Source of the DNA: Terriglobia bacterium
Lineage (GTDB): Bacteria > Acidobacteriota > Terriglobia > 20CM-2-55-15
Assembly: GCA_963664115.2 (NCBI GenBank)
Contig: CAXWPJ010000006.1
Coordinates: 224,088-288,087, forward strand
Direction of reading: 5' to 3'
DNA: 64,000 bases
Shown here: piece after piece, positions 1 to 64,000 of the stretch
Layout of the letters: every line of letters starts with the position of its first letter
How positions within the stretch are numbered: the stretch's first letter is position 1
The notes under the pieces: model-generated
What the model saw: only the letters and a program-made list of their open reading frames with translations
Databases searched by the model: none
What the model was told of the DNA's origin: nothing
Translations under genes and position numbers: made by a program

Positions 1-2
1 TC

Positions 3-977
3 GGCCAGGATACAACCTTCCCCTCGTTGGAGTTTGCAACCGAGGATCATTCCAGTCACCTGGGCAGTTGCGCGGGAGACTTCCTGTGTTCTTACATGAG
101 CACAGTGTCCTGGCGGACGCCCACCCAGCCGCTCCCGATGGAGATCAACCCGCGTGTCGTGTTCGAGACGATGTTCGGGGGTTCCGAGTCCACTCCTGAA
201 GCGCGGCAGGCGCGATTGATTCAGAGCACCAGTATCTTGGATACGGTTGCTGAGAGCATCAGCGATCTGCGGCGGGATCTGGGCGCTGGCGATCAGGCTA
301 AGCTCGCCGAATATCTGGAAAACGTCCGCGAGATCGAGCGGCGAATTGTCCAGGGCGAACGGCAGCGCAGCGAAGCGAACCTGGAAGCACCGCCGACTCC
401 GGTCGGTGTGCCCGAGAACTGGGAAGAACACGTCGACCTGTTGTGGGAACTGGGCGCTCTGGCTTACCAGGGAGACCTCACTCGTGTCATCACTTTCATG
501 ATGTCTGCTGAGTTGAGCACACGCAGCTACCCGCAGATCGGTGTCGCTGATGGGCATCACCCGATATCCCACAACAACTTCGTTCCGGAACAGATGGCTA
601 AGAAGGCCAAGGTCGATGCTTACCATGTGCAACGGGTCGCGAAATTCCTGGCGCGATTGGAGTCCATTCCGGCCGGCGACGGGACGTCGCTCCTGGACAA
701 CTTCACATTGCTGTATGGAAGCGGCATGAGCAACTCCAATGCCCATGATCACGTCAACCTGCCGGTATTTGTTGTCAGCGGTAAGCTGGGCGGCAATCGC
801 CACATCAAGGCGGGCGTTGAAGCTGAAACGCGGGACAACGAGCTTGTGCCGAAGTTCAGCACGATGACAAAGATGTCGAATCTCCATCTCGCGCTCATTC
901 AGAGCTCGGGTTCTGAAATGGAATCCTACGGCATTGGTGAGCAAGAGAGCGATGGGGTATTCGATTTCTCCGTCTAG
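3..977 (+). CDS. DUF1552 domain-containing protein, C-terminal part (5' end outside the window)
   Basis: The frame is open from the first bases of the window (GQDTTFPSLEFATED...), so the listed ATG at 27 is probably internal. The motif GVADGHHPISHNNF and the overall sequence resemble the DUF1552 family. Stop TAG at 975-977. Confidence 0.8.
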   Translation, partial: GQDTTFPSLEFATEDHSSHLGSCAGDFLCSYMSTVSWRTPTQPLPMEINPRVVFETMFGGSESTPEARQARLIQSTSILDTVAESISDLRRDLGAGDQAKLAEYLENVREIERRIVQGERQRSEANLEAPPTPVGVPENWEEHVDLLWELGALAYQGDLTRVITFMMSAELSTRSYPQIGVADGHHPISHNNFVPEQMAKKAKVDAYHVQRVAKFLARLESIPAGDGTSLLDNFTLLYGSGMSNSNAHDHVNLPVFVVSGKLGGNRHIKAGVEAETRDNELVPKFSTMTKMSNLHLALIQSSGSEMESYGIGEQESDGVFDFSV

Positions 978-978
978 T

Positions 979-2824
979 CCCTGAACAAGCGTGATTGACG
1001 AGGAAATGATAGTGCAATAAGAGCGGAAGTACCCGAAATGCCCCCTCTCCGTGCGAAAAAAACCTTGAACAGATTCTTCGGAAAAGGAGGCATTTCAGAT
1101 GAACGATTATACGCGCAAGAACATGAGGAACCGCAAGCGGCGAATCGAACGTCGGCTTGGGGACCGGCATTGGACGGATCAGGTAGAGCCGATGTTTTCG
1201 GCGAGCAACATTCAGTACGAGATGGGAGAGCGGACGCGGGGCACATCGGTTGGTGGTATCGGGACGATGCAACTGGTGGCGCGGCGGACCGGGCTGATCG
1301 AAGCCATCGACAAGGGCGTGCATGTGTTGAAGCGGCACCTGCCGTATCACGAGTCGGATCACGTGCTGAACATCGCCTACAACGCCTTGAGCGGAGGAAC
1401 GTGCCTGGAAGACATCGAACTGCGGCGCAACGATGCGGTGTATCTGGATGCGCTGGGAGCGCAACGGATTCCGGATCCGACGACGGCGGGAGACTTCTGC
1501 CGGAGATTCGAGGCCGACGACGTGGAGTGTCTGATGGAGGCAACCAATCAAGTCCGGCTCGGAGTCTGGCGACAGCAACCGGCGGCGTTTTTCGAAGAAG
1601 CGGTGTTGGACGCGGACGGGACACTGGCCGAAACCACGGGGGAATGCAAGCAAGGGATGGACGTGGCCTACGACGGGACGTGGGGATATCACCCGCTGAT
1701 GATCTCGCTGGCCAACACCGCCGAACCGCTGTATCTGGTCAATCGTAGCGGCAACCGGCCGTCGCATGAAGGAGCCGCGGTCCGGTTCGACCAAGCCATC
1801 GCATTGTGCCGGCATGCGGGGTTTCGCCAGATCCTGCTGCGCGGGGACACGGACTTCAGCCAGACCCGGCATCTGGACGGATGGGACGACCAGCAGGTGG
1901 GTTTCATATTCGGGATTGACGCGATGGCGAACCTGAAGGCCCGGGCCGATGAACTGGAGCCGCGCCAGTGGAAGCGCCTGGAACGGCCCGCGAAATACGA
2001 CGTGGCGACCGAACCGCGCCAACGTCCCGACAACGTGAAGGAAGAGATCGTTCGGCAGCGCGGTTTCGACAATATCCGCTTGCAGGGTGAGGATGTGGCC
2101 GAGTTTCGGTATCGACCCGGAGCCTGCGATCGGGACTACCGTGTCGTCGTGGTGCGGAAGAATCTGTCGGTGGCCAAAGGAGAGCAGGTGTTGTTTGACG
2201 ACATCCGGTACTTCTTCTACATTACCAACCGTTCGGATCCGGCCGACCAGATTGTGATGCGTGCCAATCAACGGTGCAATCAGGAGAATCTCATTGAGCA
2301 GTTGAAGAACGGCGTTCAGGCGTTGCGGATGCCGGTCGGAGATCAGACCAGCAACTGGGCCTACATGGTGATCGCGTCACTGGCCTGGACACTGAAAGCG
2401 TGGTTTGCATTGCTGCTTCCCGAAACCGGACGTTGGGGCCAAAAATATCAGGCTGAGAAGCAAACCGTGCTGCGCATGGAGTTCAAAACCTTCTTGAACG
2501 CTTTCATGCTTGTGCCGTGCCAACTCGTGCGCACCGGGCGGCGCATTCTGTTCCGGATCCTGGCCTGGAACCGGTGGTTGCCGGTCTTGTTCCGCGGGGT
2601 GGATGTGTTGCGTCAGCCTCTGCGATGTTGACCCGATCATGACTCTGAGCCCGGGCGATCGAGGTCCCGGTTTCTGTCAACCGTCCAACACCAGCGAGGC
2701 TGAACTGAAACAGATTCAACAGAAACTCGATACCTGGAACAGGCCATCCGGGAACGGGATTCTATGCCTCGAATTCTATCGGCGCGAACTGGGCCTCGGC
2801 GGACTGGTTATGCGCTTGTTTTGG
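979..2824 (+). mobile_element. IS1380-family-like insertion sequence, apparently intact
   Basis: Single transposase ORF. Terminal inverted repeats CCCTGAACAAGCG (979-991) and CGCTTGTTTTGGG (2812-2824) match at 11/13 positions by eye. Identical TCTAGT lies immediately outside both ends (973-978 and 2825-2830), consistent with a target-site duplication. Length 1846 bp fits the family. Confidence 0.7.
1099..2631 (+). CDS. DDE transposase, IS1380-family-like
   Basis: 510 aa. The N-terminal block HESDHVLNIAYNALSGGTCLEDIELRRNDAVYLDALGAQRIPDPTTAGDFCRRF matches the pattern I recall for IS1380-type transposases. RBS AAGGAGG precedes the ATG. Confidence 0.75.
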   Translation: MNDYTRKNMRNRKRRIERRLGDRHWTDQVEPMFSASNIQYEMGERTRGTSVGGIGTMQLVARRTGLIEAIDKGVHVLKRHLPYHESDHVLNIAYNALSGGTCLEDIELRRNDAVYLDALGAQRIPDPTTAGDFCRRFEADDVECLMEATNQVRLGVWRQQPAAFFEEAVLDADGTLAETTGECKQGMDVAYDGTWGYHPLMISLANTAEPLYLVNRSGNRPSHEGAAVRFDQAIALCRHAGFRQILLRGDTDFSQTRHLDGWDDQQVGFIFGIDAMANLKARADELEPRQWKRLERPAKYDVATEPRQRPDNVKEEIVRQRGFDNIRLQGEDVAEFRYRPGACDRDYRVVVVRKNLSVAKGEQVLFDDIRYFFYITNRSDPADQIVMRANQRCNQENLIEQLKNGVQALRMPVGDQTSNWAYMVIASLAWTLKAWFALLLPETGRWGQKYQAEKQTVLRMEFKTFLNAFMLVPCQLVRTGRRILFRILAWNRWLPVLFRGVDVLRQPLRC

Positions 2825-2861
2825 GTCTAGTTAGCGTTAGTTAAGTTAAGGTCAGTGGCTT

Positions 2862-2912
2862 GGGTCTGGACCTTCTCCGATCCTCCATCGGAAGGGTTCA
2901 GACCAGCATTTT
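2862..2912 (+). terminator. Rho-independent terminator-like hairpin, probably the displaced terminator of the DUF1552 gene
   Basis: Imperfect long stem GGTCTGGACCTTCTCCGAT / ATCGGAAGGGTTCAGACC followed by a TTTTT run (2908-2912). It now lies just beyond the right end of the IS1380-like element. Confidence 0.55.
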
Positions 2913-2950
2913 TAGATATTTTTTAAGGGGTAGTGAGGAGGTATTCGAGT

Positions 2951-4372
2951 ATGCGTGTCCGACAAGTGTTAGGGCTGTTGCTGGTAACGGCGCTCACAGT
3001 CACCAGCGCGACAGCCCAAATCCGGAGTAGCAACGTTGATCTTGTCCGAGCGGTTAAGGATCAGGATATGGCGACCGCCCGTGAACTAATCGCGGCGGGT
3101 GCCGACGTGACCGAACAGGACAGTGAAACGATGACGGCTCTCCACTGGGCGGCACACTGGAATGATCTGGAGATGGTGGAACTTCTTCTCAGTGAAGGTG
3201 CCGCGGCAGAGGTGAGCAACCGTTACGGTGTGACGCCACTTCACGAAGCAAGTCTCGTCGCCAACCCAGAGCTGATCCAGGTGCTCCTCCGGGCGGGTGC
3301 GCAGGCGAACACGGGCTTCGGTACCGGTGAAACTCCGGTTATGACCGCGGCTCGAACCGGTAACGTAGAGGCCGTACGCATCTTGTTGACGAATGGTGGC
3401 GGGGTAGACACTAGCGAAGAGTGGCGTGGGCAGACGCCGCTCATGTATGCGGCCAGCGAAGGCCATGCCGAGATGGTGGCATTCCTGATCGAAGAGGGTG
3501 CCAACGTCGATCAGCTTTCCAGACTGATCGAGTTCGAAGAACTGGTGAGCGGCAACGGCGGCGCCGAAGTGAATCGGCCTCCAGGCGGCTTATCATCACT
3601 GTTTTACGCAGCGCGTAGCGGTGCGGATGCGGCCGGTGCAGTCTTGATCGCGGCAGGCGCAGATATGGACGTTCAGGAAACGCTGTACGGATTATCCCCG
3701 CTGGAGGCGGCCATCATCAATGGCCACTGGGATTTCGCAGCGATGTTGATCGAGGCCGGTGCCGACGTGGACAATGGCGCTCTCTACACGGCAATTGAAT
3801 CGCGCAATACACCGGCGTACACGAATCGACCGGCGCCTCCTAGACAGGACGTGAACTACGATTCTACGGACGTGATCGAAATGCTGCTGGCAGCGGGAGC
3901 CGACCCCAGTCGCGTTCACGACCAGACTGAGATGCCCGAACGTCAGGCGCAGGGAAGAGTCAACGTTCTGGCAGGTTCGAGGCCTTTGTATAGAGCGATG
4001 CTGTCCTCCGACATCGAGGGGATAGAGTTACTTCTGGCTCACGGCGCGAATGCTTCCGCAGGAGCCCGCGACGGTTCCACTCCTTTGATGATCGCAGCCG
4101 GAATGAGAGCCCGCGGTCGTTATGACAATGCTCTGGGACCGCAAGCTCCTGAGAGACTTGGCCTGGTGAAGTTGTTGCTTTCCAACGGCGCGAGTCTTGA
4201 TGCAGCTCAAGGCCGGAGCGGTGACACTGCGGCGCACTACGCGGCTCGGGCGGGTAACGAGCATCTGCTGGACTATCTGGCAGCGATGGGCGCCGACGTG
4301 AACCTGGCAAACGAGGAAGAGCAGACTCCGCGTGCTCTGCTCGCGACTCGCCTGGCTCGCTTAGACCCTTAG
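2951..4372 (+). CDS. Secreted ankyrin-repeat protein
   Basis: Multiple ankyrin repeats (TALHWAAHWNDLEMVELLLSEGA, TPLHEAS..., TPLMYAASEGHAEMVAFLIEEGAN, etc.). N-terminal signal peptide MRVRQVLGLLLVTALTVTSATAQ. The ATG at 2951 is preferred over the listed GTG at 2933 because AGGAGG lies 9 nt upstream. Confidence 0.9.
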   Translation: MRVRQVLGLLLVTALTVTSATAQIRSSNVDLVRAVKDQDMATARELIAAGADVTEQDSETMTALHWAAHWNDLEMVELLLSEGAAAEVSNRYGVTPLHEASLVANPELIQVLLRAGAQANTGFGTGETPVMTAARTGNVEAVRILLTNGGGVDTSEEWRGQTPLMYAASEGHAEMVAFLIEEGANVDQLSRLIEFEELVSGNGGAEVNRPPGGLSSLFYAARSGADAAGAVLIAAGADMDVQETLYGLSPLEAAIINGHWDFAAMLIEAGADVDNGALYTAIESRNTPAYTNRPAPPRQDVNYDSTDVIEMLLAAGADPSRVHDQTEMPERQAQGRVNVLAGSRPLYRAMLSSDIEGIELLLAHGANASAGARDGSTPLMIAAGMRARGRYDNALGPQAPERLGLVKLLLSNGASLDAAQGRSGDTAAHYAARAGNEHLLDYLAAMGADVNLANEEEQTPRALLATRLARLDP

Positions 4373-4385
4373 TCGTTATTTCGGA

Positions 4386-4421
4386 CGTGTCGTGTGTGTT
4401 AATTAGTACACGCACGACACG
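4386..4421 (+). terminator. Hairpin downstream of the ankyrin gene (terminator-like, no U-tract)
   Basis: CGTGTCGTGTGTGT - TAATTAG - ACACGCACGACACG, about 14 bp stem with one G-T pair. No T-run follows, so terminator function is uncertain. Confidence 0.35.
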
Positions 4422-4693
4422 GACCGCCTCTGATACGACCCTTCTTGGATTCGCGTACCGCTTGAGTTATTTGCTCATTCGGGTGCGCGAATAATTTTTC
4501 TGAGTCGATTTCCCTTGCGATCCAAGCAATCATAGATAGATACCTGTGAATGCAGTATCGACATTGCCTGTTTTGTGATTCCGAAAGAGGAGAGGAGAGG
4601 AGAAGATGGGGAGATTTGGAGCCGGATGGAAGCCGGCCCCGAGGTTAATTTGCGCATTGCTCATGCTGGTTGTGGGTGCTGCGATCGTTTCGG

Positions 4694-6078
4694 GAGTTAT
4701 AACCGAATCTGGTGTTTGAGGGATTGAATAAGAGCGGCGTATCTGGTTGATTTGTTGTGACAAAACTTCAAAGCAACCATAGGAGATACGCCACTGTGAG
4801 CAAGAGTAACGTGAATGGACCGGAAGGTCGAGAAACGATTGAGGATCCAGTAACAGAACTACTACGAGTTGGGGCACAGCAACTGATCCAACGCGCAGTG
4901 GAAGCCGAATTGGCAGAGCTGCTATCCCAGCACGGTGGCCGGCGAACTGAGACAGGAAACGCCGGGGTGGTACGCAACGGTTATCTGCCGGAACGCGAAC
5001 TGCAGACGGGATTGGGTCCGGTAACAGTCCAAATCCCGAAGGTCCGTGCCAAGACGGGCGAAGCTGTGACGTTCCGATCGGCCCTGGTACCACCGTACAT
5101 TCGGAAGACGAAGTCGCTGGAAGCAGCGGTGCCGTGGTTGTATTTGAAAGGCGTTTCCAGCGGCGAGATGGGTGAGGCCCTAAAAGTTCTTGTCGGTCCC
5201 CAGGCGCAGGGTCTGTCGGCGAGCACGGTATCGCGGTTGAAACAGGTTTGGGGCGAACAGTACCGCCTCGGATGCGAGGAGCGTTTGGATGCAGATCGCT
5301 GGGTCTATGTCTGGGCCGACGGCATCTACAGCGGACTTCGGGCGGAACAAACCAAGTTGTGTGCATTGGTCGTGATCGGCGTGAATGAACGCGGAGAGAA
5401 GCGTTTCCTGGCGATCGAAGACGGTGTACGGGAATCGACACAGAGTTGGCGCGAGGTCTTGTTGAAGCTGAAGTCCCGTGGGATGAATGTTCCGAAGTTG
5501 GCCATCGGTGACGGTGCGATGGGGTTCTGGGCCGCACTGGAGGAAATCTATCCCGAGACACGTCAACAACGTTGCTGGATGCACAAAGTCATGAACGTCC
5601 TCAACTGCCTGCCCAAGTCGGTCCAGGCGAAGGCGAAACAGGCCCTGCACTCGATCTGGCAGGCCGAGACGAAGGCAGACGCCGAGAAGGCATTCGACTT
5701 GTTCATTGAAACCTATGAACCGAAGTATCCGAAAGCCACACTCTGCCTGCAGAAAGACAGAGAGGAACTGCTGGCCTTTTACGACTTTCCGGCCAAGCAC
5801 TGGCAGAGCATCAGAACGACGAATCCCATTGAGTCGACCTTTGCCACCATTCGACACCGAACGAAGCGATCCAGAGGTTGCCTGACACGGGATGGCATGC
5901 TGCACATGATGTTCAAACTGGGCCAGTGCGCTGAGAACAATTGGCGACGATTACGAGGATTCGATGATCTGAGCAAGGTAATCATCGGAGTGAAATTCAA
6001 CGATGGTGTCGAAGCGACACAAGTCGATCAGGCCGCCGCTTGAATCAATCTCCTAAACACCACTTTTGACAATAACTC
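4694..6078 (+). mobile_element. IS256-family insertion sequence, intact, with 9 bp target-site duplication
   Basis: Left end GAGTTATAACCGAATCTGGTGTTTGAGGGATTGA versus the reverse complement of the right end GAGTTATTGTCAAAAGTGGTGTTTAGGAGATTGA (25/34 identical by eye). Perfect direct repeat TCGTTTCGG at 4685-4693 and 6079-6087. Length 1385 bp. Confidence 0.9.
4757..6043 (+). CDS. IS256-family (Mutator-type) transposase
   Basis: 428 aa. Typical IS256 blocks are present: ELLRVGAQQLIQRAVEAELAELL, RNGYLPERELQTGLGPVTVQIPKVR, WADGIY, QRCWMHKVMNVLN, IRTTNPIESTF. Confidence 0.95.
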   Translation: MTKLQSNHRRYATVSKSNVNGPEGRETIEDPVTELLRVGAQQLIQRAVEAELAELLSQHGGRRTETGNAGVVRNGYLPERELQTGLGPVTVQIPKVRAKTGEAVTFRSALVPPYIRKTKSLEAAVPWLYLKGVSSGEMGEALKVLVGPQAQGLSASTVSRLKQVWGEQYRLGCEERLDADRWVYVWADGIYSGLRAEQTKLCALVVIGVNERGEKRFLAIEDGVRESTQSWREVLLKLKSRGMNVPKLAIGDGAMGFWAALEEIYPETRQQRCWMHKVMNVLNCLPKSVQAKAKQALHSIWQAETKADAEKAFDLFIETYEPKYPKATLCLQKDREELLAFYDFPAKHWQSIRTTNPIESTFATIRHRTKRSRGCLTRDGMLHMMFKLGQCAENNWRRLRGFDDLSKVIIGVKFNDGVEATQVDQAAA

Positions 6079-6087
6079 TCGTTTCGG

Positions 6088-6385
6088 TTTCAGGGGTCGA
6101 AGCTTCGACGCTGCAACCAGCGGCGATCTCAGGGAGAAAGCTGCAAGAAGGGACAGCTCCGGATGCTGAGGCCTTGAGGCGAGGTCAGCAAATTGTGGAA
6201 AGTGCATATGCCATGAGTTGGATCTGGTGGAAAGCGAGCGGTTGAGCCGGGAGGACTGAGGATACATCATACAGGCGATGCTGGTGAACGGTTCCGATCT
6301 GTCGGAACGTGAAATGCCTCTGGTCCTGGACTACTTGTCGACGGCCTTTCCTGCGCGGCCTGCGGCCGCACCTGAAGAGGATTGA
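6088..6385 (+). pseudogene. Decayed cytochrome-c-like gene, downstream part (upstream part is about 4605-4693, separated by the IS256 insertion)
   Basis: Removing the IS and one TSD copy joins a hydrophobic N-terminal stretch (..VLAIVSVSG..) to ..APDAEALRRGQQIVES.. (frame 3). The sequence continues in frame 2 as ..CGKCICHELDLVESERLSRED-TGA-GYIIQAMLVNGSDLSEREMPLVLDYLSTAFP. This needs a frameshift near 6195-6205 and read-through of an in-frame TGA (6257-6259) where such domains usually have Trp. The haem motif is degenerate. Confidence 0.35.
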
Positions 6386-6480
6386 ATGAGAGAACGCCCG
6401 CCGAGGAGCTGAAACTGGACTCGCTCTGCCGGGAATCCCTCGTAAGGCAGAATGGTGATGTCGAAAGGAGGGTAGTAAAA

Positions 6481-6873
6481 ATGAGACTGTCATCGGCATT
6501 TGCGCTGGCGGCGGTGCTTCTGACAATGGCAACGCTGCCATCCGGTGTGCCGCTTGCCGCGGCGCATCATTCTCAAGCCGCGGCGTTCCATATGGATCAA
6601 TGGGTGGAAATTGAAGGGATTGTCCAGCGCTGGCTCTTCAGGAATCCACATCCCGTTCTTTACCTGGAAGTCATCGGAGAGAACGACGAACCCGTCACGT
6701 GGCAGATCGAGTTTGCCCCGGCGACCGTCCTGGCAAAGATGGGCTGGGACACCGAGACGTTTTTGCCGGGACAGGACATTGCCGCAAGAGGACACCCATC
6801 ACGCGCTCAGGGCACCTATGGCATGGCGGCTGGCGCTGAAATTACACGCGAAGATGGCAATCGGGTCCGCTGA
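6481..6873 (+). CDS. Small secreted protein, His-His mature N-terminus family (copy 1); possibly the Pfam DUF6152 family (from memory)
   Basis: ATG at 6481 preceded by AGGAGG. Signal peptide ends ..PLAAA, then HHSQAAAF. The core WVEIEGIVQRWLFRNPHPVLYL ... IEFAPATVLAKMGW ... PGQDIAARGHP is shared with the genes at 7893, 34519 and 37611. Confidence 0.85.
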   Translation: MRLSSAFALAAVLLTMATLPSGVPLAAAHHSQAAAFHMDQWVEIEGIVQRWLFRNPHPVLYLEVIGENDEPVTWQIEFAPATVLAKMGWDTETFLPGQDIAARGHPSRAQGTYGMAAGAEITREDGNRVR

Positions 6874-6982
6874 TTGAGAAACTACAACGAGCCCTCTTTG
6901 GCAGCCCTTGAGACTTCTGCCACGGGCTGTTAGGCCTTGGGTTCCGTCCGAATTTTTCGATCCCATAGGGAGTTTCAAGAAT

Positions 6983-7837
6983 ATGAACTGCACGAGGGAA
7001 GGGTTGCTGCGACAAAGAGTTCGAACCGCGTTGGGATTTTCGATTTTCGCCCTGCTTCTGCTGGGTTGTATGCCGATCCAGCTGTCGGCACAGCTGCCCG
7101 ACGCGTCCAACGGAGTGCCGGATCTGACCGGAATCTGGTCGAGAGGTAGAAATAACTGTACGCCTAATGGCGTGACCTGCCCCTTCATCTTCAGCGAAAT
7201 TCCACTGAAAGCGCGTGCGATAGGATTCATGGCCGCGTGGGACGAGGCCGCGGGACCCAAGTACGATTGTGTGCCGGCGACGTCACCGTCTGTTGTGGCG
7301 GACCCGTATTCCATTCAGATCGAGCAACAGATAGACCGCGTCATCTTCACTTACGAGAAGGACGACATCATTCGGACAGTCTGGCTGGAGGGTCACGGAC
7401 ACCCGGACCCGCAACCCTACGACTTTACAGTGCAGGGATACTCGACCGGCCGATATGAGGACGGAAACCTTGTCGTTGAGACGACGAAGTTCACCTTCGA
7501 TCCGCACGGGCTGGACGACATGGCGAACGTGCCATCCTCCACGTTGAAGCGCGTCGTTGAAAGTTCCTCCACGTTGAAGTGCGTCGTTGAAAGTTATTCG
7601 TCGGATGGAGAAAACATGAGGGCGGAGGTGGTGACAGAAGATCCCGTCTTTCTAAACGGGCCGATCCAGTTTGCCATTGAGTGGGTTCCCCAGGACGAAC
7701 CCTTGATACTTCCATATGCCTGCCTGCCAGAACTGGCGAGACAGCCGGCGCAGTTTATTCCTTCAAAATACGAAGATCCGGACATGTTCAGGGTGCGCCT
7801 TCCCGCTGCATTTCCACCGGCTGGAGAGCCCGAGTGA
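6983..7837 (+). CDS. Secreted partner protein of unknown function (copy 1)
   Basis: Signal peptide ..LLGCMPIQLSAQ. Collinear motifs DLTGIW, RTVWLEGHGHP, GYSTGRYEDGNLVVETTKF, EDPVFL and PYAC are shared with the genes at 35322 and 38128. ATG at 6983 is preferred to the listed TTG at 6908. Confidence 0.8.
   Translation: MNCTREGLLRQRVRTALGFSIFALLLLGCMPIQLSAQLPDASNGVPDLTGIWSRGRNNCTPNGVTCPFIFSEIPLKARAIGFMAAWDEAAGPKYDCVPATSPSVVADPYSIQIEQQIDRVIFTYEKDDIIRTVWLEGHGHPDPQPYDFTVQGYSTGRYEDGNLVVETTKFTFDPHGLDDMANVPSSTLKRVVESSSTLKCVVESYSSDGENMRAEVVTEDPVFLNGPIQFAIEWVPQDEPLILPYACLPELARQPAQFIPSKYEDPDMFRVRLPAAFPPAGEPE
7535..7594 (+). repeat. In-frame 30 bp tandem duplication inside the CDS 6983-7837
   Basis: TCCTCCACGTTGAAGCGCGTCGTTGAAAGT occurs twice in tandem (7535-7564 and 7565-7594) with one mismatch. 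It encodes SSTLKRVVES / SSTLKCVVES. Confidence 0.95.
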
Positions 7838-7892
7838 GTCAAACAGAGGGTCCTGATTCTCAAATGCTGGACTATAAAAAGAGGTTAATAGC

Positions 7893-8264
7893 ATGCGATA
7901 CTTTTTTCCCGGTCTGATTTTAACCGGCCTCTGTTTGTCAGCTCTTCCCGGGTTTGCCCACCACGCGACGACAGCCTTCTACCATCAGGATCAGTGGGTG
8001 GAGATCGAGGGTGTCGTCCAGCAGTGGCTCTTCAGGAATCCGCATCCCGTCCTTTACGTCCAGGCTCCTGACGCGGATGGAGAGATCCGGGTGTTTGAGA
8101 TCGGTTTCGCCCCGGCAACTGTGTTGGCAAAGCGAGGGTGGAGTACGGAAACCTTTCAGGAGGGCGATGTCATTCAAGCGAGAGGGCACCCGTCCAAGGC
8201 GCCAGGGACCTATGGGTTAAGTGGAGCGGCGATCCGTCGGGAGGATGGCACCGAAGTCCGTTAG
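7893..8264 (+). CDS. Small secreted protein, His-His mature N-terminus family (copy 2)
   Basis: Signal peptide ..LSALPGFA, then HHATTAFY. WVEIEGVVQQWLFRNPHPVLYV and FAPATVLAKRGW are closely related to copy 1 at both protein and DNA level. Confidence 0.85.
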   Translation: MRYFFPGLILTGLCLSALPGFAHHATTAFYHQDQWVEIEGVVQQWLFRNPHPVLYVQAPDADGEIRVFEIGFAPATVLAKRGWSTETFQEGDVIQARGHPSKAPGTYGLSGAAIRREDGTEVR

Positions 8265-8391
8265 AGGGCTCCTGGAGGTTGTCGAAAGTCATAGTCCTTA
8301 GGTCTTGCGCCAACCCGTGTAAGTTGAATAAAATTGGCTGTTTCGAATAGCTACATCTGCATATAAATCACAATTGGGTATAAGGAGATTT

Positions 8392-9411
8392 ATGACTCGA
8401 ATCAGTGGAGCCTCATTGCTGCTCGTTATAGTCGGGCTGATGGCTCAACCGGTAGAAGCCCGTCCGGAATTCTTCATGCAGTTCCAGAGTGATCCGTTTC
8501 GGAACGTGGAGCTGGATACCTGCGGGGTTTGTCACGAGAATCCGGGAGGCGGCGGTCCTCGAAACGAATTCGGTCTGACCTTCGCTGAGGCAGGATTCCA
8601 GATCACGCCGATGATGAGGGCGAATTATCCGGACCGATTCACGGTCACAACGTTGGAAACCGGAAACACACCCACGATCTCGGAACCGAACGTTGTCTCC
8701 AAAATTTACTTGTCGGACCCGGACAATGAATTGATGGTTGTCGAGTTTCTTGCGATAGACGAGGCCAACGCTTTGCTGGAACCCACAATGCAGGTCGTGA
8801 GTCTGTTGGGCGGTGCGGTCGGGGGGGAAGATGACCAGACGCCGGAGAATTCGATGAGCTTCTTCATTACCAGTACAGGTCCCGGCGATGGGGCCAACCT
8901 GGGCGGGTTGGCCGGCGCGGACGCGCATTGCCAGTCACTTGCGGACGCCGCAGGGCATGCAGACAAGACCTGGCGCGCATACCTCAGCACGAGCTTTGAT
9001 GGAGAGCCCGCCCTCAACGCAGGCGACCGCGTCGGCGGCGGCCCCTGGTATAACGCCAATGGGCTTCTCGTTGCGCAGGGCGTGCTCGACTTGCACAGTG
9101 ACGGGAACCGGCTTAGTAAAATGGGCTCTCTGAATGAAAGAGGAGAAGTCGTCAACGGCAGGGGAGACGATCCCAACCGCCACGATATCCTTACAGGAAC
9201 CCTGTTAAACGGTATGGCGGCAGTCGACATGAATTGCAGCAATTGGACCAGCAATGGTGAGGGCAGCGCTCTGCTGGGTCACCATGACCGCGAAGGTGGG
9301 GGGGACAATGGTAGTTCCTGGAATTCAGCCCATGCTTCGAGAAGTTGCAGTCAGGCCGACTTGCAGGCGACCGGCGGCGACGGCCTGTTCTACTGCTTCG
9401 CTATCGACTAA
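8392..9411 (+). CDS. Secreted protein with an N-terminal CxxCH motif and a C-terminal endostatin/DUF1554-like (C-type-lectin-fold) domain
   Basis: ATG at 8392 preceded by AAGGAG. Signal peptide ..MAQPVEA. CGVCH at 8521-8535 is followed by NPGGGGPRNEFG. The C-terminal ~185 aa (FFITSTGPG..GGLAGADAHCQ..TWRAYLS..CSNWTS..LFYCFAID) resembles the collagen XV/XVIII endostatin sequence as I remember it. Confidence 0.8.
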   Translation: MTRISGASLLLVIVGLMAQPVEARPEFFMQFQSDPFRNVELDTCGVCHENPGGGGPRNEFGLTFAEAGFQITPMMRANYPDRFTVTTLETGNTPTISEPNVVSKIYLSDPDNELMVVEFLAIDEANALLEPTMQVVSLLGGAVGGEDDQTPENSMSFFITSTGPGDGANLGGLAGADAHCQSLADAAGHADKTWRAYLSTSFDGEPALNAGDRVGGGPWYNANGLLVAQGVLDLHSDGNRLSKMGSLNERGEVVNGRGDDPNRHDILTGTLLNGMAAVDMNCSNWTSNGEGSALLGHHDREGGGDNGSSWNSAHASRSCSQADLQATGGDGLFYCFAID

Positions 9412-9444
9412 GCCGCTGACTCTCTGCGACAGTATTTTCTCGAA

Positions 9445-9486
9445 GAAGGTCCCTGGCCGTTGGGCAAGGGACCTTCTGTTGTTTGT
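9445..9486 (+). terminator. Rho-independent terminator-like hairpin
   Basis: GAAGGTCCCT ... AGGGACCTTC stem with a 12 nt loop, followed by the T-rich TGTTGTTTGT. Confidence 0.6.
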
Positions 9487-9558
9487 GGCTGGCGCTACGA
9501 GCCGAGTGCTCTGGGTCTGGTACGATTCCGAGACCGTGCATTGTGGATTCGATTTGAA

Positions 9559-9594
9559 GTCTCAAGATTGGTCTCAAGATTGGTTTCAAGAATG
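9559..9594. repeat. Three tandem 12-mers just upstream of the monooxygenase start
   Basis: GTCTCAAGATTG, GTCTCAAGATTG, GTTTCAAGAATG (two perfect copies and one 10/12). The array ends 11 nt before the TTG start at 9606. Confidence 0.9.
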
Positions 9595-9605
9595 AAGGTG
9601 ACGCT

Positions 9606-10691
9606 TTGAAATTTGGATATTTCACCTTAAGCGACAACGCGTACCCGAATAATCCCCGTTCACCTGAACAGTTCATTACAGAGATTCGGGAGCAAGCGAT
9701 CTACGCCGACCAATTGGGTATGCACTCGGCATGGATTGGAGAGCATCACTTCGATTCTCTTGGAGTCAATTCGCGTCCGGGTACCTTGCTGGCCAGCATT
9801 GTCCCGGTAACGAAGAATATCCGGCTCGCGCCTGCGGTTGCCGTACTCCCATTGCACCACCCTCTCGATGTTGCGGAAGAATGGGCCACGATCGATTTGA
9901 TTTCCGGTGGTCGCGTGGACTTCGCGGCGGGCCGCGGCTACGACAGGCGGGAGTATGATCCCTTCGGGGCTCCGTTTATGGAGTCCGCAGAAATATTTTC
10001 CGAGTCCATCGATGTCATTCTGAAAGCCTGGAACTCACCCGGCCCCTGGTCGCACGAAGGAAAATACTTCCAGATACCGGAGATGCAGATCACGCCGCAC
10101 CCGCTTCAGAAACCGATTCCTTTCTTCATCGCGAGCTTCTCTGAAACCAGTGTTGATATTGCTGCCAAACGGGGCCTGAACATCATCTACGCACCGTTTG
10201 CCGCGGGGATGGTATTCGGAGGTCTCGACCGGGCCGTAGATATATATCGGGAAAAATGCGCGAGTCACGACCGCACCGCGGGGCGGACCTTGTGCAGCTA
10301 CTTTGTCCACTTCGCGGACACACCCGAAGAGGAAGAGTTTGGACGGCAGGCTCAGATGTCATACTTCAAGAACTGCGCCTTGCCTGCTTTCCCGAAGAAT
10401 CCCGCGAAAATGCCGCCCACAATGCAGTACTTCATGAAGATCTGCGACATCCTCGAGAACATGCAGAAGGAAGACCTGACGGACAAATCGATTCTCATCG
10501 GTCCATCTTCGAAGGCCATCGAAACTCTTAAACGAGTCGAAGCTGCGGGAATTACCGAGGTCATCCTTTATTTCAACGTCGGCAATAAACCCCACCAGTT
10601 GGTAAAGGAGCAAATGGCCAAGTTTATGGAAGAGGTTGCGCCCGCGTTCGAGGGGGGGACGGACACTTCAGAGTTCGGGATAAATCCCTGA
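9606..10691 (+). CDS. LLM-class (luciferase-like) flavin-dependent oxidoreductase
   Basis: 361 aa. MKFGYFTLSDN...AIYADQLGMHSAWIGEHHF and the overall layout are typical of luciferase-like monooxygenases. The last 12 codons (GGTDTSEFGINP) are encoded by the palindromic element at 10655-10725. Confidence 0.9.
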   Translation: MKFGYFTLSDNAYPNNPRSPEQFITEIREQAIYADQLGMHSAWIGEHHFDSLGVNSRPGTLLASIVPVTKNIRLAPAVAVLPLHHPLDVAEEWATIDLISGGRVDFAAGRGYDRREYDPFGAPFMESAEIFSESIDVILKAWNSPGPWSHEGKYFQIPEMQITPHPLQKPIPFFIASFSETSVDIAAKRGLNIIYAPFAAGMVFGGLDRAVDIYREKCASHDRTAGRTLCSYFVHFADTPEEEEFGRQAQMSYFKNCALPAFPKNPAKMPPTMQYFMKICDILENMQKEDLTDKSILIGPSSKAIETLKRVEAAGITEVILYFNVGNKPHQLVKEQMAKFMEEVAPAFEGGTDTSEFGINP

Positions 10692-10725
10692 TACTCCAGG
10701 ATCGATTTCTGAAGTGTCCGTCCCC
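10655..10725. repeat. Palindromic element copy E1 (arms GGGGACGGACACTTC / GAAGTGTCCGTCCCC, 41 nt loop)
   Basis: Perfect 15 bp inverted arms at 10655-10669 and 10711-10725. It lies between convergent genes. The left arm and part of the loop fall inside the 3' end of CDS 9606-10691. Confidence 0.95.
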
Positions 10726-11612
10726 TTAGTCGATGGCGAAACAGTAGAACAATCCGTCGCCGCCGGTCGCCTGCAGGTTTTCCTGGCTGCATCCCCTGGA
10801 CGGGTGGGCCGCGTTCCACTGATCGCGATCATGGTGGCCCAGCATCGCCTGACCTTCCTCACCGCCGTTGGTCCAGCTTTCACACGTTAACGAATACCCT
10901 GCGTCGGCCATGTTCAGCAGGTCCAGCAATTCCCACGGCCACGCAGTACCATTCGGGCGTGAACCGGTGAGGATGTCGTGGCGGTTGACCTCATCTCCGC
11001 CGCCGCTGACGATTTCACCGCGCTCGTTTAACGCTGTCTCCTTCCTGAGGTTATTGCTGCTCGAATGCAGTTGCTCGATATTGTTGGAGATCATGATGCC
11101 CCGAGCGTTGTACCAGGGGCCCGGGCCAATCCGGTCACGCGCGTCCACAGGTTCCGTCTCACTGGTGATGCTCAGGTACGCCCGCCACGTTTTGTTTCCT
11201 GCGCCCACGCCTTCCGTAAGCAACTGGCAGTGTCCGTCCGCACCTGACAGTCCCCCAGATCACCGCCCCTTCCGGGACCATTGCTGGTCAGGAAAAAGCT
11301 GAAGTTCTGAGGAAGATCTCCCAGACTCTGGGTGCCAGGGGCTGATTCTGTGGCCGCGCTGAGGAACATGTCGGGATACTCCTGGCGCAGTGCAGGAGTT
11401 ATTGAATATCCCGCGATCTCGAAACCGCGACCAAAGACGTTGCGGGGTCCGCCGCCTCCAGGATCCTGATGGCAGACGCTGCAACCATCGATCCCGGGAC
11501 GCCGCATCGGATCGGCCAGATAGTCATCGAGGAACTCAGGAAATGCCGAGGCGGGAAGCGAGATCGATCCAAGTAAGAGTAGCAACATGAACATTCGATT
11601 TGTCCCAATCAT
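10726..11612 (-). pseudogene. Frameshifted paralogue of 8392-9411 (CxxCH + endostatin/DUF1554-like domain)
   Basis: The two listed ORFs (11172-11612 and 10726-11223) together are collinear with the 8392-9411 protein: signal peptide, CSVCH at 11469-11483, ..FFLTSNGPGRGGDLG then, in another frame, GLSGADGHCQLLTEGVGAGNKTWRAYLS...LFYCFAID. One extra G in the 5-G run (C-run 11252-11256 on the plus strand) would restore the frame. Confidence 0.8.
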
Positions 11613-11857
11613 TGAGTCCCTTTCGTTAAGTAATAATTCCGTGAGGGCTTCTAAAGGCGTAGTTTACGCCGCCTTTCGGAGTTGAGGCAACCGTCGGTCA
11701 CGCCCTTCAAATGGTTACTATCGACAGACTCCACTGTCCTTGTGATTGAATCATCCCTTCACGATTCCGTTATTGGATTTGCCGTATAGATCGTGCAGGA
11801 TAGCTTCAGATGCAGACGCCTGCCCAGTTTGTGACCAATCTGAAGGAGATTCGGCGG

Positions 11858-12979
11858 ATGAAAGGATTAGTCCTTTCGATTGCGTTGATAATGACCGCAT
11901 GGGTGCAATTCGGGCACACTGAACCCCAGACCCGCCAGCTGCCTCCACCCGGACTGCCCACCCCTGTGGCAGATGTGGCGGACCCTGTCACGAACATCAA
12001 AACACGACTTATCGAAGCCGCCACTCGGGGAGAAACTGCAGAGGTCGGGCAACTTCTTGAAGAAGGGGCCGACGTGAATACGATGAATCCCAGTGGTTTC
12101 ACCCTACTCCTTCTGACTGGTCTCGAAGGCCACGTCGATACGATGCGGCTACTGGCCGAGGCTGGTGCTGATCTGGAGGTCCGGGATGGCAACGGTGCGA
12201 CGGCGCTGATTCCACTGGTTGCCGAGGGCCGGATCGATTCACTCAGGGCATTGCTCGAGCTCGGGGCTGATGTCGATGCCGCTGATGACAACGGTGCGAC
12301 GGCTCTGATGGTGGCAGGTTTCCACGGTCTCTACGAAGTCGTTAAAGTCCTGCTCGCCGCTGGCGCCAGTGTCGATTCTGAAGACTTCAATGGGGCGACG
12401 CCGTTGTTGTGGGCGGCCTCGCGAGGCGAACAGCGCACAATCGAGCTCCTTCTCGACGGCGGATCCGATGTCAACCGGAAGGATGTCAACGGATGGACCG
12501 CATCCATGGTTGCGGCGATTCAGGGTCGCATCCAGGCTGTGGGGGTTCTGATTGATCGCGGCGCGGACCTGAGTATCCGAAACAACGGAGGGGGCACGGC
12601 GTTGATGGGGGCAGCCCTGGCAGGTCATGCCGATGTCCTCCAGATACTCCTGGATGCGGGGGGCGACGTCAACGCGGCTGACGCAGATGGTATTACAGCG
12701 TTGATGTGGGCTGCGTCGGAGGGACACATCGACGGTTTTGACAGACTGCTCCGTGGGGGTGCAGACGTCAACGCGGTTGCGGTTGATGGAGGGACGGCCT
12801 TGGTGATGACTGCATCCGGGGGGCATGCGGAAGTGGCTCGGCGCCTCCTCGATTCCGGAGCCGCCGTCGATTCCCGAACCACTAATGGGGGTGAGGCCCT
12901 TGCGGCGGCTCTGGCCGGTGGTTACACGGAGATTGTGGTCATGTTGCGGAGGGCCGGAGCCCGCCAACCCGCACGATAG
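11858..12979 (+). CDS. Secreted ankyrin-repeat protein
   Basis: ATG at 11858 preceded by AAGGAG. Signal peptide MKGLVLSIALIMTAWVQFG. About nine consecutive ankyrin repeats (NGATALM.AA..GH..VV..LL.AGA.V). Confidence 0.9.
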   Translation: MKGLVLSIALIMTAWVQFGHTEPQTRQLPPPGLPTPVADVADPVTNIKTRLIEAATRGETAEVGQLLEEGADVNTMNPSGFTLLLLTGLEGHVDTMRLLAEAGADLEVRDGNGATALIPLVAEGRIDSLRALLELGADVDAADDNGATALMVAGFHGLYEVVKVLLAAGASVDSEDFNGATPLLWAASRGEQRTIELLLDGGSDVNRKDVNGWTASMVAAIQGRIQAVGVLIDRGADLSIRNNGGGTALMGAALAGHADVLQILLDAGGDVNAADADGITALMWAASEGHIDGFDRLLRGGADVNAVAVDGGTALVMTASGGHAEVARRLLDSGAAVDSRTTNGGEALAAALAGGYTEIVVMLRRAGARQPAR

Positions 12980-13068
12980 CCTCTGAAAGAGCAATAAGAG
13001 AAGATCGACCCGCTATATTTCTTTCCTTCAGCAGCAACTGTAAGGACCCGATACTAAGGAGAACATTT

Positions 13069-14973
13069 ATGAGTATCCGATGGACGACGACCCTGGCCCT
13101 GGCAGCCGTGCTGATGGCCCCGGAAACCGGCATGGGCCGTGCGCAAAACACTGATTGGCCGATGTACAACCATGACCTGTACGGTACGCGCCATTCGCCG
13201 TTGAGCGAAATCAACACGGACAACGTCGGGGACCTCGCCCAGGCTTGGTCTTTCAATATAGGTCGGCTTGCCAGCTCGGGAGGTCTCACCGGAGGCTCTG
13301 AGGCGACACCCATCGTCGTAGACGGCGTGATGTTCCTGCCACTTGCCGATGCTGTCATTGCCCTGGACGCGGCGACAGGGGAGGAGATCTGGAAGTATCA
13401 GATGTCGATCGATGACCCGCCTTCCCGGCGCGGCGTTTCATACTGGGCGGGAAATAGCGACACTGCCGCACGGATCTACGTCACCTCAGGCCGCCAGCTC
13501 ATCGGGTTGAGCGCCTTCACCGGTGAGCCTACCGCGAATTTCGGTGACGGTGGCATTGTGGACATGGTCCAGGCTTACAACGGCGTACCCGCTGTATTTG
13601 AAAACCTGCTGCTCGTGGGGACCAACGGCGTTCCAGGTGCCGTCCGCACCATTGATGCTGTCACGGGAGACTTGGTTTGGGAGTTCCGTTCGGTTCCACA
13701 ACCCGGTGAGTTTGGAAACGACACATGGGAAGGAGACAGTTGGATGGACCGGACAGGCACCTACAGTTGGGCCTTTGCTCCGACCATGGACCCGGAACGC
13801 GGAATCTATTACGCAGTATTTGAGACCGCAGGGCCGATTGACTACTGGGGTGGAGACCGCATCGGCGACAACCTGTTTGCAGGTTCGATCGTTGCGCTGG
13901 ACATTCGAACGGGCGAAAGGCTGTGGCACTACCAGACCGTGCATCATGATCTCTGGGATTATGACCTGCCATCTTCGCCCACGTTGTTGGATGTGAACGT
14001 GGACGGAGAAATTGTTCCCGTCCTCGCGCAGACCGCTAAGACTGGTTACATGTACATTCTGAATCGTGTCACGGGAGAACCTGTCTTCGGGATTGAAGAA
14101 GTTCCCATGCCCCCGACCTCGGTTCCCGAAGATCAGGCTTCACTGACCCAACCGGTCCCGGTGAAACCGCCACCACTGGCTCGAGTGAGTTACAGTCCCG
14201 AAGACCTGGTGACGGCTGAGGACACCAATGCTGAACATGCCGCTTTCTGTGCGGAGTTGGTGGAGCGTAGCGGAGGCTTCTACAACGCCGGCCCGTTTAC
14301 GCCCTATGTGTTCCGTGAAGAAGGTGCGCCTCCTTATTCTACGGTTATCTTCCCCGGATCAGTGGGGGGCGCGAACTGGGGTGGAAACACGGCCGATCCG
14401 ACCTTGGGCTATGTCATCGTTAACACGATGAGCGAAGGCAGCTTTGGTTGGATCGAGAGAAGCCCTGAAGGCGAGCGCGTGCCCTACCGGCGGAACAGCA
14501 TTGTCGGACGGACTTCGCGCTTCCAGTGGTCCGACAACACGCCGGACTCGGGTGGGAACATCGTCGGAGCCGGTGAGATGGGGTGGCCCTGCCAGAAACC
14601 ACCCTGGGGTGAGTTGGTGGCTGTCGACGCTAACACGGGTGACATCGCCTGGAGGGTTCCTCTCGGCATCACGGAGGAACTTCCCCTCGAAAAGCAGCAG
14701 ACGGGACGCCTGAATTTCGGGGGCCCGATATCCACGGCCGGGGGTCTGGTGTTCATAGGCGCCAGCAATGACCGGCGCTTCCGCGCGTTCGATACCCGAA
14801 CGGGTGAAGAACTCTGGACCCAAGTTCTGGTGATGAGTGCCCACTCAGTTCCAATTTCCTATGCCGTTGACGGCAAGCAGTACGTGGCTGTTGTGGCGGG
14901 CGGCCAGCGCGGCGACGTCGACGACCCCGGCCCGGAAGGCGCCGAGGCCGTCGTTGTTTTTGCCCTGCCATAG
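13069..14973 (+). CDS. PQQ-dependent dehydrogenase (quinoprotein, beta-propeller), secreted
   Basis: 634 aa with a signal peptide. DWPMYNHDLYGTRHSPLSEI, repeated W-containing propeller motifs and HHDLWDYDLPS are typical of the glucose/quinate-type PQQ dehydrogenase family. Confidence 0.85.
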   Translation: MSIRWTTTLALAAVLMAPETGMGRAQNTDWPMYNHDLYGTRHSPLSEINTDNVGDLAQAWSFNIGRLASSGGLTGGSEATPIVVDGVMFLPLADAVIALDAATGEEIWKYQMSIDDPPSRRGVSYWAGNSDTAARIYVTSGRQLIGLSAFTGEPTANFGDGGIVDMVQAYNGVPAVFENLLLVGTNGVPGAVRTIDAVTGDLVWEFRSVPQPGEFGNDTWEGDSWMDRTGTYSWAFAPTMDPERGIYYAVFETAGPIDYWGGDRIGDNLFAGSIVALDIRTGERLWHYQTVHHDLWDYDLPSSPTLLDVNVDGEIVPVLAQTAKTGYMYILNRVTGEPVFGIEEVPMPPTSVPEDQASLTQPVPVKPPPLARVSYSPEDLVTAEDTNAEHAAFCAELVERSGGFYNAGPFTPYVFREEGAPPYSTVIFPGSVGGANWGGNTADPTLGYVIVNTMSEGSFGWIERSPEGERVPYRRNSIVGRTSRFQWSDNTPDSGGNIVGAGEMGWPCQKPPWGELVAVDANTGDIAWRVPLGITEELPLEKQQTGRLNFGGPISTAGGLVFIGASNDRRFRAFDTRTGEELWTQVLVMSAHSVPISYAVDGKQYVAVVAGGQRGDVDDPGPEGAEAVVVFALP

Positions 14974-15059
14974 CGACAGTCTTCGAGATGGTGACAGCTA
15001 CGCTTTTAGGTAAAAGGGTGTCCATCCCCATTTTTAGTTGCACTGCTTAAGGAGGAACC

Positions 15060-16094
15060 GTGCCGGGTTCGACGCTGTTACCGGCATCTCTAGTCGGATC
15101 TTACGCGCAACCGGACTGGCTGATAGACCGCGAGAAACTGGCCGGGCGTTTTCCACCACGCGTCCGGGCCACCGAGCTCTGGCGTGTGGATCCGCAGTGG
15201 ATTGAAGAGGCTCAGGACGATGCGACGCTGCTGGCCATTCTTGATCAGGAACGTGCGGGCCTCGACATCATTACTGACGGCGAGATGCGGCGGGAGAGCT
15301 ACTCGAACCGTTTCGCAACGGCGCTGGAAGGCGTCGACATAGAAAACCCCGGGACTGCGCTCGACCGCAGTGGCCACGCGAACCCCGTCCCTCGCGTAAC
15401 CGGGAAGATTCGCAGAAAACATCCCGTCCAGGTGCGTGACCTAGAGTTCTTAAGGGCCAACACCGATCGTATGGTGAAGGTCACCGTGCCTGGCCCGTAC
15501 ACGATGTCGCAGCAGGCACAGAACGACTTTTACGACGATCAGGAAGTAATGGCGCTGGATTACGCCGCAGCTGTAAACGAAGAAATTAAAGACTTATTCG
15601 CAGCTGGAGCGGACATCGTCCAGATTGACGAACCCTATATGCAAGCCCGCCCGGAGAAGGCCCGTAAGTATGGATTGAACGTGCTAAATCGAGCCTTGGA
15701 TGGTGTAAAGGGGAAGACAGCCGTCCATCTCTGTTTCGGCTATGCAGCTATCATCCATGAGAGGCCGGAGGGTTATTCCTTCCTGCCCGAACTCGCGGAC
15801 GCACATGTAGATCAGATATCGATCGAGACGGCGCAGTCTTCGCTGGACTGTAGAGTTCTTGAGACTCTTCCTGGCAAGACCATCATTTTGGGAGTGATCG
15901 ACCTTTCGACCGACGAAGTGGAGACTGCCGAAGTCGTCGCCCAGCGGATCCGCCGGGCCTTGCCGCACGTAGACAGACATCGGATCATCGTAGCGCCGGA
16001 CTGCGGCATGAAGTATCTGCCACGAGCCTCTGCCCTCGGAAAGATGCAGGCGATGGTGGCCGGCGCCGCCTTGGTTCGATCCGAAGTCGAGTAG
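15060..16094 (+). CDS. Cobalamin-independent methionine synthase (MetE C-terminal domain)-like family protein
   Basis: 344 aa. LPASLVGSYAQPDWL, ITDGEMRRESY, IVQIDEP and VHLCFGY follow the MetE/UROD-like pattern. GTG start with AGGAGG upstream. Confidence 0.8.
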   Translation: MPGSTLLPASLVGSYAQPDWLIDREKLAGRFPPRVRATELWRVDPQWIEEAQDDATLLAILDQERAGLDIITDGEMRRESYSNRFATALEGVDIENPGTALDRSGHANPVPRVTGKIRRKHPVQVRDLEFLRANTDRMVKVTVPGPYTMSQQAQNDFYDDQEVMALDYAAAVNEEIKDLFAAGADIVQIDEPYMQARPEKARKYGLNVLNRALDGVKGKTAVHLCFGYAAIIHERPEGYSFLPELADAHVDQISIETAQSSLDCRVLETLPGKTIILGVIDLSTDEVETAEVVAQRIRRALPHVDRHRIIVAPDCGMKYLPRASALGKMQAMVAGAALVRSEVE

Positions 16095-16097
16095 GTT

Positions 16098-17066
16098 CTA
16101 TTCCTGGGGCGCGACATTGTATTCGCGCGCGCGTTCCAGAATTTCGTCGTTTCGGGTAATCTGCCGGTCGATCTCACGGGGCAGGGTATTCTGCTCATTG
16201 GTTTCCGCCATCGTCCCCGTTGTTTTCAGTTCTTCCAACGCGTTGTAGATGGCTCCCTGCGCGATGTTTTGCAGGAAATTTGCGTACAGGGCTATCTTGA
16301 CGCGAGCTTCGGCGGCGTCCGACATGGGTGTGCCGGCACCCATCGGTCCCATCAGGGCGACATCGATGGCATCCGCTGCGCGCCGATTGCCAGCCAGAGG
16401 CAGGCCCCCCAGGAACAATGCCTCGGCGCCCGCTTCGGCGTACGCCCCTCCGCGTTCAAACGCTTCCGCTTCAGATCTTCCCGCAGCAAGCGCATCCGAG
16501 CGGGCGACGATCACCATCTCGGAACGCGCGTCAACGGCGGCGCGAATTCGATCCACCATCTCCCCGGTCGGAATGACGTCGGCGGTTTGACCGATTCTTT
16601 CGGTACGAATCCTATCCTCGAACATCACGGCCCCGACCCCGGCTCTTTCAAACGCGCGGGTGGTGCGGTACACGGTGAGCGGATTGCCTCCCCCGTTGTC
16701 GGCGTCGGCGAGCATCGGAATGTCGATCTGATCCACGATGCGTGAGGCATATTCGATGAGTTCGGTAAAGGACGTCAGGCCCCAGTCCGGATAGCCGTTC
16801 TCGATGCCGGCCGCTGTCCCGCCCACGAATACAGAAGGGAAGCCCGCGATATTGACGAGGCGCGCCGATTGACCGTCGTAGACCGCGATGCATTCGAACG
16901 GATCGTTTCTGCCGAGCAGTTGGCGAAACCGTCCGCCCATCGATGCTGAGGCATCGGTTTGCGGAACCGGTCCGAAACTGGCCGCGGATACGCGGGGGAG
17001 AGCGGCGATCGCCGCAGCGATTCCACCCAATTGAATGAAGTCTCGCCTGTTTTTCTTCTGACTCAT
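16098..17066 (-). CDS. Isocitrate lyase/PEP mutase superfamily protein with a twin-arginine signal peptide
   Basis: DADNGGGNPLTVYRTTRAFERAGVGAVMFEDR is the ICL/PEPM signature region. The N-terminus MSQKKNRRDFIQLGGIAAAIAALPRVSAA looks like a Tat signal. Confidence 0.8.
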   Translation of the reverse strand: MSQKKNRRDFIQLGGIAAAIAALPRVSAASFGPVPQTDASASMGGRFRQLLGRNDPFECIAVYDGQSARLVNIAGFPSVFVGGTAAGIENGYPDWGLTSFTELIEYASRIVDQIDIPMLADADNGGGNPLTVYRTTRAFERAGVGAVMFEDRIRTERIGQTADVIPTGEMVDRIRAAVDARSEMVIVARSDALAAGRSEAEAFERGGAYAEAGAEALFLGGLPLAGNRRAADAIDVALMGPMGAGTPMSDAAEARVKIALYANFLQNIAQGAIYNALEELKTTGTMAETNEQNTLPREIDRQITRNDEILERAREYNVAPQE

Positions 17067-17068
17067 GG

Positions 17069-17866
17069 TTAAGGTGCCTCCATCTTTAAGTTTGCCTCGA
17101 CCTCAAGCCGGATCATCCTAACATGGCTCTTTCCGGCGTCATCCAGGGGGTACTGTTCGAGATACGCGTTCACGCATTCGGATATAAACCCGTCCCTCAG
17201 TCTCTCCGGCACCTGATGTGTGTATGGTATCCATGTGGTTCGGATCCATCCGGCGAGGCCCTCGTGTCCTTGGTGAGTCATATCTTTTTCGACAAGCTTC
17301 AGACGGGTTGAGGTGAACCCCGCAGCAGGCAACCAAGTTTCATAGTCGTTGGTTGAATGAAAATAGTAGGAGAATTTGAACTCCGAAAAATATTCTTGCC
17401 ACTGTTTCTTGTGGATCACTTTTTCCATTGCGTCCACTATGCCGGCCGCATTGCCTTCGCCGCCACAGGAAACGAGGAGAGTGCCGCGGGATTTTAGAAG
17501 GCGGGCTGCTCCCGCCAGAAAGGCCGGGTGGTCGTCCACCCAGTGGAGAGCTGCGTTAGAGAAAATGATGTCAAAGCTCCGATCCGAAATAAGCTTGCGG
17601 GCATCCATCTGCTCAAATGCAAGGTTGGGGTAACCATCGGACCGATAGTGACCGGAGGCGTATTTGACGAAAGCCGCACTGCTGTCGATGCCAAGGACGA
17701 AACCCTCGGGCAGGGCCCGGGCAAGTTCTGTGGTAACGCCTCCATTCCCACACCCGACGTCGAGTACTGCTTCATCCCCTGCGAGATCGAGACGCGCAAT
17801 GAGCTCGCGAGCCCATGCAAGTTGAGCCTGAGAGTTGTTAGCGTAGTCTTCGGGGTTCCACTCCAC
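17069..17866 (-). CDS. Class I SAM-dependent methyltransferase (trans-aconitate methyltransferase-like)
   Basis: 265 aa. WNPEDYANNSQAQLAWARELIARL..VLDVGCGNGGVT follows the Tam-like N-terminus and SAM motif I. Confidence 0.85.
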   Translation of the reverse strand: MEWNPEDYANNSQAQLAWARELIARLDLAGDEAVLDVGCGNGGVTTELARALPEGFVLGIDSSAAFVKYASGHYRSDGYPNLAFEQMDARKLISDRSFDIIFSNAALHWVDDHPAFLAGAARLLKSRGTLLVSCGGEGNAAGIVDAMEKVIHKKQWQEYFSEFKFSYYFHSTNDYETWLPAAGFTSTRLKLVEKDMTHQGHEGLAGWIRTTWIPYTHQVPERLRDGFISECVNAYLEQYPLDDAGKSHVRMIRLEVEANLKMEAP

Positions 17867-18102
17867 TCTCAGAGATTATGGGATGGGGTGAGCTGACGCA
17901 AATGCCGAGCGAGGTTCAACCGGCGACGGGTAGGGGACAGGTCTCAGCCGTTGAAAACGGGGGGCCACTTCCTCTTGAAGGCACAACAAGTTATAATCTG
18001 CAGTTGCGCTTCCGGCCCCGGGAGCGAGTTGCCATACTGTTTCGATAGTGTTTCGGGAATTTAGAGAAATCCCGCCATCCACTTTCACTGAAGAGATCTA
18101 AA

Positions 18103-19185
18103 GTGCCCCGTTTCGAACAGGCCGAAGCCACTCTGTTGCGTTACAAACTGGATCAGCCCGTGGGCGGATCGGGTGTTGCGGCAATCGACGTCGCATTGGT
18201 CGAACTGAGGGACTCCGATGGTGCGACCGGTCTGGGTTTTTCTTACGTGCTCGACGGTGTCGGTGGGGAAGTTGTCCTGGCCGCGGCCCGCTCCGTGATC
18301 GAAAGGCTTGTCCTCAATCAGCCGTGTGTGCCCCCACAGGCCCTCTGGCGCCACATAGCGGCCAGTTTCAATCGTGGCGGTCTGGGGCCCAATATGGTCG
18401 CGCTGGCGGCCATCGACGTCGCCGCCTGGGACCTCGAAGCGAATCGACGCGGGATGCCCTTGGGCGTGGCCATGGGCGGTGCACCACGCGCTGTTCCCGT
18501 CTATGGGAGTGGCGGTTTTACGGCTGATCAGTCCCCGGCCGAAGCAGCGGAGACGGCGGCTGCCCATGCCGCACGAGGCCTTTCAGCCGTCAAGCCGAGG
18601 GTGCGGGGTGGCACAGGTGATGCAGCATTGATGGGAGCGGTAAGGGCGGCTCTACCTACAGACGCGGAATTGATGTTCGATGCCAACGAAAAATGTGATC
18701 TCATCCGTGCGCGTCGTTTGCTCGCCGAAGCTCGAGACCATGGGGCTCTATTTGTCGAAGAGCCGCTGCCTGCATCTGCCCTCGCCGGTTACCGTTCGTT
18801 GGCGGAAACTGGCCTGAGTGCGCTGGCTGCGGGCGAACACCTTCAGGGGCGCACCGCGTTCCTGCCGTACATTTCGGAACGTCTGGTGGGACTGATACAG
18901 CCCGACCTTTCGATGACGGGTGGATTGACACCCGCGTTAGAGATCGCGACCCTGGCTGAAGCCTTTGACGTGTCGATGTCCCCGCATTTTCTTCCGGGTC
19001 TCTTCGTGCATGTGGCAAGCGTTTCGCCGGCCGTGACATGGCTTGAAGAATTTCCCTTGCTGGAGCCTCTGTTTGAGGGGTGGCCTGAACTTGGTTCAAA
19101 CGGTCTCATGGAACCGCGCGAGGTTCCGGGTCATGGCTTGAGCGTTGCTCGGGATGTCCGGAAGAAATTTGCTCTTCGCGAATGA
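18103..19185 (+). CDS. Enolase-superfamily enzyme (mandelate racemase/muconate lactonizing enzyme family)
   Basis: 360 aa. The capping-domain pattern plus FDANEKCD and FVEEPLP are metal-ligand motifs typical of MR/MLE enzymes. Confidence 0.85.
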   Translation: MPRFEQAEATLLRYKLDQPVGGSGVAAIDVALVELRDSDGATGLGFSYVLDGVGGEVVLAAARSVIERLVLNQPCVPPQALWRHIAASFNRGGLGPNMVALAAIDVAAWDLEANRRGMPLGVAMGGAPRAVPVYGSGGFTADQSPAEAAETAAAHAARGLSAVKPRVRGGTGDAALMGAVRAALPTDAELMFDANEKCDLIRARRLLAEARDHGALFVEEPLPASALAGYRSLAETGLSALAAGEHLQGRTAFLPYISERLVGLIQPDLSMTGGLTPALEIATLAEAFDVSMSPHFLPGLFVHVASVSPAVTWLEEFPLLEPLFEGWPELGSNGLMEPREVPGHGLSVARDVRKKFALRE

Positions 19186-19353
19186 GTTATTATTGTCGCC
19201 TTGCGTAAGCGTAACGAAGGACTAAGCATGGCTATGGTGTGCACGGATTTCCGGATGCCGCTTGGCGGCGTCAAGGGGTCCGGTCACGGTCGAGAACTCG
19301 GTGTCCGTGGTATAAGAGAATTTACGAACTTCAAGACTGTGTGGATTAAATAG
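19186..19353 (+). pseudogene. Orphan 3' fragment of an aldehyde dehydrogenase gene
   Basis: The short open frame ends ..[33 protein letters not shown]-stop. This matches the conserved ALDH C-terminus (PFGGvK.SG.GRE.g..gi.eF...K.v). No N-terminal or catalytic part exists upstream, because the frame opens right after the stop of the preceding gene. Confidence 0.65.
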
Positions 19354-19410
19354 TGACAAGCGAAGCTCGGCTTGACAGGCCGAAAATTCTTCTGATTGGG
19401 TGATCGAAAT

Positions 19411-20292
19411 ATGGCGAAACTTGGGTATGTAGGTTTGGGCGAGATGGGTGGCCTGATGGTGAAGCGTCTGATGGAGAAGGGCCATACCGTAACGGGCTAC
19501 AATCGAACACAGTCGAAGGCTAAGTGGTTGATTGATCTGGGCATGGCGTGGGCCGATTCTCCCCGTGAAGTCTGCGAAGCGTCCGATATGACGCTCTCGA
19601 TGGTCAGCGATTCGAAGGCTGTGACGGAAATCGCGGAAGGACCGGATGGCTTGCTGGCTGGACTCAGCACCGGCAAGATATTGATTGAGATGAGCACGAT
19701 CAAACCCGGAGTGAGTGTCGCGATAGCCGAACGTGCTCGAGAGAAGGGCGGCGACATGGTCGATGTACCTGTTTCCGGCAGCCAACAGACGCTACGGGAT
19801 GGCAAGCTCTCGATGATGGTCGGTGGACGGCCCGAAACCTTCGAGAAGGTGAAGGCGATCCTGGCGGACATCGGCCCACGGACAACTTATATCGGCGAAA
19901 ACGGCCGTGCGCTGGCTATGAAACTCGCGGCCAACATCAGCGTTGCAGTGCAGATCGTGGCTTTCGCTGAAGGGGTCCTGCTTGCAGAGAAGAGCGGCGT
20001 CGATCGTAAGACCGCCGTCGATGTCCTGACCCACAGCGTCATGGGTTCTGCGCTCATACAGTACCGGGGACCGTTCGTTCTCGAAATGCCGGAGCAAGCC
20101 TGGTTCAACGTCAACATGATGCAGAAGGACTTGCTTCTCGCGCTGGAACTTGGTCGCGAGCTTGACACTGTTTTGCCGACGGCCTCGACAGCGAACGACC
20201 TCATGACAGTTTCGAGAGGCATGGGGTTCGCCGATCAGGACTTCGCCGTTGTTTTTAAGACCTTGGAAAGAATGTCTGGAGTTACAGAATGA
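19411..20292 (+). CDS. NAD(P)-dependent oxidoreductase, 3-hydroxyisobutyrate/6-phosphogluconate dehydrogenase-like
   Basis: MAKLGYVGLGEMGGLMVKRLMEKGHTVTGYNRT contains the Rossmann GxGxxG motif, and the rest is typical of the HIBADH family. ATG at 19411 is preferred to the listed TTG at 19396. Confidence 0.9.
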   Translation: MAKLGYVGLGEMGGLMVKRLMEKGHTVTGYNRTQSKAKWLIDLGMAWADSPREVCEASDMTLSMVSDSKAVTEIAEGPDGLLAGLSTGKILIEMSTIKPGVSVAIAERAREKGGDMVDVPVSGSQQTLRDGKLSMMVGGRPETFEKVKAILADIGPRTTYIGENGRALAMKLAANISVAVQIVAFAEGVLLAEKSGVDRKTAVDVLTHSVMGSALIQYRGPFVLEMPEQAWFNVNMMQKDLLLALELGRELDTVLPTASTANDLMTVSRGMGFADQDFAVVFKTLERMSGVTE

Positions 20293-21278
20293 CAAAATCT
20301 GCGAATCCCCACACTGCGGTTGAAGTCGAACAATGGCTTCGCATGTATCGGGGCATGCAAAAAATCCGATTGTTTGAGGATGCGGCGAACGAGCTCTACA
20401 CCGCAGCGATCATGCCGGGGTTGGCACACCTTTACTCGGGCGAGGAAGCAATTGCCGTGGGTGTATGCGAAGCGCTTCGGAGGGAAGACTACATTACCAG
20501 TACGCACCGTGGGCACGGCCATTGTGTTGCGAAGGGAGCGGATCTGGACCGGATGTTCGCTGAATTACTGGGCAAGCGAGCCGGCTACTGCAAGGGGAAG
20601 GGCGGTTCGATGCACATCGCTGACCCCGATACGGGCAATCTGGGCGCCAACGCCATTGTCGGTGGAAGCATTGGCATCGCAACGGGTGCGGCGTTTTCGG
20701 CCAAGCGGCTCGGGACAGACCTGGTTGCGGTCTGTTTCTTCGGTGACGGGGCACTTGGACAGGGATTGCTTTACGAGGCCATGAACATGGCCGCCCTCTG
20801 GAAGCTGCCCGTTATCTACGTTTGCGAGAACAATCTATACAACGAGTACACGCACAATTCCGAAACGCTCGCGGGCAACATCTTGGAACGCGGCTCGGCT
20901 TTTGGAGTGCCGGGTCATCATGTGGACGGCCAGGACGTGCGCGCCGTTTACGAAATTACAAACGGTCTTGTGGACCGAGCCCGCAAAGGTGAGGGCCCGT
21001 CCTACCTGGTTGCCGATACCTACCGTTTCCACGGGCATCACGTGGGCGATATCAATCGTACGTATTATCGTTCCAAGGAAGAAGAGAAGGAGTGGAAAAC
21101 CAATCGCGATCCCATCAAGAATTTCGGTGCGTGGTTGGTAGCCGAACAGATTGCCGATAGCAACAGTCTGAGTCAGATCGAGGCTGAAGTGCAGAGCGAA
21201 ATCGACGCGGCCGTCCAGTTTGCGAAGGACGCCCCCTACCCGGCTGTCGAAGAGGTGGATCAAGATGTCTATGCCTGA
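20289..21278 (+). CDS. Thiamine-diphosphate-dependent 2-oxo acid/acetoin dehydrogenase E1 alpha subunit
   Basis: 329 aa. YRGHGH, GKGGSMH, FFGDGA..QG and ENN.Y motifs are present. The start overlaps the previous stop (ATGA). Confidence 0.9.
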   Translation: MTKSANPHTAVEVEQWLRMYRGMQKIRLFEDAANELYTAAIMPGLAHLYSGEEAIAVGVCEALRREDYITSTHRGHGHCVAKGADLDRMFAELLGKRAGYCKGKGGSMHIADPDTGNLGANAIVGGSIGIATGAAFSAKRLGTDLVAVCFFGDGALGQGLLYEAMNMAALWKLPVIYVCENNLYNEYTHNSETLAGNILERGSAFGVPGHHVDGQDVRAVYEITNGLVDRARKGEGPSYLVADTYRFHGHHVGDINRTYYRSKEEEKEWKTNRDPIKNFGAWLVAEQIADSNSLSQIEAEVQSEIDAAVQFAKDAPYPAVEEVDQDVYA

Positions 21279-22266
21279 AACTCAAACTGCAGTACGTCAA
21301 CTCACACTGGGCGACGCTGTTCGCGAGGCGCTCAGCGAAGAATTACGGCGCGATCCAACTGTTCTCATTCTCGGCGAAGATATAGCCGAGGCCGGAACCG
21401 CCTTCAAGGTCCTGACCGGTATGGTCGATGAGTTTGGGCCTGAGCGCATCCTGGATACGCCAATATCGGAACCGGGCTTTACCGGAATCGCAGTCGGTGC
21501 TGCGATGACGGGTCTGCGTCCGGTGGTGGACATCATGTTTGGTGATTTCATTGGGCTCACCATGGATCAGATGGCGAACCAGGCCGCGAAGATCCACTAC
21601 ATGTCGGGGGGCAAGTGGAAAGTTCCGATGGTCATGCGGACGACACTGGGCGCAACCAGACGGACCGCGGCGCAGCACTCGCAATCACTGCAAGCATGGT
21701 TCTGTCACGTGCCGGGATTGAAGGTTGTCATGCCGTCGACGCCTTACGATGCCAAGGGACTGATGAAAACCGCTATCCGGGACGACAATCCCGTGGTGAT
21801 TTTCGAAGACAAAATGATGTACGGGCTGAAAGGTCCGGTCCCTGAAGAGGAGTACACGATTCCTTTGGGTGTGGCCGACATTAAACGTGAAGGCGATGAC
21901 CTGACGATTGTGGCGACCAGCAGCATGGTACAGGTGGCATTGGGTGCGGCTAATATGCTGGAAGAACACGACATCAGCGCCGAAGTGGTCGATCCGCGCA
22001 CGCTGTGGCCGCTCGATGAGCAGACCATTCTGGAATCGGTGAAGAAAACCTCACGTGCAATCGTCATGGACGAAGGGTACGGGCGATACGGCGTCATGGC
22101 CGAGCTCGCTGCGGTGATTGCGGAAGGTGCTTTCTTTGATCTGGAAGCACCCGTAAAGAGAATAGGAGCGATGCATGTTCCTATTCCGTTTTCTCCTCCG
22201 CTGGAAGATGCGACCGTGCCGACCGAAGAGATGGTGTTTGAGGCCGCGAAGGAACTCTGCGGTTAG
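21265..22266 (+). CDS. 2-oxo acid/acetoin dehydrogenase E1 beta subunit
   Basis: The transketolase-like pyrimidine-binding and C-terminal domains are recognisable (LTLGDAVREAL, GEDI, DTPISE.GF.G.A.GAA..G.RP). ATG at 21265 overlaps the E1 alpha stop by 14 nt. The listed ORF start at 21220 is inside E1 alpha. Confidence 0.9.
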   Translation: MSMPETQTAVRQLTLGDAVREALSEELRRDPTVLILGEDIAEAGTAFKVLTGMVDEFGPERILDTPISEPGFTGIAVGAAMTGLRPVVDIMFGDFIGLTMDQMANQAAKIHYMSGGKWKVPMVMRTTLGATRRTAAQHSQSLQAWFCHVPGLKVVMPSTPYDAKGLMKTAIRDDNPVVIFEDKMMYGLKGPVPEEEYTIPLGVADIKREGDDLTIVATSSMVQVALGAANMLEEHDISAEVVDPRTLWPLDEQTILESVKKTSRAIVMDEGYGRYGVMAELAAVIAEGAFFDLEAPVKRIGAMHVPIPFSPPLEDATVPTEEMVFEAAKELCG

Positions 22267-22416
22267 CAAGAGCCGGGGGGTTTTCGATCAGTACCAGCCG
22301 CTCAAATTAAGGGTGTGAGCGGCAGCATTGGCGCGGTGGAGCTCGAGCCTCTAGCCCTTGATCCGTAAGGAATTTTCAACTATTCTCACCTCATCCTAAG
22401 TCGAGAGAGAGGACCT

Positions 22417-23802
22417 ATGATCCAAGAGCCCGTTTCAGTCGAAAACACGCAGGTTCAAGAACTTGTGGCCCAAGCCCATGTGGCGCAAGCAGAGTTCGAA
22501 TCATTTTCTCAGGAGAAAGTGGACGCGATCGTCAAAGGCATTGGTAAATATGTTTACGATAATGCCGCCGAGCTGGCGAGGCTTGCCGTCGATGAGACTG
22601 AAATCGGCGTTTATGACGACAAAGTTCTCAAGAACAAAGGCAAGGCCCGCATTATCTGGAACAGCCTGAAAGGCAAAAAGTCCCGAGGCATCATTGGCGA
22701 GGACTCCGAGGCCAACATGATATTCGTGGCCAAACCCATGGGCGTGGTCGGAGCCGTGACACCGATCACCAATCCCATCGTGACGCCAATGTGCAACGCC
22801 ATGTTCGCCATCAAGACCGGAAACTCGGTGATTTTTGCGCCCCATCCCAAGGCCCAGAAATGCACCAAGGTTCTGACTGAGGCCTTCATGAAGGTAGTGA
22901 AAGACAACGGTGGACCGGACCACCTGGTTCAGACCTTGACGCACGTATCGATTGAAGCAACCCAGGAACTGATGCAGGCGGTGAATGTGATCGTCGCCAC
23001 CGGAGGCGGGGCCATGGTGAAGGCCGCTTACTCCTCGGGCAATCCTTCCTTTGGAGTGGGAGCCGGTAATGTGCCTGTGATCGTGGATGAGGATGCGGAG
23101 CTCGCCGACGCCACAGAAAAGATCGTCGCCGGCGCATCTTTCGACAACGGCATCATTTGCTCTCACGAACAGTTCGTCCTGGTTCCGGATGAGAAATACG
23201 CCGCAGCGCTGGAATCGTTTGAGGCGACGGGCAAGGTGTGGTTCACCGAAGACGAAACAGTGGTTCAGAAGTTCCGGGATGTCGTGTTTCCGGACGGTCA
23301 ACTCAACAGGGACGTGGTCGGCAAGTCCTGCCGGGAAATCGGGGCGCTGGCGGGAGCCGATGTGCCTGAAACTGCCCGTATCATCCTCCTCCCCGCCAGG
23401 GGCGCGGGCTCAGAGGACGTTCTGGCGAAGGAAAAACTTTGTCCTGTAGTTGCTATCCTTCCCTATAAGGATTTCAAGGAAGCTGTTGCCAAGGCGAAAG
23501 CCAATCTTCTGGTGGAAGGTGCGGGGCACTCTGCCGGCCTGCATTCCGGGAACGAAGCCAACATCCGCTACGCCGGTCTGGAACTGCCCATAAGCCGTCT
23601 GGTTGTGAACCAACCGTGTTCCTTCGCCGCCGGCGGTTCACTGACCAACGGTTTCGCCGCAACCACCACTCTCGGGTGCGGTTCCTGGGGTGGCAACTCA
23701 ATTTCAGAAAATCTGGATTACAAACACCTGATGAACGTTTCGCGAATCGGCAAGGTGATCGCGGACAAAAAGGTTCCGACGGACGATGAAATCTGGGCAT
23801 GA
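22417..23802 (+). CDS. CoA-acylating (acetylating) aldehyde dehydrogenase, EutE/PduP/AdhE-N-terminal type
   Basis: 461 aa. AQAEFESFSQEKVDAIV...DETEIGVYDDKVLKN... parallels the AdhE N-terminal aldehyde dehydrogenase domain. Confidence 0.85.
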   Translation: MIQEPVSVENTQVQELVAQAHVAQAEFESFSQEKVDAIVKGIGKYVYDNAAELARLAVDETEIGVYDDKVLKNKGKARIIWNSLKGKKSRGIIGEDSEANMIFVAKPMGVVGAVTPITNPIVTPMCNAMFAIKTGNSVIFAPHPKAQKCTKVLTEAFMKVVKDNGGPDHLVQTLTHVSIEATQELMQAVNVIVATGGGAMVKAAYSSGNPSFGVGAGNVPVIVDEDAELADATEKIVAGASFDNGIICSHEQFVLVPDEKYAAALESFEATGKVWFTEDETVVQKFRDVVFPDGQLNRDVVGKSCREIGALAGADVPETARIILLPARGAGSEDVLAKEKLCPVVAILPYKDFKEAVAKAKANLLVEGAGHSAGLHSGNEANIRYAGLELPISRLVVNQPCSFAAGGSLTNGFAATTTLGCGSWGGNSISENLDYKHLMNVSRIGKVIADKKVPTDDEIWA

Positions 23803-23837
23803 GACCTGCCCGTAATTGCCGTTTCAGTTTGATCCGA

Positions 23838-23861
23838 CTGCCCTTCGGGCCCGAAGGGCAG
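23838..23861. terminator. Perfect 24 bp palindrome downstream of the aldehyde dehydrogenase gene
   Basis: CTGCCCTTCGGG/CCCGAAGGGCAG. No T-run follows, so its role (terminator, attenuator or RNA stabiliser) is uncertain. Confidence 0.4.
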
Positions 23862-23999
23862 GAATCTTGATTCACATCCTGAGCCCGCGCCTCCCGCAAG
23901 CGGGACAGTTCTGGAGATAATCGCAGACAGCGCAAAAACAGAGTAAGTGCGGGTTACAGACTGAAGGCTTCCGTCTTACAACAAACAGAAGTAGAGGTT

Positions 24000-25208
24000 A
24001 TGGCTAAAAACGTAGTGATGCCTGCGCTCGAGATGGCGCAGGAAACGGGCACGATTGTTTCGTGGCTTAAAAAAGAAGGCGACGCTGTTACCAAGGGCGA
24101 GCCGCTTCTGGAAATCGAGACCGACAAGGCAACGGTTGAAATAGAGGCTCTTGCCAACGGTGTCCTCGCCGGAGTCAAGGCCGCCGAAGGCGACGAAATA
24201 CCGGTCGGCGAGACGATCGCATGGATCGTCGCTCCCGGCGAAGAGCCGCCAAAGGAGTCCGCATCGGCAACTTCCGGACGGAGCATGTCTCAGAAGGCCC
24301 GATCGAGTTCCGATTCAAACCCTCCGGGGGCGAAGGCCTCTGCCGCTGGCCGGAAGAAAAAGACGGGTGCTGGCGGGAAGGTATCTCCAAAGGCCCGACG
24401 CCTTGCTAAAGAGCATGGTGTCGATCTCGCGACCGTTGAGGGAACAGGCCCGGACGGTGCGATTACCGGCGAGGACGTTCTCGCTGCCCGGGAGTCTGCA
24501 TCGTCTGATGGTGGGGAGTCCACCGCTGCTACTGCGCCCCTCAGTGCAGTTGCTCGCCTGATGGCCGAGCGGACCACCCAGAGTTGGAATCAGGCCCCCC
24601 ACTTTTTCCTGACGCGTGATGTTGACGCCGTCGCACTCAATGATTTCCGTGCGAGAGTTCGACCGGGTATCGAGAAAGACAAGGAGATCAAGGTAACACA
24701 CACCGATATTCTGGTTGCTTTGATCGGAAGGGTACTGGTCAAGCACCCCAAGATGAATGCGAGTTGGGAGGGCAAGGGGATCCGTTTAAATCCAGAGGTC
24801 AACGTCTGCATCGCCATGGCCGTGGAGGATGGTGTCGTAAGTCCGGTGATTCCTGAAACCAACACAGCGGAACTGGGCGATATCGCAATGCGGCGCCGAG
24901 ACCTGGCCGAGCGTGCCCGGGCGGGTAAACTGCGTCCAGCAGACATCACCGGAGGGAATTTTACGGTCAGCAACCTGGGGATGTTCGCGATCGATGCTTT
25001 CACAGCAATCATCGTGCCGCCGCAGGCGGCAATACTCGCGGTCGGAGCCATTGCCGACCGGGTGGTGCCCGTCGATGGCCAACCCGGCATCCGTCCAACC
25101 ATGACGATGACATTATCGAGCGACCATCGTGTGGTCGATGGCGCTCAGGCCGCACTCTTCCTCAACGACCTGGTTGAAGCGATTAAAGATCCGGAAAAAG
25201 TGATGTAG
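24000..25208 (+). CDS. Dihydrolipoamide acyltransferase (E2) with one lipoyl domain
   Basis: Lipoyl-lysine motif EIETDKATVEIEA, an Ala/Pro/Ser-rich linker, a peripheral-subunit-binding domain (SPKARRLAKEHGVDL) and a catalytic domain ending SSDHRVVDGA. Confidence 0.95.
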   Translation: MAKNVVMPALEMAQETGTIVSWLKKEGDAVTKGEPLLEIETDKATVEIEALANGVLAGVKAAEGDEIPVGETIAWIVAPGEEPPKESASATSGRSMSQKARSSSDSNPPGAKASAAGRKKKTGAGGKVSPKARRLAKEHGVDLATVEGTGPDGAITGEDVLAARESASSDGGESTAATAPLSAVARLMAERTTQSWNQAPHFFLTRDVDAVALNDFRARVRPGIEKDKEIKVTHTDILVALIGRVLVKHPKMNASWEGKGIRLNPEVNVCIAMAVEDGVVSPVIPETNTAELGDIAMRRRDLAERARAGKLRPADITGGNFTVSNLGMFAIDAFTAIIVPPQAAILAVGAIADRVVPVDGQPGIRPTMTMTLSSDHRVVDGAQAALFLNDLVEAIKDPEKVM

Positions 25209-25240
25209 TCTCCGCCCCGCCCCAAGTGCCCGTCCCAGCC

Positions 25241-26641
25241 CTAAGGCAGAACCGGCGCCACGTACTCCAGCGTGTAGTTGAATATCCATACCAGGAAGAG
25301 AACTATGGGTACGTGTACGACAAACTGCATCATCGAGTAGCCGACGATGTCCCTCGCCTTCAAGCCCAGGATTCCCAGCAGCGGCAACATCCAGAACGGA
25401 TGGATCAGGTTGGCCAGTGCTTCGGTCGCGTTGTAGGTTTGGACCACCCAACCCAGATGGACTTCCAAGGACTTTGCGGCCTCCAGAACGTAGGGCGCTT
25501 CGATCAGCCATTTTCCACCTGCGGACGGTATGAACAAGCCGAGGAAAGCCGAGTAGATCCCCACTAGAATCGGGAAGGTGTGCCGGGTGGAAACGGCGAC
25601 GAAGAACTGTGCCATCTGTACTGCCAGACCCGACTCGGTCATGATCCTCACCATGCCGGCGTAGAGCGGGTACTGGACGAGGACTCCGGCCACGGATGGT
25701 ACCGCTCCCGTGACCGACTGCATGAATGAAACGGGCCGCCAGTGCAGCAAGAGCCCGGCGATCAAAAACAGGAAGATGTAGTGGTTTAATTCCAGCAGGA
25801 TACCCGCGCCGTTTGCGCTCACTTCCGTGAACAGGTAGAGGATTCCGATGCTCGAGATCAGGACGGTCAGGAAGGGGCTGTACTCCAGCCATTCGCCTGC
25901 TTTCTGAGGCCGTACCACCTCGGACGCAGCGGGTGTGTAGGTGACCCCCATGTCTTCCATGCTGCGTGCCTGTTTTTCGCCCGGAGCTGAGTAGTAGGCG
26001 ATAACCATCGACACGACAATCAAGATGACCGCAGTGGAGACGCTTTGCCACAACCCGATCGTCTGTCTGAGCGGTATAACGCCGCTGATGTCGGAGATCG
26101 ACTCTGGCAGCGAGTCGGGTGCCGCCATGATCAGAGCCGCCGAGGACGTCAGTCCTAGCGCCCACACGCTGCCAATGCCCAGATAGCCGGCGGCGCCAAT
26201 AGCGCGATAGTCCGCTCCGGGGACGCGGTGCGTCACTTCGCGAGCGAGGAGACCGCTAAAAATCAGACTGAAGCTCCAGGAGAGGCAGGAGGAGAGCATC
26301 GAAAACAGGGCAACGAAGGCCGCGGCGCTTTTTCCGTCCCACGGTATGCCCGCTATCCGTTGGATAAAGGCGAACACCGGGGGTGAAGTGGCCACCGTAT
26401 ACCCGGTGATGATGATCAAGGTCATCTGCATCGTGAAGGCGACCAGGTCCCAGAAACCCGCGCCAAACCAAACAGCAGTCTGAACAACCGAGTTGCCGAT
26501 CAGTAGACTCGCTGCGAACACGATGGCTACTGCCAGAAGCGCCAGAGCAAACGCATCCGGGAACCAGCGTTCAAAGAAACCAGACAGTCTGAGGCCAATG
26601 ACGGACAACCAGGATCCGGTCAGGGGTTCATCAGGTTTCAT
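25241..26641 (-). CDS. Short-chain fatty acid transporter (AtoE family)
   Basis: 466 aa polytopic membrane protein. The N-terminus ..RLSGFFERWFPDAFALALLAVAIVF and the overall length match AtoE-type transporters. Confidence 0.8.
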   Translation of the reverse strand: MKPDEPLTGSWLSVIGLRLSGFFERWFPDAFALALLAVAIVFAASLLIGNSVVQTAVWFGAGFWDLVAFTMQMTLIIITGYTVATSPPVFAFIQRIAGIPWDGKSAAAFVALFSMLSSCLSWSFSLIFSGLLAREVTHRVPGADYRAIGAAGYLGIGSVWALGLTSSAALIMAAPDSLPESISDISGVIPLRQTIGLWQSVSTAVILIVVSMVIAYYSAPGEKQARSMEDMGVTYTPAASEVVRPQKAGEWLEYSPFLTVLISSIGILYLFTEVSANGAGILLELNHYIFLFLIAGLLLHWRPVSFMQSVTGAVPSVAGVLVQYPLYAGMVRIMTESGLAVQMAQFFVAVSTRHTFPILVGIYSAFLGLFIPSAGGKWLIEAPYVLEAAKSLEVHLGWVVQTYNATEALANLIHPFWMLPLLGILGLKARDIVGYSMMQFVVHVPIVLFLVWIFNYTLEYVAPVLP

Positions 26642-26789
26642 AGGCGACAGATCATATCAAATCGTTGTTCCGTCCCAGCGGCCGGATCAAAGCGGTCGTG
26701 TGGCAAATTTGGAGCCCATGTTGATTACTGATAACTGACAGTCTATAGTTCAGTGCGGCAACCAGAGATGGATTTGACCCGAATTCGAT

Positions 26790-27965
26790 ATGAAACGTAG
26801 CGAGAACAGGTTTCTGACAACCCACACGGGGAGCCTCACTCGCCCCGCGGTGCTGGCGGAGTTTGCGCGCGCCCGCCAACAGGGGAACGTCAACGAGGGG
26901 GTGTACCGGAAGCAGCTCGCCGAATCCGTGACCGGCGTCGTCAGCCGGCAGGTTGAGGCCGGAATCGATGTCGTCAACGACGGCGAATTCGGCAAATCCA
27001 CGAGTTGGTCGCTGTACGCTCTGAAACGTCTGGGCGGTATCGAATTGCGTCCGGCCGAGGCCGGTGGCAATCCCTTTGACAGGGGAGCCGAACGGCACTT
27101 GTTCAAGGAATTTTACGAAGACCTCGAGAGCAGCCACGACAGGAGGTGGTCGGTTGTGACCCGGTTCGACGCCGTGTGTGTGGCGCCGATTGAGTACACG
27201 GGTCTGGACGAACTCAATCGCGATATCGGTAACCTCAAGGCGGCAATCGTGGGTCTGGATGTCGCAGAGGCGTTTCTGCCTGTTGCGGCGCCGGCAAGCG
27301 CTATTCCGGACCGCAAGAACGAATATTACAAGAACGATGAAGAGTGTGTTGTTGCGCTGGCGGAGGCTTTGCGAACCGAATACCGCGCGATTGTTGATGC
27401 CGGCTTCTTACTGCAGGTGGACGATGCCCGCGCCGCGGTGACCTATGACAGGATGGTGCCGCCGGCGAGTTTCGAGGAGTACTACACGTGGGTCGAACGC
27501 CATGTCGAGGTGCTGAACCACGCGCTCGAGGGGATTCCGGAAGACCGTATTCGCTACCATGTCTGCTGGGGCAGCTGGCCGGGTCCCCATGTCACCGACG
27601 TTCCGCTTGAAAAGATCGTCGACCTTGTTTTGAAAGTCCGGGCGGGCGCATACCTGCTGGAAGCCGCCAACGTACGCCACGAACACGAATGGCAGGTTTG
27701 GAAAGACGTGAAGCTGCCTGAGGGTAAGATACTGGTGCCCGGCGTGATCAGCCATAGCACCAACCTGGTCGAGCATCCAAAGCTCATTGCCGAACGCCTG
27801 CTCAGGTTTGCCAGTGTCGTCGGACGGGAGAACGTCATCGCGGGCAGCGATTGTGGTTTCGCACAGGAAGAATTCAATCAGAGGGTCCACCCCACGGTCA
27901 TGTGGGCAAAGCTGGAGGCCATGGCGGAGGGTGCCAAGATCGCGAGCCGGGAACTTTGGGGCTAG
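26790..27965 (+). CDS. Cobalamin-independent methionine synthase II (MetE-like) family protein
   Basis: 391 aa. FLTTHTGSLTRP, VVNDGEFGK, LQVDD and HVCWGSW are typical of the MetE-like family. Second paralogue in the window. Confidence 0.8.
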   Translation: MKRSENRFLTTHTGSLTRPAVLAEFARARQQGNVNEGVYRKQLAESVTGVVSRQVEAGIDVVNDGEFGKSTSWSLYALKRLGGIELRPAEAGGNPFDRGAERHLFKEFYEDLESSHDRRWSVVTRFDAVCVAPIEYTGLDELNRDIGNLKAAIVGLDVAEAFLPVAAPASAIPDRKNEYYKNDEECVVALAEALRTEYRAIVDAGFLLQVDDARAAVTYDRMVPPASFEEYYTWVERHVEVLNHALEGIPEDRIRYHVCWGSWPGPHVTDVPLEKIVDLVLKVRAGAYLLEAANVRHEHEWQVWKDVKLPEGKILVPGVISHSTNLVEHPKLIAERLLRFASVVGRENVIAGSDCGFAQEEFNQRVHPTVMWAKLEAMAEGAKIASRELWG

Positions 27966-28662
27966 CCGGCATGCTCGTCCGACTGAGACATTCAACGCAG
28001 ACGCTTCGGACGAACACCAACTCATCTGATTTGATGGACGGAAAGGGAAGCATCAACCCGGAGAATAAGGATCATGATGTGACCAAGGGGATTGGCATTT
28101 ATTGGGGCCCGTCCGGGTCGGGCGCCATCACTGCCATCGACGGGGAACTTGAATTCTTCCACCTCGTTGTCCAGCAGATACCGGGGTAGACGTCCATTTC
28201 CTGAGCGTTACGCCCCTACCCTTAAAGGCGAGCGGTTTGAAGCGGCCTGCGGACCCTGCCGGCTGCCTACCCCCATCTATGGTTTCTCCTAGCTTATTTC
28301 TCAAGAGGAGCCCTGCATTTTAATGACACTGTAAATTGTTATTTTCAAGATGTTTGCGGCGTTATTTGGCTAGTTTTATTGGGGTCGGAAGGTCAGGAAT
28401 CAAAGCAGGCACACCCATTGGAGCGGGCGCTCATCGAGCGCGCCTTCCGAATGCAGATCGCGATGGATTTTGAAAGGTGCTTCCACCACTCTTTCATCTC
28501 CAAATGGCCTGCTTAAGAGAGGCTAAGAGTCCCGGAAAGTAGAGGTTGACTCGCCCATTGCGGCGGTATAGCATTTCGCACTAAGTCTCGTCTCCTCACT
28601 GATAATGGGGGAGTTACGAGTGATTGAACCTTTTTCGTGTGTTTCGAGTGGAGGAAAACTCT

Positions 28663-31600
28663 ATGAAGCGACTAGTTACATGTCTTCTGGGTGTGGTCTT
28701 GATGACCGCGCTTGTATCCGTGCCAATGTTTGCGCAGGGTACAGCCCAGATTACAGGAACCATTTCAGACGCCACCGGCGCATTGTTGCCGGGCGTCGAT
28801 GTGTCTGTGACGAACACCGCGACGGGCGTGACCCGTGCGGTGGTCAGTAACGAAACCGGAGCCTATTCGTTGCAGAGCCTTCCGATTGGTGCCTACCAGT
28901 TGGAGGTGAGCTTGCCGGGCTTCCAGACCTTCGTGCAGACCGGCGTTTTGGCAGTCAATGACTCGGCCAATATCAATGTGAGCTTGCAGGTTGGCCAGGT
29001 GGCGCAGACCATCGAGGTTCAGGCCAATGCAGCCCTCGTTGAGACTCGTACGGTGGGTGTCGGCGAGCTCATTGAAAGCGCACGAATTCTGGAACTGCCC
29101 TTGAACGGCCGGAACGTGACCGAGTTGATCGTGCTCTCAGGTGCCGCGGTGTCGACGGGGACGTCGTCTTCGCGGAGCATGCCGGGGCAGCAGGAGATTT
29201 CGGTTGCGGGCAGCCAGCAGGGCGCTGTGGCCTACCTGTTGGACGGGGCACCCCACAACAACTGGTACGACAATCTGGCATTGCCGCTGCCGTTCCCGGA
29301 TGCGCTGGGTGAGTTCAAGATCGAAACCAGTGCGCTGCAGGCCCAGCAGGGACTGCGCTCGGGCGCGAACGTCAACGCCGTCACGCGCTCTGGAACGAAC
29401 GAGTTTCACGGCAACCTGTTCTGGTTCGTAAGGAATGACTTGTTCGGTGCCCGCGAGTATGGCGCCGCACGCAACAGTACGCTGAAGAGGAACCAGTACG
29501 GCGGGACCATCGGCGGACCGATCGCCCAGAACAAGCTGTTCTTCTTTACCGGCTACCAGGCCACGATCCAGCGGCGGGATCCCGGGACCACGGAACGTTA
29601 CCTTCCGACGCCCTATGCATTATCCACAGGCGACTGGAGCAAGATGTTGGACCCAGGATGCAGACCGCCGACTTCGAGTCTGTCCTCGACGCTCGAAAAT
29701 AGCACGACGGCGTCCGGCTATACCGGTGGCAACAAGATCGATCCGGCCTTGTACAGCCCGGTCGCGATGAATCTCATGAGTCGACTGCCGACCAACCTGA
29801 CCGACGACTGTGGCCGTCTCCTGTTCGGCAACATTTTGCAGGACAACGACTGGCAGTTGGTCAGCCGCGTGGACTATCAGATGTCCGATTCCCACTCCAT
29901 CCTGGGTCGTGTTCTGGTCACAACCGCGGATCGACCCAACCCGTATTCGATATCGGGCAATCCGCTGGCCAGCACCGTTGCTGGCTGGGATGACATGGCG
30001 CAGTCCATCACGTTGGGTGACACCTGGCTGATCAACCCGACAACGGTGTTGTCGACGCGTCTGGCGGTCAACTACAGCGAAATTTTACGTCTGGGCGCGG
30101 AATTCTTCAGCTGGGTCGATCTGGGCGTCAACAACTACTACACGTATCCCGACGTGGAGAAGTTCTTACGGATGGGCGCGGATGACGGCTTCTCGCTGGG
30201 CGGTTGTACGACCAATCCGGCGCCGTTTAAGACGTTCTCGGCCAGCATCAATTCCGACCTGAGTCTGTCCCGCGGCGACCACCAGTGGGGTTTGGGCGGA
30301 TATTTCAATCGGCTGGACTCCAACGGATACGCCAACTGTAACTCGGCCGGGAACTTCGACTTTGAAGGGAACCACACCGGCTGGGGCCTGGCCGACTTGA
30401 TGATCGGTCAGACGAATGACTTCACGCAGGCGACGCCGAACACGGCGCTGTCGAAGAAGTGGGTCGGCGCACTATATGTGGCCGACACCTGGCGCCTGAC
30501 GCCCAATGTGACGATGAGTTACGGCGTGCGTTGGGAGCCCGATTATCCCGAGACGATCACGAACGACCGCATCGTCAAGTTCTCCCGGGCTGCCTTTGAT
30601 GCCGGGACCAAGAGCTCGGTGTTCGTGAATGCGCCTGCGGGTATGTCCTTCGTGGGCGACTCCGGATTCCAGGGCACGAGCGGCCGGGACACGTTCGTTG
30701 CGAATTTCGCACCGCGGGTCGGTCTGGCATGGGACCTGTTCGGCGATGGCCGGACTTCGATCCGTGCATCCGGCGGGATCGGTTATGACTATCCCGACGG
30801 GCAGTTCCATCTGTGGACCTCCCTGACGCCGCCGTTCGGCGCGGACGTGAGGATTCCGAATGCGACCCTGGCCGATCCCTGGGCGACATTCCCCGGTGGG
30901 CGGACCCATCCGGTGAACACCACCGATCCCAACATCGGGTTCCCGCGGTTCCCGCGCATGTCGGCGATAGGAGATAACCTCCGGTCGTCGCAGACACAGA
31001 ACTGGAACCTGGCCCTGCAGCAGCAGGTCGGGGGCGACTGGCTGATGTCGACGACGTACATGGGCAGCCACACCATCAACATGGCGGGGGCCACCCAGAT
31101 GAACCCGGCGATTTACTTCCCGGGTGCGCCGGTGGACGGAGCGTGTACGGTCAGCCATTCCGGGGGGGTTATGATCCCGGCCGGAACTTACACGCTGAAC
31201 ACAGGCGGAGGCAGTTGCTCCACGAACGGCAATGTCAACAATCGGCGGATCCTGTCCCTGGTGGACGCCGCTAACGGACTCAATTATGGAGCTCTTGGCC
31301 TCACGCACAGCGGCGGGACGTCCAGCTACAACGGGCTGCTCGTCAGCATGCAGCGGCGCGCCGCTACAGGCATCAATATCAACACCAACTACACGTGGTC
31401 TCACTGCATCTCTCCGTATCACGATGATGGATTTGGCGGGACGGGTTTCAATGGAGACAACGTGTATCACGACCCGGACAACCGGGGCCGCAGCCGCGGG
31501 AACTGCCAGCAGGACCGGCGTCACAACTTCACGTTCACGACCATCGCCCGCTCGCCTGAGTTTGCCAATGCCGGCCTCCGGGCGGTCGCTTCGGACTGGG

Positions 31601-32043
31601 GTTTGTCGGTGATCTACCGCGCGAACTCGGGCAGCTATCTGAACATTCGGAGCGGTTCCCGGGATCTTGCGCGCAACGGCGTGAACCCGGGTAACCAGCT
31701 CGTGAACTACAACGGTGGCACGACGACCGGGGACGACGGGCCGGACGGGCAGTACCTGGTCCCGGCAGCGTTCTCGAACGCTGCGAAGGGCACATTCGGC
31801 AACCTGGGCCGTCGCAGCGTCCGGGGACCGAAGCAGTGGGATTTCGACGTCGCGCTGGCCCGGACGTTCAATCTGGGTGAGACCGAGACGCTGGAATTCC
31901 GGCTCGAGGCCTATAACCTGACGAACAGTTACCGTCCAGGCAGCCCGGAAGCCCGCGTGGGCCGCAGGAACTTTGGTGTGACTCGGGCTTTGGGTGCCGA
32001 CGATCCCCGGGTTCTGCAGTTCGCTCTGAAGTTGGGCTTCTAA
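28663..32043 (+). CDS. TonB-dependent receptor with an N-terminal carboxypeptidase-regulatory-like domain
   Basis: ATG at 28663 preceded by GAGGAAA. Signal peptide ..VPMFAQG. GTISDATGALLPGVDVSVTNTATGVTRAVVSNETGAYSLQSLPIGAYQLEVSLPGFQ is the CarbopepD_reg-like domain. A plug region follows, and the protein ends in the C-terminal aromatic residue (..FALKLGF). Confidence 0.9.
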   Translation: MKRLVTCLLGVVLMTALVSVPMFAQGTAQITGTISDATGALLPGVDVSVTNTATGVTRAVVSNETGAYSLQSLPIGAYQLEVSLPGFQTFVQTGVLAVNDSANINVSLQVGQVAQTIEVQANAALVETRTVGVGELIESARILELPLNGRNVTELIVLSGAAVSTGTSSSRSMPGQQEISVAGSQQGAVAYLLDGAPHNNWYDNLALPLPFPDALGEFKIETSALQAQQGLRSGANVNAVTRSGTNEFHGNLFWFVRNDLFGAREYGAARNSTLKRNQYGGTIGGPIAQNKLFFFTGYQATIQRRDPGTTERYLPTPYALSTGDWSKMLDPGCRPPTSSLSSTLENSTTASGYTGGNKIDPALYSPVAMNLMSRLPTNLTDDCGRLLFGNILQDNDWQLVSRVDYQMSDSHSILGRVLVTTADRPNPYSISGNPLASTVAGWDDMAQSITLGDTWLINPTTVLSTRLAVNYSEILRLGAEFFSWVDLGVNNYYTYPDVEKFLRMGADDGFSLGGCTTNPAPFKTFSASINSDLSLSRGDHQWGLGGYFNRLDSNGYANCNSAGNFDFEGNHTGWGLADLMIGQTNDFTQATPNTALSKKWVGALYVADTWRLTPNVTMSYGVRWEPDYPETITNDRIVKFSRAAFDAGTKSSVFVNAPAGMSFVGDSGFQGTSGRDTFVANFAPRVGLAWDLFGDGRTSIRASGGIGYDYPDGQFHLWTSLTPPFGADVRIPNATLADPWATFPGGRTHPVNTTDPNIGFPRFPRMSAIGDNLRSSQTQNWNLALQQQVGGDWLMSTTYMGSHTINMAGATQMNPAIYFPGAPVDGACTVSHSGGVMIPAGTYTLNTGGGSCSTNGNVNNRRILSLVDAANGLNYGALGLTHSGGTSSYNGLLVSMQRRAATGININTNYTWSHCISPYHDDGFGGTGFNGDNVYHDPDNRGRSRGNCQQDRRHNFTFTTIARSPEFANAGLRAVASDWGLSVIYRANSGSYLNIRSGSRDLARNGVNPGNQLVNYNGGTTTGDDGPDGQYLVPAAFSNAAKGTFGNLGRRSVRGPKQWDFDVALARTFNLGETETLEFRLEAYNLTNSYRPGSPEARVGRRNFGVTRALGADDPRVLQFALKLGF

Positions 32044-32066
32044 CTTAGAGTTACAAACAGTCATCG

Positions 32067-32097
32067 AGCGGCGGGGGCCCAGCCTCCGCCGCTTTTT
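32067..32097 (+). terminator. Rho-independent terminator of the TonB receptor gene
   Basis: AGCGGCGGGGG ... CCTCCGCCGCT stem followed by TTTTT. Confidence 0.75.
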
Positions 32098-32110
32098 CGT
32101 GGGCTGGAAA

Positions 32111-32173
32111 GGGACGGACACTTCCGTTGACATTTGGGCCTTATTGCGGTGTTTCGACTGAAGTGTCCGTCCC
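32111..32173. repeat. Palindromic element copy E2
   Basis: GGGACGGACACTTC (32111-32124) and GAAGTGTCCGTCCC (32160-32173) with a 35 nt loop CGTTGACATTTGGGCCTTATTGCGGTGTTTCGACT. Confidence 0.95.
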
Positions 32174-32325
32174 ACCCAAGAGCTCACGCGACGTTCCCCG
32201 GTGGGGGTGGCACAGTGTCGCCGAATCGCGCTAATATACGAGTGTGCTCCGAGTCGGCGCCTTCATAAAATTGCTATCCTTTCGGGAACTTATAATTCAG
32301 CAAAGAGTGGTCAGGAGAGTGTGAA

Positions 32326-33189
32326 ATGCGTTTTTGTCGTTTTGGAGAGGACCGTCTCGGTCTGGTCGAAGGTTCCCAGGTGCGGGATGTCACTGCGGCG
32401 CTCGATGTATTGCCCGATTACCGGTATCCACTGCCCGTAGTCGATCAGTTCATCGTAAATCTCGACAAGGTTTCGGCAAAGGCAAAGGCCATTGCCGCGG
32501 ATGCACCTCTCCTGGATCTGGCAGGGCTGAAGCTCCTGAGCCCTGTGGCGAATCCCAGCAAGATCGTCGGTGCGCCCGTTAACTACCAGAAACATATCGA
32601 CGAAGCCAAAGCCGATGCCGGTATTAATTCTGGGAACCCGGCCAACCTGGCCCCGATCCAAAAGATCGGCCTGTTTCTGAAGGCCTGTAGCGCGCTGGTG
32701 GGGCCGGGCGAGGGCATCGGTTTGCGAAAACTGGACCGCCGTAACGATCACGAAGTGGAGTTGGCCGTGGTGATGGGAAAAGCGGCGAACAGTGTGGCAG
32801 CGGCGGATGCGCTCGATTACGTCGCCGGTTATGCTATTGGCCTCGACCTTACGATTCGGGGTCCGGAAGAACGTTGCCTCAGGAAATCTCCCGACAGCTA
32901 CGCCGTTCTGGGTCCGTGGATCGTGACTGCGGACGAGATCGATGACCCGAACAACCTCGACCTGAAGCTTACGGTCAACGGTGAAGTCCGACAGGATTCC
33001 AATACGAAGCTCATGATCCTCAACGTGCGCCAGCTTATCGAGTACGCGTCGTCTTTCTACACGCTGCAGCCCGGCGACATCATTATTACAGGGACGCCGG
33101 AAGGGGTCAGTCCTATCGTGCCGGGAGACACGATCGTTGCGACTATAGAAAAGATCGGATCCATGGAAGTTGCCGTGCGGGCCGCGTGA
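32326..33189 (+). CDS. Fumarylacetoacetate hydrolase (FAH) family protein
   Basis: 287 aa. HEVELAVVMGK, GPWIVTADEIDDPNNLDLKLTVNGEVRQDSNT and GDIIITGTPEGV are FAH-family signatures. Confidence 0.9.
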   Translation: MRFCRFGEDRLGLVEGSQVRDVTAALDVLPDYRYPLPVVDQFIVNLDKVSAKAKAIAADAPLLDLAGLKLLSPVANPSKIVGAPVNYQKHIDEAKADAGINSGNPANLAPIQKIGLFLKACSALVGPGEGIGLRKLDRRNDHEVELAVVMGKAANSVAAADALDYVAGYAIGLDLTIRGPEERCLRKSPDSYAVLGPWIVTADEIDDPNNLDLKLTVNGEVRQDSNTKLMILNVRQLIEYASSFYTLQPGDIIITGTPEGVSPIVPGDTIVATIEKIGSMEVAVRAA

Positions 33190-33242
33190 TGAAAACAGGA
33201 CACTTGTCAGCGGGACCTCTACGTGTCGGAGGGGTGTAAAAC

Positions 33243-34328
33243 GTGAAGGAATCGAAAGAACTCAAGGCCCAGGCCTTTTCCTTTCAGAAGCCTGAAGCGA
33301 CAGAGGAACTGAAGGATTTCTACGACAGGCTGGGGGCCAGAAACATTGTGCCACTGTGGGAAATTCTCGGGGATGTACTAACAGCGTCGCCCACGACTCC
33401 CTGTGTGCCGGCCATATGGCGTTTCGACGACATCCGGCCCCTCCTGATGGAAGCCGGAGACTTGATCACGACGGAGGAAGCCGAACGCCGCGTCCTGTCG
33501 TTGCAGAATCCCGGGCTGAATGGTCAGCCGTGGATCACGACGAGCCTGTATGCCGCTCTCCAGTTGGTCCAGCCGGGTGAAATTGCTCAGTCCCATCGTC
33601 ACACCGCATCGGCCCTGCGATTCGTACTGGAGAACGGTGACGGTGGATACACATCGGTCGACGGCGAAAAAAGCACGATGCAGCCGGGTGATTTTGTTCT
33701 CACGCCTTCCTGGACGTTCCATGATCACGGAAATCCCGGAGACAAACCTATCATCTGGATGGACGGTCTGGATGTTCCGATTATCAATATGCTGGGTGTT
33801 AATTTCGCGGAGACCTGGCCCGAGCTGACCTATCCGGTGACCAAGACCGAGGGCGACGCCCTGACACGCTTCGGGAACAACCTTCTCCCTGTCGAATACA
33901 AGTCGTCATCTATGGCAGCGCCGATTTTTAACTACCCCTATTCACGGAGTCGCGAAGTACTTGAGCAGCTCTATAAGAACGGTCCGGTCCATGAGTGTCA
34001 CGGCGTGAAGTTGCAGTATGTGAATCCAGCTACCGGAGGGTACCCGATGCCGTCGATCGCAGGATTCATTCAGTTGCTGCCGCCCGGGTTCAAAGGAGAA
34101 GCGTACCGGTCGACCGATGGTACGGTATATTGCCCGACCGAAGGCAGCGGGCGGACGACAATTGGCAACCATACCTACGAGTGGAAGGAGCACGACGTCT
34201 TCGTTGTTCCGACATGGTATCGGGTGACCCATGAAACTGAAGAGGGCGCAGTCCTGTTCAGTTTCTCGGACCGCGCGGCGCAGAAGGCCCTGGGTTTGTG
34301 GAGAGAAGAAGCCCCGATTCTCGCTTGA
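33243..34328 (+). CDS. Gentisate 1,2-dioxygenase (bicupin)
   Basis: 361 aa. FYDRLGARNIVPLWE, HRHTASALRFVLENGDGGYTSVDGEKSTMQPGDFVLTPSWTFHDHGN is the characteristic cupin/His region of gentisate dioxygenases. Confidence 0.85.
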   Translation: MKESKELKAQAFSFQKPEATEELKDFYDRLGARNIVPLWEILGDVLTASPTTPCVPAIWRFDDIRPLLMEAGDLITTEEAERRVLSLQNPGLNGQPWITTSLYAALQLVQPGEIAQSHRHTASALRFVLENGDGGYTSVDGEKSTMQPGDFVLTPSWTFHDHGNPGDKPIIWMDGLDVPIINMLGVNFAETWPELTYPVTKTEGDALTRFGNNLLPVEYKSSSMAAPIFNYPYSRSREVLEQLYKNGPVHECHGVKLQYVNPATGGYPMPSIAGFIQLLPPGFKGEAYRSTDGTVYCPTEGSGRTTIGNHTYEWKEHDVFVVPTWYRVTHETEEGAVLFSFSDRAAQKALGLWREEAPILA

Positions 34329-34518
34329 CGGTCATTCGAACCCTACCGTGTTCCGGCCTTACCTTCAGGGCCACTCGTGTAACGAGTTCGAATCACCTCA
34401 CGACTCTTGAATGTCGGATGTCATGGGACTAGGCTTAATTCAGCGGCACACGACACCGCCACTTCGTGTGCGGAGTCAATAGAGTCACAGGGACAGTCTC
34501 TGATTTGAGGGGGAACTC

Positions 34519-34914
34519 ATGAAATCTAAAATTCTTGTTCTGCTTGTCGCTGGAATATTGGTATCGGGCGTGGCGGCCTATGCCCACCACTCCTTCACAG
34601 CGACTTACGATGAAGATGGATTGGTCGAGATTGAAGGGGAGTTGGTGCAGTTCCTTTTCCGCAATCCCCACTCCTGGGTCCATGTGATGGCTCCGGATGA
34701 AAATGGCGATTTGGTTCGCTACGGCGTCGAATGGGGTGGAGCCGGCCAGTTGGCGGGCGGCGGCGTGACCCGGTCTACGCTGAGGCCTGGCGACCACGTC
34801 ATTATTAGCGGTAACCCGGGGCGCAATCCTGCGGATCATAGAATCCGGATGCGGAGTCTCCGGAGGACGTCCGACAATTTTGGTTGGGGATTTGAAGGCG
34901 AAGACTTCGACTAG
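34519..34914 (+). CDS. Small secreted protein, His-His mature N-terminus family (copy 3)
   Basis: Signal peptide ..SGVAAYA, then HHSFTATYDEDGLVEIEGELVQFLFRNPHSWVHV. The mature part differs from copy 4 at only three residues. Confidence 0.9.
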   Translation: MKSKILVLLVAGILVSGVAAYAHHSFTATYDEDGLVEIEGELVQFLFRNPHSWVHVMAPDENGDLVRYGVEWGGAGQLAGGGVTRSTLRPGDHVIISGNPGRNPADHRIRMRSLRRTSDNFGWGFEGEDFD

Positions 34915-34957
34915 AGCTAAGCTTCACCCCTGCTGATCCCAGCAAAACGAAGACCAT

Positions 34958-35006
34958 AGGGCACGGTGTCCGCGTATTCGAGGATGCCGTGCCCTTACGC
35001 CGTTTT
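34958..35006 (+). terminator. Terminator-like hairpin after 34519-34914
   Basis: AGGGCACGG ... CCGTGCCCT (9 bp stem, ~20 nt loop) followed by ..CGTTTT. Confidence 0.4.
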
Positions 35007-35321
35007 GGTACCATTTTGATGAAGCCAATCGGTCGTGTCCGAACAGACAGCCGGGCGCTCCGAATGCCCTAGCCCCACCCGAGGTGTCCTGATGGTGACT
35101 GTGACGCTTCGCGGCGACAACCCGTGAGAAATGCGGGCTAAGACTTTTGCAATCAAATTCTTGACAAAGGATGTGCGGCTGTAGATAGTGGGGTGTCGCG
35201 CCTGTTTTCGGGATAAAAGCGGCTGTTTTGAGGCGCAGAGGTCACCCGAGAATCGTGTCGCGCCCCAAGGGGGAAAACGCCGCTCGTATTCGGAAGCTCA
35301 ACCGCCGAACCGGAGGATTAA

Positions 35322-36254
35322 ATGGATAAAGTCAGCCAGGCCAGGATTGTCGCTCCAGCGCTTCTGCTGGGTGCAATGCTGATTGTCGTGCCCGCCTTTG
35401 CGCAGACGGATTTGTCCGGCGAATGGAGGGTTGTCAGAAGTGAAGACAACTTTCACAATCCTTACAACGGAGATACGGGAGGCCTTCCGATGAACGCATC
35501 CGCGTTCAGGAGAGCCGACAGTTGGGACGCCTCGATCCAGTCACTGCCCGAATGGCAGTGTCGTCCCCACTCGGGCGCGTACATCACACGCGGTCCTTCA
35601 GCTCTGAAAATTTTCAAGCAAGTCGATCCTGTATCCCGGGAAATCGTTGCGTTCCATACCGAATGGTTGCGTTCAATCGACAATCCAATCTGGATGGACG
35701 GACGCGGGCATCCCTCAGAGTTAGCGCCGCATACCTGGTCGGGCTTCTCAACCGGCGAGTGGCAGGGCGATGTGCTCAAAGTGACGACGACGCATATGAA
35801 AGAGGATTATGTCCGGCGGAATGGCCCGCCTCAGGGCGACCGAACCACTATGACCGAATACCTGAGCCTCCGGTCGGTTGGGAATGAGGACTTTCTGTCC
35901 TGGACCAAGGTCGTATACGACCCCGACTACCTGACTGAGCCGCTCGTCCGAACAACGGAGTATATTCGGCGCCCGAACGCCCAAGTACCGCCTTATCCGT
36001 GTACGATCGTCACGGAAGTGGACCGGCCCAAAGGCTATGTGCCGAGCTGGTTCCCGGGTGAGAATCCGCATCTTGGAGAGCACGAAGAACACCTCGGTAT
36101 ACCCGCCGAAGCCAGCCGGCAGGGAGCCATCACGATGTATCCTGAGTTTCGGCAGGTCATCAAAGAGAACGGCTGGGAAGCGCGCCGCTTCGAATCAAAC
36201 ACGCCGGCGTTCGAGCAGCAACAAAATCAGCCGGCACCGCCGCAGCAACGATAG
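35322..36254 (+). CDS. Secreted partner protein of unknown function (copy 2)
   Basis: Signal peptide ..VVPAFAQ. TDLSGEWRV, PIWMDGRGHP, GFSTGEWQGDVLKVTTTH, YDPDYLTEP and PYPC are collinear with the genes at 6983 and 38128. GGAGGA RBS. Confidence 0.85.
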   Translation: MDKVSQARIVAPALLLGAMLIVVPAFAQTDLSGEWRVVRSEDNFHNPYNGDTGGLPMNASAFRRADSWDASIQSLPEWQCRPHSGAYITRGPSALKIFKQVDPVSREIVAFHTEWLRSIDNPIWMDGRGHPSELAPHTWSGFSTGEWQGDVLKVTTTHMKEDYVRRNGPPQGDRTTMTEYLSLRSVGNEDFLSWTKVVYDPDYLTEPLVRTTEYIRRPNAQVPPYPCTIVTEVDRPKGYVPSWFPGENPHLGEHEEHLGIPAEASRQGAITMYPEFRQVIKENGWEARRFESNTPAFEQQQNQPAPPQQR

Positions 36255-36360
36255 TTACTATGGGGCTGGCAGAATGCGGTGAGTCCCGAAAGGTTTCGAA
36301 AGCCTGCGGAACTTTCTATTTCGGGAACAACTCTTGTAATACAGTAGGTTGGAGTCATCG

Positions 36361-37485
36361 ATGAGGATAATCACCTTGAAAACCTCTGCCGGTTTGCGTA
36401 TCGCGCTGATGTGCGCTGCCCTCACTCTGCTCGCAGGAGCTGGCCTGGTGGAACGTGCACCGGCCCAGCAGAACGCCGAAATAGAAGTCGTCCATGTGCA
36501 AGGCAACATCTGGTTGTTTGGAGGAGTCGGTGGCAACGTCGTTGCTTCCCTCGGCCCTGACGGCGTCCTGTTAGTGGATGCTGGCCTCGAACCACGGGCG
36601 CCGGCATTGTTAGACGCGATCGGGGAACTGCAACGGGTACTCGATTTTGGGAGCGCACCGGCCCCCGCACGTTTCGGGGGAGCGGAGGGTTTGAAGACGA
36701 CGCCGACCTACACCCGCGCGCCGCCGAAACCGATTCGTTACATCATGAACACCCACTACCACCCGGATCACACGGGCGGCAATCAAACGCTTGCCGCTTC
36801 CGGAATAACCTACGCGGGGGGTAACGTTGCGGGCAGCATCAACGACGCGGATTTCGGTGCTGCGGTCTACGCGCATGAAAATACGCTCTTCCACATGGTG
36901 GATATGGACGTTCCGTTCCGCGGCCTGCCGACGGACACGTACTACAAAGAATTCTATAAACTCAGCCACTTCTTCAACGGCGAGGGCGTGCGTTTGGTTC
37001 ACCAGCCGAATGCCCATACCGATGGCGACAGCCTCGTGCACTTCCCGCGATCCGACGTCATCGTTGCGGGAGATATTTTTTTGACGACGAGCTATCCGAT
37101 CATCGATGTGGACCATGGGGGGCATGTCAACGGTATCGTCGACTCCTTGAACTACATACTCGACCTGGCCATCGCATCATTCAGAATGGAAGGAGGCACC
37201 TTGATCGTTCCCGGTCATGGAAGAATCAGCGATTCGGCCGACGTCGGCTACTATCGGGATATGGTGACGATCCTCAGGGACCATATTCAAATTATGATAA
37301 GCCGGGGCATGTCGCTCGAAGAAATAAAGGCAGCACAACCCACGCTGGGTTACGATGGCCGCTATGGCTCGGACACGGGTTTTTGGACGACTGACGACTT
37401 TGTTGAGGCTGTGTACCGGAACCTGACCGAAACCCCGGGGCCGATCCTGTATCCGGGATTAGCACCATACCCTTCGACGTTCTGA
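36361..37485 (+). CDS. Secreted MBL-fold metallo-hydrolase
   Basis: Signal peptide followed by the beta-lactamase-fold pattern, including NTHYHPDHTGGN (HxHxDH) and later His/Asp ligands (HTDGD, PGHG). Confidence 0.85.
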   Translation: MRIITLKTSAGLRIALMCAALTLLAGAGLVERAPAQQNAEIEVVHVQGNIWLFGGVGGNVVASLGPDGVLLVDAGLEPRAPALLDAIGELQRVLDFGSAPAPARFGGAEGLKTTPTYTRAPPKPIRYIMNTHYHPDHTGGNQTLAASGITYAGGNVAGSINDADFGAAVYAHENTLFHMVDMDVPFRGLPTDTYYKEFYKLSHFFNGEGVRLVHQPNAHTDGDSLVHFPRSDVIVAGDIFLTTSYPIIDVDHGGHVNGIVDSLNYILDLAIASFRMEGGTLIVPGHGRISDSADVGYYRDMVTILRDHIQIMISRGMSLEEIKAAQPTLGYDGRYGSDTGFWTTDDFVEAVYRNLTETPGPILYPGLAPYPSTF

Positions 37486-37610
37486 CGATGATTTGAGAAA
37501 TGTCGACCAATCGATGTTTCAATGAGCAGATAAACTGAATACAGAATATTACGGATAACTCACTTTTAATTTTATGTAAGAGACCGCCATTGTTTTAGGA
37601 GGAAGACCCG

Positions 37611-38006
37611 ATGAAGTTCAAACTGATCGCCCTTGCGCTTGCTGCCATGTTGGTGTCGGGTGTGGCTGCCTACGCTCACCATTCGTTCACCGCAACCTAC
37701 GATGAAGATGAATTGGTCGAGATCGAAGGGGAGTTGGTGCAGTTCCTTTTCCGCAATCCGCACTCCTGGGTCCATGTGATGGCTCCAGATGAAAATGGCG
37801 AGATCGTTCGCTACGGGGTCGAATGGGGTGGAGCCGGCCAGTTGGCGGGCGGGGGTGTGACCCGCTCCACGCTGAGACCCGGCGACCACGTCATTATTAG
37901 CGGTAACCCGGGGCGCAATCCTGCGGATCATAGAATCCGGATGCGAAGTCTTCGACGGACATCTGACAATTTTGGATGGGGATTTGAAGGCGAGGACTTC
38001 GACTAG
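37611..38006 (+). CDS. Small secreted protein, His-His mature N-terminus family (copy 4)
   Basis: Near-duplicate of 34519-34914. The signal peptides diverge, the mature parts are almost identical, and the DNA differs mostly at third codon positions. Confidence 0.9.
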   Translation: MKFKLIALALAAMLVSGVAAYAHHSFTATYDEDELVEIEGELVQFLFRNPHSWVHVMAPDENGEIVRYGVEWGGAGQLAGGGVTRSTLRPGDHVIISGNPGRNPADHRIRMRSLRRTSDNFGWGFEGEDFD

Positions 38007-38127
38007 TTTTAGAGATCTTGATCAACATCTTTCTGGATAAAGTAGAGATGAGAGGGCGATGGGCCCCCCGTGGAATTATGCCCGCCGCTCGGGTGCCGGA
38101 GGATGCCCGAGTGCCGGAGGAGAAAGA

Positions 38128-38922
38128 ATGATTCACAGAGTCCCACCAAAGACCGCTCTGTTGGCGTTGGCGGTTGTGGTGGTCATTGCACTTGTTGCGG
38201 GAGTGCCGGATGCATCGGCCCAGACAGGCGGCGGTGAGGCGCCACAGAGTGCGAGAGACGCGGCCCCGATCGATCTCGGAGGGTACTGGGTGTCTTTGGT
38301 CAACGAGGATTGGCGTCATCGTATGTTCACGGCGCAGGTTGGTGATTACGATCTCGTGCGTCTAAATGCCGATGGTCGCCGTATGGCGGACGCCTGGGTC
38401 CAAGAGGCGTCGCCGACGGGAGACGACTGTCTAATGACCTATGGTGCGGCGGGTATCATGCGCTTGCCTGGCCGGTTGCACATCGATTGGGCCGACGACA
38501 ACACACTGCAAGTCGACCTGGATGCCGGAACTCAGACCCGGCAGTTCTTTTTCGGAGAATCCGAATCGCCAGGTGGGCAACCGACCCGGCAAGGCTATTC
38601 CGTAGCTCGGTGGGAGACCTCCGGCGGCTCGGGGCGAGGCGGCGTGTCCATGAACGACATTCCATTGGGCGGACACCTGAAGGTGGTGACAACCAACCTT
38701 TCGGCCGGGTATCTCTTCAAGAACGGAATCCCGTATAGTAGCGACGCAGTGATGACCGAGTTTTTTGTCCCCATCGTGGAACCGGATGGTAGTCAGTACG
38801 TCTTGGTTCAGACCTTTGTTCAGGATCCGACTTATCAGACCCAGACCTTCGTGCGGACGCTGACCTTCAAGAAGGAATCCGACGGTCGGAACTGGAATCC
38901 GACGCCCTGTACTGAGTACTAA
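38128..38922 (+). CDS. Secreted partner protein of unknown function (copy 3)
   Basis: ATG at 38128 preceded by GGAGGA. Signal peptide ..VPDASAQ. IDLGGYWVS, GYSVARWE, LKVVTTNL, QDPTYQTQ and TPC are collinear with the genes at 6983 and 35322. Confidence 0.8.
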   Translation: MIHRVPPKTALLALAVVVVIALVAGVPDASAQTGGGEAPQSARDAAPIDLGGYWVSLVNEDWRHRMFTAQVGDYDLVRLNADGRRMADAWVQEASPTGDDCLMTYGAAGIMRLPGRLHIDWADDNTLQVDLDAGTQTRQFFFGESESPGGQPTRQGYSVARWETSGGSGRGGVSMNDIPLGGHLKVVTTNLSAGYLFKNGIPYSSDAVMTEFFVPIVEPDGSQYVLVQTFVQDPTYQTQTFVRTLTFKKESDGRNWNPTPCTEY

Positions 38923-39089
38923 GGCGTTCATGGAGTCATCCGGCAGGAGCCTGCCGGTTGGAGTCTAAATCTTCTTTGGGCTGTAGAGGAGTATCTGAAG
39001 TGAACGCGTTTTTTGAGCTGCTCTTCTTGCGCTCTCATCTGAAACTGTTTCGCTGTGAATTTTACACACTAACGAAAGAATAAAATAAT

Positions 39090-39581
39090 ATGGATTTTTT
39101 GCTGTGGCTTGAAACGACTTCTCTCGGAACGTGGGTGCGCGAGTCGCCCTCCTTGTGGGCTTATCCCAGCGTTCTGTTCCTTCACTCGGTTGGCCTCGCA
39201 TCCCTCGTAGGTATCAACGCCGCAGTTGACTTGCGCGTCCTCGGCTTTGCAAAGGGCATCCCTTTAAAGCCGCTTTCGCAGATGATCCCGCTGATGTGGG
39301 TCGGTTTTGGAGTGAACGCTGTTTCGGGGCTGATGCTCATTCTGGCCAGCGCGTCGACATTACTGCTGAACCCGACTTTCTGGGTGAAGATGTTATTCGT
39401 CACGGCGGCTGTGGTAACCATATGGCTGATGGACAAACGGGTGTTTGCCAACGCAGACGAGGGGGCCATACCCATGGAAAGCAAGGTCCTGGCGGGGGTC
39501 TCGCTCTTCTGTTGGACTGGAGCCATGGTATCGGGCCGGTTGATTGCTTACCTGGGTCCGGAAGCAGGGTTCCTGGTTTAA
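39090..39581 (+). CDS. Hypothetical integral membrane protein (about four TM segments)
   Basis: 163 aa, strongly hydrophobic with four helix-length stretches. No family recognised with confidence. Confidence 0.6.
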   Translation: MDFLLWLETTSLGTWVRESPSLWAYPSVLFLHSVGLASLVGINAAVDLRVLGFAKGIPLKPLSQMIPLMWVGFGVNAVSGLMLILASASTLLLNPTFWVKMLFVTAAVVTIWLMDKRVFANADEGAIPMESKVLAGVSLFCWTGAMVSGRLIAYLGPEAGFLV

Positions 39582-39721
39582 CAAGCTCGTAGCTGGCCAA
39601 CAGCGAACGGGTCCGCCGTGATCGTTCGGCGGGTCCAGCGTCCGCAATTCATCGGCGCTGTTGTTTCACCGCAAGGTGGATTAGCAGCGCCGATTGGCAT
39701 ATCGGGGAATTATTCGGCAGC

Positions 39722-40726
39722 ATGACCGTGCGTGTCGCAGCGATCGGGGTGAACCATTGGCACTCCCTTTACGACATGGCATACCTGCCGCAGTTGCAGA
39801 AAATGCCGGGAGTGGAGATCGTTGGCATTCACGACGACGATAACGGCATAGCGACCCACAGGGTCGAGGCTCTGGGTGGTGGTATTCCGATGTTCACCCG
39901 CTACAAGGCCATGCTCTCCGAAACCCGGCCCGATCTGGTTTTGGTTCTGGATAGACACGATAAAATGGCGGCGATCGCGGAGGATCTTCTGGATCGCCCG
40001 ATGCCGTTCATTATCGAAAAACCGGCGGGTTTCAACGCGGAGCAACTTCGGCGTTCGGTCGACAAAGCGGACGCTCCCGACCGGTTTGCAGCCGTTCCGT
40101 TCCAGCAGCGTTACTCTCCTTTGATCGAACATGCCCGCAGATTTCTCGACGATGGATCACTCGGTCCGATGCGGCACTTCTACTCCCGGTTGAACCGGCC
40201 GACTTCGGCCCGCTATCCACCCTGGGGTTCGGGCTGGATGCTGGATCCTGAATTTTCCAATGGTGGTTGTCTTCGCAACCTCGGGGGCCACGGGCTGGAT
40301 TGCTTCGTGTACTTGACTGGGGAAAGTGAAGACATCGGTGTGACCGGAGCGCAACTCAGTTGGAGCACGCACGAGCAAGCGGTCGAAGACTATGCCACCG
40401 TAATGCTGAGCACCGGGCGGGGTGTACTGGGTACGATCGAAGTCGGCAACGTGTTTCCTTCCGACGGCCGTGATGCGGAAATGAAGGTCGATTTTCAGGA
40501 GGGTATTTTGAAACTGGAGGGTAGCGCCGTCCGGCTATACACAAAGTCCGGTTCCCAGACGCTCCCGGTTCTGCCTGATCCACCATCGATCCTCGAAAAA
40601 ATAGTCGGGGCTTTGATTGCCGGGGACCGGCCGCCAGTGGGTATCCGCGACTGTTATCTTGCAGTGCGCCTCATCGATCAGGCGTATGTCGCGGCCGGCA
40701 ATCCATACGGAACTGCGTCCGTGTAA
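39722..40726 (+). CDS. Gfo/Idh/MocA-family oxidoreductase-like protein
   Basis: 334 aa. N-terminal Rossmann-like VRVAAIGVNHW.., EKP motif (FIIEKPAG) and a C-terminal alpha/beta domain. Confidence 0.7.
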   Translation: MTVRVAAIGVNHWHSLYDMAYLPQLQKMPGVEIVGIHDDDNGIATHRVEALGGGIPMFTRYKAMLSETRPDLVLVLDRHDKMAAIAEDLLDRPMPFIIEKPAGFNAEQLRRSVDKADAPDRFAAVPFQQRYSPLIEHARRFLDDGSLGPMRHFYSRLNRPTSARYPPWGSGWMLDPEFSNGGCLRNLGGHGLDCFVYLTGESEDIGVTGAQLSWSTHEQAVEDYATVMLSTGRGVLGTIEVGNVFPSDGRDAEMKVDFQEGILKLEGSAVRLYTKSGSQTLPVLPDPPSILEKIVGALIAGDRPPVGIRDCYLAVRLIDQAYVAAGNPYGTASV

Positions 40727-40769
40727 CATCGACGTGTCTCGTTTGAACGGCTGACGAAGGAGGGCCGGG

Positions 40770-41072
40770 ATGGTCAAACACATTGTTATCTGGAAACTGA
40801 AAGATAGGGCGAACGGACAGGGCAGGGACGCGAACGCGGCGGCGATCAAGGAAAAGCTGGAAGCTCTGGTCGGAGTCGTGCCGGGGCTTCTAAAAGCTGA
40901 AGTCGGTTGCGATTTTCGCGGGTCCGGGGAGTCCGCGGATGCCGGCCTGTACTCTGAATTCGAGTCCCGGGAGGCGTTCGAAGCGTTTCTCACCCATCCT
41001 GCCCACAAAGCGGTTCAGCCCTTTGTGAAAGAAGCGCGTAGCGAAAGGGTGATGATCGACTACGAGGTGTAA
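40770..41072 (+). CDS. Dabb (stress-responsive alpha/beta barrel) family protein
   Basis: 100 aa. MVKHIVIWKLKD... and ..FEAFLTHPAHKAVQPF are typical of Dabb domains. Confidence 0.85.
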   Translation: MVKHIVIWKLKDRANGQGRDANAAAIKEKLEALVGVVPGLLKAEVGCDFRGSGESADAGLYSEFESREAFEAFLTHPAHKAVQPFVKEARSERVMIDYEV

Positions 41073-41090
41073 TGGGGAGAGAGGCCGAGA

Positions 41091-41154
41091 GGGGACGGAC
41101 ACTTCTTGCTGCATCATTGCCTGAACGCTATATTTTGACTGAAGTGTCCGTCCC
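41091..41154. repeat. Palindromic element copy E3
   Basis: GGGGACGGACACTTC (41091-41105) and GAAGTGTCCGTCCC (41141-41154). The 35 nt loop is TTGCTGCATCATTGCCTGAACGCTATATTTTGACT. It lies between convergent genes. Confidence 0.95.
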
Positions 41155-41165
41155 TCCCTTCCCTC

Positions 41166-42854
41166 CTACCGGCACTCGAAGTTGCTTGCGACCCAATTGG
41201 CTCTATCGTTCTGCCCGCCCGCCGGACCGGCATATGTGGCCAGTTCGGGATAAGGGCAGATCTTGCGCTGATTGTCCACGACACCATCGGTGAGATGCTC
41301 TCCCACGAGGTAGTCGGGCGCGTTACCGTTTTCTACCCAGTCCCTCAGGGGAGCCAAACGGTCAAACGATTCGAGTCCGGGACCCCCACCACAGTGGCTC
41401 ATGCCAGGCACCATGAAGAAGCGTGCTTTTTCACGAGCGGCGTCCAGGTTCCCGCCGAAGGTTTCAGAAACTACGGATCGGTAATAATCCAGAGTCGGTT
41501 GCAGCTGCACTTCTGAATCACCCCACCCGTGCAACAAGAGAAGTTTGCCGTTTTCGCGGTTCAGGAAACGGTTCAAATCCGGATCCTTAGCATCCGTAAT
41601 CGACATCATGAAGTCGGCCTTTCCAGCCGTGAGGTCGTCGATGTCGAACTCCCACCAGGCAAACTCCGGAGGCGTGGCCGTTTTGTCCGGGACCTGGGTG
41701 ATGTCGTTCCGAATTGGCATCGGAACGCCTGGAGATTCTTCGTAGAACAGATAGTTGACGTGATCGAGTCCGTATATGAGCCGGAACGGCGTCATGTTGT
41801 TGCCTTCGTGGGCGTACACGTTGCGGCTCCAACCGTATTCGGAACCCAAAGCCAGGCCCTTGGTGATCTGAACCCCGCTGCTGTCGACCGGTCCCCGATA
41901 GAAATCTTTGATGGTTTGAAGTTGGGGCCGGGTGATGCAATCGTCCGCATCGACGCCTGCCGGACACATCCACTCGGCCAGATCGCGGTCCGGATCAAAG
42001 TTGCAGCTCGACGGGTCGGCCAGCAGGCCGTCGCTTATGCCGTCGAGGGCATCGCATTGGTCGATGACTGTGTCCCTCAATATTTCTGATTTCGTCAGGC
42101 TTTCGGGAATCCCATCGCCGTCGGTGTCAAAGGCCAGGTTGGCGGCGAAGTTGTCCTTGAAGACTTGCTGAGCCATCCAGACATGGCCGGCGTTGAGTGT
42201 TTGGTAGTCATAGACGGGCGCCTCCGCGACGATACCGTCGAAATCGGCCGGATACCGCTGGGCTTCCATGAGCCCTTGCCGTCCGCCCGTGGAGCAACCC
42301 TCAAAATAGGAGTATTCGGGCGCACGGTTGTAATAGCGACGGACCGCGGTTTTCGAAGCACTGGCCGTCAGGTGAATGGCACGATAGCCGAAATCGATGA
42401 CGGAGGGCATATCTTCACTACCGAACGACGCACCCGGATGGGTTCCCGCGTCATGGCCGGTATTCGAGTTCGCCACGGCGTATCCTTCCGCCAGTCGGTG
42501 ATCCGCCCAGTCCAAATCCCCATCCTTGCCGCCGTCTCCGATGTTGAGCAGCCTTCCGTTCCAGTTCGCCTGGAGTGGAAGTTGCATATGGAAGCGGATC
42601 CTTCCGGAGATGATGCCCTGGATATAGCAGTACTCGGGTGTCTCTCCTGAAGCGGGTACGAGCATCGCCTGTGTTAGCGTCAGGTCCAGGGCGCGGAGCA
42701 TGGACGCACACATAGCCGCATCTTGCGGAGACGCTTGAACACTCTGGCCGGCCACTGCGGGCGTTGCCAGGACCAAAATCGAAGCCACTGCGATCGCACC
42801 TAAAGTCGCCAGGTACTTGAACACTTCCAAAGTCCTCCTGTTACTCGTCCACAC
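41166..42854 (-). CDS. Tannase/feruloyl esterase family alpha/beta hydrolase, secreted
   Basis: 562 aa with a signal peptide. The GCSTGGRQGLMEAQRYPADFDGIVAEAPV nucleophile region and conserved Cys pairs are typical of the tannase/feruloyl esterase family. Confidence 0.9.
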   Translation of the reverse strand: MWTSNRRTLEVFKYLATLGAIAVASILVLATPAVAGQSVQASPQDAAMCASMLRALDLTLTQAMLVPASGETPEYCYIQGIISGRIRFHMQLPLQANWNGRLLNIGDGGKDGDLDWADHRLAEGYAVANSNTGHDAGTHPGASFGSEDMPSVIDFGYRAIHLTASASKTAVRRYYNRAPEYSYFEGCSTGGRQGLMEAQRYPADFDGIVAEAPVYDYQTLNAGHVWMAQQVFKDNFAANLAFDTDGDGIPESLTKSEILRDTVIDQCDALDGISDGLLADPSSCNFDPDRDLAEWMCPAGVDADDCITRPQLQTIKDFYRGPVDSSGVQITKGLALGSEYGWSRNVYAHEGNNMTPFRLIYGLDHVNYLFYEESPGVPMPIRNDITQVPDKTATPPEFAWWEFDIDDLTAGKADFMMSITDAKDPDLNRFLNRENGKLLLLHGWGDSEVQLQPTLDYYRSVVSETFGGNLDAAREKARFFMVPGMSHCGGGPGLESFDRLAPLRDWVENGNAPDYLVGEHLTDGVVDNQRKICPYPELATYAGPAGGQNDRANWVASNFECR

Positions 42855-43011
42855 GGGTTCCAGCTGCCGTCATGGAGGCGGGAATAAGAAAAGATATAAC
42901 CTTTTGGGCCCCCAGTCTAGCGGATGGGGAACACGACAGCGTGTAATATACTGCGGGGGTTTACCCGACGTTCCGGACAGAAGAACGAACCAAACAGATT
43001 GGAGACACGCG

Positions 43012-43989
43012 ATGGAAGGAAAGATAGGGCTGGAAGAGCATTTTGCGGTAGAAGAGACCTTGAACTTCTCCAAGCAATTCATGCCCGCGGACTATTGGAA
43101 CAAATTGAAGGGCCGATTGCTGGACTTCCATGAGGAGCGCATCGGCCTGATGGATCAGTACGGCATCCAGATGCTGATTATGTCCCTGAACGCACCGACC
43201 ATCCAGGCAATTCCCGACGTGGGACGGGCCATCGAAGTAGCCCGGATTGCGAATGACGTTCTGGCGGAGCAGGTCCAGAAGAGACCGGACCGGTTTCAGG
43301 GATTTGCATCTCTACCGATGCAGGACCCGGATGCCGCGATCGAAGAGTTGAATCGATGCGTGAAGGAACTCGGCTTTAAAGGCGCCTTGGTAAACGGGTT
43401 TTCGCAGGTGGGTGAAGAGGACTCGGCGATCTTTCTGGATGAAGAGCGTTACTGGCCGTTCTGGGAAGAGGTGGAAAGCCTCGATGTACCGTTCTATCTG
43501 CATCCCAGGGACCCGATTGCTAGCCGCCAGCAAGTCTATGAAGGCCATCCATGGTTTCTGGGCCCTTCCTGGTCATTCGGTGTCGAGACGTCTATTCATG
43601 CCTTGCGTCTGATGGCCTGTGGGATATTCGACAAGCATCCGCGTCTCAACATCATTTTGGGCCACCTCGGTGAGGGATTACCCTACAGCATCTGGCGCGT
43701 TGACCATCGAATTAAGAAGTCACCGCAGGGTATTCCTGCCAAGAAACCATTGGGCGACTATTTTCGGGCCAACTTTCACATCACGACCGCCGGAAACTTC
43801 AGGACGCAGACGCTGATCGATGCCCTCCTTGAAGTCGGGGGTGACCATTTGCTGTTCTCGACGGACTATCCCTTCGAAGAAATCAGCGATGCGGCCGATT
43901 GGTTCGACGTGACCAGCATCAGCGAGTCGGACAGGGTTAAGATCGGTCGTACGAACGCCATCAAGCTGTTTAAGCTTGATGACGTGTAA
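43012..43989 (+). CDS. Amidohydrolase-2 (ACMSD) family decarboxylase, gamma-resorcylate (2,6-dihydroxybenzoate) decarboxylase-like
   Basis: MEGKIGLEEHFA.., LNAPTIQAIPD, DVPFYLHPR, HPRLNIILGHLGEGLPY, FHITTAGNFRTQTLIDALLEVG and LFSTDYPFE closely parallel gamma-resorcylate decarboxylase as I remember it. ATG at 43012 with a GGAGA RBS. The listed ORF start at 42817 overlaps the divergent neighbour. Confidence 0.85.
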   Translation: MEGKIGLEEHFAVEETLNFSKQFMPADYWNKLKGRLLDFHEERIGLMDQYGIQMLIMSLNAPTIQAIPDVGRAIEVARIANDVLAEQVQKRPDRFQGFASLPMQDPDAAIEELNRCVKELGFKGALVNGFSQVGEEDSAIFLDEERYWPFWEEVESLDVPFYLHPRDPIASRQQVYEGHPWFLGPSWSFGVETSIHALRLMACGIFDKHPRLNIILGHLGEGLPYSIWRVDHRIKKSPQGIPAKKPLGDYFRANFHITTAGNFRTQTLIDALLEVGGDHLLFSTDYPFEEISDAADWFDVTSISESDRVKIGRTNAIKLFKLDDV

Positions 43990-44105
43990 GTGTGAGGCTT
44001 CCAGCGTCGGGCCAGCGATCAGCCTCCGGTCCCCGGTCAGGAGATCGAACAAGGCAAGTGACCGTTCGGGATGATGGCTGATTAAATGGGATTCTCTGAC
44101 CGGTT

Positions 44106-44276
44106 ATGACGTCCATGATGCTCACTGGGTTCGGGTTCCTTGTTTTCGGTTTCTTGATCGCTATGTACCAGCTGTGGCGTGTCTATCGCCGAGGCCGGAT
44201 TCGGGATAGAGAAGTCGCCTCGAAGCTTATGGAGTCCGCCTGGACCCGCACGCAGAAGACCGACGAGGATTCATGA
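44106..44276 (+). CDS. Possible small single-TM protein (56 aa, below the ORF-track cutoff)
   Basis: MTSMMLTGFGFLVFGFLIAMYQLWRVYRRGRIRDREVASKLMESAWTRTQKTDEDS: one hydrophobic helix followed by a basic tail. No clear RBS. It overlaps the 3' end of the convergent gene by 6 nt. Confidence 0.25.
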   Translation: MTSMMLTGFGFLVFGFLIAMYQLWRVYRRGRIRDREVASKLMESAWTRTQKTDEDS

Positions 44277-44738
44277 TCCTTCTACCGGAGTCCGTGCGAC
44301 GCGTCGGGTGACAAAGAGCACCACTGAAGCGGGTAGCCAGAGGATGGCAGCAAAAATTGTGGGGCCACCGATGAGATGGAAAGCTGCATGCGTCATTTCA
44401 CCCCCGATCGGACCCACCTCGCCTCCTGTGAATATATTGGCCGATCCCGTCGCCACAGCGATCGCGATCCCCAGGGTTATGATGGCTGCGGCCAAGGCGA
44501 TTTGGATGGAGAGAAGAACGAGAACCTGCGTGTAAGCGCCAAAACCCTTCTTGTGGACCATAACCGGAAATAAGACGACCGCGACGAAGCTAATTGCCGT
44601 CATGCTGAAGAACTCCGCGATAGCGGATGCTCCCACAAGTGACAGCAATAAACGGGCCAGTCCGACCGCGGCTGTTACGGTCAGCAGTATCTTTTGAAAC
44701 TGGACATACTCGCCAAAACTCTTGCTGAACAAAGTCAT
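44271..44738 (-). CDS. Hypothetical integral membrane protein
   Basis: 155 aa with four or five hydrophobic segments. No family recognised. Confidence 0.6.
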   Translation of the reverse strand: MTLFSKSFGEYVQFQKILLTVTAAVGLARLLLSLVGASAIAEFFSMTAISFVAVVLFPVMVHKKGFGAYTQVLVLLSIQIALAAAIITLGIAIAVATGSANIFTGGEVGPIGGEMTHAAFHLIGGPTIFAAILWLPASVVLFVTRRVARTPVEGS

Positions 44739-44845
44739 GGTGTGCTCCTCTCGGTATCCACTATCTTAGCGTGCCCCTGTTTGACCCCTGCAGGAAAAAA
44801 CTTATAAGCTGTGTCGTCCTTTCCTTTTTCCAGGAGCAAATAACT

Positions 44846-46777
44846 TTGATTTCGCGAAAACAACTCTTTGGCAATCCTCGAAAAGCACATGCGCGGATCA
44901 GCCCCGATGGACGCCACCTGGCGTATCTCGCTCCGGTAAACGGTGTTCTCAATATCTGGGTCGGGCCAACGGATGCGCCTGAGTCAGCGGGTCCGGTGAC
45001 CGAGGACACACATCGCGGGATTCGCTCGTTCTTTTGGGCACACACCAACCAGCATGTCTTGTACTCACAAGACACGGACGGTGATGAAGATTGGCACATC
45101 TACCGGGTCGACGTGGATTCGGAAGAGATCGTGGATCTGACGCCTGTCGGTCAGATCGCCGCGCGAATTCAGGGTGTCAGCCCTCGCTTTCCTGAGGAAA
45201 TTCTCGTAGGCATCAACGAAAGGGACGCTCGCCTCCACGATATCTACCGAATTCACATCGGTACCGGAAAAAGAACGCTCGTTCAGGAGAATCCCGGTTT
45301 CGCAGGATTCATGTGCGACGACGCCTACCGTGTTCGTTTCGCCCTGACCTTCACTCCTGACGCCGGCCACCTATACCTGAAGCCGGATTCGAAGGAGGGA
45401 TGGAAGGAGTTTGCGAAGATCGACCCCGTGGACGCAATGACCACGCATCCGATGGGGTTTGATAAGTCGGGAGATCGCTACTACCTGCTCGACAGTCGAG
45501 GGCGGGACAAGAGCGCTCTCAAGGCAGTGGATTTGGAGTCGGGGCAGGAAGAACTTTTGGCGGAAAGCGAGTTGGCGGATATCGATGGCGCTATCGTGCA
45601 TCCTATGGAAAGAAACGTGCAGGCTGTCACCTTTACCCATGCGAGACAGGAGTGGAGGGTTCTGGACCCGGCCATCGAGGCCGACATCGAATATCTGACA
45701 GGCGTGGCTGATGGGGAGCTCAAAATCACCAGTCGCACTCTCGACGATAGTCAGTGGACGGTGGCGTACACGATGGACACCGGTCCAGTTCATTTTTATC
45801 TGTACGACCGAGGGCAGCGCGAAGCACGATTCCTCTTCACGAGTCAGCCCGAACTGGAGAATCTGGGTCTGGTAAAGATGCACCCGGAGGTCATCCCGGC
45901 GCGGGACGGGCTTGGCCTGGTCAGCTATCTGTCTCTCCCGGCCTCCAGCGATTCGGGAGGCAGCGCCCGTCCCGATCAGCCCGTCCCTATGGTTTTGCTG
46001 GTTCACGGAGGGCCCTGGGCACGCGACGACTGGGGCTACAATCCCCAGCACCAGTGGCTGGCCGATCGCGGTTACGCCGTACTGTCGGTGAACTACAGGG
46101 GCTCGACCGGTTTCGGTAAGAAGTTTATTAACAGCGCGAATCGGGAATGGGCGGGGACGATGCACGACGACTTGATCGATGCCGTCAACTGGGCCGTCGA
46201 CGAGAAGATCGCCCTGAAGGGAAAAGTCGCGATTATGGGCGGCAGCTACGGTGGATATGCGACCCTGGTCGGGCTGACGTTCACACCCGAAGTGTTTGCC
46301 TGCGGGGTAGACATCGTGGGGCCATCCAACCTGATCACCCTGATGGAAAATCCACCGCCGTATTGGGTTCCACTGATGTCCATTATGAAAGTGAGAACAG
46401 GGGACTATTCGACCGCGGAGGGCCGCGAGTTCTTGAAATCGCGTTCGCCTCTTTTCCATGTCGATAGGATTTGCCGGCCATTGCTGATCGCCCAGGGAAA
46501 GCAGGACCCGCGGGTCAAGCAGGCGGAATCCGACCAGATCGTGGCAGCCATGGAAGCGAAGGGAATTCCCGTCAGTTACATGCTCTTTACTGAGGAAGGC
46601 CACGGATTTGCGAAGCCCGAAAACCGCCAGGCGTTCTATGCCGTCGCGGAGGCCTTTCTGGCCGAACATTTAGGGGGTGCCTACGAACCGATCGGGGACG
46701 CGTTCGATGGGGCGGCGTTCACCGTCCCCGCGGGCTCAACCGAGGTGCCGGGTTTGTCGGATGCTTTGGCCGACTGA
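44846..46777 (+). CDS. S9-family serine peptidase (prolyl oligopeptidase/dipeptidyl aminopeptidase type)
   Basis: N-terminal beta-propeller-like region and a C-terminal alpha/beta hydrolase with GGSYGGY (nucleophile Ser), D and H motifs. A TTG at 44846 follows AGGAG and is preferred to the listed start at 44771. Confidence 0.85.
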   Translation: MISRKQLFGNPRKAHARISPDGRHLAYLAPVNGVLNIWVGPTDAPESAGPVTEDTHRGIRSFFWAHTNQHVLYSQDTDGDEDWHIYRVDVDSEEIVDLTPVGQIAARIQGVSPRFPEEILVGINERDARLHDIYRIHIGTGKRTLVQENPGFAGFMCDDAYRVRFALTFTPDAGHLYLKPDSKEGWKEFAKIDPVDAMTTHPMGFDKSGDRYYLLDSRGRDKSALKAVDLESGQEELLAESELADIDGAIVHPMERNVQAVTFTHARQEWRVLDPAIEADIEYLTGVADGELKITSRTLDDSQWTVAYTMDTGPVHFYLYDRGQREARFLFTSQPELENLGLVKMHPEVIPARDGLGLVSYLSLPASSDSGGSARPDQPVPMVLLVHGGPWARDDWGYNPQHQWLADRGYAVLSVNYRGSTGFGKKFINSANREWAGTMHDDLIDAVNWAVDEKIALKGKVAIMGGSYGGYATLVGLTFTPEVFACGVDIVGPSNLITLMENPPPYWVPLMSIMKVRTGDYSTAEGREFLKSRSPLFHVDRICRPLLIAQGKQDPRVKQAESDQIVAAMEAKGIPVSYMLFTEEGHGFAKPENRQAFYAVAEAFLAEHLGGAYEPIGDAFDGAAFTVPAGSTEVPGLSDALAD

Positions 46778-46954
46778 GAGAGGCGGGCAAGGTGTCCGCT
46801 CCGAACCCGGTCAATGCCCCTTAATTAATTGATTACAAATGGATAAGTCCCCATTCGGGACCTCGATCCACCCCCAGCCCTCTCTGATCCTCGGCCATTT
46901 TCGCTTTGAAAACCACTGAAGTTCCAGCCTCTTGCCGACGATCAACAGACTGAG

Positions 46955-48535
46955 ATGTGGATCGTTCTGTGTGCTATGGCTTTGATCCTTGGGGGCGTCA
47001 TCGTCTATGACGTGATTCAGCGGAAACATGCCATTCTTCGGAACTATCCCGTCATCGGGCACTTTCGATATCTGTCCGAGGCCATTGGCCCGGAACTGAG
47101 ACAGTACATCGTCACGAGCAATAACGAAGAGCGCCCCTTCAGCCGGGACCAACGCAGCTGGATTTATGCTTCATCGAAAAGCGAGAACAACTATTCCGGA
47201 TTTGGCACCGACGATGAACTCGAACTCTCCCCCAACTACACCGTAATCAAGCATTCGGCATTTCCGCTTCCAAGCATTTATCCAGGAGATCCCGGTTACG
47301 ATGAGCGTCACCGCATCCCCTCGGCGAAGGTGCTCGGCCGGCATCGCCGACGTCGCAAGGCATTTCGGCCCGCATCCATTGTCAACGTATCCGGTATGAG
47401 CTATGGCTCCTTGAGTGGGGCGGCCATAGAAGCGTTAAATCGGGGTTCCGCAATAGCCGAGTGTTTGCACAACACCGGGGAGGGTGGCGTGTCTCCTTTT
47501 CACCAGTCCGGAGGTGAACTGATATGGCAGATCGGAACCGGCTACTTCGGATGTCGAGACAAGCAGGGCCGATTTTCGATGGAACGGTTTCGAGATACGG
47601 TAGCGGCACATCCGATTCGTGCCATCGAAATCAAACTCAGTCAAGGTGCGAAGCCGGGACTGGGCGGTGTCCTTCCAGGAAGAAAAGTGACCGAAGACAT
47701 TGCCAACGCGAGGGGAGTCCCCGCCGGTCAGACATGTGCCAGTCCGAACGCACACAGTGTGTTTACGGACGTGGATAGCATGTTGGATTTTGTAGAGACC
47801 CTCGCCGATGTCAGTGGCCTGCCCGTGGGTATCAAGTCGGCGGTCGGCGACTTGGGTTTTTGGAAGACCCTGGCCGGGGAGATGGCCGCCGGTGGACGTG
47901 GGGTTGATTTCGTCACGGTGGATGGTGGTGAAGGCGGAACCGGCGCCGCACCCATGGTGTTTGCCGACCATGTTGCCCTGCCGTTCAAAAACGGCTTCAG
48001 CCGGGTCTACCGGGAGTTCGCAGAGCAGGGTATTCACGAAAATGTTGTCTTTATCGGTTCGGGAAAACTGGGATTCCCCGAATCAGCGGTTTTTGCCTTT
48101 GCCCTGGGTTGCGACATGATTGCCGTGGCGCGGGAGGCGATGATGGCCATCGGATGTATTCAGGCACAGCGATGCCACACCGGACACTGTCCCGCCGGTA
48201 TTGCGACGCAGAACAAGTGGCTGGTGCGCGGACTCGACCCGAACTTGAAGGCGGACCGGTTTGCAAACTACATTTGTACCCTGCGCAAGGAGATTGCCGC
48301 GCTGGCCGGTGCCTGCGGGGTCGTGCATCCGGCATTTCTAAGCGACGAGCACGTTGAAATCCTGGATGGCCGCTTCGGAACGTCCTCGCTGTTTGAACTG
48401 TTCGGATACCGCGAGGGTTGGGGTCTTCCATCCCGGGTCGAGAGTGAGGAAATCTGCCGGTTGATCGGGCGCACCCATCCCGACACGATTTCCAACCTGG
48501 GGGAGCAATCCACCCCACTGAGATTGGCGAGCTAG
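46955..48535 (+). CDS. FMN-binding glutamate synthase family protein (GltB domain-2-like) with an N-terminal TM helix
   Basis: 526 aa. NVSGMSYGSLS, IKLSQGAKPGLGGVLPG.KV, VDGGEGGTGAAP and CHTGHCPAGIATQ. Confidence 0.9.
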   Translation: MWIVLCAMALILGGVIVYDVIQRKHAILRNYPVIGHFRYLSEAIGPELRQYIVTSNNEERPFSRDQRSWIYASSKSENNYSGFGTDDELELSPNYTVIKHSAFPLPSIYPGDPGYDERHRIPSAKVLGRHRRRRKAFRPASIVNVSGMSYGSLSGAAIEALNRGSAIAECLHNTGEGGVSPFHQSGGELIWQIGTGYFGCRDKQGRFSMERFRDTVAAHPIRAIEIKLSQGAKPGLGGVLPGRKVTEDIANARGVPAGQTCASPNAHSVFTDVDSMLDFVETLADVSGLPVGIKSAVGDLGFWKTLAGEMAAGGRGVDFVTVDGGEGGTGAAPMVFADHVALPFKNGFSRVYREFAEQGIHENVVFIGSGKLGFPESAVFAFALGCDMIAVAREAMMAIGCIQAQRCHTGHCPAGIATQNKWLVRGLDPNLKADRFANYICTLRKEIAALAGACGVVHPAFLSDEHVEILDGRFGTSSLFELFGYREGWGLPSRVESEEICRLIGRTHPDTISNLGEQSTPLRLAS

Positions 48536-48599
48536 CCCACATTTTTACTGTCGAAGCCGATTGACGCCCTGATGTCGGGCAGCATACCATCACAGTAGT

Positions 48600-50177
48600 T
48601 TGTGGATTCTCACCACTATTGTGATCGTTATCGTGGCGGTGACCGGCTACGATCTAATCCAGCGCAAGCACGCCGTGCTCCGCAATTTCCCCATCATTGG
48701 TCACTTCCGATACCTCTTTGAAGCGGTCGGCCCAGAACTCCGGCAATACATCGTCACAAGTAATAACGAGGAACGTCCTTTCAGCCGGGACCAGCGCTCC
48801 TGGATTTATGCGTCCTCTAAAGGTCAGAACAACTATCGGGGTTTCGGTACCGACGAAGAACTCGAGTTGTCGCCGAATTACATGATCATCAAGCACTCGG
48901 CGTTCCCCCTGATCGCGCCGAATCCCGAGGATCCCGCTTACGACCCGAGCCACCCCGCACCGTGTGCCAAAGTCTTGGGAGCCGCCCGGGGAAGGGAAAG
49001 AGCTTTTCGTCCGGCCTCAATCGTCAACGTATCCGGGATGAGTTTCGGCTCTCTGAGCGCTCGGGCTGTTGAAGCATTAAACATGGGGAGTCGTGAGGCC
49101 GGATGTCTTCAGAACACAGGGGAAGGTGGAGTGGCTCCGTGTCACAAGAAGGGTGGAGAACTGATATGGCAGATCGGAACCGGCTATTTCGGGTGCCGTG
49201 ATGAGCGCGGAGGTTTTTCCATGGAGCAGTTCCTGGAAACCGTCCATTCTGCTCCGATTCGCGCCATCGAAATCAAACTGAGCCAGGGCGCCAAGCCGGG
49301 CCTTGGCGGAGTGTTACCGGGAGCGAAAGTCTCTCCCGAAATCGCGGCTATACGTGGCATACCGGTCGGTCAAACGTGCGCGAGTCCCTCGCGCCACTCC
49401 GCGTTCGGCGATGTGGACAGCATGCTGGACTTCGTCGAGCTTTTGGCTGACAAGTCGGGATTGCCCGTAGGTATCAAATCGGCAGTGGGTGAAACCAATT
49501 TTTGGCGAACATTGACTCGCCAGATGGCGACGACGAACAGGGGGATAGACTTTTTGACGATTGATGGAGGCGAAGGTGGAACCGGTGCCGGACCTCTGGT
49601 GTTTACCGACCACGTCGCACTTCCTTTCAAGCAGGGTTTCAGCCGTGTGTATCGCGAATTTGCGGAAGCTGGAATTCAGGATCGTGTGGTTTTTATCGGG
49701 TCCGGTCGGCTGGGATTCCCCGAATCCGCCATCCTGGCGTTTTCACTGGGCTGCGACATGATCGCCGTCGGGCGAGAGGCGATGATGTCCATCGGTTGTA
49801 TACAGGCCCAGCGATGCCACACCGGTCATTGCCCCACGGGAGTTGCCACGCAGAACAAGTGGCTCATTCGCGGATTGGATCCTCAGCTGAAGTCCGCTCG
49901 TCTGGCCAACTATATCTACACCTTGCGTAAGGAACTGCTGTCGGTATCGCGGGCCTGCGGCCTATTTCATCCCGCATTGTTGACCGATGCCCACATCGAG
50001 ATTCTGGACGGGCGTTTTGGGGCGGCATCTCTTTTCGATGTGTTCCATTACAGAGATGACTGGGGTCTGCCTTCGAAGCGGGACACCAGAGAGATTTGCC
50101 GGATCATGGAAAGTTGTTCTGGCGTAGAGACCTCACCGGACATTCTGCCTGAGATGGCCGCTATGAATCCTCATTAG
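48600..50177 (+). CDS. FMN-binding glutamate synthase family protein, tandem paralogue
   Basis: 525 aa, collinear with 46955-48535 along the whole length, with the same motifs and N-terminal TM helix. Confidence 0.9.
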   Translation: MWILTTIVIVIVAVTGYDLIQRKHAVLRNFPIIGHFRYLFEAVGPELRQYIVTSNNEERPFSRDQRSWIYASSKGQNNYRGFGTDEELELSPNYMIIKHSAFPLIAPNPEDPAYDPSHPAPCAKVLGAARGRERAFRPASIVNVSGMSFGSLSARAVEALNMGSREAGCLQNTGEGGVAPCHKKGGELIWQIGTGYFGCRDERGGFSMEQFLETVHSAPIRAIEIKLSQGAKPGLGGVLPGAKVSPEIAAIRGIPVGQTCASPSRHSAFGDVDSMLDFVELLADKSGLPVGIKSAVGETNFWRTLTRQMATTNRGIDFLTIDGGEGGTGAGPLVFTDHVALPFKQGFSRVYREFAEAGIQDRVVFIGSGRLGFPESAILAFSLGCDMIAVGREAMMSIGCIQAQRCHTGHCPTGVATQNKWLIRGLDPQLKSARLANYIYTLRKELLSVSRACGLFHPALLTDAHIEILDGRFGAASLFDVFHYRDDWGLPSKRDTREICRIMESCSGVETSPDILPEMAAMNPH

Positions 50178-50254
50178 TATCCCGAGTTAAAAGTTCGCAA
50201 CAAAAGATTTTGCTCCGTCGTTGATGCGGAAGAGCTCTCCCGGCGTTACGAATT

Positions 50255-50506
50255 TCAATTCTCCGGCTTGACATCAATCGCCACGAGTCGTCCAAGAGAA
50301 GGCGGATAATGGCCCAAGTTAAGTCCGGTTCCGAAACCGATCTCAAGCGTATCGCCGCGGACGTTTTCCAGGGTTTGTTGCCGCACTTCATCGAAGTTTT
50401 CGCCCGACATGACGAAGTTCAGGATCCGGGGAAATACATAGCTCGAATACATGCCCATGTCTTTGGTCACAACCTGCGGACTCACGTTAACAGATCTCGA
50501 TGGCAA
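50255..50506 (-). pseudogene. Truncated class I SAM-dependent methyltransferase (N-terminal ~80 aa only)
   Basis: ..YVFPRILNFVMSGENFDEVRQQTLENVRGDTLEIGFGTGLNLGHYP..LVAIDVKPEN-stop. SAM motif I is present, but the ORF stops shortly after it and no continuation of the fold is seen in any frame. Confidence 0.5.
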
Positions 50507-50661
50507 TGAGCAGAAAGCCCAGAATTCGCAGAAATTGTGAGGCGGATTGGGATCAGCCCGGTGTTATAATACTCTGTTTGTTAGAGTTGGTGTTCTTCGG
50601 CAGCTGCAGTAAATGTGCCCGGGGAACTGCTGGATAGAAACACAATGGAAGGCATTCCCAA

Positions 50662-51528
50662 ATGAGTCGAACAGTACTCCTCGCAGAAGATGAGCGGATC
50701 GCCTGGGTCGGCTCCATCCCTTTTTTCCTGATTCATCTCAGCCCGATCCTGTTGATCTGGACTGGCATCCGGTGGGTCGACGTGGCCCTTTGCGTCGCGT
50801 TATATATTGGCCGAATGTTTTTTATTTCCGCCGGCTATCATCGATATTTCGCCCATCGTGGCTACAAAATGGGTCGGGTCATGCAGTTTGTGTTCGCCTT
50901 CGGTGGGGCCACAGCGTCCCAGAAAGGTGTGCTCTGGTGGGCCGGATACCATCGTCACCATCACTGGTATTCGGATCAGCCTGAAGACATCCATTCTCCC
51001 AAGAAGGGCTTCTTCTGGAGCCACATGGGCTGGATTCTTTGTCCGAAATATAATCGAACGCCGTCCGAAGTGATCGAGGATTTTGCGAAGTATCCGGAGA
51101 TCCGGTGGGTCGACAAACACTATCTCGTGCCGCCCATCCTGCTTGCGGCCGTTTGTTACCTCGTGGGTGGTTCGAGCGCACTCGTGGGTGGTTTCCTGCT
51201 TTCGACAGTCATTCTCTTTCACGGTACGTTCATTGTGAACTCGCTGACGCATCTGTACGGACGGCGGCGGTATGAAACCTCGGATACGAGTCGGAATTCA
51301 TTGCTGATCGCGCTCGTCACCGGCGGAGAGGGATGGCACAACAACCACCACTACTACGAAACGACGGCGAACAACGGCTTTTTCTGGTGGGAAATCGATA
51401 CCAGCTACTATGTCCTGAAAATCCTCAGCTGGATGGGCCTGGTGTGGGATCTGCGCCTGCCGCCCAAGTTTGTTCTCGAAGGCCGCCACGCGAGCTTCGC
51501 CGACTACGAAACGGAACCGCCAAGTTAG
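50662..51528 (+). CDS. Acyl-CoA (delta-9-type) fatty acid desaturase
   Basis: Three His boxes: HRYFAH, HRHHHWYSD and HNNHHYY. Membrane-spanning segments are present. Confidence 0.9.
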   Translation: MSRTVLLAEDERIAWVGSIPFFLIHLSPILLIWTGIRWVDVALCVALYIGRMFFISAGYHRYFAHRGYKMGRVMQFVFAFGGATASQKGVLWWAGYHRHHHWYSDQPEDIHSPKKGFFWSHMGWILCPKYNRTPSEVIEDFAKYPEIRWVDKHYLVPPILLAAVCYLVGGSSALVGGFLLSTVILFHGTFIVNSLTHLYGRRRYETSDTSRNSLLIALVTGGEGWHNNHHYYETTANNGFFWWEIDTSYYVLKILSWMGLVWDLRLPPKFVLEGRHASFADYETEPPS

Positions 51529-51531
51529 GAT

Positions 51532-51596
51532 GGGGACGGACACCTCGAACAAAATACACTCGCCGCGCCAAGATGCCACAGGGAGTGTCCGTCCCC
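51532..51596. repeat. Palindromic element copy E4 (slightly degenerate arms)
   Basis: GGGGACGGACACCTC (51532-51546) and GAGTGTCCGTCCCC (51583-51596). The reverse complement of the loop shares GGCGAGTGTATT with copy E6. Confidence 0.85.
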
Positions 51597-51609
51597 CAAT
51601 GTTCAAATC

Positions 51610-51885
51610 ATGTCCAAGCCGTTGAAAATTGCCATTCCTCTCATCCTGGGAGCCGGCTTTCTTGCGTATCTCGTCTATTCGTCTCTGGGGCTCGCATCAG
51701 TCACCTGTGAAGTTTGTATCCAGTTCAACGGACGGGTCGACTGCCGCATCGCTTCAGGGACAAGCGCTGACGAAGCGACCGACACGGGTCGCAACAACGC
51801 GTGTGCTCTGTTGACGAATGGGCGGGACGAACTGATTGCCTGCACGCAGACGCAACCACAGAGCACCATGTGCGCCCTCGAGTAA
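51610..51885 (+). CDS. Hypothetical small membrane-anchored Cys-rich protein
   Basis: 91 aa. An N-terminal hydrophobic segment is followed by a domain with six Cys (CEVC..C..C..C..C). No family recognised. Confidence 0.5.
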   Translation: MSKPLKIAIPLILGAGFLAYLVYSSLGLASVTCEVCIQFNGRVDCRIASGTSADEATDTGRNNACALLTNGRDELIACTQTQPQSTMCALE

Positions 51886-52013
51886 TCTCCCCGACTGCCG
51901 GACACCGCGTGTTTCTTCATATTCGAACCCTTTCTGCCGTTCGAGCGTCGAAGTATCTTAGCCGCCTGTGTCACAGGCGGCTATGGGTGGTTCGTAACAA
52001 AGGAGGTTCTTCC

Positions 52014-52730
52014 ATGAGCTTGCTCAGGTTGGTTCTGGTTTATTCCCTGATGGCGTCCCCGCCACTGTGGGCACAGTCAGAGGCAGACACCGATTCCGTC
52101 CTCACGGTTCAGGGAAGCGCGGAGGTTCGCGTCGTTCCCGATCTTGCGGTTGTGCGGTTGGGAGTCGTCGAACAGGCGTCGACAGCCGAGGATGCGCAGG
52201 ACGGCGTCAACGGCGTGGTGAACCGGATCATAAACGCGCTCAGAGCTGCCGGCATTGAGGAAAGTGACGTACAAACATCCCGCCTCACCTTGTCTCCGGT
52301 GTATTCACGGCAGCGTCCGGACGGAAACCAACCGCCAGCTATCATTGCTTACCGTGCGGCCAACACCATCACAGTCCGCGTTGAGGCGCTTGATAGGATT
52401 GGAGAGGTCATCGATGTGGCCCTGGGTGCCGGTGCCAACCAACTTGAGGGTGTGTCGTTCGAATTACAGGACGACAGTGCCTCCCGGCAGGCGGCTTTAA
52501 GGGACGCCGTAGGTGAAGCGCGAGACAAGGCCGAGGCCATCGCGGATGCGCTGGGCGTAGCACTTGTTTCAATTCTGTCCGTCAACGAAGGCGGCGTTAT
52601 GATCGGCAGGCCAGTCATGGAGATGAGCCGTGCCCTGTCTCTTCAGCAGGGTGCGCCCACTCCCGTTTCACCTGGAGAGGTGTCGGTGGGTGCATCCGTG
52701 ACGATTCAGTATCGCATCGAAGCGGACTGA
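52014..52730 (+). CDS. SIMPL (DUF541) domain-containing periplasmic protein
   Basis: ATG at 52014 preceded by AGGAGG. Signal peptide, then LTVQGSAEVRVVPDLAVVRLGV.. and ..PGEVSVGASVTIQYRI, which are typical of SIMPL proteins. Confidence 0.85.
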   Translation: MSLLRLVLVYSLMASPPLWAQSEADTDSVLTVQGSAEVRVVPDLAVVRLGVVEQASTAEDAQDGVNGVVNRIINALRAAGIEESDVQTSRLTLSPVYSRQRPDGNQPPAIIAYRAANTITVRVEALDRIGEVIDVALGAGANQLEGVSFELQDDSASRQAALRDAVGEARDKAEAIADALGVALVSILSVNEGGVMIGRPVMEMSRALSLQQGAPTPVSPGEVSVGASVTIQYRIEAD

Positions 52731-52760
52731 ACTACAGTTGGACCGCTGGCTTGGGACCCT

Positions 52761-53555
52761 ATGAAAGTCGTTCTGATCACAGGTGCATCCTCCGGTATTG
52801 GACGTGCCACTGCCCTCGAGCTCGCTTCCCCAGAAGTCACTCTGATCCTCGTTGCCCGGCGCATTGAGCTCCTGGAAACATTGGAGGCCGAAGTCCGGCA
52901 AACTGGCGGGGCTGCGATGAGCATTCCGGCCGATCTCAGTGTTTCCGAGAATGTGGACCGCATGATGGCCAGCGCTCTGGAGCGTCACGGGAGAATAGAC
53001 GTCCTGATCAACAACGCCGGAGTCGGTTACTACGGGACGGTAGAGCACATGTCCCGGGAAGTTATGGGCGAGATACTCGCTCTGAACTTTACTGCGCCTG
53101 TGATCGCCATACAGCGTGTGTTACCCATCATGAAGGCCAAGGGGCGGGGACACATCATCAACGTGTCGTCGGTGGTCGGGAAGAGGGGATTGCCCCTGTC
53201 GGGAATCTATTGCGCCTCGAAGTTCGCACTGGGAGGCATCAGCGAGTCCCTGAGGGTCGAACTCAGGGACGCGGGCATCCACGTAAGCCTGATCTATCCG
53301 GTCGCAACCGAGACTGAATTTTTCGGTGCTGTGCGCAGAGGCGACGTGAAAGGGGAGTTTTCTCCGGCCGGGTACGTACAACCGGCCCGGGACGTGGCCC
53401 GGGCCATCGCGCGTTGCATCCGCAGGCCGCGTGCAGAAGTCTATCCCTACAGGAGAACTCGGTTGCTAGTCTGGTTCAACGCCCTGTTTCCTACTGTCGT
53501 GGACAGAATGATGACGCCTTATGTTCGGGAGCGACTTGAGGCAAAGTCGAAATAG
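52761..53555 (+). CDS. SDR-family oxidoreductase
   Basis: VVLITGASSGIGRA (TGxxxGxG), NNAG and the catalytic YCASKFAL. Confidence 0.9.
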   Translation: MKVVLITGASSGIGRATALELASPEVTLILVARRIELLETLEAEVRQTGGAAMSIPADLSVSENVDRMMASALERHGRIDVLINNAGVGYYGTVEHMSREVMGEILALNFTAPVIAIQRVLPIMKAKGRGHIINVSSVVGKRGLPLSGIYCASKFALGGISESLRVELRDAGIHVSLIYPVATETEFFGAVRRGDVKGEFSPAGYVQPARDVARAIARCIRRPRAEVYPYRRTRLLVWFNALFPTVVDRMMTPYVRERLEAKSK

Positions 53556-53586
53556 AACTGAAATAGAGCCGAAATAGAACGGTTAC

Positions 53587-53889
53587 TCAGGTTCCCCGGA
53601 GGCTCAAGGTGCGGAACCGCTCTTTACACTCCTTGCAACGATAAGCCTTCCAGAAAAGAAAGGTTTTTTCGAGTCCGTGTCGCCGCGAGCGGCGGGCTTC
53701 TCCGCCGCATTTGGGACATTTGCGCTCTCGTGGAGGTCTGACCGACTTGAGCCACAAAGCGCCATTCTGTATCCGGTCACACTTCAGGCAGGAAAATGGT
53801 CGCCGGAGAAGCACCAGGGCCAAGTAATCGGTGAATGTCCGGAGTGCGGTTGCCTGCCAGTGTGTGTTGTTGCAGCGCGAACAGTGCAT
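53587..53889 (-). CDS. Hypothetical small basic protein with four CxxC pairs (double zinc-ribbon-like)
   Basis: 100 aa with CSRC, CLKC, CPKC and CKEC, and a high Arg/Lys content. No family recognised. Confidence 0.55.
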   Translation of the reverse strand: MHCSRCNNTHWQATALRTFTDYLALVLLRRPFSCLKCDRIQNGALWLKSVRPPRERKCPKCGGEARRSRRHGLEKTFLFWKAYRCKECKERFRTLSLRGT

Positions 53890-54039
53890 TGGAATAACGG
53901 CTCCGTGAGGATTTCAAGATAACTCATTTAATACGGTTTATGCAGGGTCGTGGTTACACACGGAGAGCTTTTGCGCGATGGAATCAACTGGGGCAGGTTA
54001 GAGGGGACCGGCGATAGGCGGGGACAGGAGGGGACGGAA

Positions 54040-54104
54040 GGGGACGGACACTTCAGTCGAAATAGCGCCATCAGGCGAAGATGTAGCGGGAAGTGTCCGT
54101 CCCC
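54040..54104. repeat. Palindromic element copy E5, preceded by GGGGAC reiterations
   Basis: Perfect arms at 54040-54054 and 54090-54104 with a 35 nt loop. Three further GGGGAC hexamers occur in 54003-54036. The right arm abuts the iscX stop codon. Confidence 0.95.
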
Positions 54105-54320
54105 TTAGTGGCGATCCTGCCACTCTTCGTACCAGGCCATTTGTATCGCTTCGAGCTTCTTTTCATTGGATGCTTTCGGGTCGTCGGCGAAATCCTCCAG
54201 TTCAGTCGTCCAACGGTGGAGATCGGTGAAACGGACGCCGAGTGGATCGGTTTCGGGAAAGCGATCGCACAAGGCGAGGGCGATGTCTTCGGTATCGGTC
54301 CAGTCCAGTTGTCTCTTCAT
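54105..54320 (-). CDS. iscX: Fe-S cluster assembly protein IscX
   Basis: 71 aa. LDWTDTEDIALALCDRFPETDPLGVRFTDLHRWTTELEDFADDPKASNEKKLEAIQMAW parallels E. coli IscX/YfhJ. It is the last gene of the isc operon. Confidence 0.9.
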   Translation of the reverse strand: MKRQLDWTDTEDIALALCDRFPETDPLGVRFTDLHRWTTELEDFADDPKASNEKKLEAIQMAWYEEWQDRH

Positions 54321-56119
54321 TGGATTTCCCTGACGCGTTTATTCTTGAGCGCCTTGCCGATGGCGGCAGTCATGATGAGTTCTGCAACCCGCATGGTCTT
54401 TTCGTTGAGTTGCTCTATGGCGTCCCGTATGACCTGGTGATCTTCAGTATTGATAGCTTCCCTGAGAGCCTCCACCGCAGTCTCAATTTCCTGTTTTTCT
54501 TCCGTGGGAAGCTGCACGTACTCTTCGTTCACACGACTCCGTTCGCAGGCGTCCAGGACCGTTCGGGCCTCGTTTCGTGCTTCGATCACCAGTCGGACGT
54601 CTATGTCTGCCTCTGCATGCTCGAACGACTCCAGTATCATCGTTTCAACCTGTTCATCCGTAAGTCCATACGTGGGCTTGATGTCGACGGACTGGAACTT
54701 GCCGGTCCGTTTTTCCATTGCTGAAACGTTCAGGATGCCGTCCGCGTCGATCAGGAATTTGACCTCGATCCGTGGCAGTCCGGCGGGCATGGGCGGAATA
54801 TTCTTGAGATCGAATTCCGCGAGGCTCCGGCAGTCCTCGACCAGCTCTCTTTCGCCTTGTAAGACGTGAATCTTGACGTTGGTCTGACCCTCTACGTACG
54901 TCGTAAAGGATTCGGTTGCACTGGCCGGGACCGTGGAATTTCGCGGAATGATCGTAGACATCACACCGCCGATCGTTTCGATGCCCAGCGAGAGCGGCGA
55001 CACGTCCAGAAGCAAGGTGTCACGGCGGTTGCCGGATAGGATATCGGCCTGTACTGCGGCGCCCAGCGCTACGACCTCGTCGGGGTTCAGTTCGGTGTGG
55101 AGTGCCCGTCCGAAGAGCTCCGCGACTCGGCTCCGGACCAGGGGGACGCGCGTCGAACCCCCGACCATCACAACCTCATCGATCGCCCTGGCCTCGAGAG
55201 CAGCGTCTTTCAGAGCCTGGCGACAGGGAACGAGGGTCCGTTCGATGATTGCGGCAATGCGTCCATCAAATTCATCACGGCTCAATACCCTCGAATAGTT
55301 CAATTCTGGCAGCTCGATATCTGTCTTTTCGGACGCCGAAAGATCCTCTTTCGCTTTGCGCATGGCCGCGCGCACCACCCCGAGGCCCCGGTTGTCGAGT
55401 TCTGCCTTCGTTTCTTCCTGTACCATACGGATCAGTGCCTGGTCGATGTCGTCTCCGCCGAGGTGTGTGTCGCCGCTGGTGGAGAGAACCTCGAAAATGC
55501 CTTCAGTCAATTTGAGGATGGAGATATCAAAGGTGCCGCCGCCGAAATCGTAGACAGCGATAATGCCCTGTTTTTTCTCCTGGAGTCCGTAGGCCAATGA
55601 AGCAGCTGTGGGTTCATTGACGATGCGTAAGACGTCGAGTCCTGCGATCCGCCCCGCATCTTTGGTGGCTTGCCGCTGGGCGTCGTTAAAGTAGGCCGGG
55701 ACCGTAATGACCACGTTCGTGATTTCTTCCGCAAGATCAGATTCGGCGCGTTCCTTGAGTTCTCGAAGCACGAAAGCCGACAGTTCAGGCGGTGTGTAGG
55801 CCCGGCCCCCAGCGTTTATCCGAATAATGTTATCGCTCTCGGATGAAGCTTCGAACGGGAGAAGAGACAGGTCATCCCTAACATCCTCAATCCCTTTCCC
55901 CATGAACCGCTTGATCGAAAATATAGTGTGGCCCGAATCGTCAAACATCTTCTCGAGGGCCGCGTTTCCCACGCTTACGGATTGGTCTGCGCCGAAATGA
56001 ATCACCGACGGGACCATGCGGCTCCCGTCGGGTCCTGCAATAATCCGGGGCGTACCGTCCTCCGCTACTGCCACGAGGCTGTTTGTCGTTCCGAGGTCAA
56101 TACCTACGATTCTCGCCAT
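54317..56119 (-). CDS. hscA: Fe-S protein assembly chaperone HscA (Hsp70 type)
   Basis: 600 aa Hsp70 (IVGIDLGTTNS, DLGGGTFD, etc.) located directly after hscB in the isc operon. Confidence 0.95.
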   Translation of the reverse strand: MARIVGIDLGTTNSLVAVAEDGTPRIIAGPDGSRMVPSVIHFGADQSVSVGNAALEKMFDDSGHTIFSIKRFMGKGIEDVRDDLSLLPFEASSESDNIIRINAGGRAYTPPELSAFVLRELKERAESDLAEEITNVVITVPAYFNDAQRQATKDAGRIAGLDVLRIVNEPTAASLAYGLQEKKQGIIAVYDFGGGTFDISILKLTEGIFEVLSTSGDTHLGGDDIDQALIRMVQEETKAELDNRGLGVVRAAMRKAKEDLSASEKTDIELPELNYSRVLSRDEFDGRIAAIIERTLVPCRQALKDAALEARAIDEVVMVGGSTRVPLVRSRVAELFGRALHTELNPDEVVALGAAVQADILSGNRRDTLLLDVSPLSLGIETIGGVMSTIIPRNSTVPASATESFTTYVEGQTNVKIHVLQGERELVEDCRSLAEFDLKNIPPMPAGLPRIEVKFLIDADGILNVSAMEKRTGKFQSVDIKPTYGLTDEQVETMILESFEHAEADIDVRLVIEARNEARTVLDACERSRVNEEYVQLPTEEKQEIETAVEALREAINTEDHQVIRDAIEQLNEKTMRVAELIMTAAIGKALKNKRVREIQ

Positions 56120-56682
56120 TAGTGCGCCACCTCGCTTTCTATGTCCCGTTCCATGTTTCGTATGTAGGCGGAGTGAGCAAGGATGTCGGCCAGTTTGGAC
56201 AATTGCTCTCTACGCATCTCGTCCGAGCCCGGATCCGATATCAACCCGTCCCATTTAGAGAACGCCTCCTGAAGCCGCTGGTCATAGTCCTCCCGCATCC
56301 GGGAAATATGTACCCTGGAGCCTTCCAGCGCTTCGACGAGTGCGTCCGTGTCATCTCCGGCTGCCCGGGCTGCCCGCAGCTGTTCCATTTCTTCGTTGAC
56401 CTCGAAAACCTCGGCGAGCAAAGCCTGGGGTACCTTGCTGGAGTCCACCTCAAAACCCTGGGACCGGACCAGGTATTCGGCCCGTTTGCTGGGTTCTCTT
56501 AACGTTCTGTAGGAATCGTTCAACAGAGCGGTCATCCGCAGCGCGCGCTCGCGTTCCTCCGGTGGTGAGCTAGTGTGAAAGTCCGGATGGTATTGCCGGC
56601 TCAAGGTGTGGAACTTTCTTTCCAGACTGTCGAGATCGATGTTCAGTACGGGTTCTAGGTTAAACACTTCGAAGTAATTCAT
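56119..56682 (-). CDS. hscB: Co-chaperone HscB (J-domain)
   Basis: 187 aa. N-terminal J-domain with HPD (YHPDFH) plus a C-terminal helical domain. The stop overlaps the hscA start by 1 nt. Confidence 0.9.
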   Translation of the reverse strand: MNYFEVFNLEPVLNIDLDSLERKFHTLSRQYHPDFHTSSPPEERERALRMTALLNDSYRTLREPSKRAEYLVRSQGFEVDSSKVPQALLAEVFEVNEEMEQLRAARAAGDDTDALVEALEGSRVHISRMREDYDQRLQEAFSKWDGLISDPGSDEMRREQLSKLADILAHSAYIRNMERDIESEVAH

Positions 56683-56748
56683 TGCTGCCGGACCTGAAAA
56701 AAAGGGCCGTTGTTAAACGGCCCTTTGAAATCGAACACGCGGGCGCTG

Positions 56749-57075
56749 TCAAATAGAGAAGGAGTCTCCGCACCCGCATGTATTTTTGGCGTTGGGGTTC
56801 ATGAAGGCGAATCCCTTTCCTGTCAGCCCGTCGTCAAAATCAAGAACCGTGTTGTTCAGGTAGATATAGCTTTTCAAATCACAGAACAGCTGCACGTCTT
56901 CCCGTTCAAAGACCTTGTCACCTTTACGCGTTTCGGTTTCGAAGCCCAGATTGTATGAGAGTCCGGAACAACCGCCGCCTTTGACGCCCACCCGCAGCCC
57001 ACCGGCATCAATCCCTTCCTTTTGCCGGAGCGTCTTGATCGCTTCGACCGCACGATCTGTGAGCTCAATCGCCAT
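56749..57075 (-). CDS. iscA: Iron-sulfur cluster insertion protein IscA (HesB family)
   Basis: 108 aa. GGCSGLSY and the C-terminal CGCGDSF motifs. Confidence 0.95.
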   Translation of the reverse strand: MAIELTDRAVEAIKTLRQKEGIDAGGLRVGVKGGGCSGLSYNLGFETETRKGDKVFEREDVQLFCDLKSYIYLNNTVLDFDDGLTGKGFAFMNPNAKNTCGCGDSFSI

Positions 57076-57096
57076 AACCGTTAACCTTCTGAGACC

Positions 57097-57504
57097 TTAG
57101 CCTTTTGTCCCGTTGTCGTTGTCGGGATGCTTGGTCTTCCAGTCCGATATCGCAGCCTTGATCGCGTCCTCGGCGAGCACCGAGCAGTGGATCTTGACCG
57201 GAGGGAGACTGAGCTCTTTAACGATCTCGGTATTCTTGATGGCGAGCGCCTCATCCAGCGTCTTGCCCTTGACCCACTCCGTTGCCAGGCTGGAGCTTGC
57301 GATCGCACTACCGCAACCGAATGTCTTGAACTTCGCGTCCTCGATGACGCCGCTGTCTTCATCGATCTTTATCTGCAACTTCATCACGTCTCCGCATTCG
57401 GGAGCGCCAACCAGCCCGGTGCCGACGTCGTCTTCATCCTTCTTAAACGATCCTACGTTGCGAGGATTGTTGTAGTGGTCAACAACTTTTTCTGAATATG
57501 CCAT
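57097..57504 (-). CDS. iscU: Fe-S cluster scaffold IscU
   Basis: 135 aa. HYNNPRNVG, GAPECGDVMKL, FKTFGCGSAIASSS, LPPVKIHCSVLA. Confidence 0.95.
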   Translation of the reverse strand: MAYSEKVVDHYNNPRNVGSFKKDEDDVGTGLVGAPECGDVMKLQIKIDEDSGVIEDAKFKTFGCGSAIASSSLATEWVKGKTLDEALAIKNTEIVKELSLPPVKIHCSVLAEDAIKAAISDWKTKHPDNDNGTKG

Positions 57505-57518
57505 CTGTCATCTTCTCC

Positions 57519-58742
57519 TTATTCTCCCGACCAGTTAACGGTGCTCAGATCGATTCCTTCCTTGACCATTTCATAGAGCGGCGACAATTCCCGCAACCGG
57601 CGTACGGTCCGCGTGACTTTCTCAGCGACATAGTCGACTTCCTCTTCGGTATTGAACCGTCCGATTCCGAAACGAATCGACGTGTGCACCAGTTCCTCAC
57701 CGACCCCCATCGCCTTGAGCACATATGAGGGTTCGAGGCTGGCGGAAGTGCATGCGGATCCTGAAGAAACGGCAATGTCTTCGAGTCCCATCAGCAAGGA
57801 TTCGCCTTCCACGTAAGCGAAACTCATGTTGAGATTTCCGGGTACACGCCGATCCGGATCACCGTTAATAAAGACTTCGTCCAGGTTCTCCTCAAATTTG
57901 CGACGCAACCGTTCGCGCAGCCCCAAAATCCGGACGGACTCCTCTTCCAGCTCTTCCTGCGCGATTTCTGCAGCTTTGCCGAAACCTACAATTCCGGGGA
58001 CGTTTAAGGTGCCCGAACGCATTCCGCGTTCGTGGCCACCACCATCGATAATCGGGCTCAACAGCACGCGGGGATTTCTACGGCGTACGTATATCGCGCC
58101 AACACCTTTGGGGCCATACATCTTGTGCGCGCTCAGCGAGGCGATATCGACATTCAAGTCCTGGACGTCGAAAGGAATCTTGCCTGCGGCCTGCACGGCA
58201 TCGGTATGGAAAAGAACTCCGTGCTCCCGGGCAATCCGGCCGATTTCCTGAATGTCCTGAATGACGCCCACCTCGTTGTTAACGGCCATAATCGATATCA
58301 GGATCGTCTTATCGGTAATGGCGCTCTTGAGCTCGTCGAGATCGATCAGGCCATTCGTGGCTACGGGCAGGAGGGTCACGCGTATCCCGTTCTTTCCAAG
58401 GTGCTTCGCACTATCGAGGATTGCCTTGTGTTCCGTAACGCAGGTGATGACGTGGTCGCCTTTCTGGCTGTACATTTCGGCGACACCCTTCAGGGCCAGG
58501 TTGTCGGATTCAGTTGCGCCACTGGTGAAGACGATTTCTTTCGGGCTCGCGTTGATCAGAGCCGCCACCTGTCGCCGCGCTCGATCCACGGCCTCCTCGG
58601 CATCCCAGCCGAACTTGTGATTGCGGCTGGCTGCATTGCCGAAGTTTTCGCCGAAGTACGGCAACATTGCCTCCAGAACCCGAGGATCGACCGGCGTTGT
58701 CGCGTGGTTGTCCATGTAAATGGGTTGAGTTATAGTCGTCAT
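57519..58742 (-). CDS. iscS: Cysteine desulfurase IscS
   Basis: 407 aa class V aminotransferase with [15 protein letters not shown] (PLP Lys) and SSGSACTS (catalytic Cys). Confidence 0.95.
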
Positions 58743-58753
58743 CCTCGTGTCTC

Positions 58754-59224
58754 CTAGTCTCGACTTCCCAATTCCAGGGGTTTCAGAATTCTTATCCCGG
58801 TCTTGTCAGCGTTCATCTCAAGCAATTCGGTCTCGGCCAGTTCGTGGATGGTGGTTTCCATCAACACCTGGATTACTTTTTCCTTGATGCCGCGAAGAGG
58901 ATCCCGGATCGAACACAATCGGAATTGCTCGCAGTCATCGTCAACTTCGCAGGGGGTCATCGTGATTGGACCCTCCAGCGCTTCAATAACCTCGATGACA
59001 CCGATTGATTTCGGCATCCGAGCCAGAGCGTATCCGCCGGTGGGGCCGGCATGGGATAGCAGCAAACCCTTGCGAACGAGTCGTTGAAGAACCTTGGCCA
59101 ACAGTTCTGACGGGATGTTATAGGTGCGGGCGATTTCGGGAGCACTGTGGGACTGCTCAGTATTCAAAGTCAGGTGTTTTAGCGCGATCAACCCGTAATC
59201 TGTTCTTTTGGATAGCCTGAACAT
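58754..59224 (-). CDS. iscR: Rrf2-family Fe-S cluster regulator IscR
   Basis: 156 aa. N-terminal wHTH ([18 protein letters not shown]), Cys residues in the cluster-binding region, and first position in the isc operon. Confidence 0.85.
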
Positions 59225-59309
59225 CGTGACTTCTCAGCTGCGGCGGTATACGCCCGGTTCTACACCTCTTTTTTCCTGCATTTTCTTGATTGTGGCTCGC
59301 GATCATATT

Positions 59310-59347
59310 CCCGACATAAACCATCGCCGATCAAAAGTGTCGGGTAT
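59310..59347 (-). promoter_or_regulatory. Candidate IscR operator in the iscR upstream region
   Basis: Read on the minus strand, 59347-59323 is ATACCCGACACTTTTGATCGGCGAT. This matches about 20/25 positions of the E. coli type-1 IscR consensus ATASYYGACTRwwwYAGTCRRSTAT as I recall it. A second CCCGACA half-site lies at 59310-59316, forming an inverted pair with TGTCGGG (59338-59344). Confidence 0.45.
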
Positions 59348-59478
59348 ATAAGCAAGAGTAGGTGATGGCCTGTACTGCGGTCAAGCCCAAAGTGTGGAGG
59401 GCTTTGGCCGAGGCCGTCTGCGAGGGGATCATGGCTGCATAAGCCATTGTTTTCAAAAGGTATATGAAATTCATTCGA

Positions 59479-60165
59479 CTATTCTTGAGCTGCGATGTCA
59501 AGAAGTCCGAGGAGGCCACTAAGGTCCTGAATGCGGGGTTTCCCATCTGCGGACTTTGGCGCGAACCGATCCACGAGAATGCTGTACAAGCCCGCCGCCG
59601 CCGCACCGTTAAAGTCCTGTTCGACGTCGTCGCCCGCAAATAGTGCTTCCGCCGGTGCCACTTCCAGCGCTTTGGCTGCTGCCAGGAAGATCCGTTGGTC
59701 CGGCTTGGAGTAACCGGAGGACTGAGCTGTGACAACGGTATCGAAATATTGCGCAATCCTGAGGTCGTCGAGGACCCCGCTGAGTCGGGAATCGAAATTA
59801 GAAACCACGCCGAGTCCGTATTGATTTTTCTTCAACGTTTCGAGTACCGAAATTGTTTCCGGGTAGCATTGCCAACCCTGGTCGGATCTGAAAACTTCGT
59901 AGACTTCCTCGAAGAAGGCGTCGAACCGCGGGAATGGCCCTAGATTGGCAAACACGGATCCTACCAAGGACTTCCACTCGGCTTTTTCGATAGGTACTCC
60001 GCGGGCATTCACCAGACGTAAGAATTCCTGGTCGATCGCGTTCGCATCGGTGTGAAAATCGTAAGCGGCGGCGACGCCTCCGTAGATTTTTCCAATCGTT
60101 CCGCGCGAGTGGAACAGCGTACCCACTGCGTCAAAGAGGACTGCTCGGATCAAAGTTCGACCCAA
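59479..60165 (-). CDS. HAD-superfamily hydrolase
   Basis: 228 aa. Motif I VLFDAVGTL, and later LGVVSNFD and FAGDDVEQD motifs. Confidence 0.8.
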   Translation of the reverse strand: MGRTLIRAVLFDAVGTLFHSRGTIGKIYGGVAAAYDFHTDANAIDQEFLRLVNARGVPIEKAEWKSLVGSVFANLGPFPRFDAFFEEVYEVFRSDQGWQCYPETISVLETLKKNQYGLGVVSNFDSRLSGVLDDLRIAQYFDTVVTAQSSGYSKPDQRIFLAAAKALEVAPAEALFAGDDVEQDFNGAAAAGLYSILVDRFAPKSADGKPRIQDLSGLLGLLDIAAQE

Positions 60166-61205
60166 CAGCCTTTCTTCGATGAAGCACGCGCAGCATCAAG
60201 AACCTGCTGGCTGATTAAACCGTCTTTGAAGTTGGGGTTGGGTGAAGGGTGCCCTCCTGCGATCGCGTCGACCAGCGAGTCAACAAGCGCACGAAACTGG
60301 GGACGGAGAAAATGACCGGCCTCTTTGGGTAACTGGTAGCGTGACGGGACCTCCAAAGCTTGCACCGCCCGGGCGCTTCTCTTGCCGCCCAGAATGGAGT
60401 GTCCGCGATAGTCCGGAATCACGAGTTGTCCCTTGCTCCCGTAAATCCCCACCTGTGACATTTCGACACCGGCGACTGCACTCATGTGGAGAACAGCCTG
60501 CGCTCCGGAAGAAAACTCGATGATCATCGCCGCCGCATCATCGCTCGTAACGGCCTGGCCCTCCCGTTCCTTTACGAAAGTCGATAGATCGCACATGACG
60601 CGACGCGGCTTGCCCATCCACATCTGGAGTGAATCGACTGCGTGAGAGCCGACCGCTCCGAGAAGCCCACCGCCACGCCGCTCGTCCGACCACCAGTTCC
60701 ATTCGACATCCTGGGCATCGGACCGCCAACCGAAGTGTGCGGAAAATTCCACCATCCGGATCTTACCCACGTAGTTTTGGCGAAGCAAATCCATGAGAAA
60801 TGTACGCGCCGGTAGATAGCGAAATTCGAAGTCCACCATGGCAATCACGCCGGCTTCGTCGGCTGCTTTAAGCATCGCTTCAGCTTCGGGGCTGTTCAGG
60901 GCGAAGGGTTTTTCGCACAGGATGTGGATTCCCCGTCGCGCGGCCGAGAGAACCATGGGGTGGTGGAGATGAGGTGGCGTCGTAATGCTGACCAGGTCCG
61001 GACGCTCGCTGTCCAACATCTCTTCGAAATCGGTGTAGGCGGCTCCGACACCATGCTCGGCAGCTACCGCCCGGGCCCGCTCGGCGCGTCCACTGGAAAG
61101 CGCGACAACCTGTGTGCGTGCATGAGATTGGAATACGGGTATCTGGACCGCCCCGGCAAAGGAGGTTCCGGCGACGGCAACACGAAGCTTCTTGGATTCG
61201 GTCAC
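60150..61205 (-). CDS. Gfo/Idh/MocA-family oxidoreductase
   Basis: GTG at 61205 preceded by GAGGAG gives VTESKKLRVAVAGTSFAG.., the usual family N-terminus, and the EKP motif (LCEKPFA). The longer listed ORF (to 61484) reads through the palindromic element E6 and is rejected. Confidence 0.85.
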   Translation of the reverse strand: MTESKKLRVAVAGTSFAGAVQIPVFQSHARTQVVALSSGRAERARAVAAEHGVGAAYTDFEEMLDSERPDLVSITTPPHLHHPMVLSAARRGIHILCEKPFALNSPEAEAMLKAADEAGVIAMVDFEFRYLPARTFLMDLLRQNYVGKIRMVEFSAHFGWRSDAQDVEWNWWSDERRGGGLLGAVGSHAVDSLQMWMGKPRRVMCDLSTFVKEREGQAVTSDDAAAMIIEFSSGAQAVLHMSAVAGVEMSQVGIYGSKGQLVIPDYRGHSILGGKRSARAVQALEVPSRYQLPKEAGHFLRPQFRALVDSLVDAIAGGHPSPNPNFKDGLISQQVLDAARASSKKGCWVEL

Positions 61206-61329
61206 GGCAAGGCACTCCTCGGCATGGATAGGGCCCCCTTTTGCGACGTAGGGGTCAGACAGCGGCACTGTATCAAGTTTGGTGTCGGTGTTCCAATTTA
61301 GGGGATTTGCGGAACGGGACGCACTCGAA

Positions 61330-61393
61330 GGGGACGGACACTTCATGCGACATTGTGACCTGGCGAGTGTATTGTGGCTGAAGTGTCCGTCCC
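61330..61393. repeat. Palindromic element copy E6 (in a divergent intergenic region)
   Basis: GGGGACGGACACTTC (61330-61344) and GAAGTGTCCGTCCC (61380-61393). The loop is ATGCGACATTGTGACCTGGCGAGTGTATTGTGGCT. Confidence 0.95.
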
Positions 61394-61461
61394 TTTCCAG
61401 AGGATCAAGTCGGAAATCTCCACCGTCCCCGAATTGCCATGGTAAAATCTGCGGCTTCTCT

Positions 61462-62766
61462 ATGGCACAGATTCGTCCATTCAAAGCTCTTCGGTATTCG
61501 AGCGAACAGGTTCGGGTGGATCAGGTGGTCACGCAACCCTACGACAAGATCAGTCCCGAAATGCAGGCCCGGTACCGAGCCCGGCATCCGAATAACCTCG
61601 TCCGTATCCTCCGGTCAGCATCAGAACCGGACCAGGACCCGAATGTTTCGCCTTATCAGAGAGCTTCAGAAACACTCAAGGCCTGGCGTCAGGAAGGCAT
61701 CATCGAGCAGGTGGAGGAACCGTCCCTGTTTGCGTATTTCCAGCGTTTCCGAACCCCGGAGGGTGATCGGTTCCGAACGCGTAAGGGATTTATCTGTTTG
61801 GCGCATTTGGAGGATTACGCCAACAAGATTGTCTTTCCGCACGAACAGACACTAACGGGTCCCAAGCAGGACAGACTCGAACTGTTGCGTCACACACGGA
61901 CACACTTCGGTCAGGTATTTCTTCTTTATTCCGATCCCTCCAGGGTAGTCGATGCCGTTCTCGACGACGTGGCTGCCGATCCGCCCGAAATCACGGTTCG
62001 TGATGAGTACGATGTAGAGCACATGCTCTGGCAAGTGTCCAATATTGAAGCGATTCGTTCGATTCAGGCTGCGATGGTGGACAAACAGCTCACGATCGCC
62101 GACGGTCACCATCGGTACGAAACGGCGCTTGCATTCCGTGACGAGAAGAGGACGGAAGCGGGTAGGGACGACGCGGGAGCTTTCGAATGGTTGATGACGA
62201 CACTGGTGAACATGGAGAGTCCGGGCATGACGATCCTGCCGACCCACCGTGTGGTGTCGAACCTCGCTTCGTATGATCCCGACAAATTCGTCGACCGCGT
62301 CCGGGAGTACTTCGACGTTCGGGAGGTCGGGAACGCGGGTCAACTGGCCACAGGTCTGGAGGAGGGCGGAGCCATTCGGCCGACCATTGGTATGGCGACT
62401 CAAGGGGGAGACCGTTTTGCCGTGTTTGAACTCCGGGATGGTTTTGATTTCAAGGCTGTTTTACCTGGCGTCTCAGTGACCCAGTCTCAACTCGACGTCG
62501 TGATTCTTCATGATCTGATACTGGGAAAGTGCCTGGATGTTTCAGACGAAGACGTGCGTGGAGAGAGCTATCTGCAATATGTCCGTGGCTTGGAGGCCGC
62601 CGTCGCTGAGGTTGAGGAGGGCAGGGCCCAGGTCTGTTTTCTGCTGAATGCAACCCGCATAGAACAGGTCCGGGACATCGCCCTTGCCGGGGAAGTTCTG
62701 CCGCAGAAATCCACAGATTTCTTCCCGAAATTGCTATCCGGCCTAACGATGTATTCGATGGATTGA
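61462..62766 (+). CDS. DUF1015 domain-containing protein
   Basis: MAQIRPFKALRYSSEQV.. is the typical DUF1015 N-terminus, and IADGHHRYETAL is also present. ATG at 61462. The listed upstream extension reads through element E6. Confidence 0.85.
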   Translation: MAQIRPFKALRYSSEQVRVDQVVTQPYDKISPEMQARYRARHPNNLVRILRSASEPDQDPNVSPYQRASETLKAWRQEGIIEQVEEPSLFAYFQRFRTPEGDRFRTRKGFICLAHLEDYANKIVFPHEQTLTGPKQDRLELLRHTRTHFGQVFLLYSDPSRVVDAVLDDVAADPPEITVRDEYDVEHMLWQVSNIEAIRSIQAAMVDKQLTIADGHHRYETALAFRDEKRTEAGRDDAGAFEWLMTTLVNMESPGMTILPTHRVVSNLASYDPDKFVDRVREYFDVREVGNAGQLATGLEEGGAIRPTIGMATQGGDRFAVFELRDGFDFKAVLPGVSVTQSQLDVVILHDLILGKCLDVSDEDVRGESYLQYVRGLEAAVAEVEEGRAQVCFLLNATRIEQVRDIALAGEVLPQKSTDFFPKLLSGLTMYSMD

Positions 62767-62777
62767 CGGCGCCCCGG

Positions 62778-63917
62778 TCAATCGCCAACCCGCTCTTCGT
62801 CGATGTCTCGCGGATCGGAATCTTCGGTCCATCGTTTCTTGAACATGGTTCTCAGATTTTCCACCATGGGTTCTCGATGATCGTACAGCCTCCGGAGAGA
62901 TCTCGGCCCTCGACGGTTTAAAGCGTAGGCCGTCAGGAGTGGCACCGCGATGGTCGAATCGATGTAACAGACGACGGCGTCGGGTAGCCGGTCCGGATCC
63001 ACCTTGCCCCAGCTCACTGCTTCGGCCGGCGTCGCGCCCGACAGGCCCCCGGTATCGGGGCGCGCGTCGGTGAACTGCAGATAGTAGTCGTGTCCCTTTT
63101 CTTCGAGTCCCAGAACCTCCTGGATTTGCGGCTCGGTCTGTAACATGAAGTTCTTGGGTGAGCCGCCGCCAATCAGGAGCGTGGCGCTCTTTAGATTCTT
63201 TTGCTTCGCTGCGTAGACGATGCCGGCGGTTTCGTTGACGTCGGCATTCACGTCAATCGAACACTTGCTTCCCAGCAACGCGTTTGCCGCAACGTTCATT
63301 CCGATCGAACTGTCTCCGGGTGAAGAGGTATATATCGGAATACCACATTCGTGGGCCGTCGCCACCAGGGACTTGTCTTTGATGCCGAGTACGCGCTCCC
63401 GCTCCAGGACATAACGCCCTAGCATGTGATGAAACTGGGCCGAGCTCATGCTGGTCTGGAATTCGGGTTCGCTAACCACTTTCTTTATGAAGTTATCGGT
63501 TTTCACGAGGACATCGTATTCGAACAGGATGTCGTAAATGCGAACGACGCCTTCTTTTCTCAGTATGCGGTCATCGAGGTCTGGAGACCCGCGGTGCATT
63601 TCCAGTCCAATGCCAAAGTGGATGTCGTGATACAGGTTGGCGCCGGTCGACACCATCCAGTCGATGAAACCTGCCCGCATCAGCGGAACGATGGCAGCCA
63701 TGCCCAATCCTGCCGGTGTCATTGCGCCCGAGAGACTCACGCCGACCACGACGTCATTCTCAAGCATCCGTTCGGTGAAGAGATGGCAGGCCTCGCGGAA
63801 TCGACCGGCATTATAGGCGTTAAAGGTTTGATCGATCAGTGCGACGAGAGACGTGTCGGATTGGATCGCCGGGGGAGCGATGTTTTTGCCTTTCAGGAAG
63901 TGTTTGTTGTGCGCCAT
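62778..63917 (-). CDS. Deoxyhypusine synthase-like (homospermidine synthase-type) protein
   Basis: 379 aa. The bacterial DHS-like pattern is present (..[13 protein letters not shown].., GGGSPKNF.., ..EAVSWGK..). Confidence 0.8.
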
Positions 63918-63927
63918 CGGCGAAAGG

Positions 63928-64000
63928 TCTAATGCTCGAAACCGTCCTTGCGGTCGGTACCCATAATTCTGATGACGAAAGATTCAGAGATTTCGATCAT
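63928..64000 (-). CDS. 3' end of an unidentified gene (5' part outside the window)
   Basis: The open frame ends ..[22 protein letters not shown]-stop (TAG, complement of 63928-63930). It is too short to assign. Confidence 0.3.

Follow-up and report, generated by a model that had tools for sequence, protein, structure and literature searches.

A protein with a predicted OB fold and a predicted mature His-His N-terminus is encoded beside secreted putative barrel proteins and an MBL-fold protein in Terriglobia

In the histidine brace, copper is chelated by the NH2 group and side chain of His1 plus a second histidine. TIMP (Cys1) and HypC (Cys2) are OB-fold proteins acting through residue 1 of the processed chain, and TIMPs chelate the catalytic zinc of metalloproteinases through this residue. 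SdsA1 is an MBL hydrolase with an added, substrate-recruiting SCP2-like domain. The histidine brace, the copper-site type of the CopC, YcnI and LPMO proteins compared here, is defined in PMC10952591, and SilF is a periplasmic Ag(I)/Cu(I) chaperone (PMC10656224).

We analyzed a window of 64,000 nucleotides from a Terriglobia bacterium (GCA_963664115.2, contig CAXWPJ010000006.1, positions 224,088 to 288,087), in which the initial annotation had described a secreted two-gene module, a small His-His protein and a partner of about 300 residues, occurring three times with a fourth small gene. The observation as a whole was borne out, with all the open reading frames recovered at the coordinates given, as four DUF6152 genes and three genes for partners of one family (about 260–310 aa, secreted), here named Part (Table 1). 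The repetition of paralogues within 32 kb is real, since four genes of one rare family and three of another are far beyond chance, and the same arrangement recurs at 85–93% amino-acid identity in a Terriglobia MAG (L006). Read from the translations, a signal-peptide-like N-terminus (a basic/hydrophobic segment, then AxA) is present in all seven small and partner proteins, as had been claimed, and also in the MBL-fold protein and the 8374 protein. The latter, Protein X, is the different secreted protein that had been noted after the fourth small gene. The interpretation placed on these observations was partly supported.

Table 1. Genes of the module and its neighbors in the window
Gene	Coordinates	Strand	Features
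DUF6152_a	6481..6873	+	secreted, predicted OB fold; predicted mature N-terminus His-His; PF19649 E 3e-20
PartA1	6983..7837	+	secreted Part-family protein, predicted barrel; BLASTP 3e-13 to PartA2
DUF6152_b	7893..8264	+	PF19649 E 1e-17; 55 bp 3' of PartA1, conserved downstream partner
Protein X	8374..9411	+	secreted; CGVCH haem-c motif; weak DUF1554-like region
TonB-dependent-type outer-membrane transporter	28624..32043	+	CarboxypepD_reg + OMP_b-brl_4; Pfam E 1e-163; heads locus
FAA-hydrolase family enzyme	32326..33189	+	PF01557 E 4.5e-55; probably maleyl- or fumarylpyruvate hydrolase
Gentisate 1,2-dioxygenase	33243..34328	+	TIGR02272 502 bits vs cut-off 442
DUF6152_c	34519..34914	+	131-aa c/d type; PF19649 E 2.7e-20
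PartA2	35322..36254	+	secreted Part-family protein, modeled barrel
MBL-fold protein	36349..37485	+	secreted; PF00753 62 bits vs cut-off 22.7; intact HYHPDH
DUF6152_d	37611..38006	+	PF19649 E 3.8e-21; between MBL gene and PartB
PartB	38128..38922	+	secreted Part-family paralogue; BLASTP 2e-10 to PartA2
DUF6644 protein	39090..39581	+	small, hydrophobic, predicted membrane; PF20349 25.8 bits, just below cut-off 27

All four small proteins belong to Pfam DUF6152 (PF19649), scoring 64.2–75.4 bits against a gathering threshold of 27 (E 1e-17 to 4e-21). They share A|HH, VEIEG and FRNPH, in agreement with the motifs first reported; DUF6152_a has the cleavage context AAA|HHS together with FRNPH, and DUF6152_c is, by eye, almost identical to DUF6152_d across the aligned length. 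In all 94 distinct c/d- and a/b-type sequences HH stands exactly 24 residues before F/W-x-NPH, and Ala occupies position -1 of HH in 91 of them. The more divergent ORFs carry AHH near the N-terminus in 17 of the 19 listed, the other two looking like over-extended ORFs, and (N/S)PH follows about 26–27 residues past the first His wherever the listed sequence extends that far. Across the 136 ORFs examined, every clearly full-length copy has AxA|HH with (N/S)PH 27 residues on. Signal-peptide cleavage at the predicted site would thus leave His-His as the N-terminus of mature DUF6152.

The AF2 model of DUF6152_d (pLDDT 86.5) contains strands at 36–46, 52–59, 65–73, 93–101 and 108–116 with a helix at 75–80, which matches the definition of an OB fold as a closed beta-barrel of five strands, the third and fourth separated by a helix. 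Foldseek matched it to the SSB Rim1 (probability 1.0, TM 0.70) and also to LysRS anticodon-binding domains, so the model and the structural search both point to an OB fold for DUF6152. The N-terminal residues are modeled at pLDDT <50. A profile search of the PDB with DUF6152 returned nothing meaningful, a search of one literature library found no paper naming DUF6152, DUF6644 or their PF numbers, and a search on the histidine brace together with the OB fold gave nothing relevant to the DUF6152 family. In 25 of 25 distant loci DUF6152 is the best conserved of the four operon proteins, with a median identity of 71% vs 59, 54 and 50%.

The homology of the three partners is transitive by BLASTP: the 6983 and 35322 proteins match at 3e-13 and the 35322 and 38128 proteins at 2e-10, and the comparison of 6983 with 38128 is not significant. 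Of the partner motifs originally aligned by eye, some were not general: W(L/M)(E/D)G.GHP is absent from the 38128 protein, and in the 6983 protein the C-terminal PC is AC and G(Y/F)S.G.W ends in Y. Common to all three proteins, and at least 85% conserved within each subfamily, are W35, C80, C227, G141, D200-P201 and P224, of which W35 (GxW motif), C80 and C227 are invariant across the three subfamilies. Part carries the G-x-W signature as DL(S/T/G)GxW, with W35 93–100% conserved and located inside the first model strand (residues 33–37). The alignments of the three subfamilies contain no conserved cluster of His, Glu or Asp, and the earlier remark that the partner has no catalytic motif holds for conserved catalytic residues in these alignments.

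The Part family comprises 6,357 clusters at 50% identity, and PartA2 has more than 3,269 homologues at 90% clustering. None of the 325 homologues of PartA1 is annotated. Sequence searches of Pfam, NCBIfam, PADLOC and the PDB found nothing for Part proteins, and a Pfam search with 52 members gave 0 matches. The suggestion that neither protein falls into a characterized family thus survived profile searching, one being a DUF and the other matching no Pfam, NCBIfam, PDB or PADLOC entry. Structure prediction of the single proteins with Foldseek, which had been proposed as a check, gave a putative calycin/avidin-like barrel for Part besides the OB fold of DUF6152. The AF2 model of PartA2 (pLDDT 78.7) has 8–9 antiparallel strands, and its best Foldseek matches are bacterial avidins (E 3.6e-3; TM 0.48 on the target and 0.22 on the query). 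We therefore describe Part, on the basis of this model, as a putative disulfide-stapled, GxW-type up-and-down barrel, calycin/avidin-like at the fold level only; hhalign against streptavidin gave a probability of 0.09, so kinship with avidins at the sequence level was rejected. A lipoprotein reading of PartA1 from its LLLGC lipobox was likewise dropped because the lipobox Cys is not conserved (P0241 has Y where PartA1 has C). The 30-bp tandem repeat at 7535–7595 in PartA1 is a window-specific duplication of 10 aa, absent from 7 homologues.

PartA is constantly accompanied by a secreted MBL-fold protein, whose gene directly follows PartA in 57 of 59 loci and is fused to it in 32 of 150 representatives (21%), with the Part domain N-terminal. 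PartA::PartB fusions also occur (P0044, P0057, P0059), and no DUF6152::Part fusion was found among the 150 representatives. The window MBL-fold protein has HYHPDH at residue 136 and H223, D242 and H290, the full set of metallo-beta-lactamase ligands, for which the superfamily criterion beside the Lactamase_B profile is HxHxDH, H196, D221 and H263. The canonical metal ligands are complete in only about 28 of 95 orthologues and lost in about 70%, which excludes a hydrolase-centered mechanism as the general one. The nearest NCBIfam model is TIGR04559, "quinoprotein relay system zinc metallohydrolase"; at 60.6 bits, far under the curated cut-off of 280, assignment to this SoxH-related metallohydrolase was rejected.

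The order PartA-MBL-DUF6152-PartB occurs in 29 loci, with DUF6152 directly 3' of the MBL gene; PartB orthologues of 45–52% identity come after a DUF6152 or MBL gene in other phyla. Copies 2 and 3 of the proposed module are halves of one operon, DUF6152-PartA-MBL-DUF6152-PartB. The pairs do recur as described, but they are not three independent units, and the MBL gene is the invariant neighbor of PartA. A DUF6152 gene immediately upstream of PartA, as at 34519, is rare (2 of 57 loci).

In copy 1 both genes of the reported pair (6481–6873 and 6983–7837) are present, but the conserved unit, a tight pair, is PartA1 with the downstream DUF6152_b, and the upstream DUF6152_a is only loosely linked. 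In the relatives L173 and L174 a PQQ dehydrogenase is inserted between the upstream DUF6152 and PartA1, and the order PartA1 then DUF6152 is kept in 4 of 4 unrelated contexts. The gap between the two genes is 25–80 bp in L165-L170 and L171-L174. An orthologue of Protein X (338–339 aa) is found at the same position, 3' of DUF6152_b, in L171-L174, and no tblastn match was seen among those listed for other loci. Protein X is a lineage-specific follower of DUF6152_b in Terriglobia, and its similarity to DUF1554 (E 1.4e-4) is under the cut-off.

Adjacency of the small gene and the partner is kept in other genomes, which had been named as a check, and extends over Acidobacteriota, Gemmatimonadales and Gamma- and Alphaproteobacteria. 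The bacteria with DUF6152 and Part come from soil and sediment and from several phyla. Pairing is subfamily-specific: among about 76 non-redundant adjacent pairs, c/d-type DUF6152 occurs with PartB (33) or PartA2 (8), and the a/b type only with A1-type Part (6/6). The pair is also present in cultured Sphingomonadales, and in Novosphingobium humi its two genes overlap by 4 bp. The adjacency is thus conserved, but the two-gene description held only in part, as DUF6152 is facultative. It is absent from 21 of 33 PartA-MBL-PartB operons, and of the 79 loci anchored on DUF6152, 35 contain a Part gene no more than 1.5 kb away and 44 do not, so the partnership is not obligatory.

The neighborhood census consisted of targeted HMM and tblastn searches plus Pfam on 140 flanking ORFs; the Pfam census revealed neither a dominant neighbor nor genes for Cu or Zn homeostasis. 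The TonB-type OMP, the FAH enzyme and gentisate 1,2-dioxygenase are found in many loci besides the window. That OMP is encoded upstream of PartA in L002, L109, L111, L113, L143, L164 and others, and the FAH-GDO pair is 3' of PartB in 10 of 33 loci. The gentisate link holds mainly for Acidobacteriota, and the flanks in Gammaproteobacteria are housekeeping genes. MFS transporters also adjoin the module in some loci. DUF6644 homologues adjoin it in L001, L004, L006, L010, L031, L072 and L090 and on the Novosphingobium plasmids L175 and L177. A SusC/SusD-like utilization locus was considered and rejected: the transporter carries CarboxypepD_reg, but the secreted followers have no SusD match. PADLOC anti-phage defence models gave 0 matches for nine proteins, and promoter and terminator scans gave signals no better than shuffled sequence.

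The explanation that we favor, tentatively and with rather less than even confidence, is that a periplasmic binding or adaptor barrel and a metal-binding OB protein make up a conserved module, complete in itself, that serves TonB-linked aromatic (gentisate) catabolism. Signal-peptidase cleavage would expose His1-His2 on the DUF6152 OB fold of about 108 residues. Judged from the hairpin register, the N-terminus may fold back along strand 1, beside the invariant (N/S)PH histidine (His29), and His1-His2, His29 and a conserved Asp near position 9 could together bind one metal ion in an N-terminal-histidine site, with Cu as the first guess and Zn, Ni or Fe possible. In Part (250–310 residues, GxW topology) the one invariant disulfide, C80-C227, would staple the barrel, and the absence of conserved catalytic or metal residues leads us to read the protein as a putative ligand- or protein-binding adaptor. 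The main form places the secreted SoxH-like MBL-fold protein between PartA and PartB, which probably bind it, and DUF6152 would be an optional fourth subunit of this assembly. Before the gentisate ring is cleaved, the assembly would capture or process an aromatic compound that has been imported into the periplasm, and DUF6152 would handle the metal ion; this is proposed because the assembly lies behind a TonB-type transporter and beside gentisate 1,2-dioxygenase and an FAA-family hydrolase. Weighing against this explanation are the low pLDDT of the modeled N-terminus, the census free of Cu and Zn homeostasis genes, the many loci with DUF6152 or the Part operon alone, the frequent loss of MBL ligands and the housekeeping flanks in Gammaproteobacteria.

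DUF6152 may instead be a small redox or electron carrier, centered on a metal, that cooperates with PQQ dehydrogenases, c-type cytochromes and DUF6644, a reading that we regard as unlikely but credible. DUF6644 would then be a HemJ/CopD-like helical bundle, and Part would carry a quinone or other hydrophobic cofactor, like YceI beside cytochrome b561. PQQ dehydrogenases adjoin DUF6152 in eight loci (L013, L014, L070, L076, L078, L083, L173, L174) and lie within 5 kb in the window, the CxxCH Protein X is always 3' of DUF6152_b in Terriglobia, and the neighbors of the Novosphingobium humi pair include two DUF6644 genes and a gene for a CxxCH protein resembling cytochrome c'. DUF6644 itself shows weak DUF2214/UPF0093 similarity and an N-terminal His whose position is conserved across the three sequences compared by eye. 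Such neighbors, however, are found only in a minority of loci, and the quinoprotein-relay model nearest to the MBL-fold protein matches at only 60 bits against 280. A His-only ligand set, with neither Cys nor Met, is also unlike the known electron-transfer copper sites. In a bolder reading, DUF6152 would be a new OB-fold N-terminal-histidine metal center (His1-His2 plus His29) from which the catalysis or redox chemistry of the module proceeds, a Cu- or Fe-dependent oxidation of Part-held phenolics, with the MBL-fold protein as a scaffold that is mostly dead as a catalyst. We consider this improbable; if true, it would explain why DUF6152 is the best conserved component (71% across phyla), why loss of MBL ligands is tolerated and why Part and DUF6152 can stand alone as a pair.

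Binding and uptake might suffice, with both Part and DUF6152 binding, in the periplasm, an aromatic acid or polyphenol that the TonB-dependent transporter brings in, the His-His contacting a carboxylate or phenolate of the ligand and not a metal, and the degenerate MBL-fold protein serving as a further binding subunit. Calycin-like and OB folds are classic small-ligand binders, Part has no conserved catalytic residues, MBL ligands are often lost, TonB-type OMP and MFS transporters are adjacent, and in Croceibacterium the order is DUF6152-DUF6152-Part-TonB receptor. We nevertheless judge this rather unlikely, as strict invariance and fixed spacing of both N-terminal His and the NPH His are more typical of a metal site than of a pocket for an organic ligand, and a substrate-binding protein whose catabolic neighbors differ would not usually reach 71% identity across phyla. 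A TIMP-like regulator, in which the free N-terminus of DUF6152 enters the di-metal site of the MBL-fold protein and either inhibits it or supplies missing ligands in trans, would accord with a secreted protein whose predicted OB fold bears an invariant N-terminus exposed by processing, with the 29 loci that have DUF6152 directly 3' of the MBL gene, and with the fully degenerate "SLHN"-type MBLs, which are followed by DUF6152 with one exception. That last association is confounded by phylogeny because it involves essentially one gammaproteobacterial clade, and a general tie between MBL ligand loss and DUF6152 presence was rejected for this reason. As Part and DUF6152 also pair without an MBL gene in Gemmatimonadales, Sphingomonadales and copy 1 of the window, and DUF6152 has no TIMP-like cysteines, this regulator appears quite improbable. 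Strongly disfavored, and very improbable, is that no functional unit exists and the genes are co-resident paralogues of two expanded secreted Acidobacteriota families made adjacent by local duplication. In its favor are the heterogeneity of the flanking genes, the many solitary DUF6152 genes and the near-identical duplicates c and d. Against it, the genes adjoin in at least four phyla or classes, they pair by subfamily, they overlap or are separated by gaps of 25–80 bp, and fusions occur between the partners.

For all its size, the Part family is missing from Pfam, NCBIfam and the PDB, and defining the pair would lead to the annotation of thousands of genes in Acidobacteriota and Proteobacteria of soil and sediment. 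Many module genes lie within TonB-linked aromatic-catabolism loci and are relevant to carbon turnover. The MBL partner is a natural case of pseudo-enzyme evolution, because its metal ligands have been lost repeatedly inside a conserved operon. Cultured strains with the module (Novosphingobium humi G5, Novosphingobium sp. PP1Y and Croceibacterium atlanticum 26DY36) make genetic and biochemical work feasible.

Compared with known systems, Part resembles the calycins (lipocalins, avidins, YceI, ZinT) in its putative up-and-down antiparallel barrel with G-x-W in the first modeled strand, in being secreted and in having no catalytic residues. Unlike them, it shows no sequence relationship (Pfam is empty); about 55 residues are inserted behind strand A, a family-specific disulfide ties back the C-terminal tail, and the protein is twice the size of avidins. 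The MBL partner shares with SoxH-like and SdsA1-type proteins a secreted MBL-fold core, with HxHxDH in the window copy, and by analogy with SdsA1 it is joined to a putatively non-catalytic binding domain in 21% of representatives. It differs in that the added domain is N-terminal and putatively calycin-like, the score is 60 vs 280 bits and about 70% of orthologues have lost canonical ligands. The SoxH-like protein of the Pseudomonas ped cluster, treated in a review of the quinoprotein relay system, belongs to a different family from the window MBL-fold protein.

Like CusF and SilF, DUF6152 is a small secreted protein of about 100 residues with a predicted OB fold that may bind metal, but its alignment has no Met-x-Met/Trp ligand motif and it has no sequence or profile match to them, CusF_Ec included; CusF is outside the top 50 Foldseek matches, and DUF6152 is not encoded with an RND efflux pump. 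With TIMP and HypC it would share, by analogy, an OB fold whose free N-terminal residue is the putative functional group, although this N-terminus is His-His and not Cys, TIMP disulfides are absent and Part has no metal site to chelate. From CopC, YcnI and LPMO it is distinguished by its OB fold in place of an Ig-like/fibronectin-like beta-sandwich, by an invariant His also at residue 2, and by having no Pfam match to CopC or YcnI and no copper genes in its neighborhoods. As in these proteins, the predicted cleavage falls right before an invariant His, which would become the mature N-terminus, a second invariant His lies elsewhere in the chain, and the location is periplasmic or extracytoplasmic. 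An invariant, processed His-His on an OB fold is, at the level of sequence, a candidate for a new metal-site architecture.

Every open reading frame named in the initial annotation was recovered at its position by translating the window, and the secretion signals proposed there were seen in the translations as a basic/hydrophobic N-terminal segment ending in AxA in every protein. The small proteins form one family, as had been suggested: all four score 64-75 bits with Pfam DUF6152 (PF19649; cut-off 27), with A-H-H, VEIEG and FRNPH invariant across the aligned four. The larger partners, here called the Part family (PartA1, PartA2 and PartB), had no Pfam or NCBIfam match, and their relationship was borne out only transitively (BLASTP A1-A2 3e-13, A2-B 2e-10, A1-B not significant). 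The motifs reported earlier contained minor slips.

Coordinates of the features discussed (window positions unless a comparison locus, L, is named)
Feature	Position	Remark
Transposase genes (DDE group 1, Mutator family)	1099-2631; 4757-6043	
Large ankyrin-repeat proteins	2933-4372; 11810-12979	
DUF6152_a	6481-6873	a/b type
PartA1	6983-7837	
In-frame tandem duplication in PartA1	7535-7595	30 bp (SSTLKRVVES/SSTLKCVVES)
DUF6152_b	7893-8264	a/b type
Protein X	8374-9411	345 aa
PQQ-dependent dehydrogenase	13069-14973	
Operon surroundings	26.8-42.9 kb	MetE-like protein, TonB-type OMP, FAA-family hydrolase, gentisate 1,2-dioxygenase, operon, DUF6644, GFO/IDH/MocA oxidoreductase, tannase
DUF6152_c	34519-34914	c/d type
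Gap, DUF6152_c to PartA2	34915-35321	408 bp, unusually long
Sigma-70-like site in gap	35161-35189	TTGACA-17-GATAGT
PartA2	35322-36254	
MBL	36349-37485	secreted MBL-fold protein
DUF6152_d	37611-38006	c/d type
PartB	38128-38922	
DUF6644	39090-39581	
DUF6644 (L175)	5376-6351	
DUF6644 (L177)	6854-7857	
DUF6644 (L072)		
PartA::MBL fusion (L001)	1168-2949 (-)	
Region of gene loss (L004/L007)	~5980-7400	close Terriglobia relative

Copies 2 and 3 of the initial annotation, which had been described as separate pairs, are one MBL-centred operon, DUF6152_c-PartA2-MBL-DUF6152_d-PartB-DUF6644, as established by gene order on the PartA2 side, fusions and the DUF6152-side loci. Among 80 metagenome loci surveyed from PartA2, the gene after PartA encodes a secreted MBL-fold protein in 57 of the 59 with room for it. 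Where at least 2.6 kb lay downstream (33 loci), the order was PartA-MBL-DUF6152-PartB in 10 and PartA-MBL-PartB without DUF6152 in 21, 10 of the latter running on into FAH and gentisate dioxygenase genes. The arrangement of DUF6152_c, immediately ahead of PartA, was found in 2/57 loci. A Terriglobia MAG (L006) is collinear with the window operon at 85-93% amino-acid identity. The genetic link among PartA, MBL and PartB is confirmed by single-chain fusions, PartA::PartB (~515 aa; P0044, P0057, P0059, P0361) and PartA::MBL (~600 aa; 32 of the 150 best representatives, P0361-P0510, and L001); no DUF6152 fusion was seen. The DUF6152-side survey comprised 79 genome loci from the best 80 matches to the 131-aa subtype, all MAGs (Terriglobia/Acidobacteriota, Gammaproteobacteria including Ca. 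Rariloculaceae, Rhodospirillales, Burkholderiales); a Part gene lay within 1.5 kb in 35/79 and none within that distance in 44/79, fractions that hold for this subtype only. The module is real, widely conserved and uncharacterised; DUF6152 is facultative in it, and the pairing had to be re-phased.

L004/L007 lacks PartA2 and PartB together with most of the MBL gene, of which only a short C-terminal piece (aa 304-368) persists between the two DUF6152 copies; this is consistent with a deletion between these repeats or around them. The sigma-70-like site upstream of PartA2 comes from a scan that overall did not exceed shuffled expectation.

At copy 1, the pairing of DUF6152_a with PartA1 proved to be the looser one; the tight unit is PartA1 with the downstream DUF6152_b, followed in this lineage by protein X. 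PartA1 has 325 homologous clusters. Four contexts unrelated to one another, namely a Gemmatimonadales contig (L165/L166) and L167-L170, have PartA1 followed by DUF6152 at a gap of 25-80 bp, with an extra DUF6152 upstream in L165. Terriglobia relatives have the order Ank-DUF6152-PartA1-DUF6152-X-LLM-PQQ-DH, and in L173/L174 a PQQ dehydrogenase is inserted between the upstream DUF6152 and PartA1 while the downstream DUF6152 is kept, which identifies the tight unit. Protein X is secreted and has a haem-c motif, CGVCH, besides a region weakly similar to DUF1554/endostatin. In the Terriglobia relatives (L171-L174) it is always the gene after DUF6152_b, and it was not found at the other loci.

Of the two window ankyrin genes, one has a conserved position immediately ahead of the DUF6152-PartA1 locus in L171-L174. 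The two transposase genes separate HXXSHH, the ankyrin gene and DUF6152_a, which are contiguous in L171/L172, so the copy-1 locus took recent IS insertions. The PartA1 tandem duplication is absent in 7/7 aligned homologues and may impair the window copy. PQQ-dependent dehydrogenase genes adjoin or lie near DUF6152 in the window and at L013, L014, L070, L076, L078, L083, L173 and L174.

Subtypes of the two families are matched. In ~76 non-redundant adjacent DUF6152-Part pairs, c/d-type DUF6152 was partnered by PartB (33) or PartA2 (8), the a/b type by A1 only (6/6), and a third type, 'W-x-NPH', mostly by divergent Parts; this co-diversification argues for a specific partnership. Cultured Sphingomonadales also carry the pair: in Novosphingobium humi G5 the genes are plasmid-borne, the 302-aa Part overlaps DUF6152 by 4 bp, and a cytochrome c'-like protein and a pair of DUF6644 genes are encoded next to them; a Croceibacterium atlanticum plasmid has DUF6152-DUF6152-Part-TonB receptor-MarR; and the Novosphingobium sp. 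PP1Y megaplasmid has a DUF6152-Part pair.

In all 25 distant loci compared, conservation among the operon proteins is highest for DUF6152 (medians: DUF6152 71%, PartA 59, MBL 54, PartB 50). Its alignment-based AlphaFold2 model (pLDDT 86.5) is five-stranded, a helix separating strands 3 and 4, and Foldseek against the PDB returned OB folds only, namely SSB Rim1 (E 7e-4, TM 0.70) and lysyl-tRNA-synthetase anticodon-binding domains. The 136 ORFs collected from 170 loci include 94 distinct sequences of the c/d and a/b types; every one of these has HH exactly 24 residues ahead of F/W-x-NPH, and 91 have Ala at position -1. Seventeen of the 19 divergent ORFs listed have AHH(S/G), the other two being apparently over-extended, and (N/S)PH follows the first His by ~26-27 residues wherever the listed sequence extends so far. 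This fixed spacing predicts a mature protein that starts His1-His2, with His29 at constant distance. In the model, which has a single beta-bridge at residue 30 and pLDDT <50 at residues 23-25, the N-terminal segment may pair with strand 1 in register i + j = 71, which would bring His23/His24 beside F47/R48 of FRNPH. The c/d type has a conserved acidic/aromatic C-terminal tail (R-P-S-D-G-F-G-W-G-F-E-G-E-D-F-D; alignment A4) that the a/b type lacks and that might dock onto PartB or the MBL protein.

PartA2 homologues comprise >3,269 clusters at 90% identity and 6,357 representatives at 50% (2,132 with E <1e-10), all unnamed or 'hypothetical' and with no Pfam domain; 52 members scanned singly against Pfam gave no match, nor did the PDB when searched with a profile. 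The PartA2 AF2 model (pLDDT 78.7, pTM 0.76) has a first strand at 33-37 with G-x-W, after which ~55 residues with short helices are inserted; eight strands follow at 95-216, and the chain ends in a helical tail. Its best Foldseek matches were bacterial avidins (shwanavidin, rhizavidin; E ~4e-3, TM 0.48 on target), a modelled likeness confined to the fold; sequence-level kinship was rejected, the hhalign probability against streptavidin being 0.09. Residues at least 85% conserved in the three subfamilies (W35, P47, C80, P92, G141, S143, L152, T156, P170, D200, P201, P224, C227) comprise one disulfide and structural residues, with no metal-binding or catalytic constellation, in line with the earlier remark that no catalytic motif is recognisable.

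The window MBL keeps HYHPDH, H223, D242 and H290. The complete ligand set is present in only ~28/95 orthologues, and the H116/H118/H196-equivalent ligands are gone in ~70% (L005, L008, L009, L012, L015-L025, L087-L099 and others), from partial 'SDDH' to fully degenerate 'SLHN' types, with identity still near 55% and operon position unchanged. In the gammaproteobacterial type (S-L-H-N...T) essentially none of the ligands is left, and, with one exception, DUF6152 always follows it. That DUF6152 is a TIMP-like regulator of MBL is quite improbable. Pure ligand binding is unlikely. The reading we favour, tentatively, is that Part is a non-catalytic binding or adaptor barrel, that PartA and PartB would assemble with the MBL-fold protein, and that DUF6152 would be a metal-binding OB subunit working via its processed His-His N-terminus; in the window genome the assembly would handle a TonB-imported aromatic compound before gentisate cleavage. 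The analysis shows family membership, folds, the N-terminus as read from sequence, gene adjacency, fusions and the matching of subtypes; metal binding, complex formation and substrate are the parts that we infer.

The gentisate 1,2-dioxygenase scores 502 bits with TIGR02272 (cut-off 442), and the order OMP-PartA-MBL-PartB-FAH-GDO recurs in Vicinamibacterales and many soil contigs. In Gammaproteobacteria the flanks are housekeeping genes, and when 140 flanking ORFs, dereplicated, were surveyed with Pfam, no neighbour predominated and genes for Cu or Zn homeostasis were absent; that the genes form no functional unit is nevertheless barely credible beside the fusions and matched subtypes. A redox accessory to PQQ-DH, cytochrome c or DUF6644 is only slightly more plausible than pure ligand binding. 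DUF6644, a small predicted membrane protein with weak similarity to DUF2214/UPF0093 and a near-N-terminal His conserved in three sequences compared by eye, adjoins the module repeatedly in two phyla (Terriglobia and Novosphingobium), in Novosphingobium as a tandem duplicate alongside a cytochrome c'-like CxxCH protein.

The module occurs on a large scale, offers well-defined features that can be tested, and can be studied in cultured strains. At least one defining test failed for membership in each of the CopC/YcnI/LPMO, CusF, TIMP/HypC, calycin and SoxH/SdsA1 families, so it was filed under none of them. The N-terminal-histidine metal proteins (CopC, YcnI, LPMO) resemble it in a processed His1, but their fold differs; CusF has a fold like that of DUF6152 with different ligands; TIMP and HypC also use residue 1 of an OB protein, but with different chemistry; calycins have the barrel topology and GxW of Part but differ in sequence; and SoxH/SdsA1-type secreted MBL proteins show a loose likeness only. 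A new metal centre together with a new enzyme is improbable, and the favoured mechanism, a putative metal-binding accessory and binding adaptors around a periplasmic MBL-fold core, would be akin to known kinds.

Follow-up and report, generated by a model that had tools for sequence, protein, structure and literature searches.

Endostatin (PF06482; PDB 1BNL, 1KOE, 1DY0–1DY2), the C-terminal part of NC1 in collagens XVIII and XV, is a heavily studied animal matrix fragment. Its crystal structures contain two nested disulfides, C33–C173 and C135–C165, and the human protein has an N-terminal zinc site composed of H1, H3, H11 and D76. To our knowledge, the endostatin fold in bacteria is known solely from the Len adhesins of Leptospira and the loosely defined DUF1554 family (PF07588), and our searches found no literature tying endostatin to bacteria other than Leptospira. 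The LenA–F proteins of Leptospira interrogans, outer-membrane lipoproteins of the DUF1554 type, bind laminin, fibronectin and factor H (PMC2063517).

Here we describe a gene of a Terriglobia (Acidobacteriota) bacterium, located in a 64,000-nucleotide stretch of DNA (the window). As read from its sequence, the product has two domains and is exported through Sec. Its C-terminal domain (C-domain) places it in a branch of secreted bacterial proteins that is very large, unnamed and highly conserved. The gene and its parts are as follows, with residues of the target protein counted from the TTG at 8374.

8392–9411, plus strand: gene of the two-domain secreted protein (339 residues from the ATG at 8392; mechanical open reading frame from the TTG at 8374)
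8392–8460, plus strand: Sec-type signal peptide (MTRISGASLLLVIVGLMAQPVEA, followed by RPE), read directly from the sequence, with a predicted cleavage site
8461–8814, plus strand: N-terminal domain (N-domain; residues 30–147), supported by conservation and by an AF2 model of the domain alone
8815–8856, plus strand: acidic linker between both domains, of low confidence (pLDDT below 50 for residues 148–156)
8857–9408, plus strand: endostatin-like (DUF1554-related) C-domain (residues 162–345, S162 to D345), assigned by profile, hhalign and Foldseek matches

An endostatin-like domain in an exported protein

The ATG at 8392 is likely the true start of the gene: an AGGAG lies 6 nt 5′ of it, the closest homologue (P0001) is 339 residues long, as is the target when counted from this codon, and homologues 87–92% identical to the target are of equal length. 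Cleavage of the signal peptide is predicted after VEA29 (...MAQPVEA/RPE), the AF2 model places a helix at residues 6–23 within it, and inspection of its sequence found no lipobox Cys. Short relatives of the C-domain carry Sec signals or lipoprotein signals, some with lipoboxes. The linker varies in length across the family alignment. A promoter and terminator scan of positions 6100–11900 gave nothing above shuffled expectation.

A single-sequence phmmer search of the target against the PDB returned chance matches only, and a family profile was required. This profile, built from 65 relatives, matched mouse endostatin (E = 3.5e-5), a further endostatin entry (4.1e-5), human endostatin (1.5e-3) and collagen XV (0.036) among PDB sequences in hmmsearch, with no credible match besides endostatins, and hhalign aligned the family with human endostatin at E = 2.8e-6 (probability 88%). 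In Pfam scans, all 65 family members matched DUF1554 at E ≤ 0.1 (best 2.3e-7), which was the top-scoring Pfam family for every one of them, and 57 of the 65 matched Endostatin at the same limit (best 2.7e-6); a precomputed PF07588 match is present on some relatives. Foldseek comparison of the template-free AF2 model of the target (pLDDT 90.1) with the PDB gave 1bnl, 1dy0, 1koe, 1dy1 and 1dy2 as its top five matches, all endostatin domains (collagens XVIII and XV; E = 1e-6 to 5.6e-5, probability 1.00, TM 0.63–0.71), with the next match at E = 0.15. As modelled, the C-domain has the three-dimensional fold of endostatin. No canonical CTLDs occur among the Foldseek matches with E < 0.1, the Pfam scan of the target found no Lectin_C at E ≤ 1 and Foldseek found no match to viral structures; the kinship of the C-domain to canonical C-type lectins is through the endostatin branch only.

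The initial annotation, whose quoted protein sequence is reproduced by our translation, had placed an endostatin/DUF1554-like domain at 8857–9408 on the strength of four motif correspondences seen by eye. HMMER and hhalign reproduced all four (LGGLAGADxHCQ; TFRAFLS; ADR; CSNWT/CETWRT), and the assignment itself is borne out by the profile, hhalign and Foldseek results. A coincidental likeness, through convergent motifs or an AlphaFold artefact in an unrelated domain, is scarcely credible and can be considered effectively refuted: the target alone scores under the Pfam thresholds, single-sequence phmmer finds it no PDB relative and its identity to endostatin is merely 15–18% in the Foldseek alignments, but four independent methods (profile versus PDB, hhalign, Pfam scans of the 65 relatives and Foldseek) pick endostatin only, and the first two of the conserved Cys line up with Cys of endostatin. 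From profile comparisons and the predicted structure, we conclude that the C-domain is genuinely, if remotely, homologous to DUF1554 and to the endostatin domain found in collagens XV and XVIII. Because the target does not reach the curated cut-off of either Pfam family (Endostatin, 11.7 bits, E = 0.21, cut-off 29.4; DUF1554, 22.1 bits, with only residues 174–208 matched, cut-off 27.5), the C-domain is a sister subfamily and not a member of either. The NCBIfam models for LenA/B and LenF gave 15.9 bits (cut-off 300) and 14.0 bits (cut-off 400), respectively.

Conserved residues and distribution of the subfamily

Endostatin and the C-domain have the same fold and nearly the same size (183 versus 184 residues). 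Their N-terminal halves are colinear, GxxGAD..C, T(W/F)RA(Y/F)LS, ADR and C.(T/N)W are common to both, and four Cys occur in equal order, the first two aligned residue for residue. The conserved positions of the C-domain comprise these Cys and a family-specific cluster of His and Asp residues identified by conservation.

8929–8931, plus strand: Cys186, aligned with endostatin Cys33; invariant
9235–9237, plus strand: Cys288, aligned with endostatin C135; invariant
9346–9348, plus strand: Cys325, invariant; matched to endostatin in order only, the alignment being ambiguous there
9394–9396, plus strand: Cys341, invariant; likewise matched in order only, in the same ambiguous region
9094–9096, plus strand: H241 of the His/Asp cluster
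9181–9186, plus strand: His270-Asp271 (NRHDILTG) of the His/Asp cluster
9280–9288, plus strand: H303-H304-D305 of the His/Asp cluster
9331–9333, plus strand: H320 of the His/Asp cluster

The four Cys are invariant in 65 of 65 sequences. The C-domain is, as modelled, a compact C-type-lectin-like fold, and two disulfides between these Cys probably hold it. Of 191 C-domains, 159 have all seven residues of the His/Asp cluster and a further 20 have H304F; in about six degenerate C-domains, several of the residues are lost together. In three dimensions, these residues may form a single site. In the alignment, endostatin has no equivalent of Asp271 or of HHD, and the His of its LRHP aligns with H270. 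The C-domain matched no known metal-binding or enzyme family. Its DPN...WNS is reminiscent of the Ca2+ motifs EPN...WND in C-type lectins, but the spacing differs, and this possible parallel was set aside.

Neither the zinc site nor the basic surface of endostatin is present. The zinc ligands H1, H3 and H11 have no His counterpart, as residues 159–184 of the target contain no His, and D76 aligns with the conserved Gly230. The C-domain is acidic, with a pI of 4.70 (10 K+R, 22 D+E) compared with 9.30 for human endostatin, and the heparin-binding Arg patch of endostatin is therefore absent. The C-terminal loop region, which carries HHD...WNSAH, is 10–16 residues longer than that of endostatin and, unlike endostatin, the target has no collagen repeat, NC1, trimerisation domain or hinge. 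Together with the failed thresholds, the absence of the zinc site and of the basic surface defines the C-domain as a new subfamily.

This subfamily comprises at least 8,000 clusters and spans Acidobacteriota, Gemmatimonadota, Rhodothermales and Proteobacteria, including Sinorhizobium, with all members annotated ‘hypothetical’ and C-domain identities of 60–73% across phyla. Most of its members are encoded by stand-alone genes whose surroundings vary and lack both DUF6152 and domain X (see below): in 64 of 90 sources (89 loci and the window) only the C-domain is found. In the flanks of these stand-alone genes (86 open reading frames), NHL propellers (11) and PQQ dehydrogenases (5) are the most frequent neighbours and the remainder is heterogeneous, without a common theme, to which single look-ups added nothing; overall, the neighbours (catabolic enzymes, PQQ dehydrogenases, NHL propellers and TonB receptors) indicate no specific substrate. 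A link to lanthanides and PQQ was considered and dropped, because the neighbouring PQQ dehydrogenases, which carry HHD(L/I)WDYD (Asp-x-Asp), are only distant kin of XoxF or ExaF and the Asp-x-Asp motif occurs in Ca/Mg-dependent glucose dehydrogenases too.

The target resembles DUF1554 and the Len proteins in being bacterial, exported and endostatin-like, and differs from them in its own His/Asp cluster and in its partners (a CxxCH domain; DUF6152 and X); Len proteins are lipoproteins of a pathogen, whereas the target is a non-lipoprotein of a free-living acidobacterium. Among bacterial endostatin-like proteins, experimental data exist for Len proteins alone, their ligands being laminin, fibronectin and factor H (PMC2063517), and by analogy the subfamily could consist of non-enzymatic, metal-independent lectins or adhesins for extracellular-matrix-type or surface polymers. 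The C-type-lectin-like fold, the lipoprotein nature of some members and a conserved RGD tripeptide would agree with such a role. We nevertheless consider it improbable: members come from bacteria that live freely in soil or the sea, the conservation across phyla (60–70%) is unlike that of fast-evolving adhesins, the acidic domain lacks the basic patch of endostatin, the NCBIfam Len models score 14–16 bits against cut-offs of 300–400, and the genes around it relate to periplasmic and catabolic functions, not to the surface or to virulence.

The N-terminal CxxCH domain and its setting

The N-domain consists of a short helical part (DPxR...CxxCH...GGGxRNxFGxAF...ITPxxR) followed by a four-stranded β part, and contains the following motif.

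8521–8535, plus strand: CxxCH (C50-G-V-C53-H54), a candidate site of covalent haem c attachment, identified by conservation

Among full-length relatives, both Cys are retained in 36 of 36 and the His in 35 of 36, one relative having CxxCQ. The arrangement of signal peptide, CxxCH-containing N-domain and endostatin-like C-domain, pointed out in the initial annotation, is genuine and recurs in about 36 relatives. AF2 modelled the N-domain alone with a pLDDT of 93.2, and its best Foldseek match in the PDB had E = 0.31 and was not a cytochrome, leaving it with no solved structural relative; Pfam and NCBIfam offered no cytochrome family for it. The domain is rare, with 176 representatives in an exhaustive HMMER search; queried by itself in a word-index search, the N-domain matched nothing, which reflects the sensitivity limit of that search.

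A distant resemblance links the helical part to Temptin_C (PF24784), with which the N-domain shares the motif (C..C)H....GGG.RN.FG.AF. The target scores 15.8 bits against this family, below the threshold of 27, with only about 30 residues matched, covering CxxCH. Weak matches to Temptin_C were obtained for 25 of 65 scanned sequences (36 of the 65 having the N-domain; best 0.0046), and the bacterial repeat proteins P0210 and P0221 match both Temptin_C (1e-15) and the N-domain profile (1e-8 and 1e-6). The β part has no counterpart in Temptin_C. Haem c or a metal is a candidate ligand of the CxxCH module.

Further genes of the window bear on the setting of the target.

27–977, plus strand: 3′ part of a DUF1552 (HXXSHH) gene, by Pfam and locus comparison
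2933–4372, plus strand: secreted ankyrin-repeat protein, by Pfam Ank matches, with a visible signal peptide
10726–11612, minus strand: paralogue of the target (short N-domain and endostatin-like domain), interrupted by an apparent frameshift of 1 nt at the G run 11252–11256
11810–12979: second secreted ankyrin-repeat protein, by Pfam Ank matches, with a visible signal peptide

An intact 295-residue orthologue of the paralogue is found in L003 (8359–9246, minus strand). In other Terriglobia genomes, a PSCyt/PSD–DUF1552–ankyrin cluster precedes the target orthologues; the DUF1552 gene at 27–977 and the ankyrin-repeat gene at 2933–4372 belong to this cluster. The succession PSD–DUF1552–Ank–target, or one much like it, recurs in most of the 17 full-length loci, including the window and L081. 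This order, together with the retention of CxxCH in 35 of 36 relatives within an exported protein, would fit an N-domain that is a small mono-haem c-type cytochrome: the target would then be an electron-transfer or redox-enzyme component of the PSCyt/PSD (DUF1592-type)–DUF1552–ankyrin system, with the endostatin-like domain binding a substrate or partner. In one relative, P0125, this architecture is extended at the C terminus by a cytochrome-c-like domain (Cytochrome_CBB3, E = 0.006), and PQQ dehydrogenases recur nearby. We regard this redox role as unlikely, given that the N-domain matches neither a cytochrome fold nor a Pfam cytochrome family, that no conserved distal Met or His ligand is evident in the relatives and that Temptin-like relatives (P0217) replace CxxC yet keep the His and GGGxRNxFG. 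The N-domain is, moreover, absent from the large majority of the endostatin-like family. Functional literature on DUF1552 or DUF1592 was not found, and the PSCyt/DUF1552 systems are themselves without known function (PMC5615132).

DUF6152, domain X and a proposed function

The two genes directly upstream of the target encode an unnamed domain, X, and DUF6152, both periplasmic domains; a second DUF6152 copy is also present.

6382–6873: second DUF6152 copy, by Pfam
6908–7837, plus strand: gene of domain X (309 residues, no Pfam family), matched by BLASTP to the middle of the fused protein of L049 (E = 2e-14) and mapped across loci by jackhmmer; a probable functional partner through fusion and adjacency
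7893–8264, plus strand: DUF6152 gene directly upstream of the target, by Pfam

The two DUF6152 copies have Pfam E values of 1.2e-17 and 5.8e-20. Genes for DUF6152, X and the endostatin-like domain are adjacent in the window, in L001–L003 and in L081–L083. In the Gammaproteobacteria of L036, L049, L053 and L055, the three are joined in single open reading frames in the order DUF6152–X–endostatin-like, an architecture represented by about 100 distinct clusters. This fusion is a new finding. Its products (NCBI ‘DUF6152 family protein’, for example in Arenicella sp.) contain a domain of the same endostatin-like subfamily, in which HD, H(F/H)D and H are kept; they are single polypeptides of about 540 residues without a CxxCH domain, whereas the window has separate genes and CxxCH on the target. 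Neither X nor DUF6152 found a match among PDB sequences, and no literature on DUF6152 was found.

Taken as a whole, the data are best explained by an exported endostatin homologue that has its own His/Asp site and works with DUF6152 and X, a reading we hold to be moderately probable. The subfamily has lost the zinc site and the basic heparin-binding surface of endostatin and gained its own cluster; H241, H270-D271, H303-(H304)-D305 and H320 would form a metal-dependent site for binding or catalysis, placed in the periplasm or on the cell surface. Because all three domains are fused into one polypeptide in Gammaproteobacteria, we infer that the endostatin-like domain cooperates with DUF6152 and X, whose genes lie immediately upstream of the target. 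In the lineage of the target, the rare CxxCH module precedes this domain and may contribute haem c or a metal. A bolder version, in which the large bacterial branch is ancient and consists not of adhesins but of periplasmic metalloproteins (binding proteins or enzymes with a 3-His/2-Asp site), the third part of a DUF6152–X–endostatin-like system linked to TonB-dependent uptake and catabolic gene islands, and in which the collagen XV/XVIII endostatin domain derives from this branch and did not arise in metazoans, is speculative and, as a whole, doubtful.

These results overturn nothing. They identify a separate bacterial endostatin-like branch that is far larger and better conserved than Len/DUF1554, that occurs in several phyla and in model rhizobia, and that current Pfam and NCBIfam thresholds miss. 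The gene fusion ties a candidate active-site domain to DUF6152 and X, turning three orphan families into one testable system, and since Sinorhizobium meliloti carries a member of 209 residues (UIJ94052.1 type), the subfamily is open to genetics and biochemistry. The origin of the endostatin domain in animal collagens is likewise touched by these results.

Layout and fold of the exported two-domain protein

The target is encoded in a plus-strand open reading frame at 8374–9411, of which the translation quoted in the initial annotation is an exact match; the gene itself is most likely 8392–9411, given an AGGAG 6 nt 5′ of the ATG at 8392 and a closest homologue of 339 aa. With residues numbered from 8374, a typical Sec signal (…MAQPVEA/RPE) precedes an N-terminal region containing C50-x-x-C53-H54, a linker left unplaced by AlphaFold (pLDDT <50 at 148–156) and the C-terminal domain at 8857–9408 (Ser162–Asp345), which ends with the final codon ahead of the stop. 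All three claimed elements, the signal peptide, the CxxCH region and the endostatin-like domain, are seen. The closest genome match is a Terriglobia metagenome-assembled genome (L001; 92% amino-acid identity), indicating that the window is acidobacterial.

Scanned alone, the target falls below threshold for Pfam DUF1554 (22.1 bits, E = 1.4e-4) and Endostatin (11.7 bits), matches the NCBIfam models of the Leptospira 'endostatin-like' (Len) proteins weakly and gives no credible phmmer match in the PDB. A profile of 65 relatives (A1), searched against all PDB sequences, placed the mouse and human endostatins, along with the endostatin domain of collagen XV, in the top ranks (E = 3.5e-5, 4.1e-5, 1.5e-3 and 0.036; around 125 aligned residues), with only weak unrelated chains below, aligned to the N-terminal part of the profile. 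Compared by hhalign with human endostatin, the same profile yielded a probability of 88% (E = 2.8e-6). Individual Pfam scans detected DUF1554 in all 65 members and Endostatin in 57, and no other C-domain family. A template-free AlphaFold2 model of the target (mean pLDDT 90.1) was matched significantly in a Foldseek search of the PDB by only five entries, all endostatins (1bnl, 1dy0, 1koe, 1dy1 and 1dy2; E = 1e-6 to 5.6e-5, probability 1.00, target-normalised TM 0.63–0.71); the sixth match had E = 0.15, and a viral structure library returned none. The profile and structural comparisons proposed in the initial annotation thus bear out its endostatin/DUF1554 reading. The resemblance exceeds chance, coincidence being extremely improbable even with the subthreshold single-sequence scores, and the predicted structure makes an endostatin-like fold of the C-domain close to certain.

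The domain shares with endostatin its fold, its size and the motif order first noted by eye (GxxGAD..C, T(W/F)RA(Y/F)LS, ADR and C.(N/T)W). Four cysteines, invariant in 65 of 65 relatives, also follow the same order: endostatin C33 and C135 align with C186 and C288, and the last two target cysteines are matched in order only, as the sequence alignment is ambiguous there. In contrast to endostatin, the N-terminal strand of the bacterial domain lacks any candidate histidine for the zinc ligands, endostatin D76 is replaced by a conserved glycine, there is no collagen context, and the domain is acidic (pI 4.70 versus 9.30), such that the basic heparin-binding surface is absent. Owing to these differences, and to scores under the curated cut-offs set for Endostatin and DUF1554 in Pfam and for Len in NCBIfam, we class the target as a sister subfamily inside the endostatin/DUF1554 group, outside both families. 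Neither Pfam nor Foldseek returned a canonical C-type lectin for the target. We regard a Len-like adhesin or lectin as improbable.

A large subfamily with a candidate His/Asp site

A word-index search at E ≤ 1e-3 recovered at least 8,000 clusters (90% identity) of the endostatin-like family. Among the matches listed, most have about 215 aa and consist of the domain behind a Sec or lipoprotein signal, with nothing further; the short members listed are 60–73% identical to the window C-domain, and the listed hosts are Vicinamibacterales, Rhodothermales, Balneolaceae, Gemmatimonadota, and Alpha- and Gammaproteobacteria. By tblastn, the domain is also found on replicons of Sinorhizobium meliloti, S. 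fredii, S. medicae, Azospirillum and Roseomonas, annotated, where annotation is present, as 'hypothetical protein'. One S. meliloti record (CP090106.1, labelled 'pSymB', 3.72 Mb) holds a 208-aa member (UIJ94052.1) with HSD instead of HHD; the presence of rpoD and the 3.7-Mb size make it look like a mislabelled chromosome.

In an alignment of 191 C-domains, H241, H270, D271, H303, H304, D305 and H320 are all kept in 159, and a further 20 have H304F as the sole change. Endostatin lacks this set, save for one histidine aligning with H270, and a few degenerate domains (for example, P0038 and P0125) have lost several of its residues at once. This joint conservation and joint loss suggests a single functional site, most simply a putative metal site. 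An RGD tripeptide (R263-G264-D265; window 9160–9168) lies in the strongly conserved NGRGDDPNRHD loop and is kept by most members; as the hosts are free-living, it is unlikely to be an integrin motif and probably has a structural role or belongs to the putative site.

The N-terminal CxxCH domain and a split paralogue

The N-domain is defined by the conserved motif DPxR…C..CH…GGG.RN.FG.AF…ITP..R, with both cysteines in 36 of 36 sequences and the histidine in 35. An exhaustive HMMER search with its profile (A2; 1.84 billion representatives, E ≤ 1e-3) found the domain in only 176 proteins, in these architectures:

N-domain and endostatin-like domain
N-domain and DUF5777 outer-membrane beta-barrel (P0127, P0133, P0144, P0158)
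N-domain, degenerate endostatin-like domain and C-terminal cytochrome-c-like domain (P0125)
Bacterial repeat proteins with CxxCH…N.YG.AY units alternating with DSDGDG Ca-type motifs (P0210, P0221)

The repeat proteins match Pfam Temptin_C at around 1e-15, and P0217, which is temptin-like, retains H…GGG.RN.FG.AF but not the two cysteines. Modelled separately (pLDDT 93.2), the N-domain has no Foldseek fold match in the PDB (best E = 0.31) and no cytochrome among its matches, which leaves the CxxCH a possible site of covalent haem attachment.

A paralogue of the target (10726–11612, minus strand) combines a short CxxCH N-terminal part with an endostatin-like domain, contains a WPWELLDLLNMADAG insertion and lacks the GGGDNGSS loop. 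It is broken into two open reading frames by a base missing in the five-G run at 11252–11256 and reflects either recent pseudogenisation or an assembly error in the homopolymer; its orthologue in locus L003 (8359–9246, minus strand, 295 aa) is intact.

Gene neighbourhood and the link to DUF6152 and X

In other Terriglobia and Vicinamibacterales, the gene for the two-domain protein has orthologues that usually lie after or beside a cluster encoding PSCyt/PSD (DUF1592-type, ~815 aa), DUF1552/HXXSHH (~457 aa) and ankyrin (~540 aa) proteins. The same cluster occurs in the window, interrupted by two IS elements.

Window genes of the cluster and of two groups encoding DUF6152 and X, an unnamed protein
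27–977, DUF1552
1099–2631, plus strand, DDE transposase (DDE_Tnp_1_4), IS element within the cluster
2933–4372, plus strand, ankyrin gene
4757–6043, plus strand, Mutator-type transposase, IS element within the cluster
6382–6873, DUF6152, directly upstream group of the target
6908–7837, X (309 aa), same group
7893–8264, second DUF6152, same group
28624–32043, plus strand, CarboxypepD_reg-type/TonB-type outer-membrane barrel, upstream of the second group
34519–34914, plus strand, DUF6152, second group
35322–36254, plus strand, X, second group
36349–37485, plus strand, metallo-beta-lactamase, second group
37611–38006, plus strand, DUF6152, second group

The transposase genes separate the DUF1552, ankyrin and DUF6152/X/target genes; in an ORF map of L001, made without Pfam, the cluster genes are consecutive, separated only by small unclassified ORFs, and insertions of this size are absent. 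Both window ankyrin-repeat proteins (2933–4372 and 11810–12979, plus strand) have clear signal peptides and are thus exported; one of their genes forms a divergent pair with the frameshifted paralogue, and most related genomes have an orthologous ankyrin gene upstream of the target. Between target and paralogue stands a luciferase-like (LLM class) flavin monooxygenase (9606–10691, plus strand), which also neighbours the target in L001–L003. A PQQ-dependent dehydrogenase (13069–14973, plus strand, ~640 aa) carries the motif HHD(L/I)WDYD; such enzymes lie within a few kilobases of endostatin-like genes in the window and in L046, L048, L054, L070, L001 and L034, spanning Terriglobia, Vicinamibacteraceae and Gemmatimonadota/Longimicrobiales, and at four loci directly downstream on the same strand. 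The Gemmatimonadota PQQ cluster also includes a HupE/UreJ_2 protein, an NHL propeller, MMPL and redoxins.

In Gammaproteobacteria (L036, L049, L053 and L055), a single ORF of 577–631 aa, at times in tandem copies, encodes a signal, DUF6152 (Pfam E ~1e-20), X (BLASTP E = 2e-14 across 198 residues) and the endostatin-like domain. Used as a database query, the fused protein retrieved about 100 distinct clusters at coverage of at least 96% and identity down to 46%, including Arenicella (NCBI name 'DUF6152 family protein') and Acidiferrobacterales, as well as DUF6152–X proteins without the endostatin-like domain. The three genes also adjoin in another orientation in L081–L083 and L001–L003. Fusion and adjacency together constitute a classical Rosetta-stone signal of joint action by the three domains. 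A redox role for the target within a PSCyt/DUF1552 system, to which the cluster and the candidate haem motif might point, is unlikely; these systems come with no functional knowledge (PMC5615132), and the DUF6152–X link is the more telling context.

The second window group (34519–38006), which lacks an endostatin-like domain, indicates that DUF6152–X pairs also occur independently. It is preceded by the outer-membrane barrel and by FAA hydrolase and cupin genes (region 28624–38922, plus strand); the fused genes neighbour NmrA-like reductases, an SSF transporter, FAA hydrolases, SnoaL-like proteins, a TonB-dependent receptor and an amidohydrolase. These neighbours indicate a periplasmic setting amid uptake and catabolic genes, and are unspecific. 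DUF6152 proteins (window 7893–8264 and 6382–6873; L036, L049 and L053) apparently begin, when mature, with two histidines (…A/HHA…) and contain a conserved NPH; the N-terminal pair suggests that this small exported beta protein may bind metal.

The analysis shows that the protein is exported and has two domains, that its C-domain has an endostatin-like fold with four invariant cysteines and a family-specific His/Asp set, and that fusion and adjacency link this domain to DUF6152 and X. From there we propose that the C-domain would be a periplasmic module stabilised by disulfides. Its His/Asp cluster would bind metal and form a ligand-binding or catalytic site, and the module would act jointly with DUF6152 and X. 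In the acidobacterial lineage of the window, the CxxCH module may supply a haem or metal centre or serve in docking. We favour this account as a whole, with moderate confidence. Bacterial endostatin-like proteins have already been described as Len proteins (PMC2063517) and, with Pfam DUF1554 also known, the kind of protein is not new. What is new is the recognition of a very large, unannotated and tightly conserved bacterial endostatin-like subfamily, with a candidate His/Asp site distinct to it, a rare N-terminal partner domain without a solved fold, and a fusion link to DUF6152 and X.

Follow-up and report, generated by a model that had tools for sequence, protein, structure and literature searches.

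Recurrent gene conversion very probably keeps two old copies of a DUF6152 gene alike in a secreted four-gene cassette

The window analysed here is a stretch of 64,000 nt from a Terriglobia bacterium (genome G000). It contains one copy of a widespread secreted cassette, which is composed of a barrel gene (A-type), an MBL-fold hydrolase gene, a DUF6152 gene and a second barrel gene (B-type). The cassette is preceded by one additional DUF6152 gene. In the following, the two DUF6152 genes are referred to as small genes A and B, and the two barrel genes as partners A and B. The features of the locus are as below.

28624..34328, plus strand: upstream context, with a TonB-dependent receptor, an FAH-family hydrolase and gentisate 1,2-dioxygenase (Pfam, NCBIfam; TIGR02272, 502 bits)
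34519..34914, plus strand: small gene A, DUF6152, 131 aa (Pfam PF19649, 72.7 bits); predicted secreted OB-fold protein with a mature N-terminus His-His
34519..34560, plus strand: codons 1-14 of A, part of the signal peptide; unhomogenised, orthologous by position across species
34561..34914, plus strand: putative gene-conversion tract of A, covering the last signal-peptide codons and the entire mature protein
34958..34995, plus strand: strong hairpin, possible terminator, 43 nt past the stop codon of A (fold of 34945-35025, -34.7 kcal/mol, z = -4.9)
35161..35189, plus strand: promoter-like site upstream of partner A (TTGACA, 17 nt, GATAGT; 10 of 12 positions, a consensus match only)
35322..36254, plus strand: partner A, secreted A-type barrel, belonging to no Pfam or NCBIfam family
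36349..37485, plus strand: MBL-fold hydrolase, secreted (Pfam Lactamase_B, 62 bits; motif HYHPDH)
37611..38006, plus strand: small gene B, DUF6152, 131 aa (Pfam PF19649, 75.4 bits); the original small gene of the cassette
37653..38006, plus strand: putative gene-conversion tract of B, defined like that of A by informative sites and tree tests
38128..38922, plus strand: partner B, secreted B-type barrel, 264 aa; start agreed by other gene callers
39090..39581, plus strand: DUF6644-like membrane protein, 3' of the cassette (Pfam DUF6644, 25.8 bits, slightly below cut-off)

Both small genes exceed the PF19649 cut-off (27 bits), and the MBL gene exceeds that of Lactamase_B (22.7 bits). SoxH-like models match the MBL protein weakly and no subfamily model reaches its cut-off; other gene callers place the start of this gene at 36361 (374 aa). 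Between A and partner A lies a gap of 408 nt, in which the HMMs of both families found no older small gene. The hairpin in this gap drew no call from a simple terminator scan; it may serve as a terminator, which may make A its own transcription unit. Region 35139-35296 is conserved among the relatives, even in those from which partner A is deleted. The arrangement of the window was also found in three other assemblies of the same species; since these independent assemblies agree, it is not an assembly artefact.

The order of the four cassette genes recurs at five places in this genome, as traced through the closest paralogues of all four genes, and at 20 or more loci of other MAGs. The nearest paralogues of partner A always lie upstream of an MBL gene, and in the sister genus L056 the cassette adjoins an FAH gene. 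Among the five cassette copies of the genome, only the one in the window has a leading small gene. Wherever else the cassette occurs, its one small gene occupies position B; no small gene was found at position A in the other cassettes of this genome or in other genera. The extra DUF6152 gene in front of the cassette was found in this genus only.

The initial annotation regarded the locus as one module duplicated around the MBL hydrolase. However, the duplication involved the small gene alone; partners A and B are the standard barrels of a cassette that normally has one small gene, and they represent two anciently diverged subfamilies. Across the genome, small-gene and partner identity go together (Spearman 0.46): pairs whose small genes are 0.6-1.0 identical have partners that are 0.5-1.0 identical. 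The sole outlier is the window pair, with small-gene identity of 0.91 versus partner identity of 0.27, which speaks for a duplication of the small gene only. A second apparent outlier (C6:6000 and C11:76564; small genes 100%, partners 86%) was discarded as an ORF-boundary artefact inside a 12-kb segment of 99.9% identity. The partners had been described as highly divergent, and they are so while still homologous, with 26% identity and a BLASTP E-value of 3e-10. A third partner lies at 6908-7837 of the window. It matches partner A with E = 4e-13 and has no BLASTP match to partner B (E = 0.1), but all three proteins belong to one HMM family.

The duplication is old. Both copies are present with the same synteny in G002 and G003 and, in rearranged form, in G001, L108, L111 and L114, so that the duplication is common to seven lineages, in agreement with the earlier view that it was not very recent. 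Owing to this age, the flanks and the first ~14 codons of A and B have diverged to saturation. No similarity was detected between the flanks of A and B (150-300 nt) by sensitive blastn in this genome and three congeners.

Small genes A and B are direct repeats of 396 nt, located 3092 nt apart on the plus strand; the coordinates first reported for them were exact. They align without indels, differ at 50 nucleotides (87% identity) and share one exact stretch of ~65 nt at codons 91-111; the identical run of 21 codons only just stands out in a permutation test (p = 0.04). Within the mature part (residues 23-131), three substitutions separate the copies, G34E, D64E and L65I, the same three that had been picked out by eye. 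As had also been noticed, the changes are mostly synonymous: the 26 variable codons of the mature part correspond to 23 synonymous and 4 non-synonymous steps (Nei-Gojobori). With dS of 0.39 and dN of 0.016, the omega of the mature part is 0.04, and the synonymous and non-synonymous rates are clearly unlike (Fisher p = 8e-13), although dS is noisy for such short sequences with 75 synonymous sites. Because the neighbouring genes have omega values of 0.05-0.24 between species, that of A and B is low but not out of the ordinary. The signal peptides have diverged, as the initial annotation pointed out; they differ at 9 of 22 residues, nearly all within codons 2-13. Synonymous divergence is saturated in codons 1-22 (pS 0.76), compared to 0.31 in the mature part (Fisher p = 4e-4).

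Orthology of the A and B positions was established independently of the tract, through the conserved synteny and through codons 1-14, which group by position. In codons 2-14, the nucleotide p-distance between A and B is 0.46, whereas A copies of different species are 0.10-0.26 apart; for codons 1-14 the concerted tree was rejected (AU p = 4e-5), and the B copies form a clade with 99% bootstrap. Different from the first codons, the mature part groups by genome. The G000-G003 quartet has 40 informative sites that group by genome (codons 11-131) and 9 that group by position, 6 of the latter in codons 3-7; the by-genome sites dominate from about codon 11-18 through the stop codon. All genomes are MAGs, and the branching order of the species in the genus is provisional; among these genomes, the orthology tree of the mature part was rejected with 11 sequences (delta lnL 101, AU p = 2e-5), and with 17 sequences the delta lnL against it was 140. 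At the synonymous sites of the mature-coding part of the same quartet, 16 group by genome versus 2 by position, and third codon positions alone also reject orthology (p = 0.0012). Convergence of the proteins is therefore excluded.

The strength of the signal differs among lineages, and the A-B dS ranges from 0.2 to 1.6. The conversion signal is strongest in G003 and L108. The two copies of G003 have dN of 0.004 and dS of 0.59 relative to each other, versus dN above 0.09 and dS above 1.1 to all other copies; the A-B dS of L108 is 0.20, versus 0.30-0.40 to its sister lineages. Compared to that of G003 and L108, the result for G000 is weaker, with its A-B dS of 0.39 against 0.5-0.6 to the orthologues. 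The grouping of its A with its B is weak (60% bootstrap), and relative to the nearest species, G002, the synonymous informative sites split 5 to 5; on this ground, most of the homogenisation in G000 may predate the split between G000 and G002. Taken together, the near identity of the two proteins very probably results from recurrent gene conversion, with at least three events, combined with purifying selection, acting on an old duplication of the small gene alone within the conserved cassette.

Other histories of the two genes fit these data poorly. Purifying selection only, with one moderately old duplication, no conversion and signal peptides that diverged through weak constraint, would account for the low omega of the mature part and for the differences between the signal peptides. 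However, selection on the protein cannot group synonymous sites by genome, it cannot yield the 2.5-fold synonymous gap between the two ends of the gene, and it cannot bring the A-B distances of G003 or L108 below the orthologue distances. It is also contradicted by the AU tests, and we consider it highly improbable. The strong purifying selection proposed in the initial annotation stands in that omega is low; as the reason for the near identity it is insufficient, since the mature part groups by genome at synonymous sites as well. If the small gene had instead been duplicated independently in each lineage, at the same site each time, every pair would be young, and the by-genome grouping of the mature parts in G003 and L108 would follow. 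Yet the first 14 codons are alike among all A copies and among all B copies, the position and flanks are conserved in 7 of 7 lineages, and in no genome do the flanks of A resemble those of B; we give this history almost no credence.

The 396-bp repeats were also suspected to mediate deletion or amplification of the segment with partner A and the MBL gene, as a form of switching. Their 87% identity and the exact stretch would suit such recombination, and partner A and the MBL gene are missing in several relatives: the L108/L111/L114 clade lacks the equivalents of window 35297-37530 and 38055-39052, and G004 lacks 35462-39011. Nevertheless, every relative without these genes keeps both repeats or has its breakpoints outside them, no recombinant between the repeats was found when the related genomes were searched, and the other three assemblies of the species share the arrangement of the window. 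This suspicion was therefore not borne out, and we regard such a role of the repeats as very unlikely. Both small genes are intact and still homogenised in lineages without both barrels and the MBL gene, and G001 keeps a divergent A/B pair (dN 0.09). A tie between homogenisation and barrel retention, suggested by G001, in which the barrels are lost and the copies divergent, was rejected, as L108 and L114 have also lost the barrels and yet their copies are the most alike (dS 0.2). One MBL C-terminal fragment, reported by tblastn between A and B in G001, was likewise dropped, as it overlaps a stretch that aligns to the region upstream of partner A.

Under recurrent conversion, the history of the locus is very probably as follows. 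In the ancestor of the genus, the DUF6152 gene alone was copied to a site upstream of barrel A. This copy has a ribosome-binding site of its own, probably a separate terminator too, and is presumably transcribed separately. The remaining ~350 bp, from the last part of the signal peptide through the complete mature protein, were then overwritten at least three times, in different lineages, by intrachromosomal conversion, presumably of RecA type. Once converted, the copies diverge anew, and purifying selection on the mature protein (omega ~0.04) confines the changes almost wholly to synonymous sites. For G000, the most recent homogenisation dates to about the time of the split from the nearest sister species, as the dS between the copies is 0.39 and that of neighbouring orthologues is 0.4-0.8.

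Concerted evolution of duplicated bacterial genes by conversion is known from tufA/tufB of Salmonella and E. coli and from rRNA operons, and 26 genes have been listed (PMC6053082); its outcome is that paralogues within one genome are more alike than orthologues of different species (PMC6053082). Conversion is non-reciprocal, acts on dispersed direct repeats on one chromosome and leaves tracts that end inside the homology (PMC5485169, PMC6053082). Like in the tuf genes and rRNA operons, the phylogenetic conflict along A and B is the classical signature of this process. Different from them, A and B encode one small secreted protein and not a highly expressed translation component, they are merely 3.1 kb apart, the tract omits the first ~14 codons so that each copy keeps its signal peptide, and homogenisation was intermittent (dS 0.2-1.6) rather than near-continuous. 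The pair thus offers a clean natural case of a tract ending within a gene, in which one mature protein is shared while the signal peptides stay separate. Near-identical proteins with many synonymous differences had tempted to extreme purifying selection on an 'invariant subunit', whereas the main cause is very probably intermittent conversion. The dS between A and B accordingly dates the last conversion and not the duplication, and the same trap is to be expected when paralogues of this very large family are dated. Although the conversion process is well known, the gene family concerned here is unstudied; in the literature searched, we found no mention and no function of DUF6152.

The AlphaFold2 model of the small protein (pLDDT 92) has an OB fold, and in the PDB it most resembles SSB and the N-terminal domain of LysRS. 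In both copies, the predicted cleavage site lies between AYA and HHSF, so that the mature protein would start with His-His; one NPH motif is also conserved. Three histidines, H23, H24 and H51, which correspond to mature residues 1, 2 and 29, are invariant in 86 paralogues. PDB sequence searches with profiles of both the small and the fusion family gave nothing meaningful, and DUF6152 has no sequence similarity to solved structures.

The barrels are numerous. The genome has ~124 DUF6152 genes, ~145 barrel genes and 5 distinct fusions of the two; the number of small genes refers to the two-round HMM set, as further iterations drifted to 227-256 hits. By hhalign, partner A aligns to the barrel half of the natural DUF6152-barrel fusions with a probability of 97.4% (E = 1e-11), and partner B with 95.1% (E = 3e-8). 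The model of one natural fusion protein has a pLDDT of 88.8 and a pTM of 0.84. The best non-OB structural matches of its barrel half are CRABP and CRBP, which are weak (E ~4e-3 to 1e-2; TM 0.45-0.57 on the target); the comparison was made on the paralogous fusion model, to which the window partners are linked by the hhalign alignment. This resemblance to the FABP/CRABP/CRBP proteins of the calycin superfamily points to a pocket that would take up a small hydrophobic molecule. Unlike those proteins, the partners are secreted, about twice as long, contain a conserved Cys pair and share no sequence similarity with them.

In line with the adaptor idea of the initial annotation, DUF6152 could be a common subunit, either an adaptor or a metal-bearing cofactor protein, for several barrel 'specificity' subunits, in which case A and B would be alike since both must fit the same partners. 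The cassette has one small gene per two divergent barrels; barrel genes outnumber small genes, and among the 137 unfused barrel genes, 49 lack a small gene next to them. The natural fusions and their confident two-domain model point to physical association, and the two small genes have stayed intact and homogenised where the barrels and the MBL gene are lost. However, throughout the genome small genes diverge in step with the barrel genes they are paired with, which suggests dedicated and not universal partnerships, and G001 keeps its divergent pair. In addition, conversion requires no selective reason, and nearer repeats convert more often (copies 512 nt apart have dS 0.2). We regard a common subunit as possible but rather doubtful.

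The biochemistry of the cassette is a matter of conjecture. Our guess, a tentative one that may well be wrong, is that the three invariant histidines hold a metal, that DUF6152 docks on the barrels, which are lipid-binding-protein-like and would hold a hydrophobic or aromatic compound taken up through TonB-dependent receptors, and that the MBL hydrolase acts on this compound. A wider version is unlikely, although worth stating: DUF6152 would be the shared metal-bearing subunit (N-terminal His-His plus the His of NPH) of a new modular periplasmic system with more than 100 sets per genome, in which interchangeable barrels each take a different hydrophobic or aromatic substrate, here together with an MBL hydrolase, and conversion would keep A and B interchangeable, both serving the same barrels. 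The cassette, which adjoins TonB-receptor and aromatic-catabolism genes, is a defined, expressible and assayable unit of this abundant module.

Within DUF6152 (Pfam PF19649), A and B are typical members, being well over the cut-off, with the invariant His-His and NPH motifs and one partner-family gene after each. New for the family are its place in a cassette of four genes, together with an MBL hydrolase and members of two barrel subfamilies, and the duplication of the small gene only. Like the histidine-brace and N-terminal-His copper proteins (LPMOs, CopC, YcnI), DUF6152 proteins are secreted and have a predicted His at mature residue 1 plus a further invariant His; the sequence, with His1, His2 and His29 of the mature protein invariant, would allow a copper-coordinating His brace. 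Different from LPMOs, CopC and YcnI, the DUF6152 model is an OB barrel and not an immunoglobulin-like or cupredoxin-like beta-sandwich. As for the gene neighbourhood, a gene for a DUF6644-like membrane protein is often near DUF6152, as CopD is near CopC: of the 16 DUF6644-like paralogues, 13 have a DUF6152 or barrel gene no more than 3 kb away, and of the 20 MBL paralogues in the genome, 12 have a module gene inside the same distance.

Small genes A and B are both 396 nt in length and encode proteins of 131 residues that match DUF6152 in Pfam. The two genes are 3092 nt apart and can be aligned without gaps. The features of the locus are as follows:

upstream: TonB-dependent receptor; FAH hydrolase; gentisate 1,2-dioxygenase
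34519–34914, + strand: small gene A (DUF6152)
34958–34995: hairpin 3' of small gene A (14-bp stem, −34.7 kcal/mol, z = −4.9)
35322–36254: partner A, secreted barrel protein
36349–37485: MBL-fold hydrolase
37611–38006, + strand: small gene B (DUF6152)
38128–38922: partner B, secreted barrel protein
39090–39581: DUF6644-like membrane protein
downstream: the same DUF6644-like protein; Gfo/Idh/MocA oxidoreductase; Dabb protein; tannase/feruloyl esterase; Amidohydro_2 enzyme

In total, the two genes differ at 50 nucleotides. As the initial annotation had read from the two ORFs, the mature proteins (residues 23–131) differ at three residues only, exactly G34E, D64E and L65I; 26 codons are variable. 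Nei-Gojobori analysis of this part gave 23 synonymous and 4 non-synonymous steps (dS 0.39, dN 0.016, omega 0.04), and the synonymous excess is significant (Fisher's test, p = 8e-13). Of the 22 signal-peptide residues, 9 differ, nearly all within codons 2–13, and the flanks have no detectable likeness beyond the ORF ends in the window genome and three congeners. Compared to the value between copies A and B, omega is ∼0.06 between small-gene orthologues; it is 0.05–0.24 for the neighbouring genes. Purifying selection on the small gene is thus strong, not exceptional.

With no process other than selection at work after the duplication, the A copies would be expected to fall together in one clade and the B copies in a second. 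Such a pattern was found only over the first ∼14 codons. For nt 1–42, the B copies form a clade with 99% bootstrap (17 sequences); the orthology topology (A with A and B with B across species) is acceptable (AU p = 0.18–0.32), and the by-genome topology (A with B inside one genome) is rejected (delta lnL 39, p = 4e-5). For nt 43–393, A pairs with B within the relatives G003 and L108 with 100% and 95% support, respectively, and it is the orthology topology that is rejected, with delta lnL of 101 (p = 2e-5) for 11 sequences and 140 for 17 sequences. Orthology is also rejected by the third-position alignment (p = 0.0012), and in the quartet of the window genome and G003, 16 synonymous sites group by genome versus 2 by position. 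Within the gene, pS is 0.76 (saturated) in the signal-peptide part versus 0.31 in the mature part (p = 4e-4). Closer similarity of paralogues within a genome than of orthologues between species defines concerted evolution, for which gene conversion is the known cause in bacteria, as for tufA/tufB (PMC6053082, PMC5485169). The near identity of A and B, one of which is an additional copy of a cassette gene, is the result of gene conversion and purifying selection acting together. Purifying selection, to which the near identity had been ascribed, is strong but not its sole cause. The pair is a further example, from the DUF6152 family, of a known process.

Within-genome A–B dS spans a wide range (L108, 0.20; L114, 0.21; window genome, 0.39; L111, 0.47; G003, 0.59; G002, 0.82; G001, 1.63), so homogenisation was intermittent, with at least three events. 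One is assigned to G003, one to L108, and one to the ancestor of the window genome, G002 and the L clade, where B-type sequence overwrote A. In G001, A is still A-type and clusters with G004's only A-type gene, and B groups with all copies of the window genome and G002. The A/B pairing of the window genome is weak (60% bootstrap), and its quartet with G002 has 5 synonymous sites by genome and 5 by position; its last major homogenisation is therefore about as old as the G002 split. A small patch may have been converted later, as suggested by an identical run of 21 codons (91–111; permutation p = 0.04).

The window pair has very many paralogues: our own HMMs identified 124 small genes and 145 partner-family genes among all ORFs of the window genome (4.9 Mb, 12 contigs; 125 DUF6152 matches), in which the window spans C6:224088–288087. 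Module genes are present on nearly all contigs, at 2–4 per 100 kb. The partner family has no Pfam or NCBIfam model. Of the 116 unfused small genes, 88 have a same-strand partner gene no more than 700 bp away, and eight ORFs (five distinct sequences) are natural small-barrel fusions. One order, A-type barrel, MBL-fold hydrolase, small gene and B-type barrel, recurs at five places in the genome and in 20 or more loci from other MAGs, labelled Acidobacteriota, Gammaproteobacteria (including Candidatus Rariloculaceae) or Rhodospirillales. In L056, from a sister genus, the cassette adjoins the same FAH gene and lacks the leading small gene. Given this recurrence, the L056 locus and the signal peptides on all four products, the unit is a secreted cassette of four genes, only one of them a small gene, and small gene A is an extra gene limited to this genus.

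Cassette variants were also observed. At C2:725169–726358 the MBL gene is broken into two overlapping ORFs, probably by a frameshift or as a pseudogene; C7:86338–90116 has an A-type barrel, MBL, B-type barrel and A-type barrel, and no small gene. In L058–L070, L080 and L086, labelled Gammaproteobacteria or Candidatus Rariloculaceae, the small proteins are 65–81% identical to those of the window, whose congeners are labelled Terriglobia or Acidobacteria; either the cassette was transferred between phyla or the labels are unreliable.

Genome-wide, small-gene identity tracks partner identity (Spearman 0.46; top pairs, 0.6–1.0 versus 0.5–1.0). Only the window pair departs from this trend, with 0.91 for the small genes versus 0.27 for the partners, which indicates that the small gene alone was copied and not, as initially proposed, a module. 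Partners A and B both have closer paralogues than each other, the two falling in separate, old subfamilies. Both small genes are kept in the congeners G002 and G003 with the same synteny, and in G001, L108, L111/L112 and L114, where partner and MBL genes were deleted; the duplication is therefore older than the divergence of seven or more lineages. This, with the saturated signal-peptide part, bears out the earlier view that it is not very recent. Neighbouring orthologues have dS of 0.4–0.8 (G002) up to 0.9–2.5 (G003).

The L108/L111/L114 clade lacks window positions 35297–37530 (partner A and MBL) and 38055–39052 (partner B), with 512 nt between its two small genes; the layout in G001 is similar. 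In G004, 35462–39011 are missing, and A is its only small gene left. The initial annotation had proposed that the repeats could mediate deletion or amplification of the segment between them; relatives do carry deletions, but with breakpoints at other sites. The window arrangement is kept in three other same-species assemblies. The small genes outlast their lost neighbours, remaining intact and homogenised. In L108, L111 and L114, the conserved upstream region of partner A (window 35139–35296), with its promoter-like site, is now directly upstream of small gene B. Because of the hairpin after A and the promoter-like site before partner A, small gene A is probably transcribed alone, as judged from sequence. 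The hairpin region is also detectable in G004; it may be a terminator or a repeat element.

The model of the small protein is an OB fold (pLDDT 92), with SSB and the LysRS N-terminal domain as best PDB matches (Foldseek E ∼1e-3). His23, His24 and His51, at positions 1, 2 and 29 once the predicted signal peptide is removed, are the sole invariant residues in 86 paralogues. The natural fusion at C5:177521–178615 has over 2,200 relatives in the database (model pLDDT 88.8, pTM 0.84); its second half is a β-barrel, best matched by CRABP, CRBP and FABP (E 4e-3 to 1e-2, TM 0.45–0.57), to which partners A and B align with hhalign probabilities of 97.4% and 95.1%, respectively. The MBL protein carries the HYHPDH motif; neither a solved structure nor a curated entry close to it was found. 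The likeliest functional scheme, though speculative and of low probability, is a periplasmic system in which the barrels would hold a hydrophobic or aromatic compound imported via TonB receptors, the small protein would supply a metal site, and the MBL enzyme would act on the barrel-held compound. The suggestion that DUF6152 is a common adaptor fits the single small gene for two barrels in the cassette and the excess of barrel genes over small genes; however, each small gene diverges along with its own barrel gene. The DUF6644-like protein may be a membrane component of the DUF6152/barrel system; genome-wide, 13 of its 16 paralogues have a DUF6152 or barrel gene no more than 3 kb away.

Other duplicates were noticed in the genome. 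A second small-gene-only pair, C10:230793–231483 and C4:107663–108338, is 88.6% identical over 692 nt including short flanks, and the C10 copy has no adjoining partner gene. C6:1–12000 and C11:70995–83160 share >12 kb at 99.9% identity in opposite orientation, and exact module-gene duplicates occur across contigs (C2/C11/C6 fusions, C4/C5 and C2/C2); these near-exact stretches are either recent segmental duplications or MAG-assembly redundancy.
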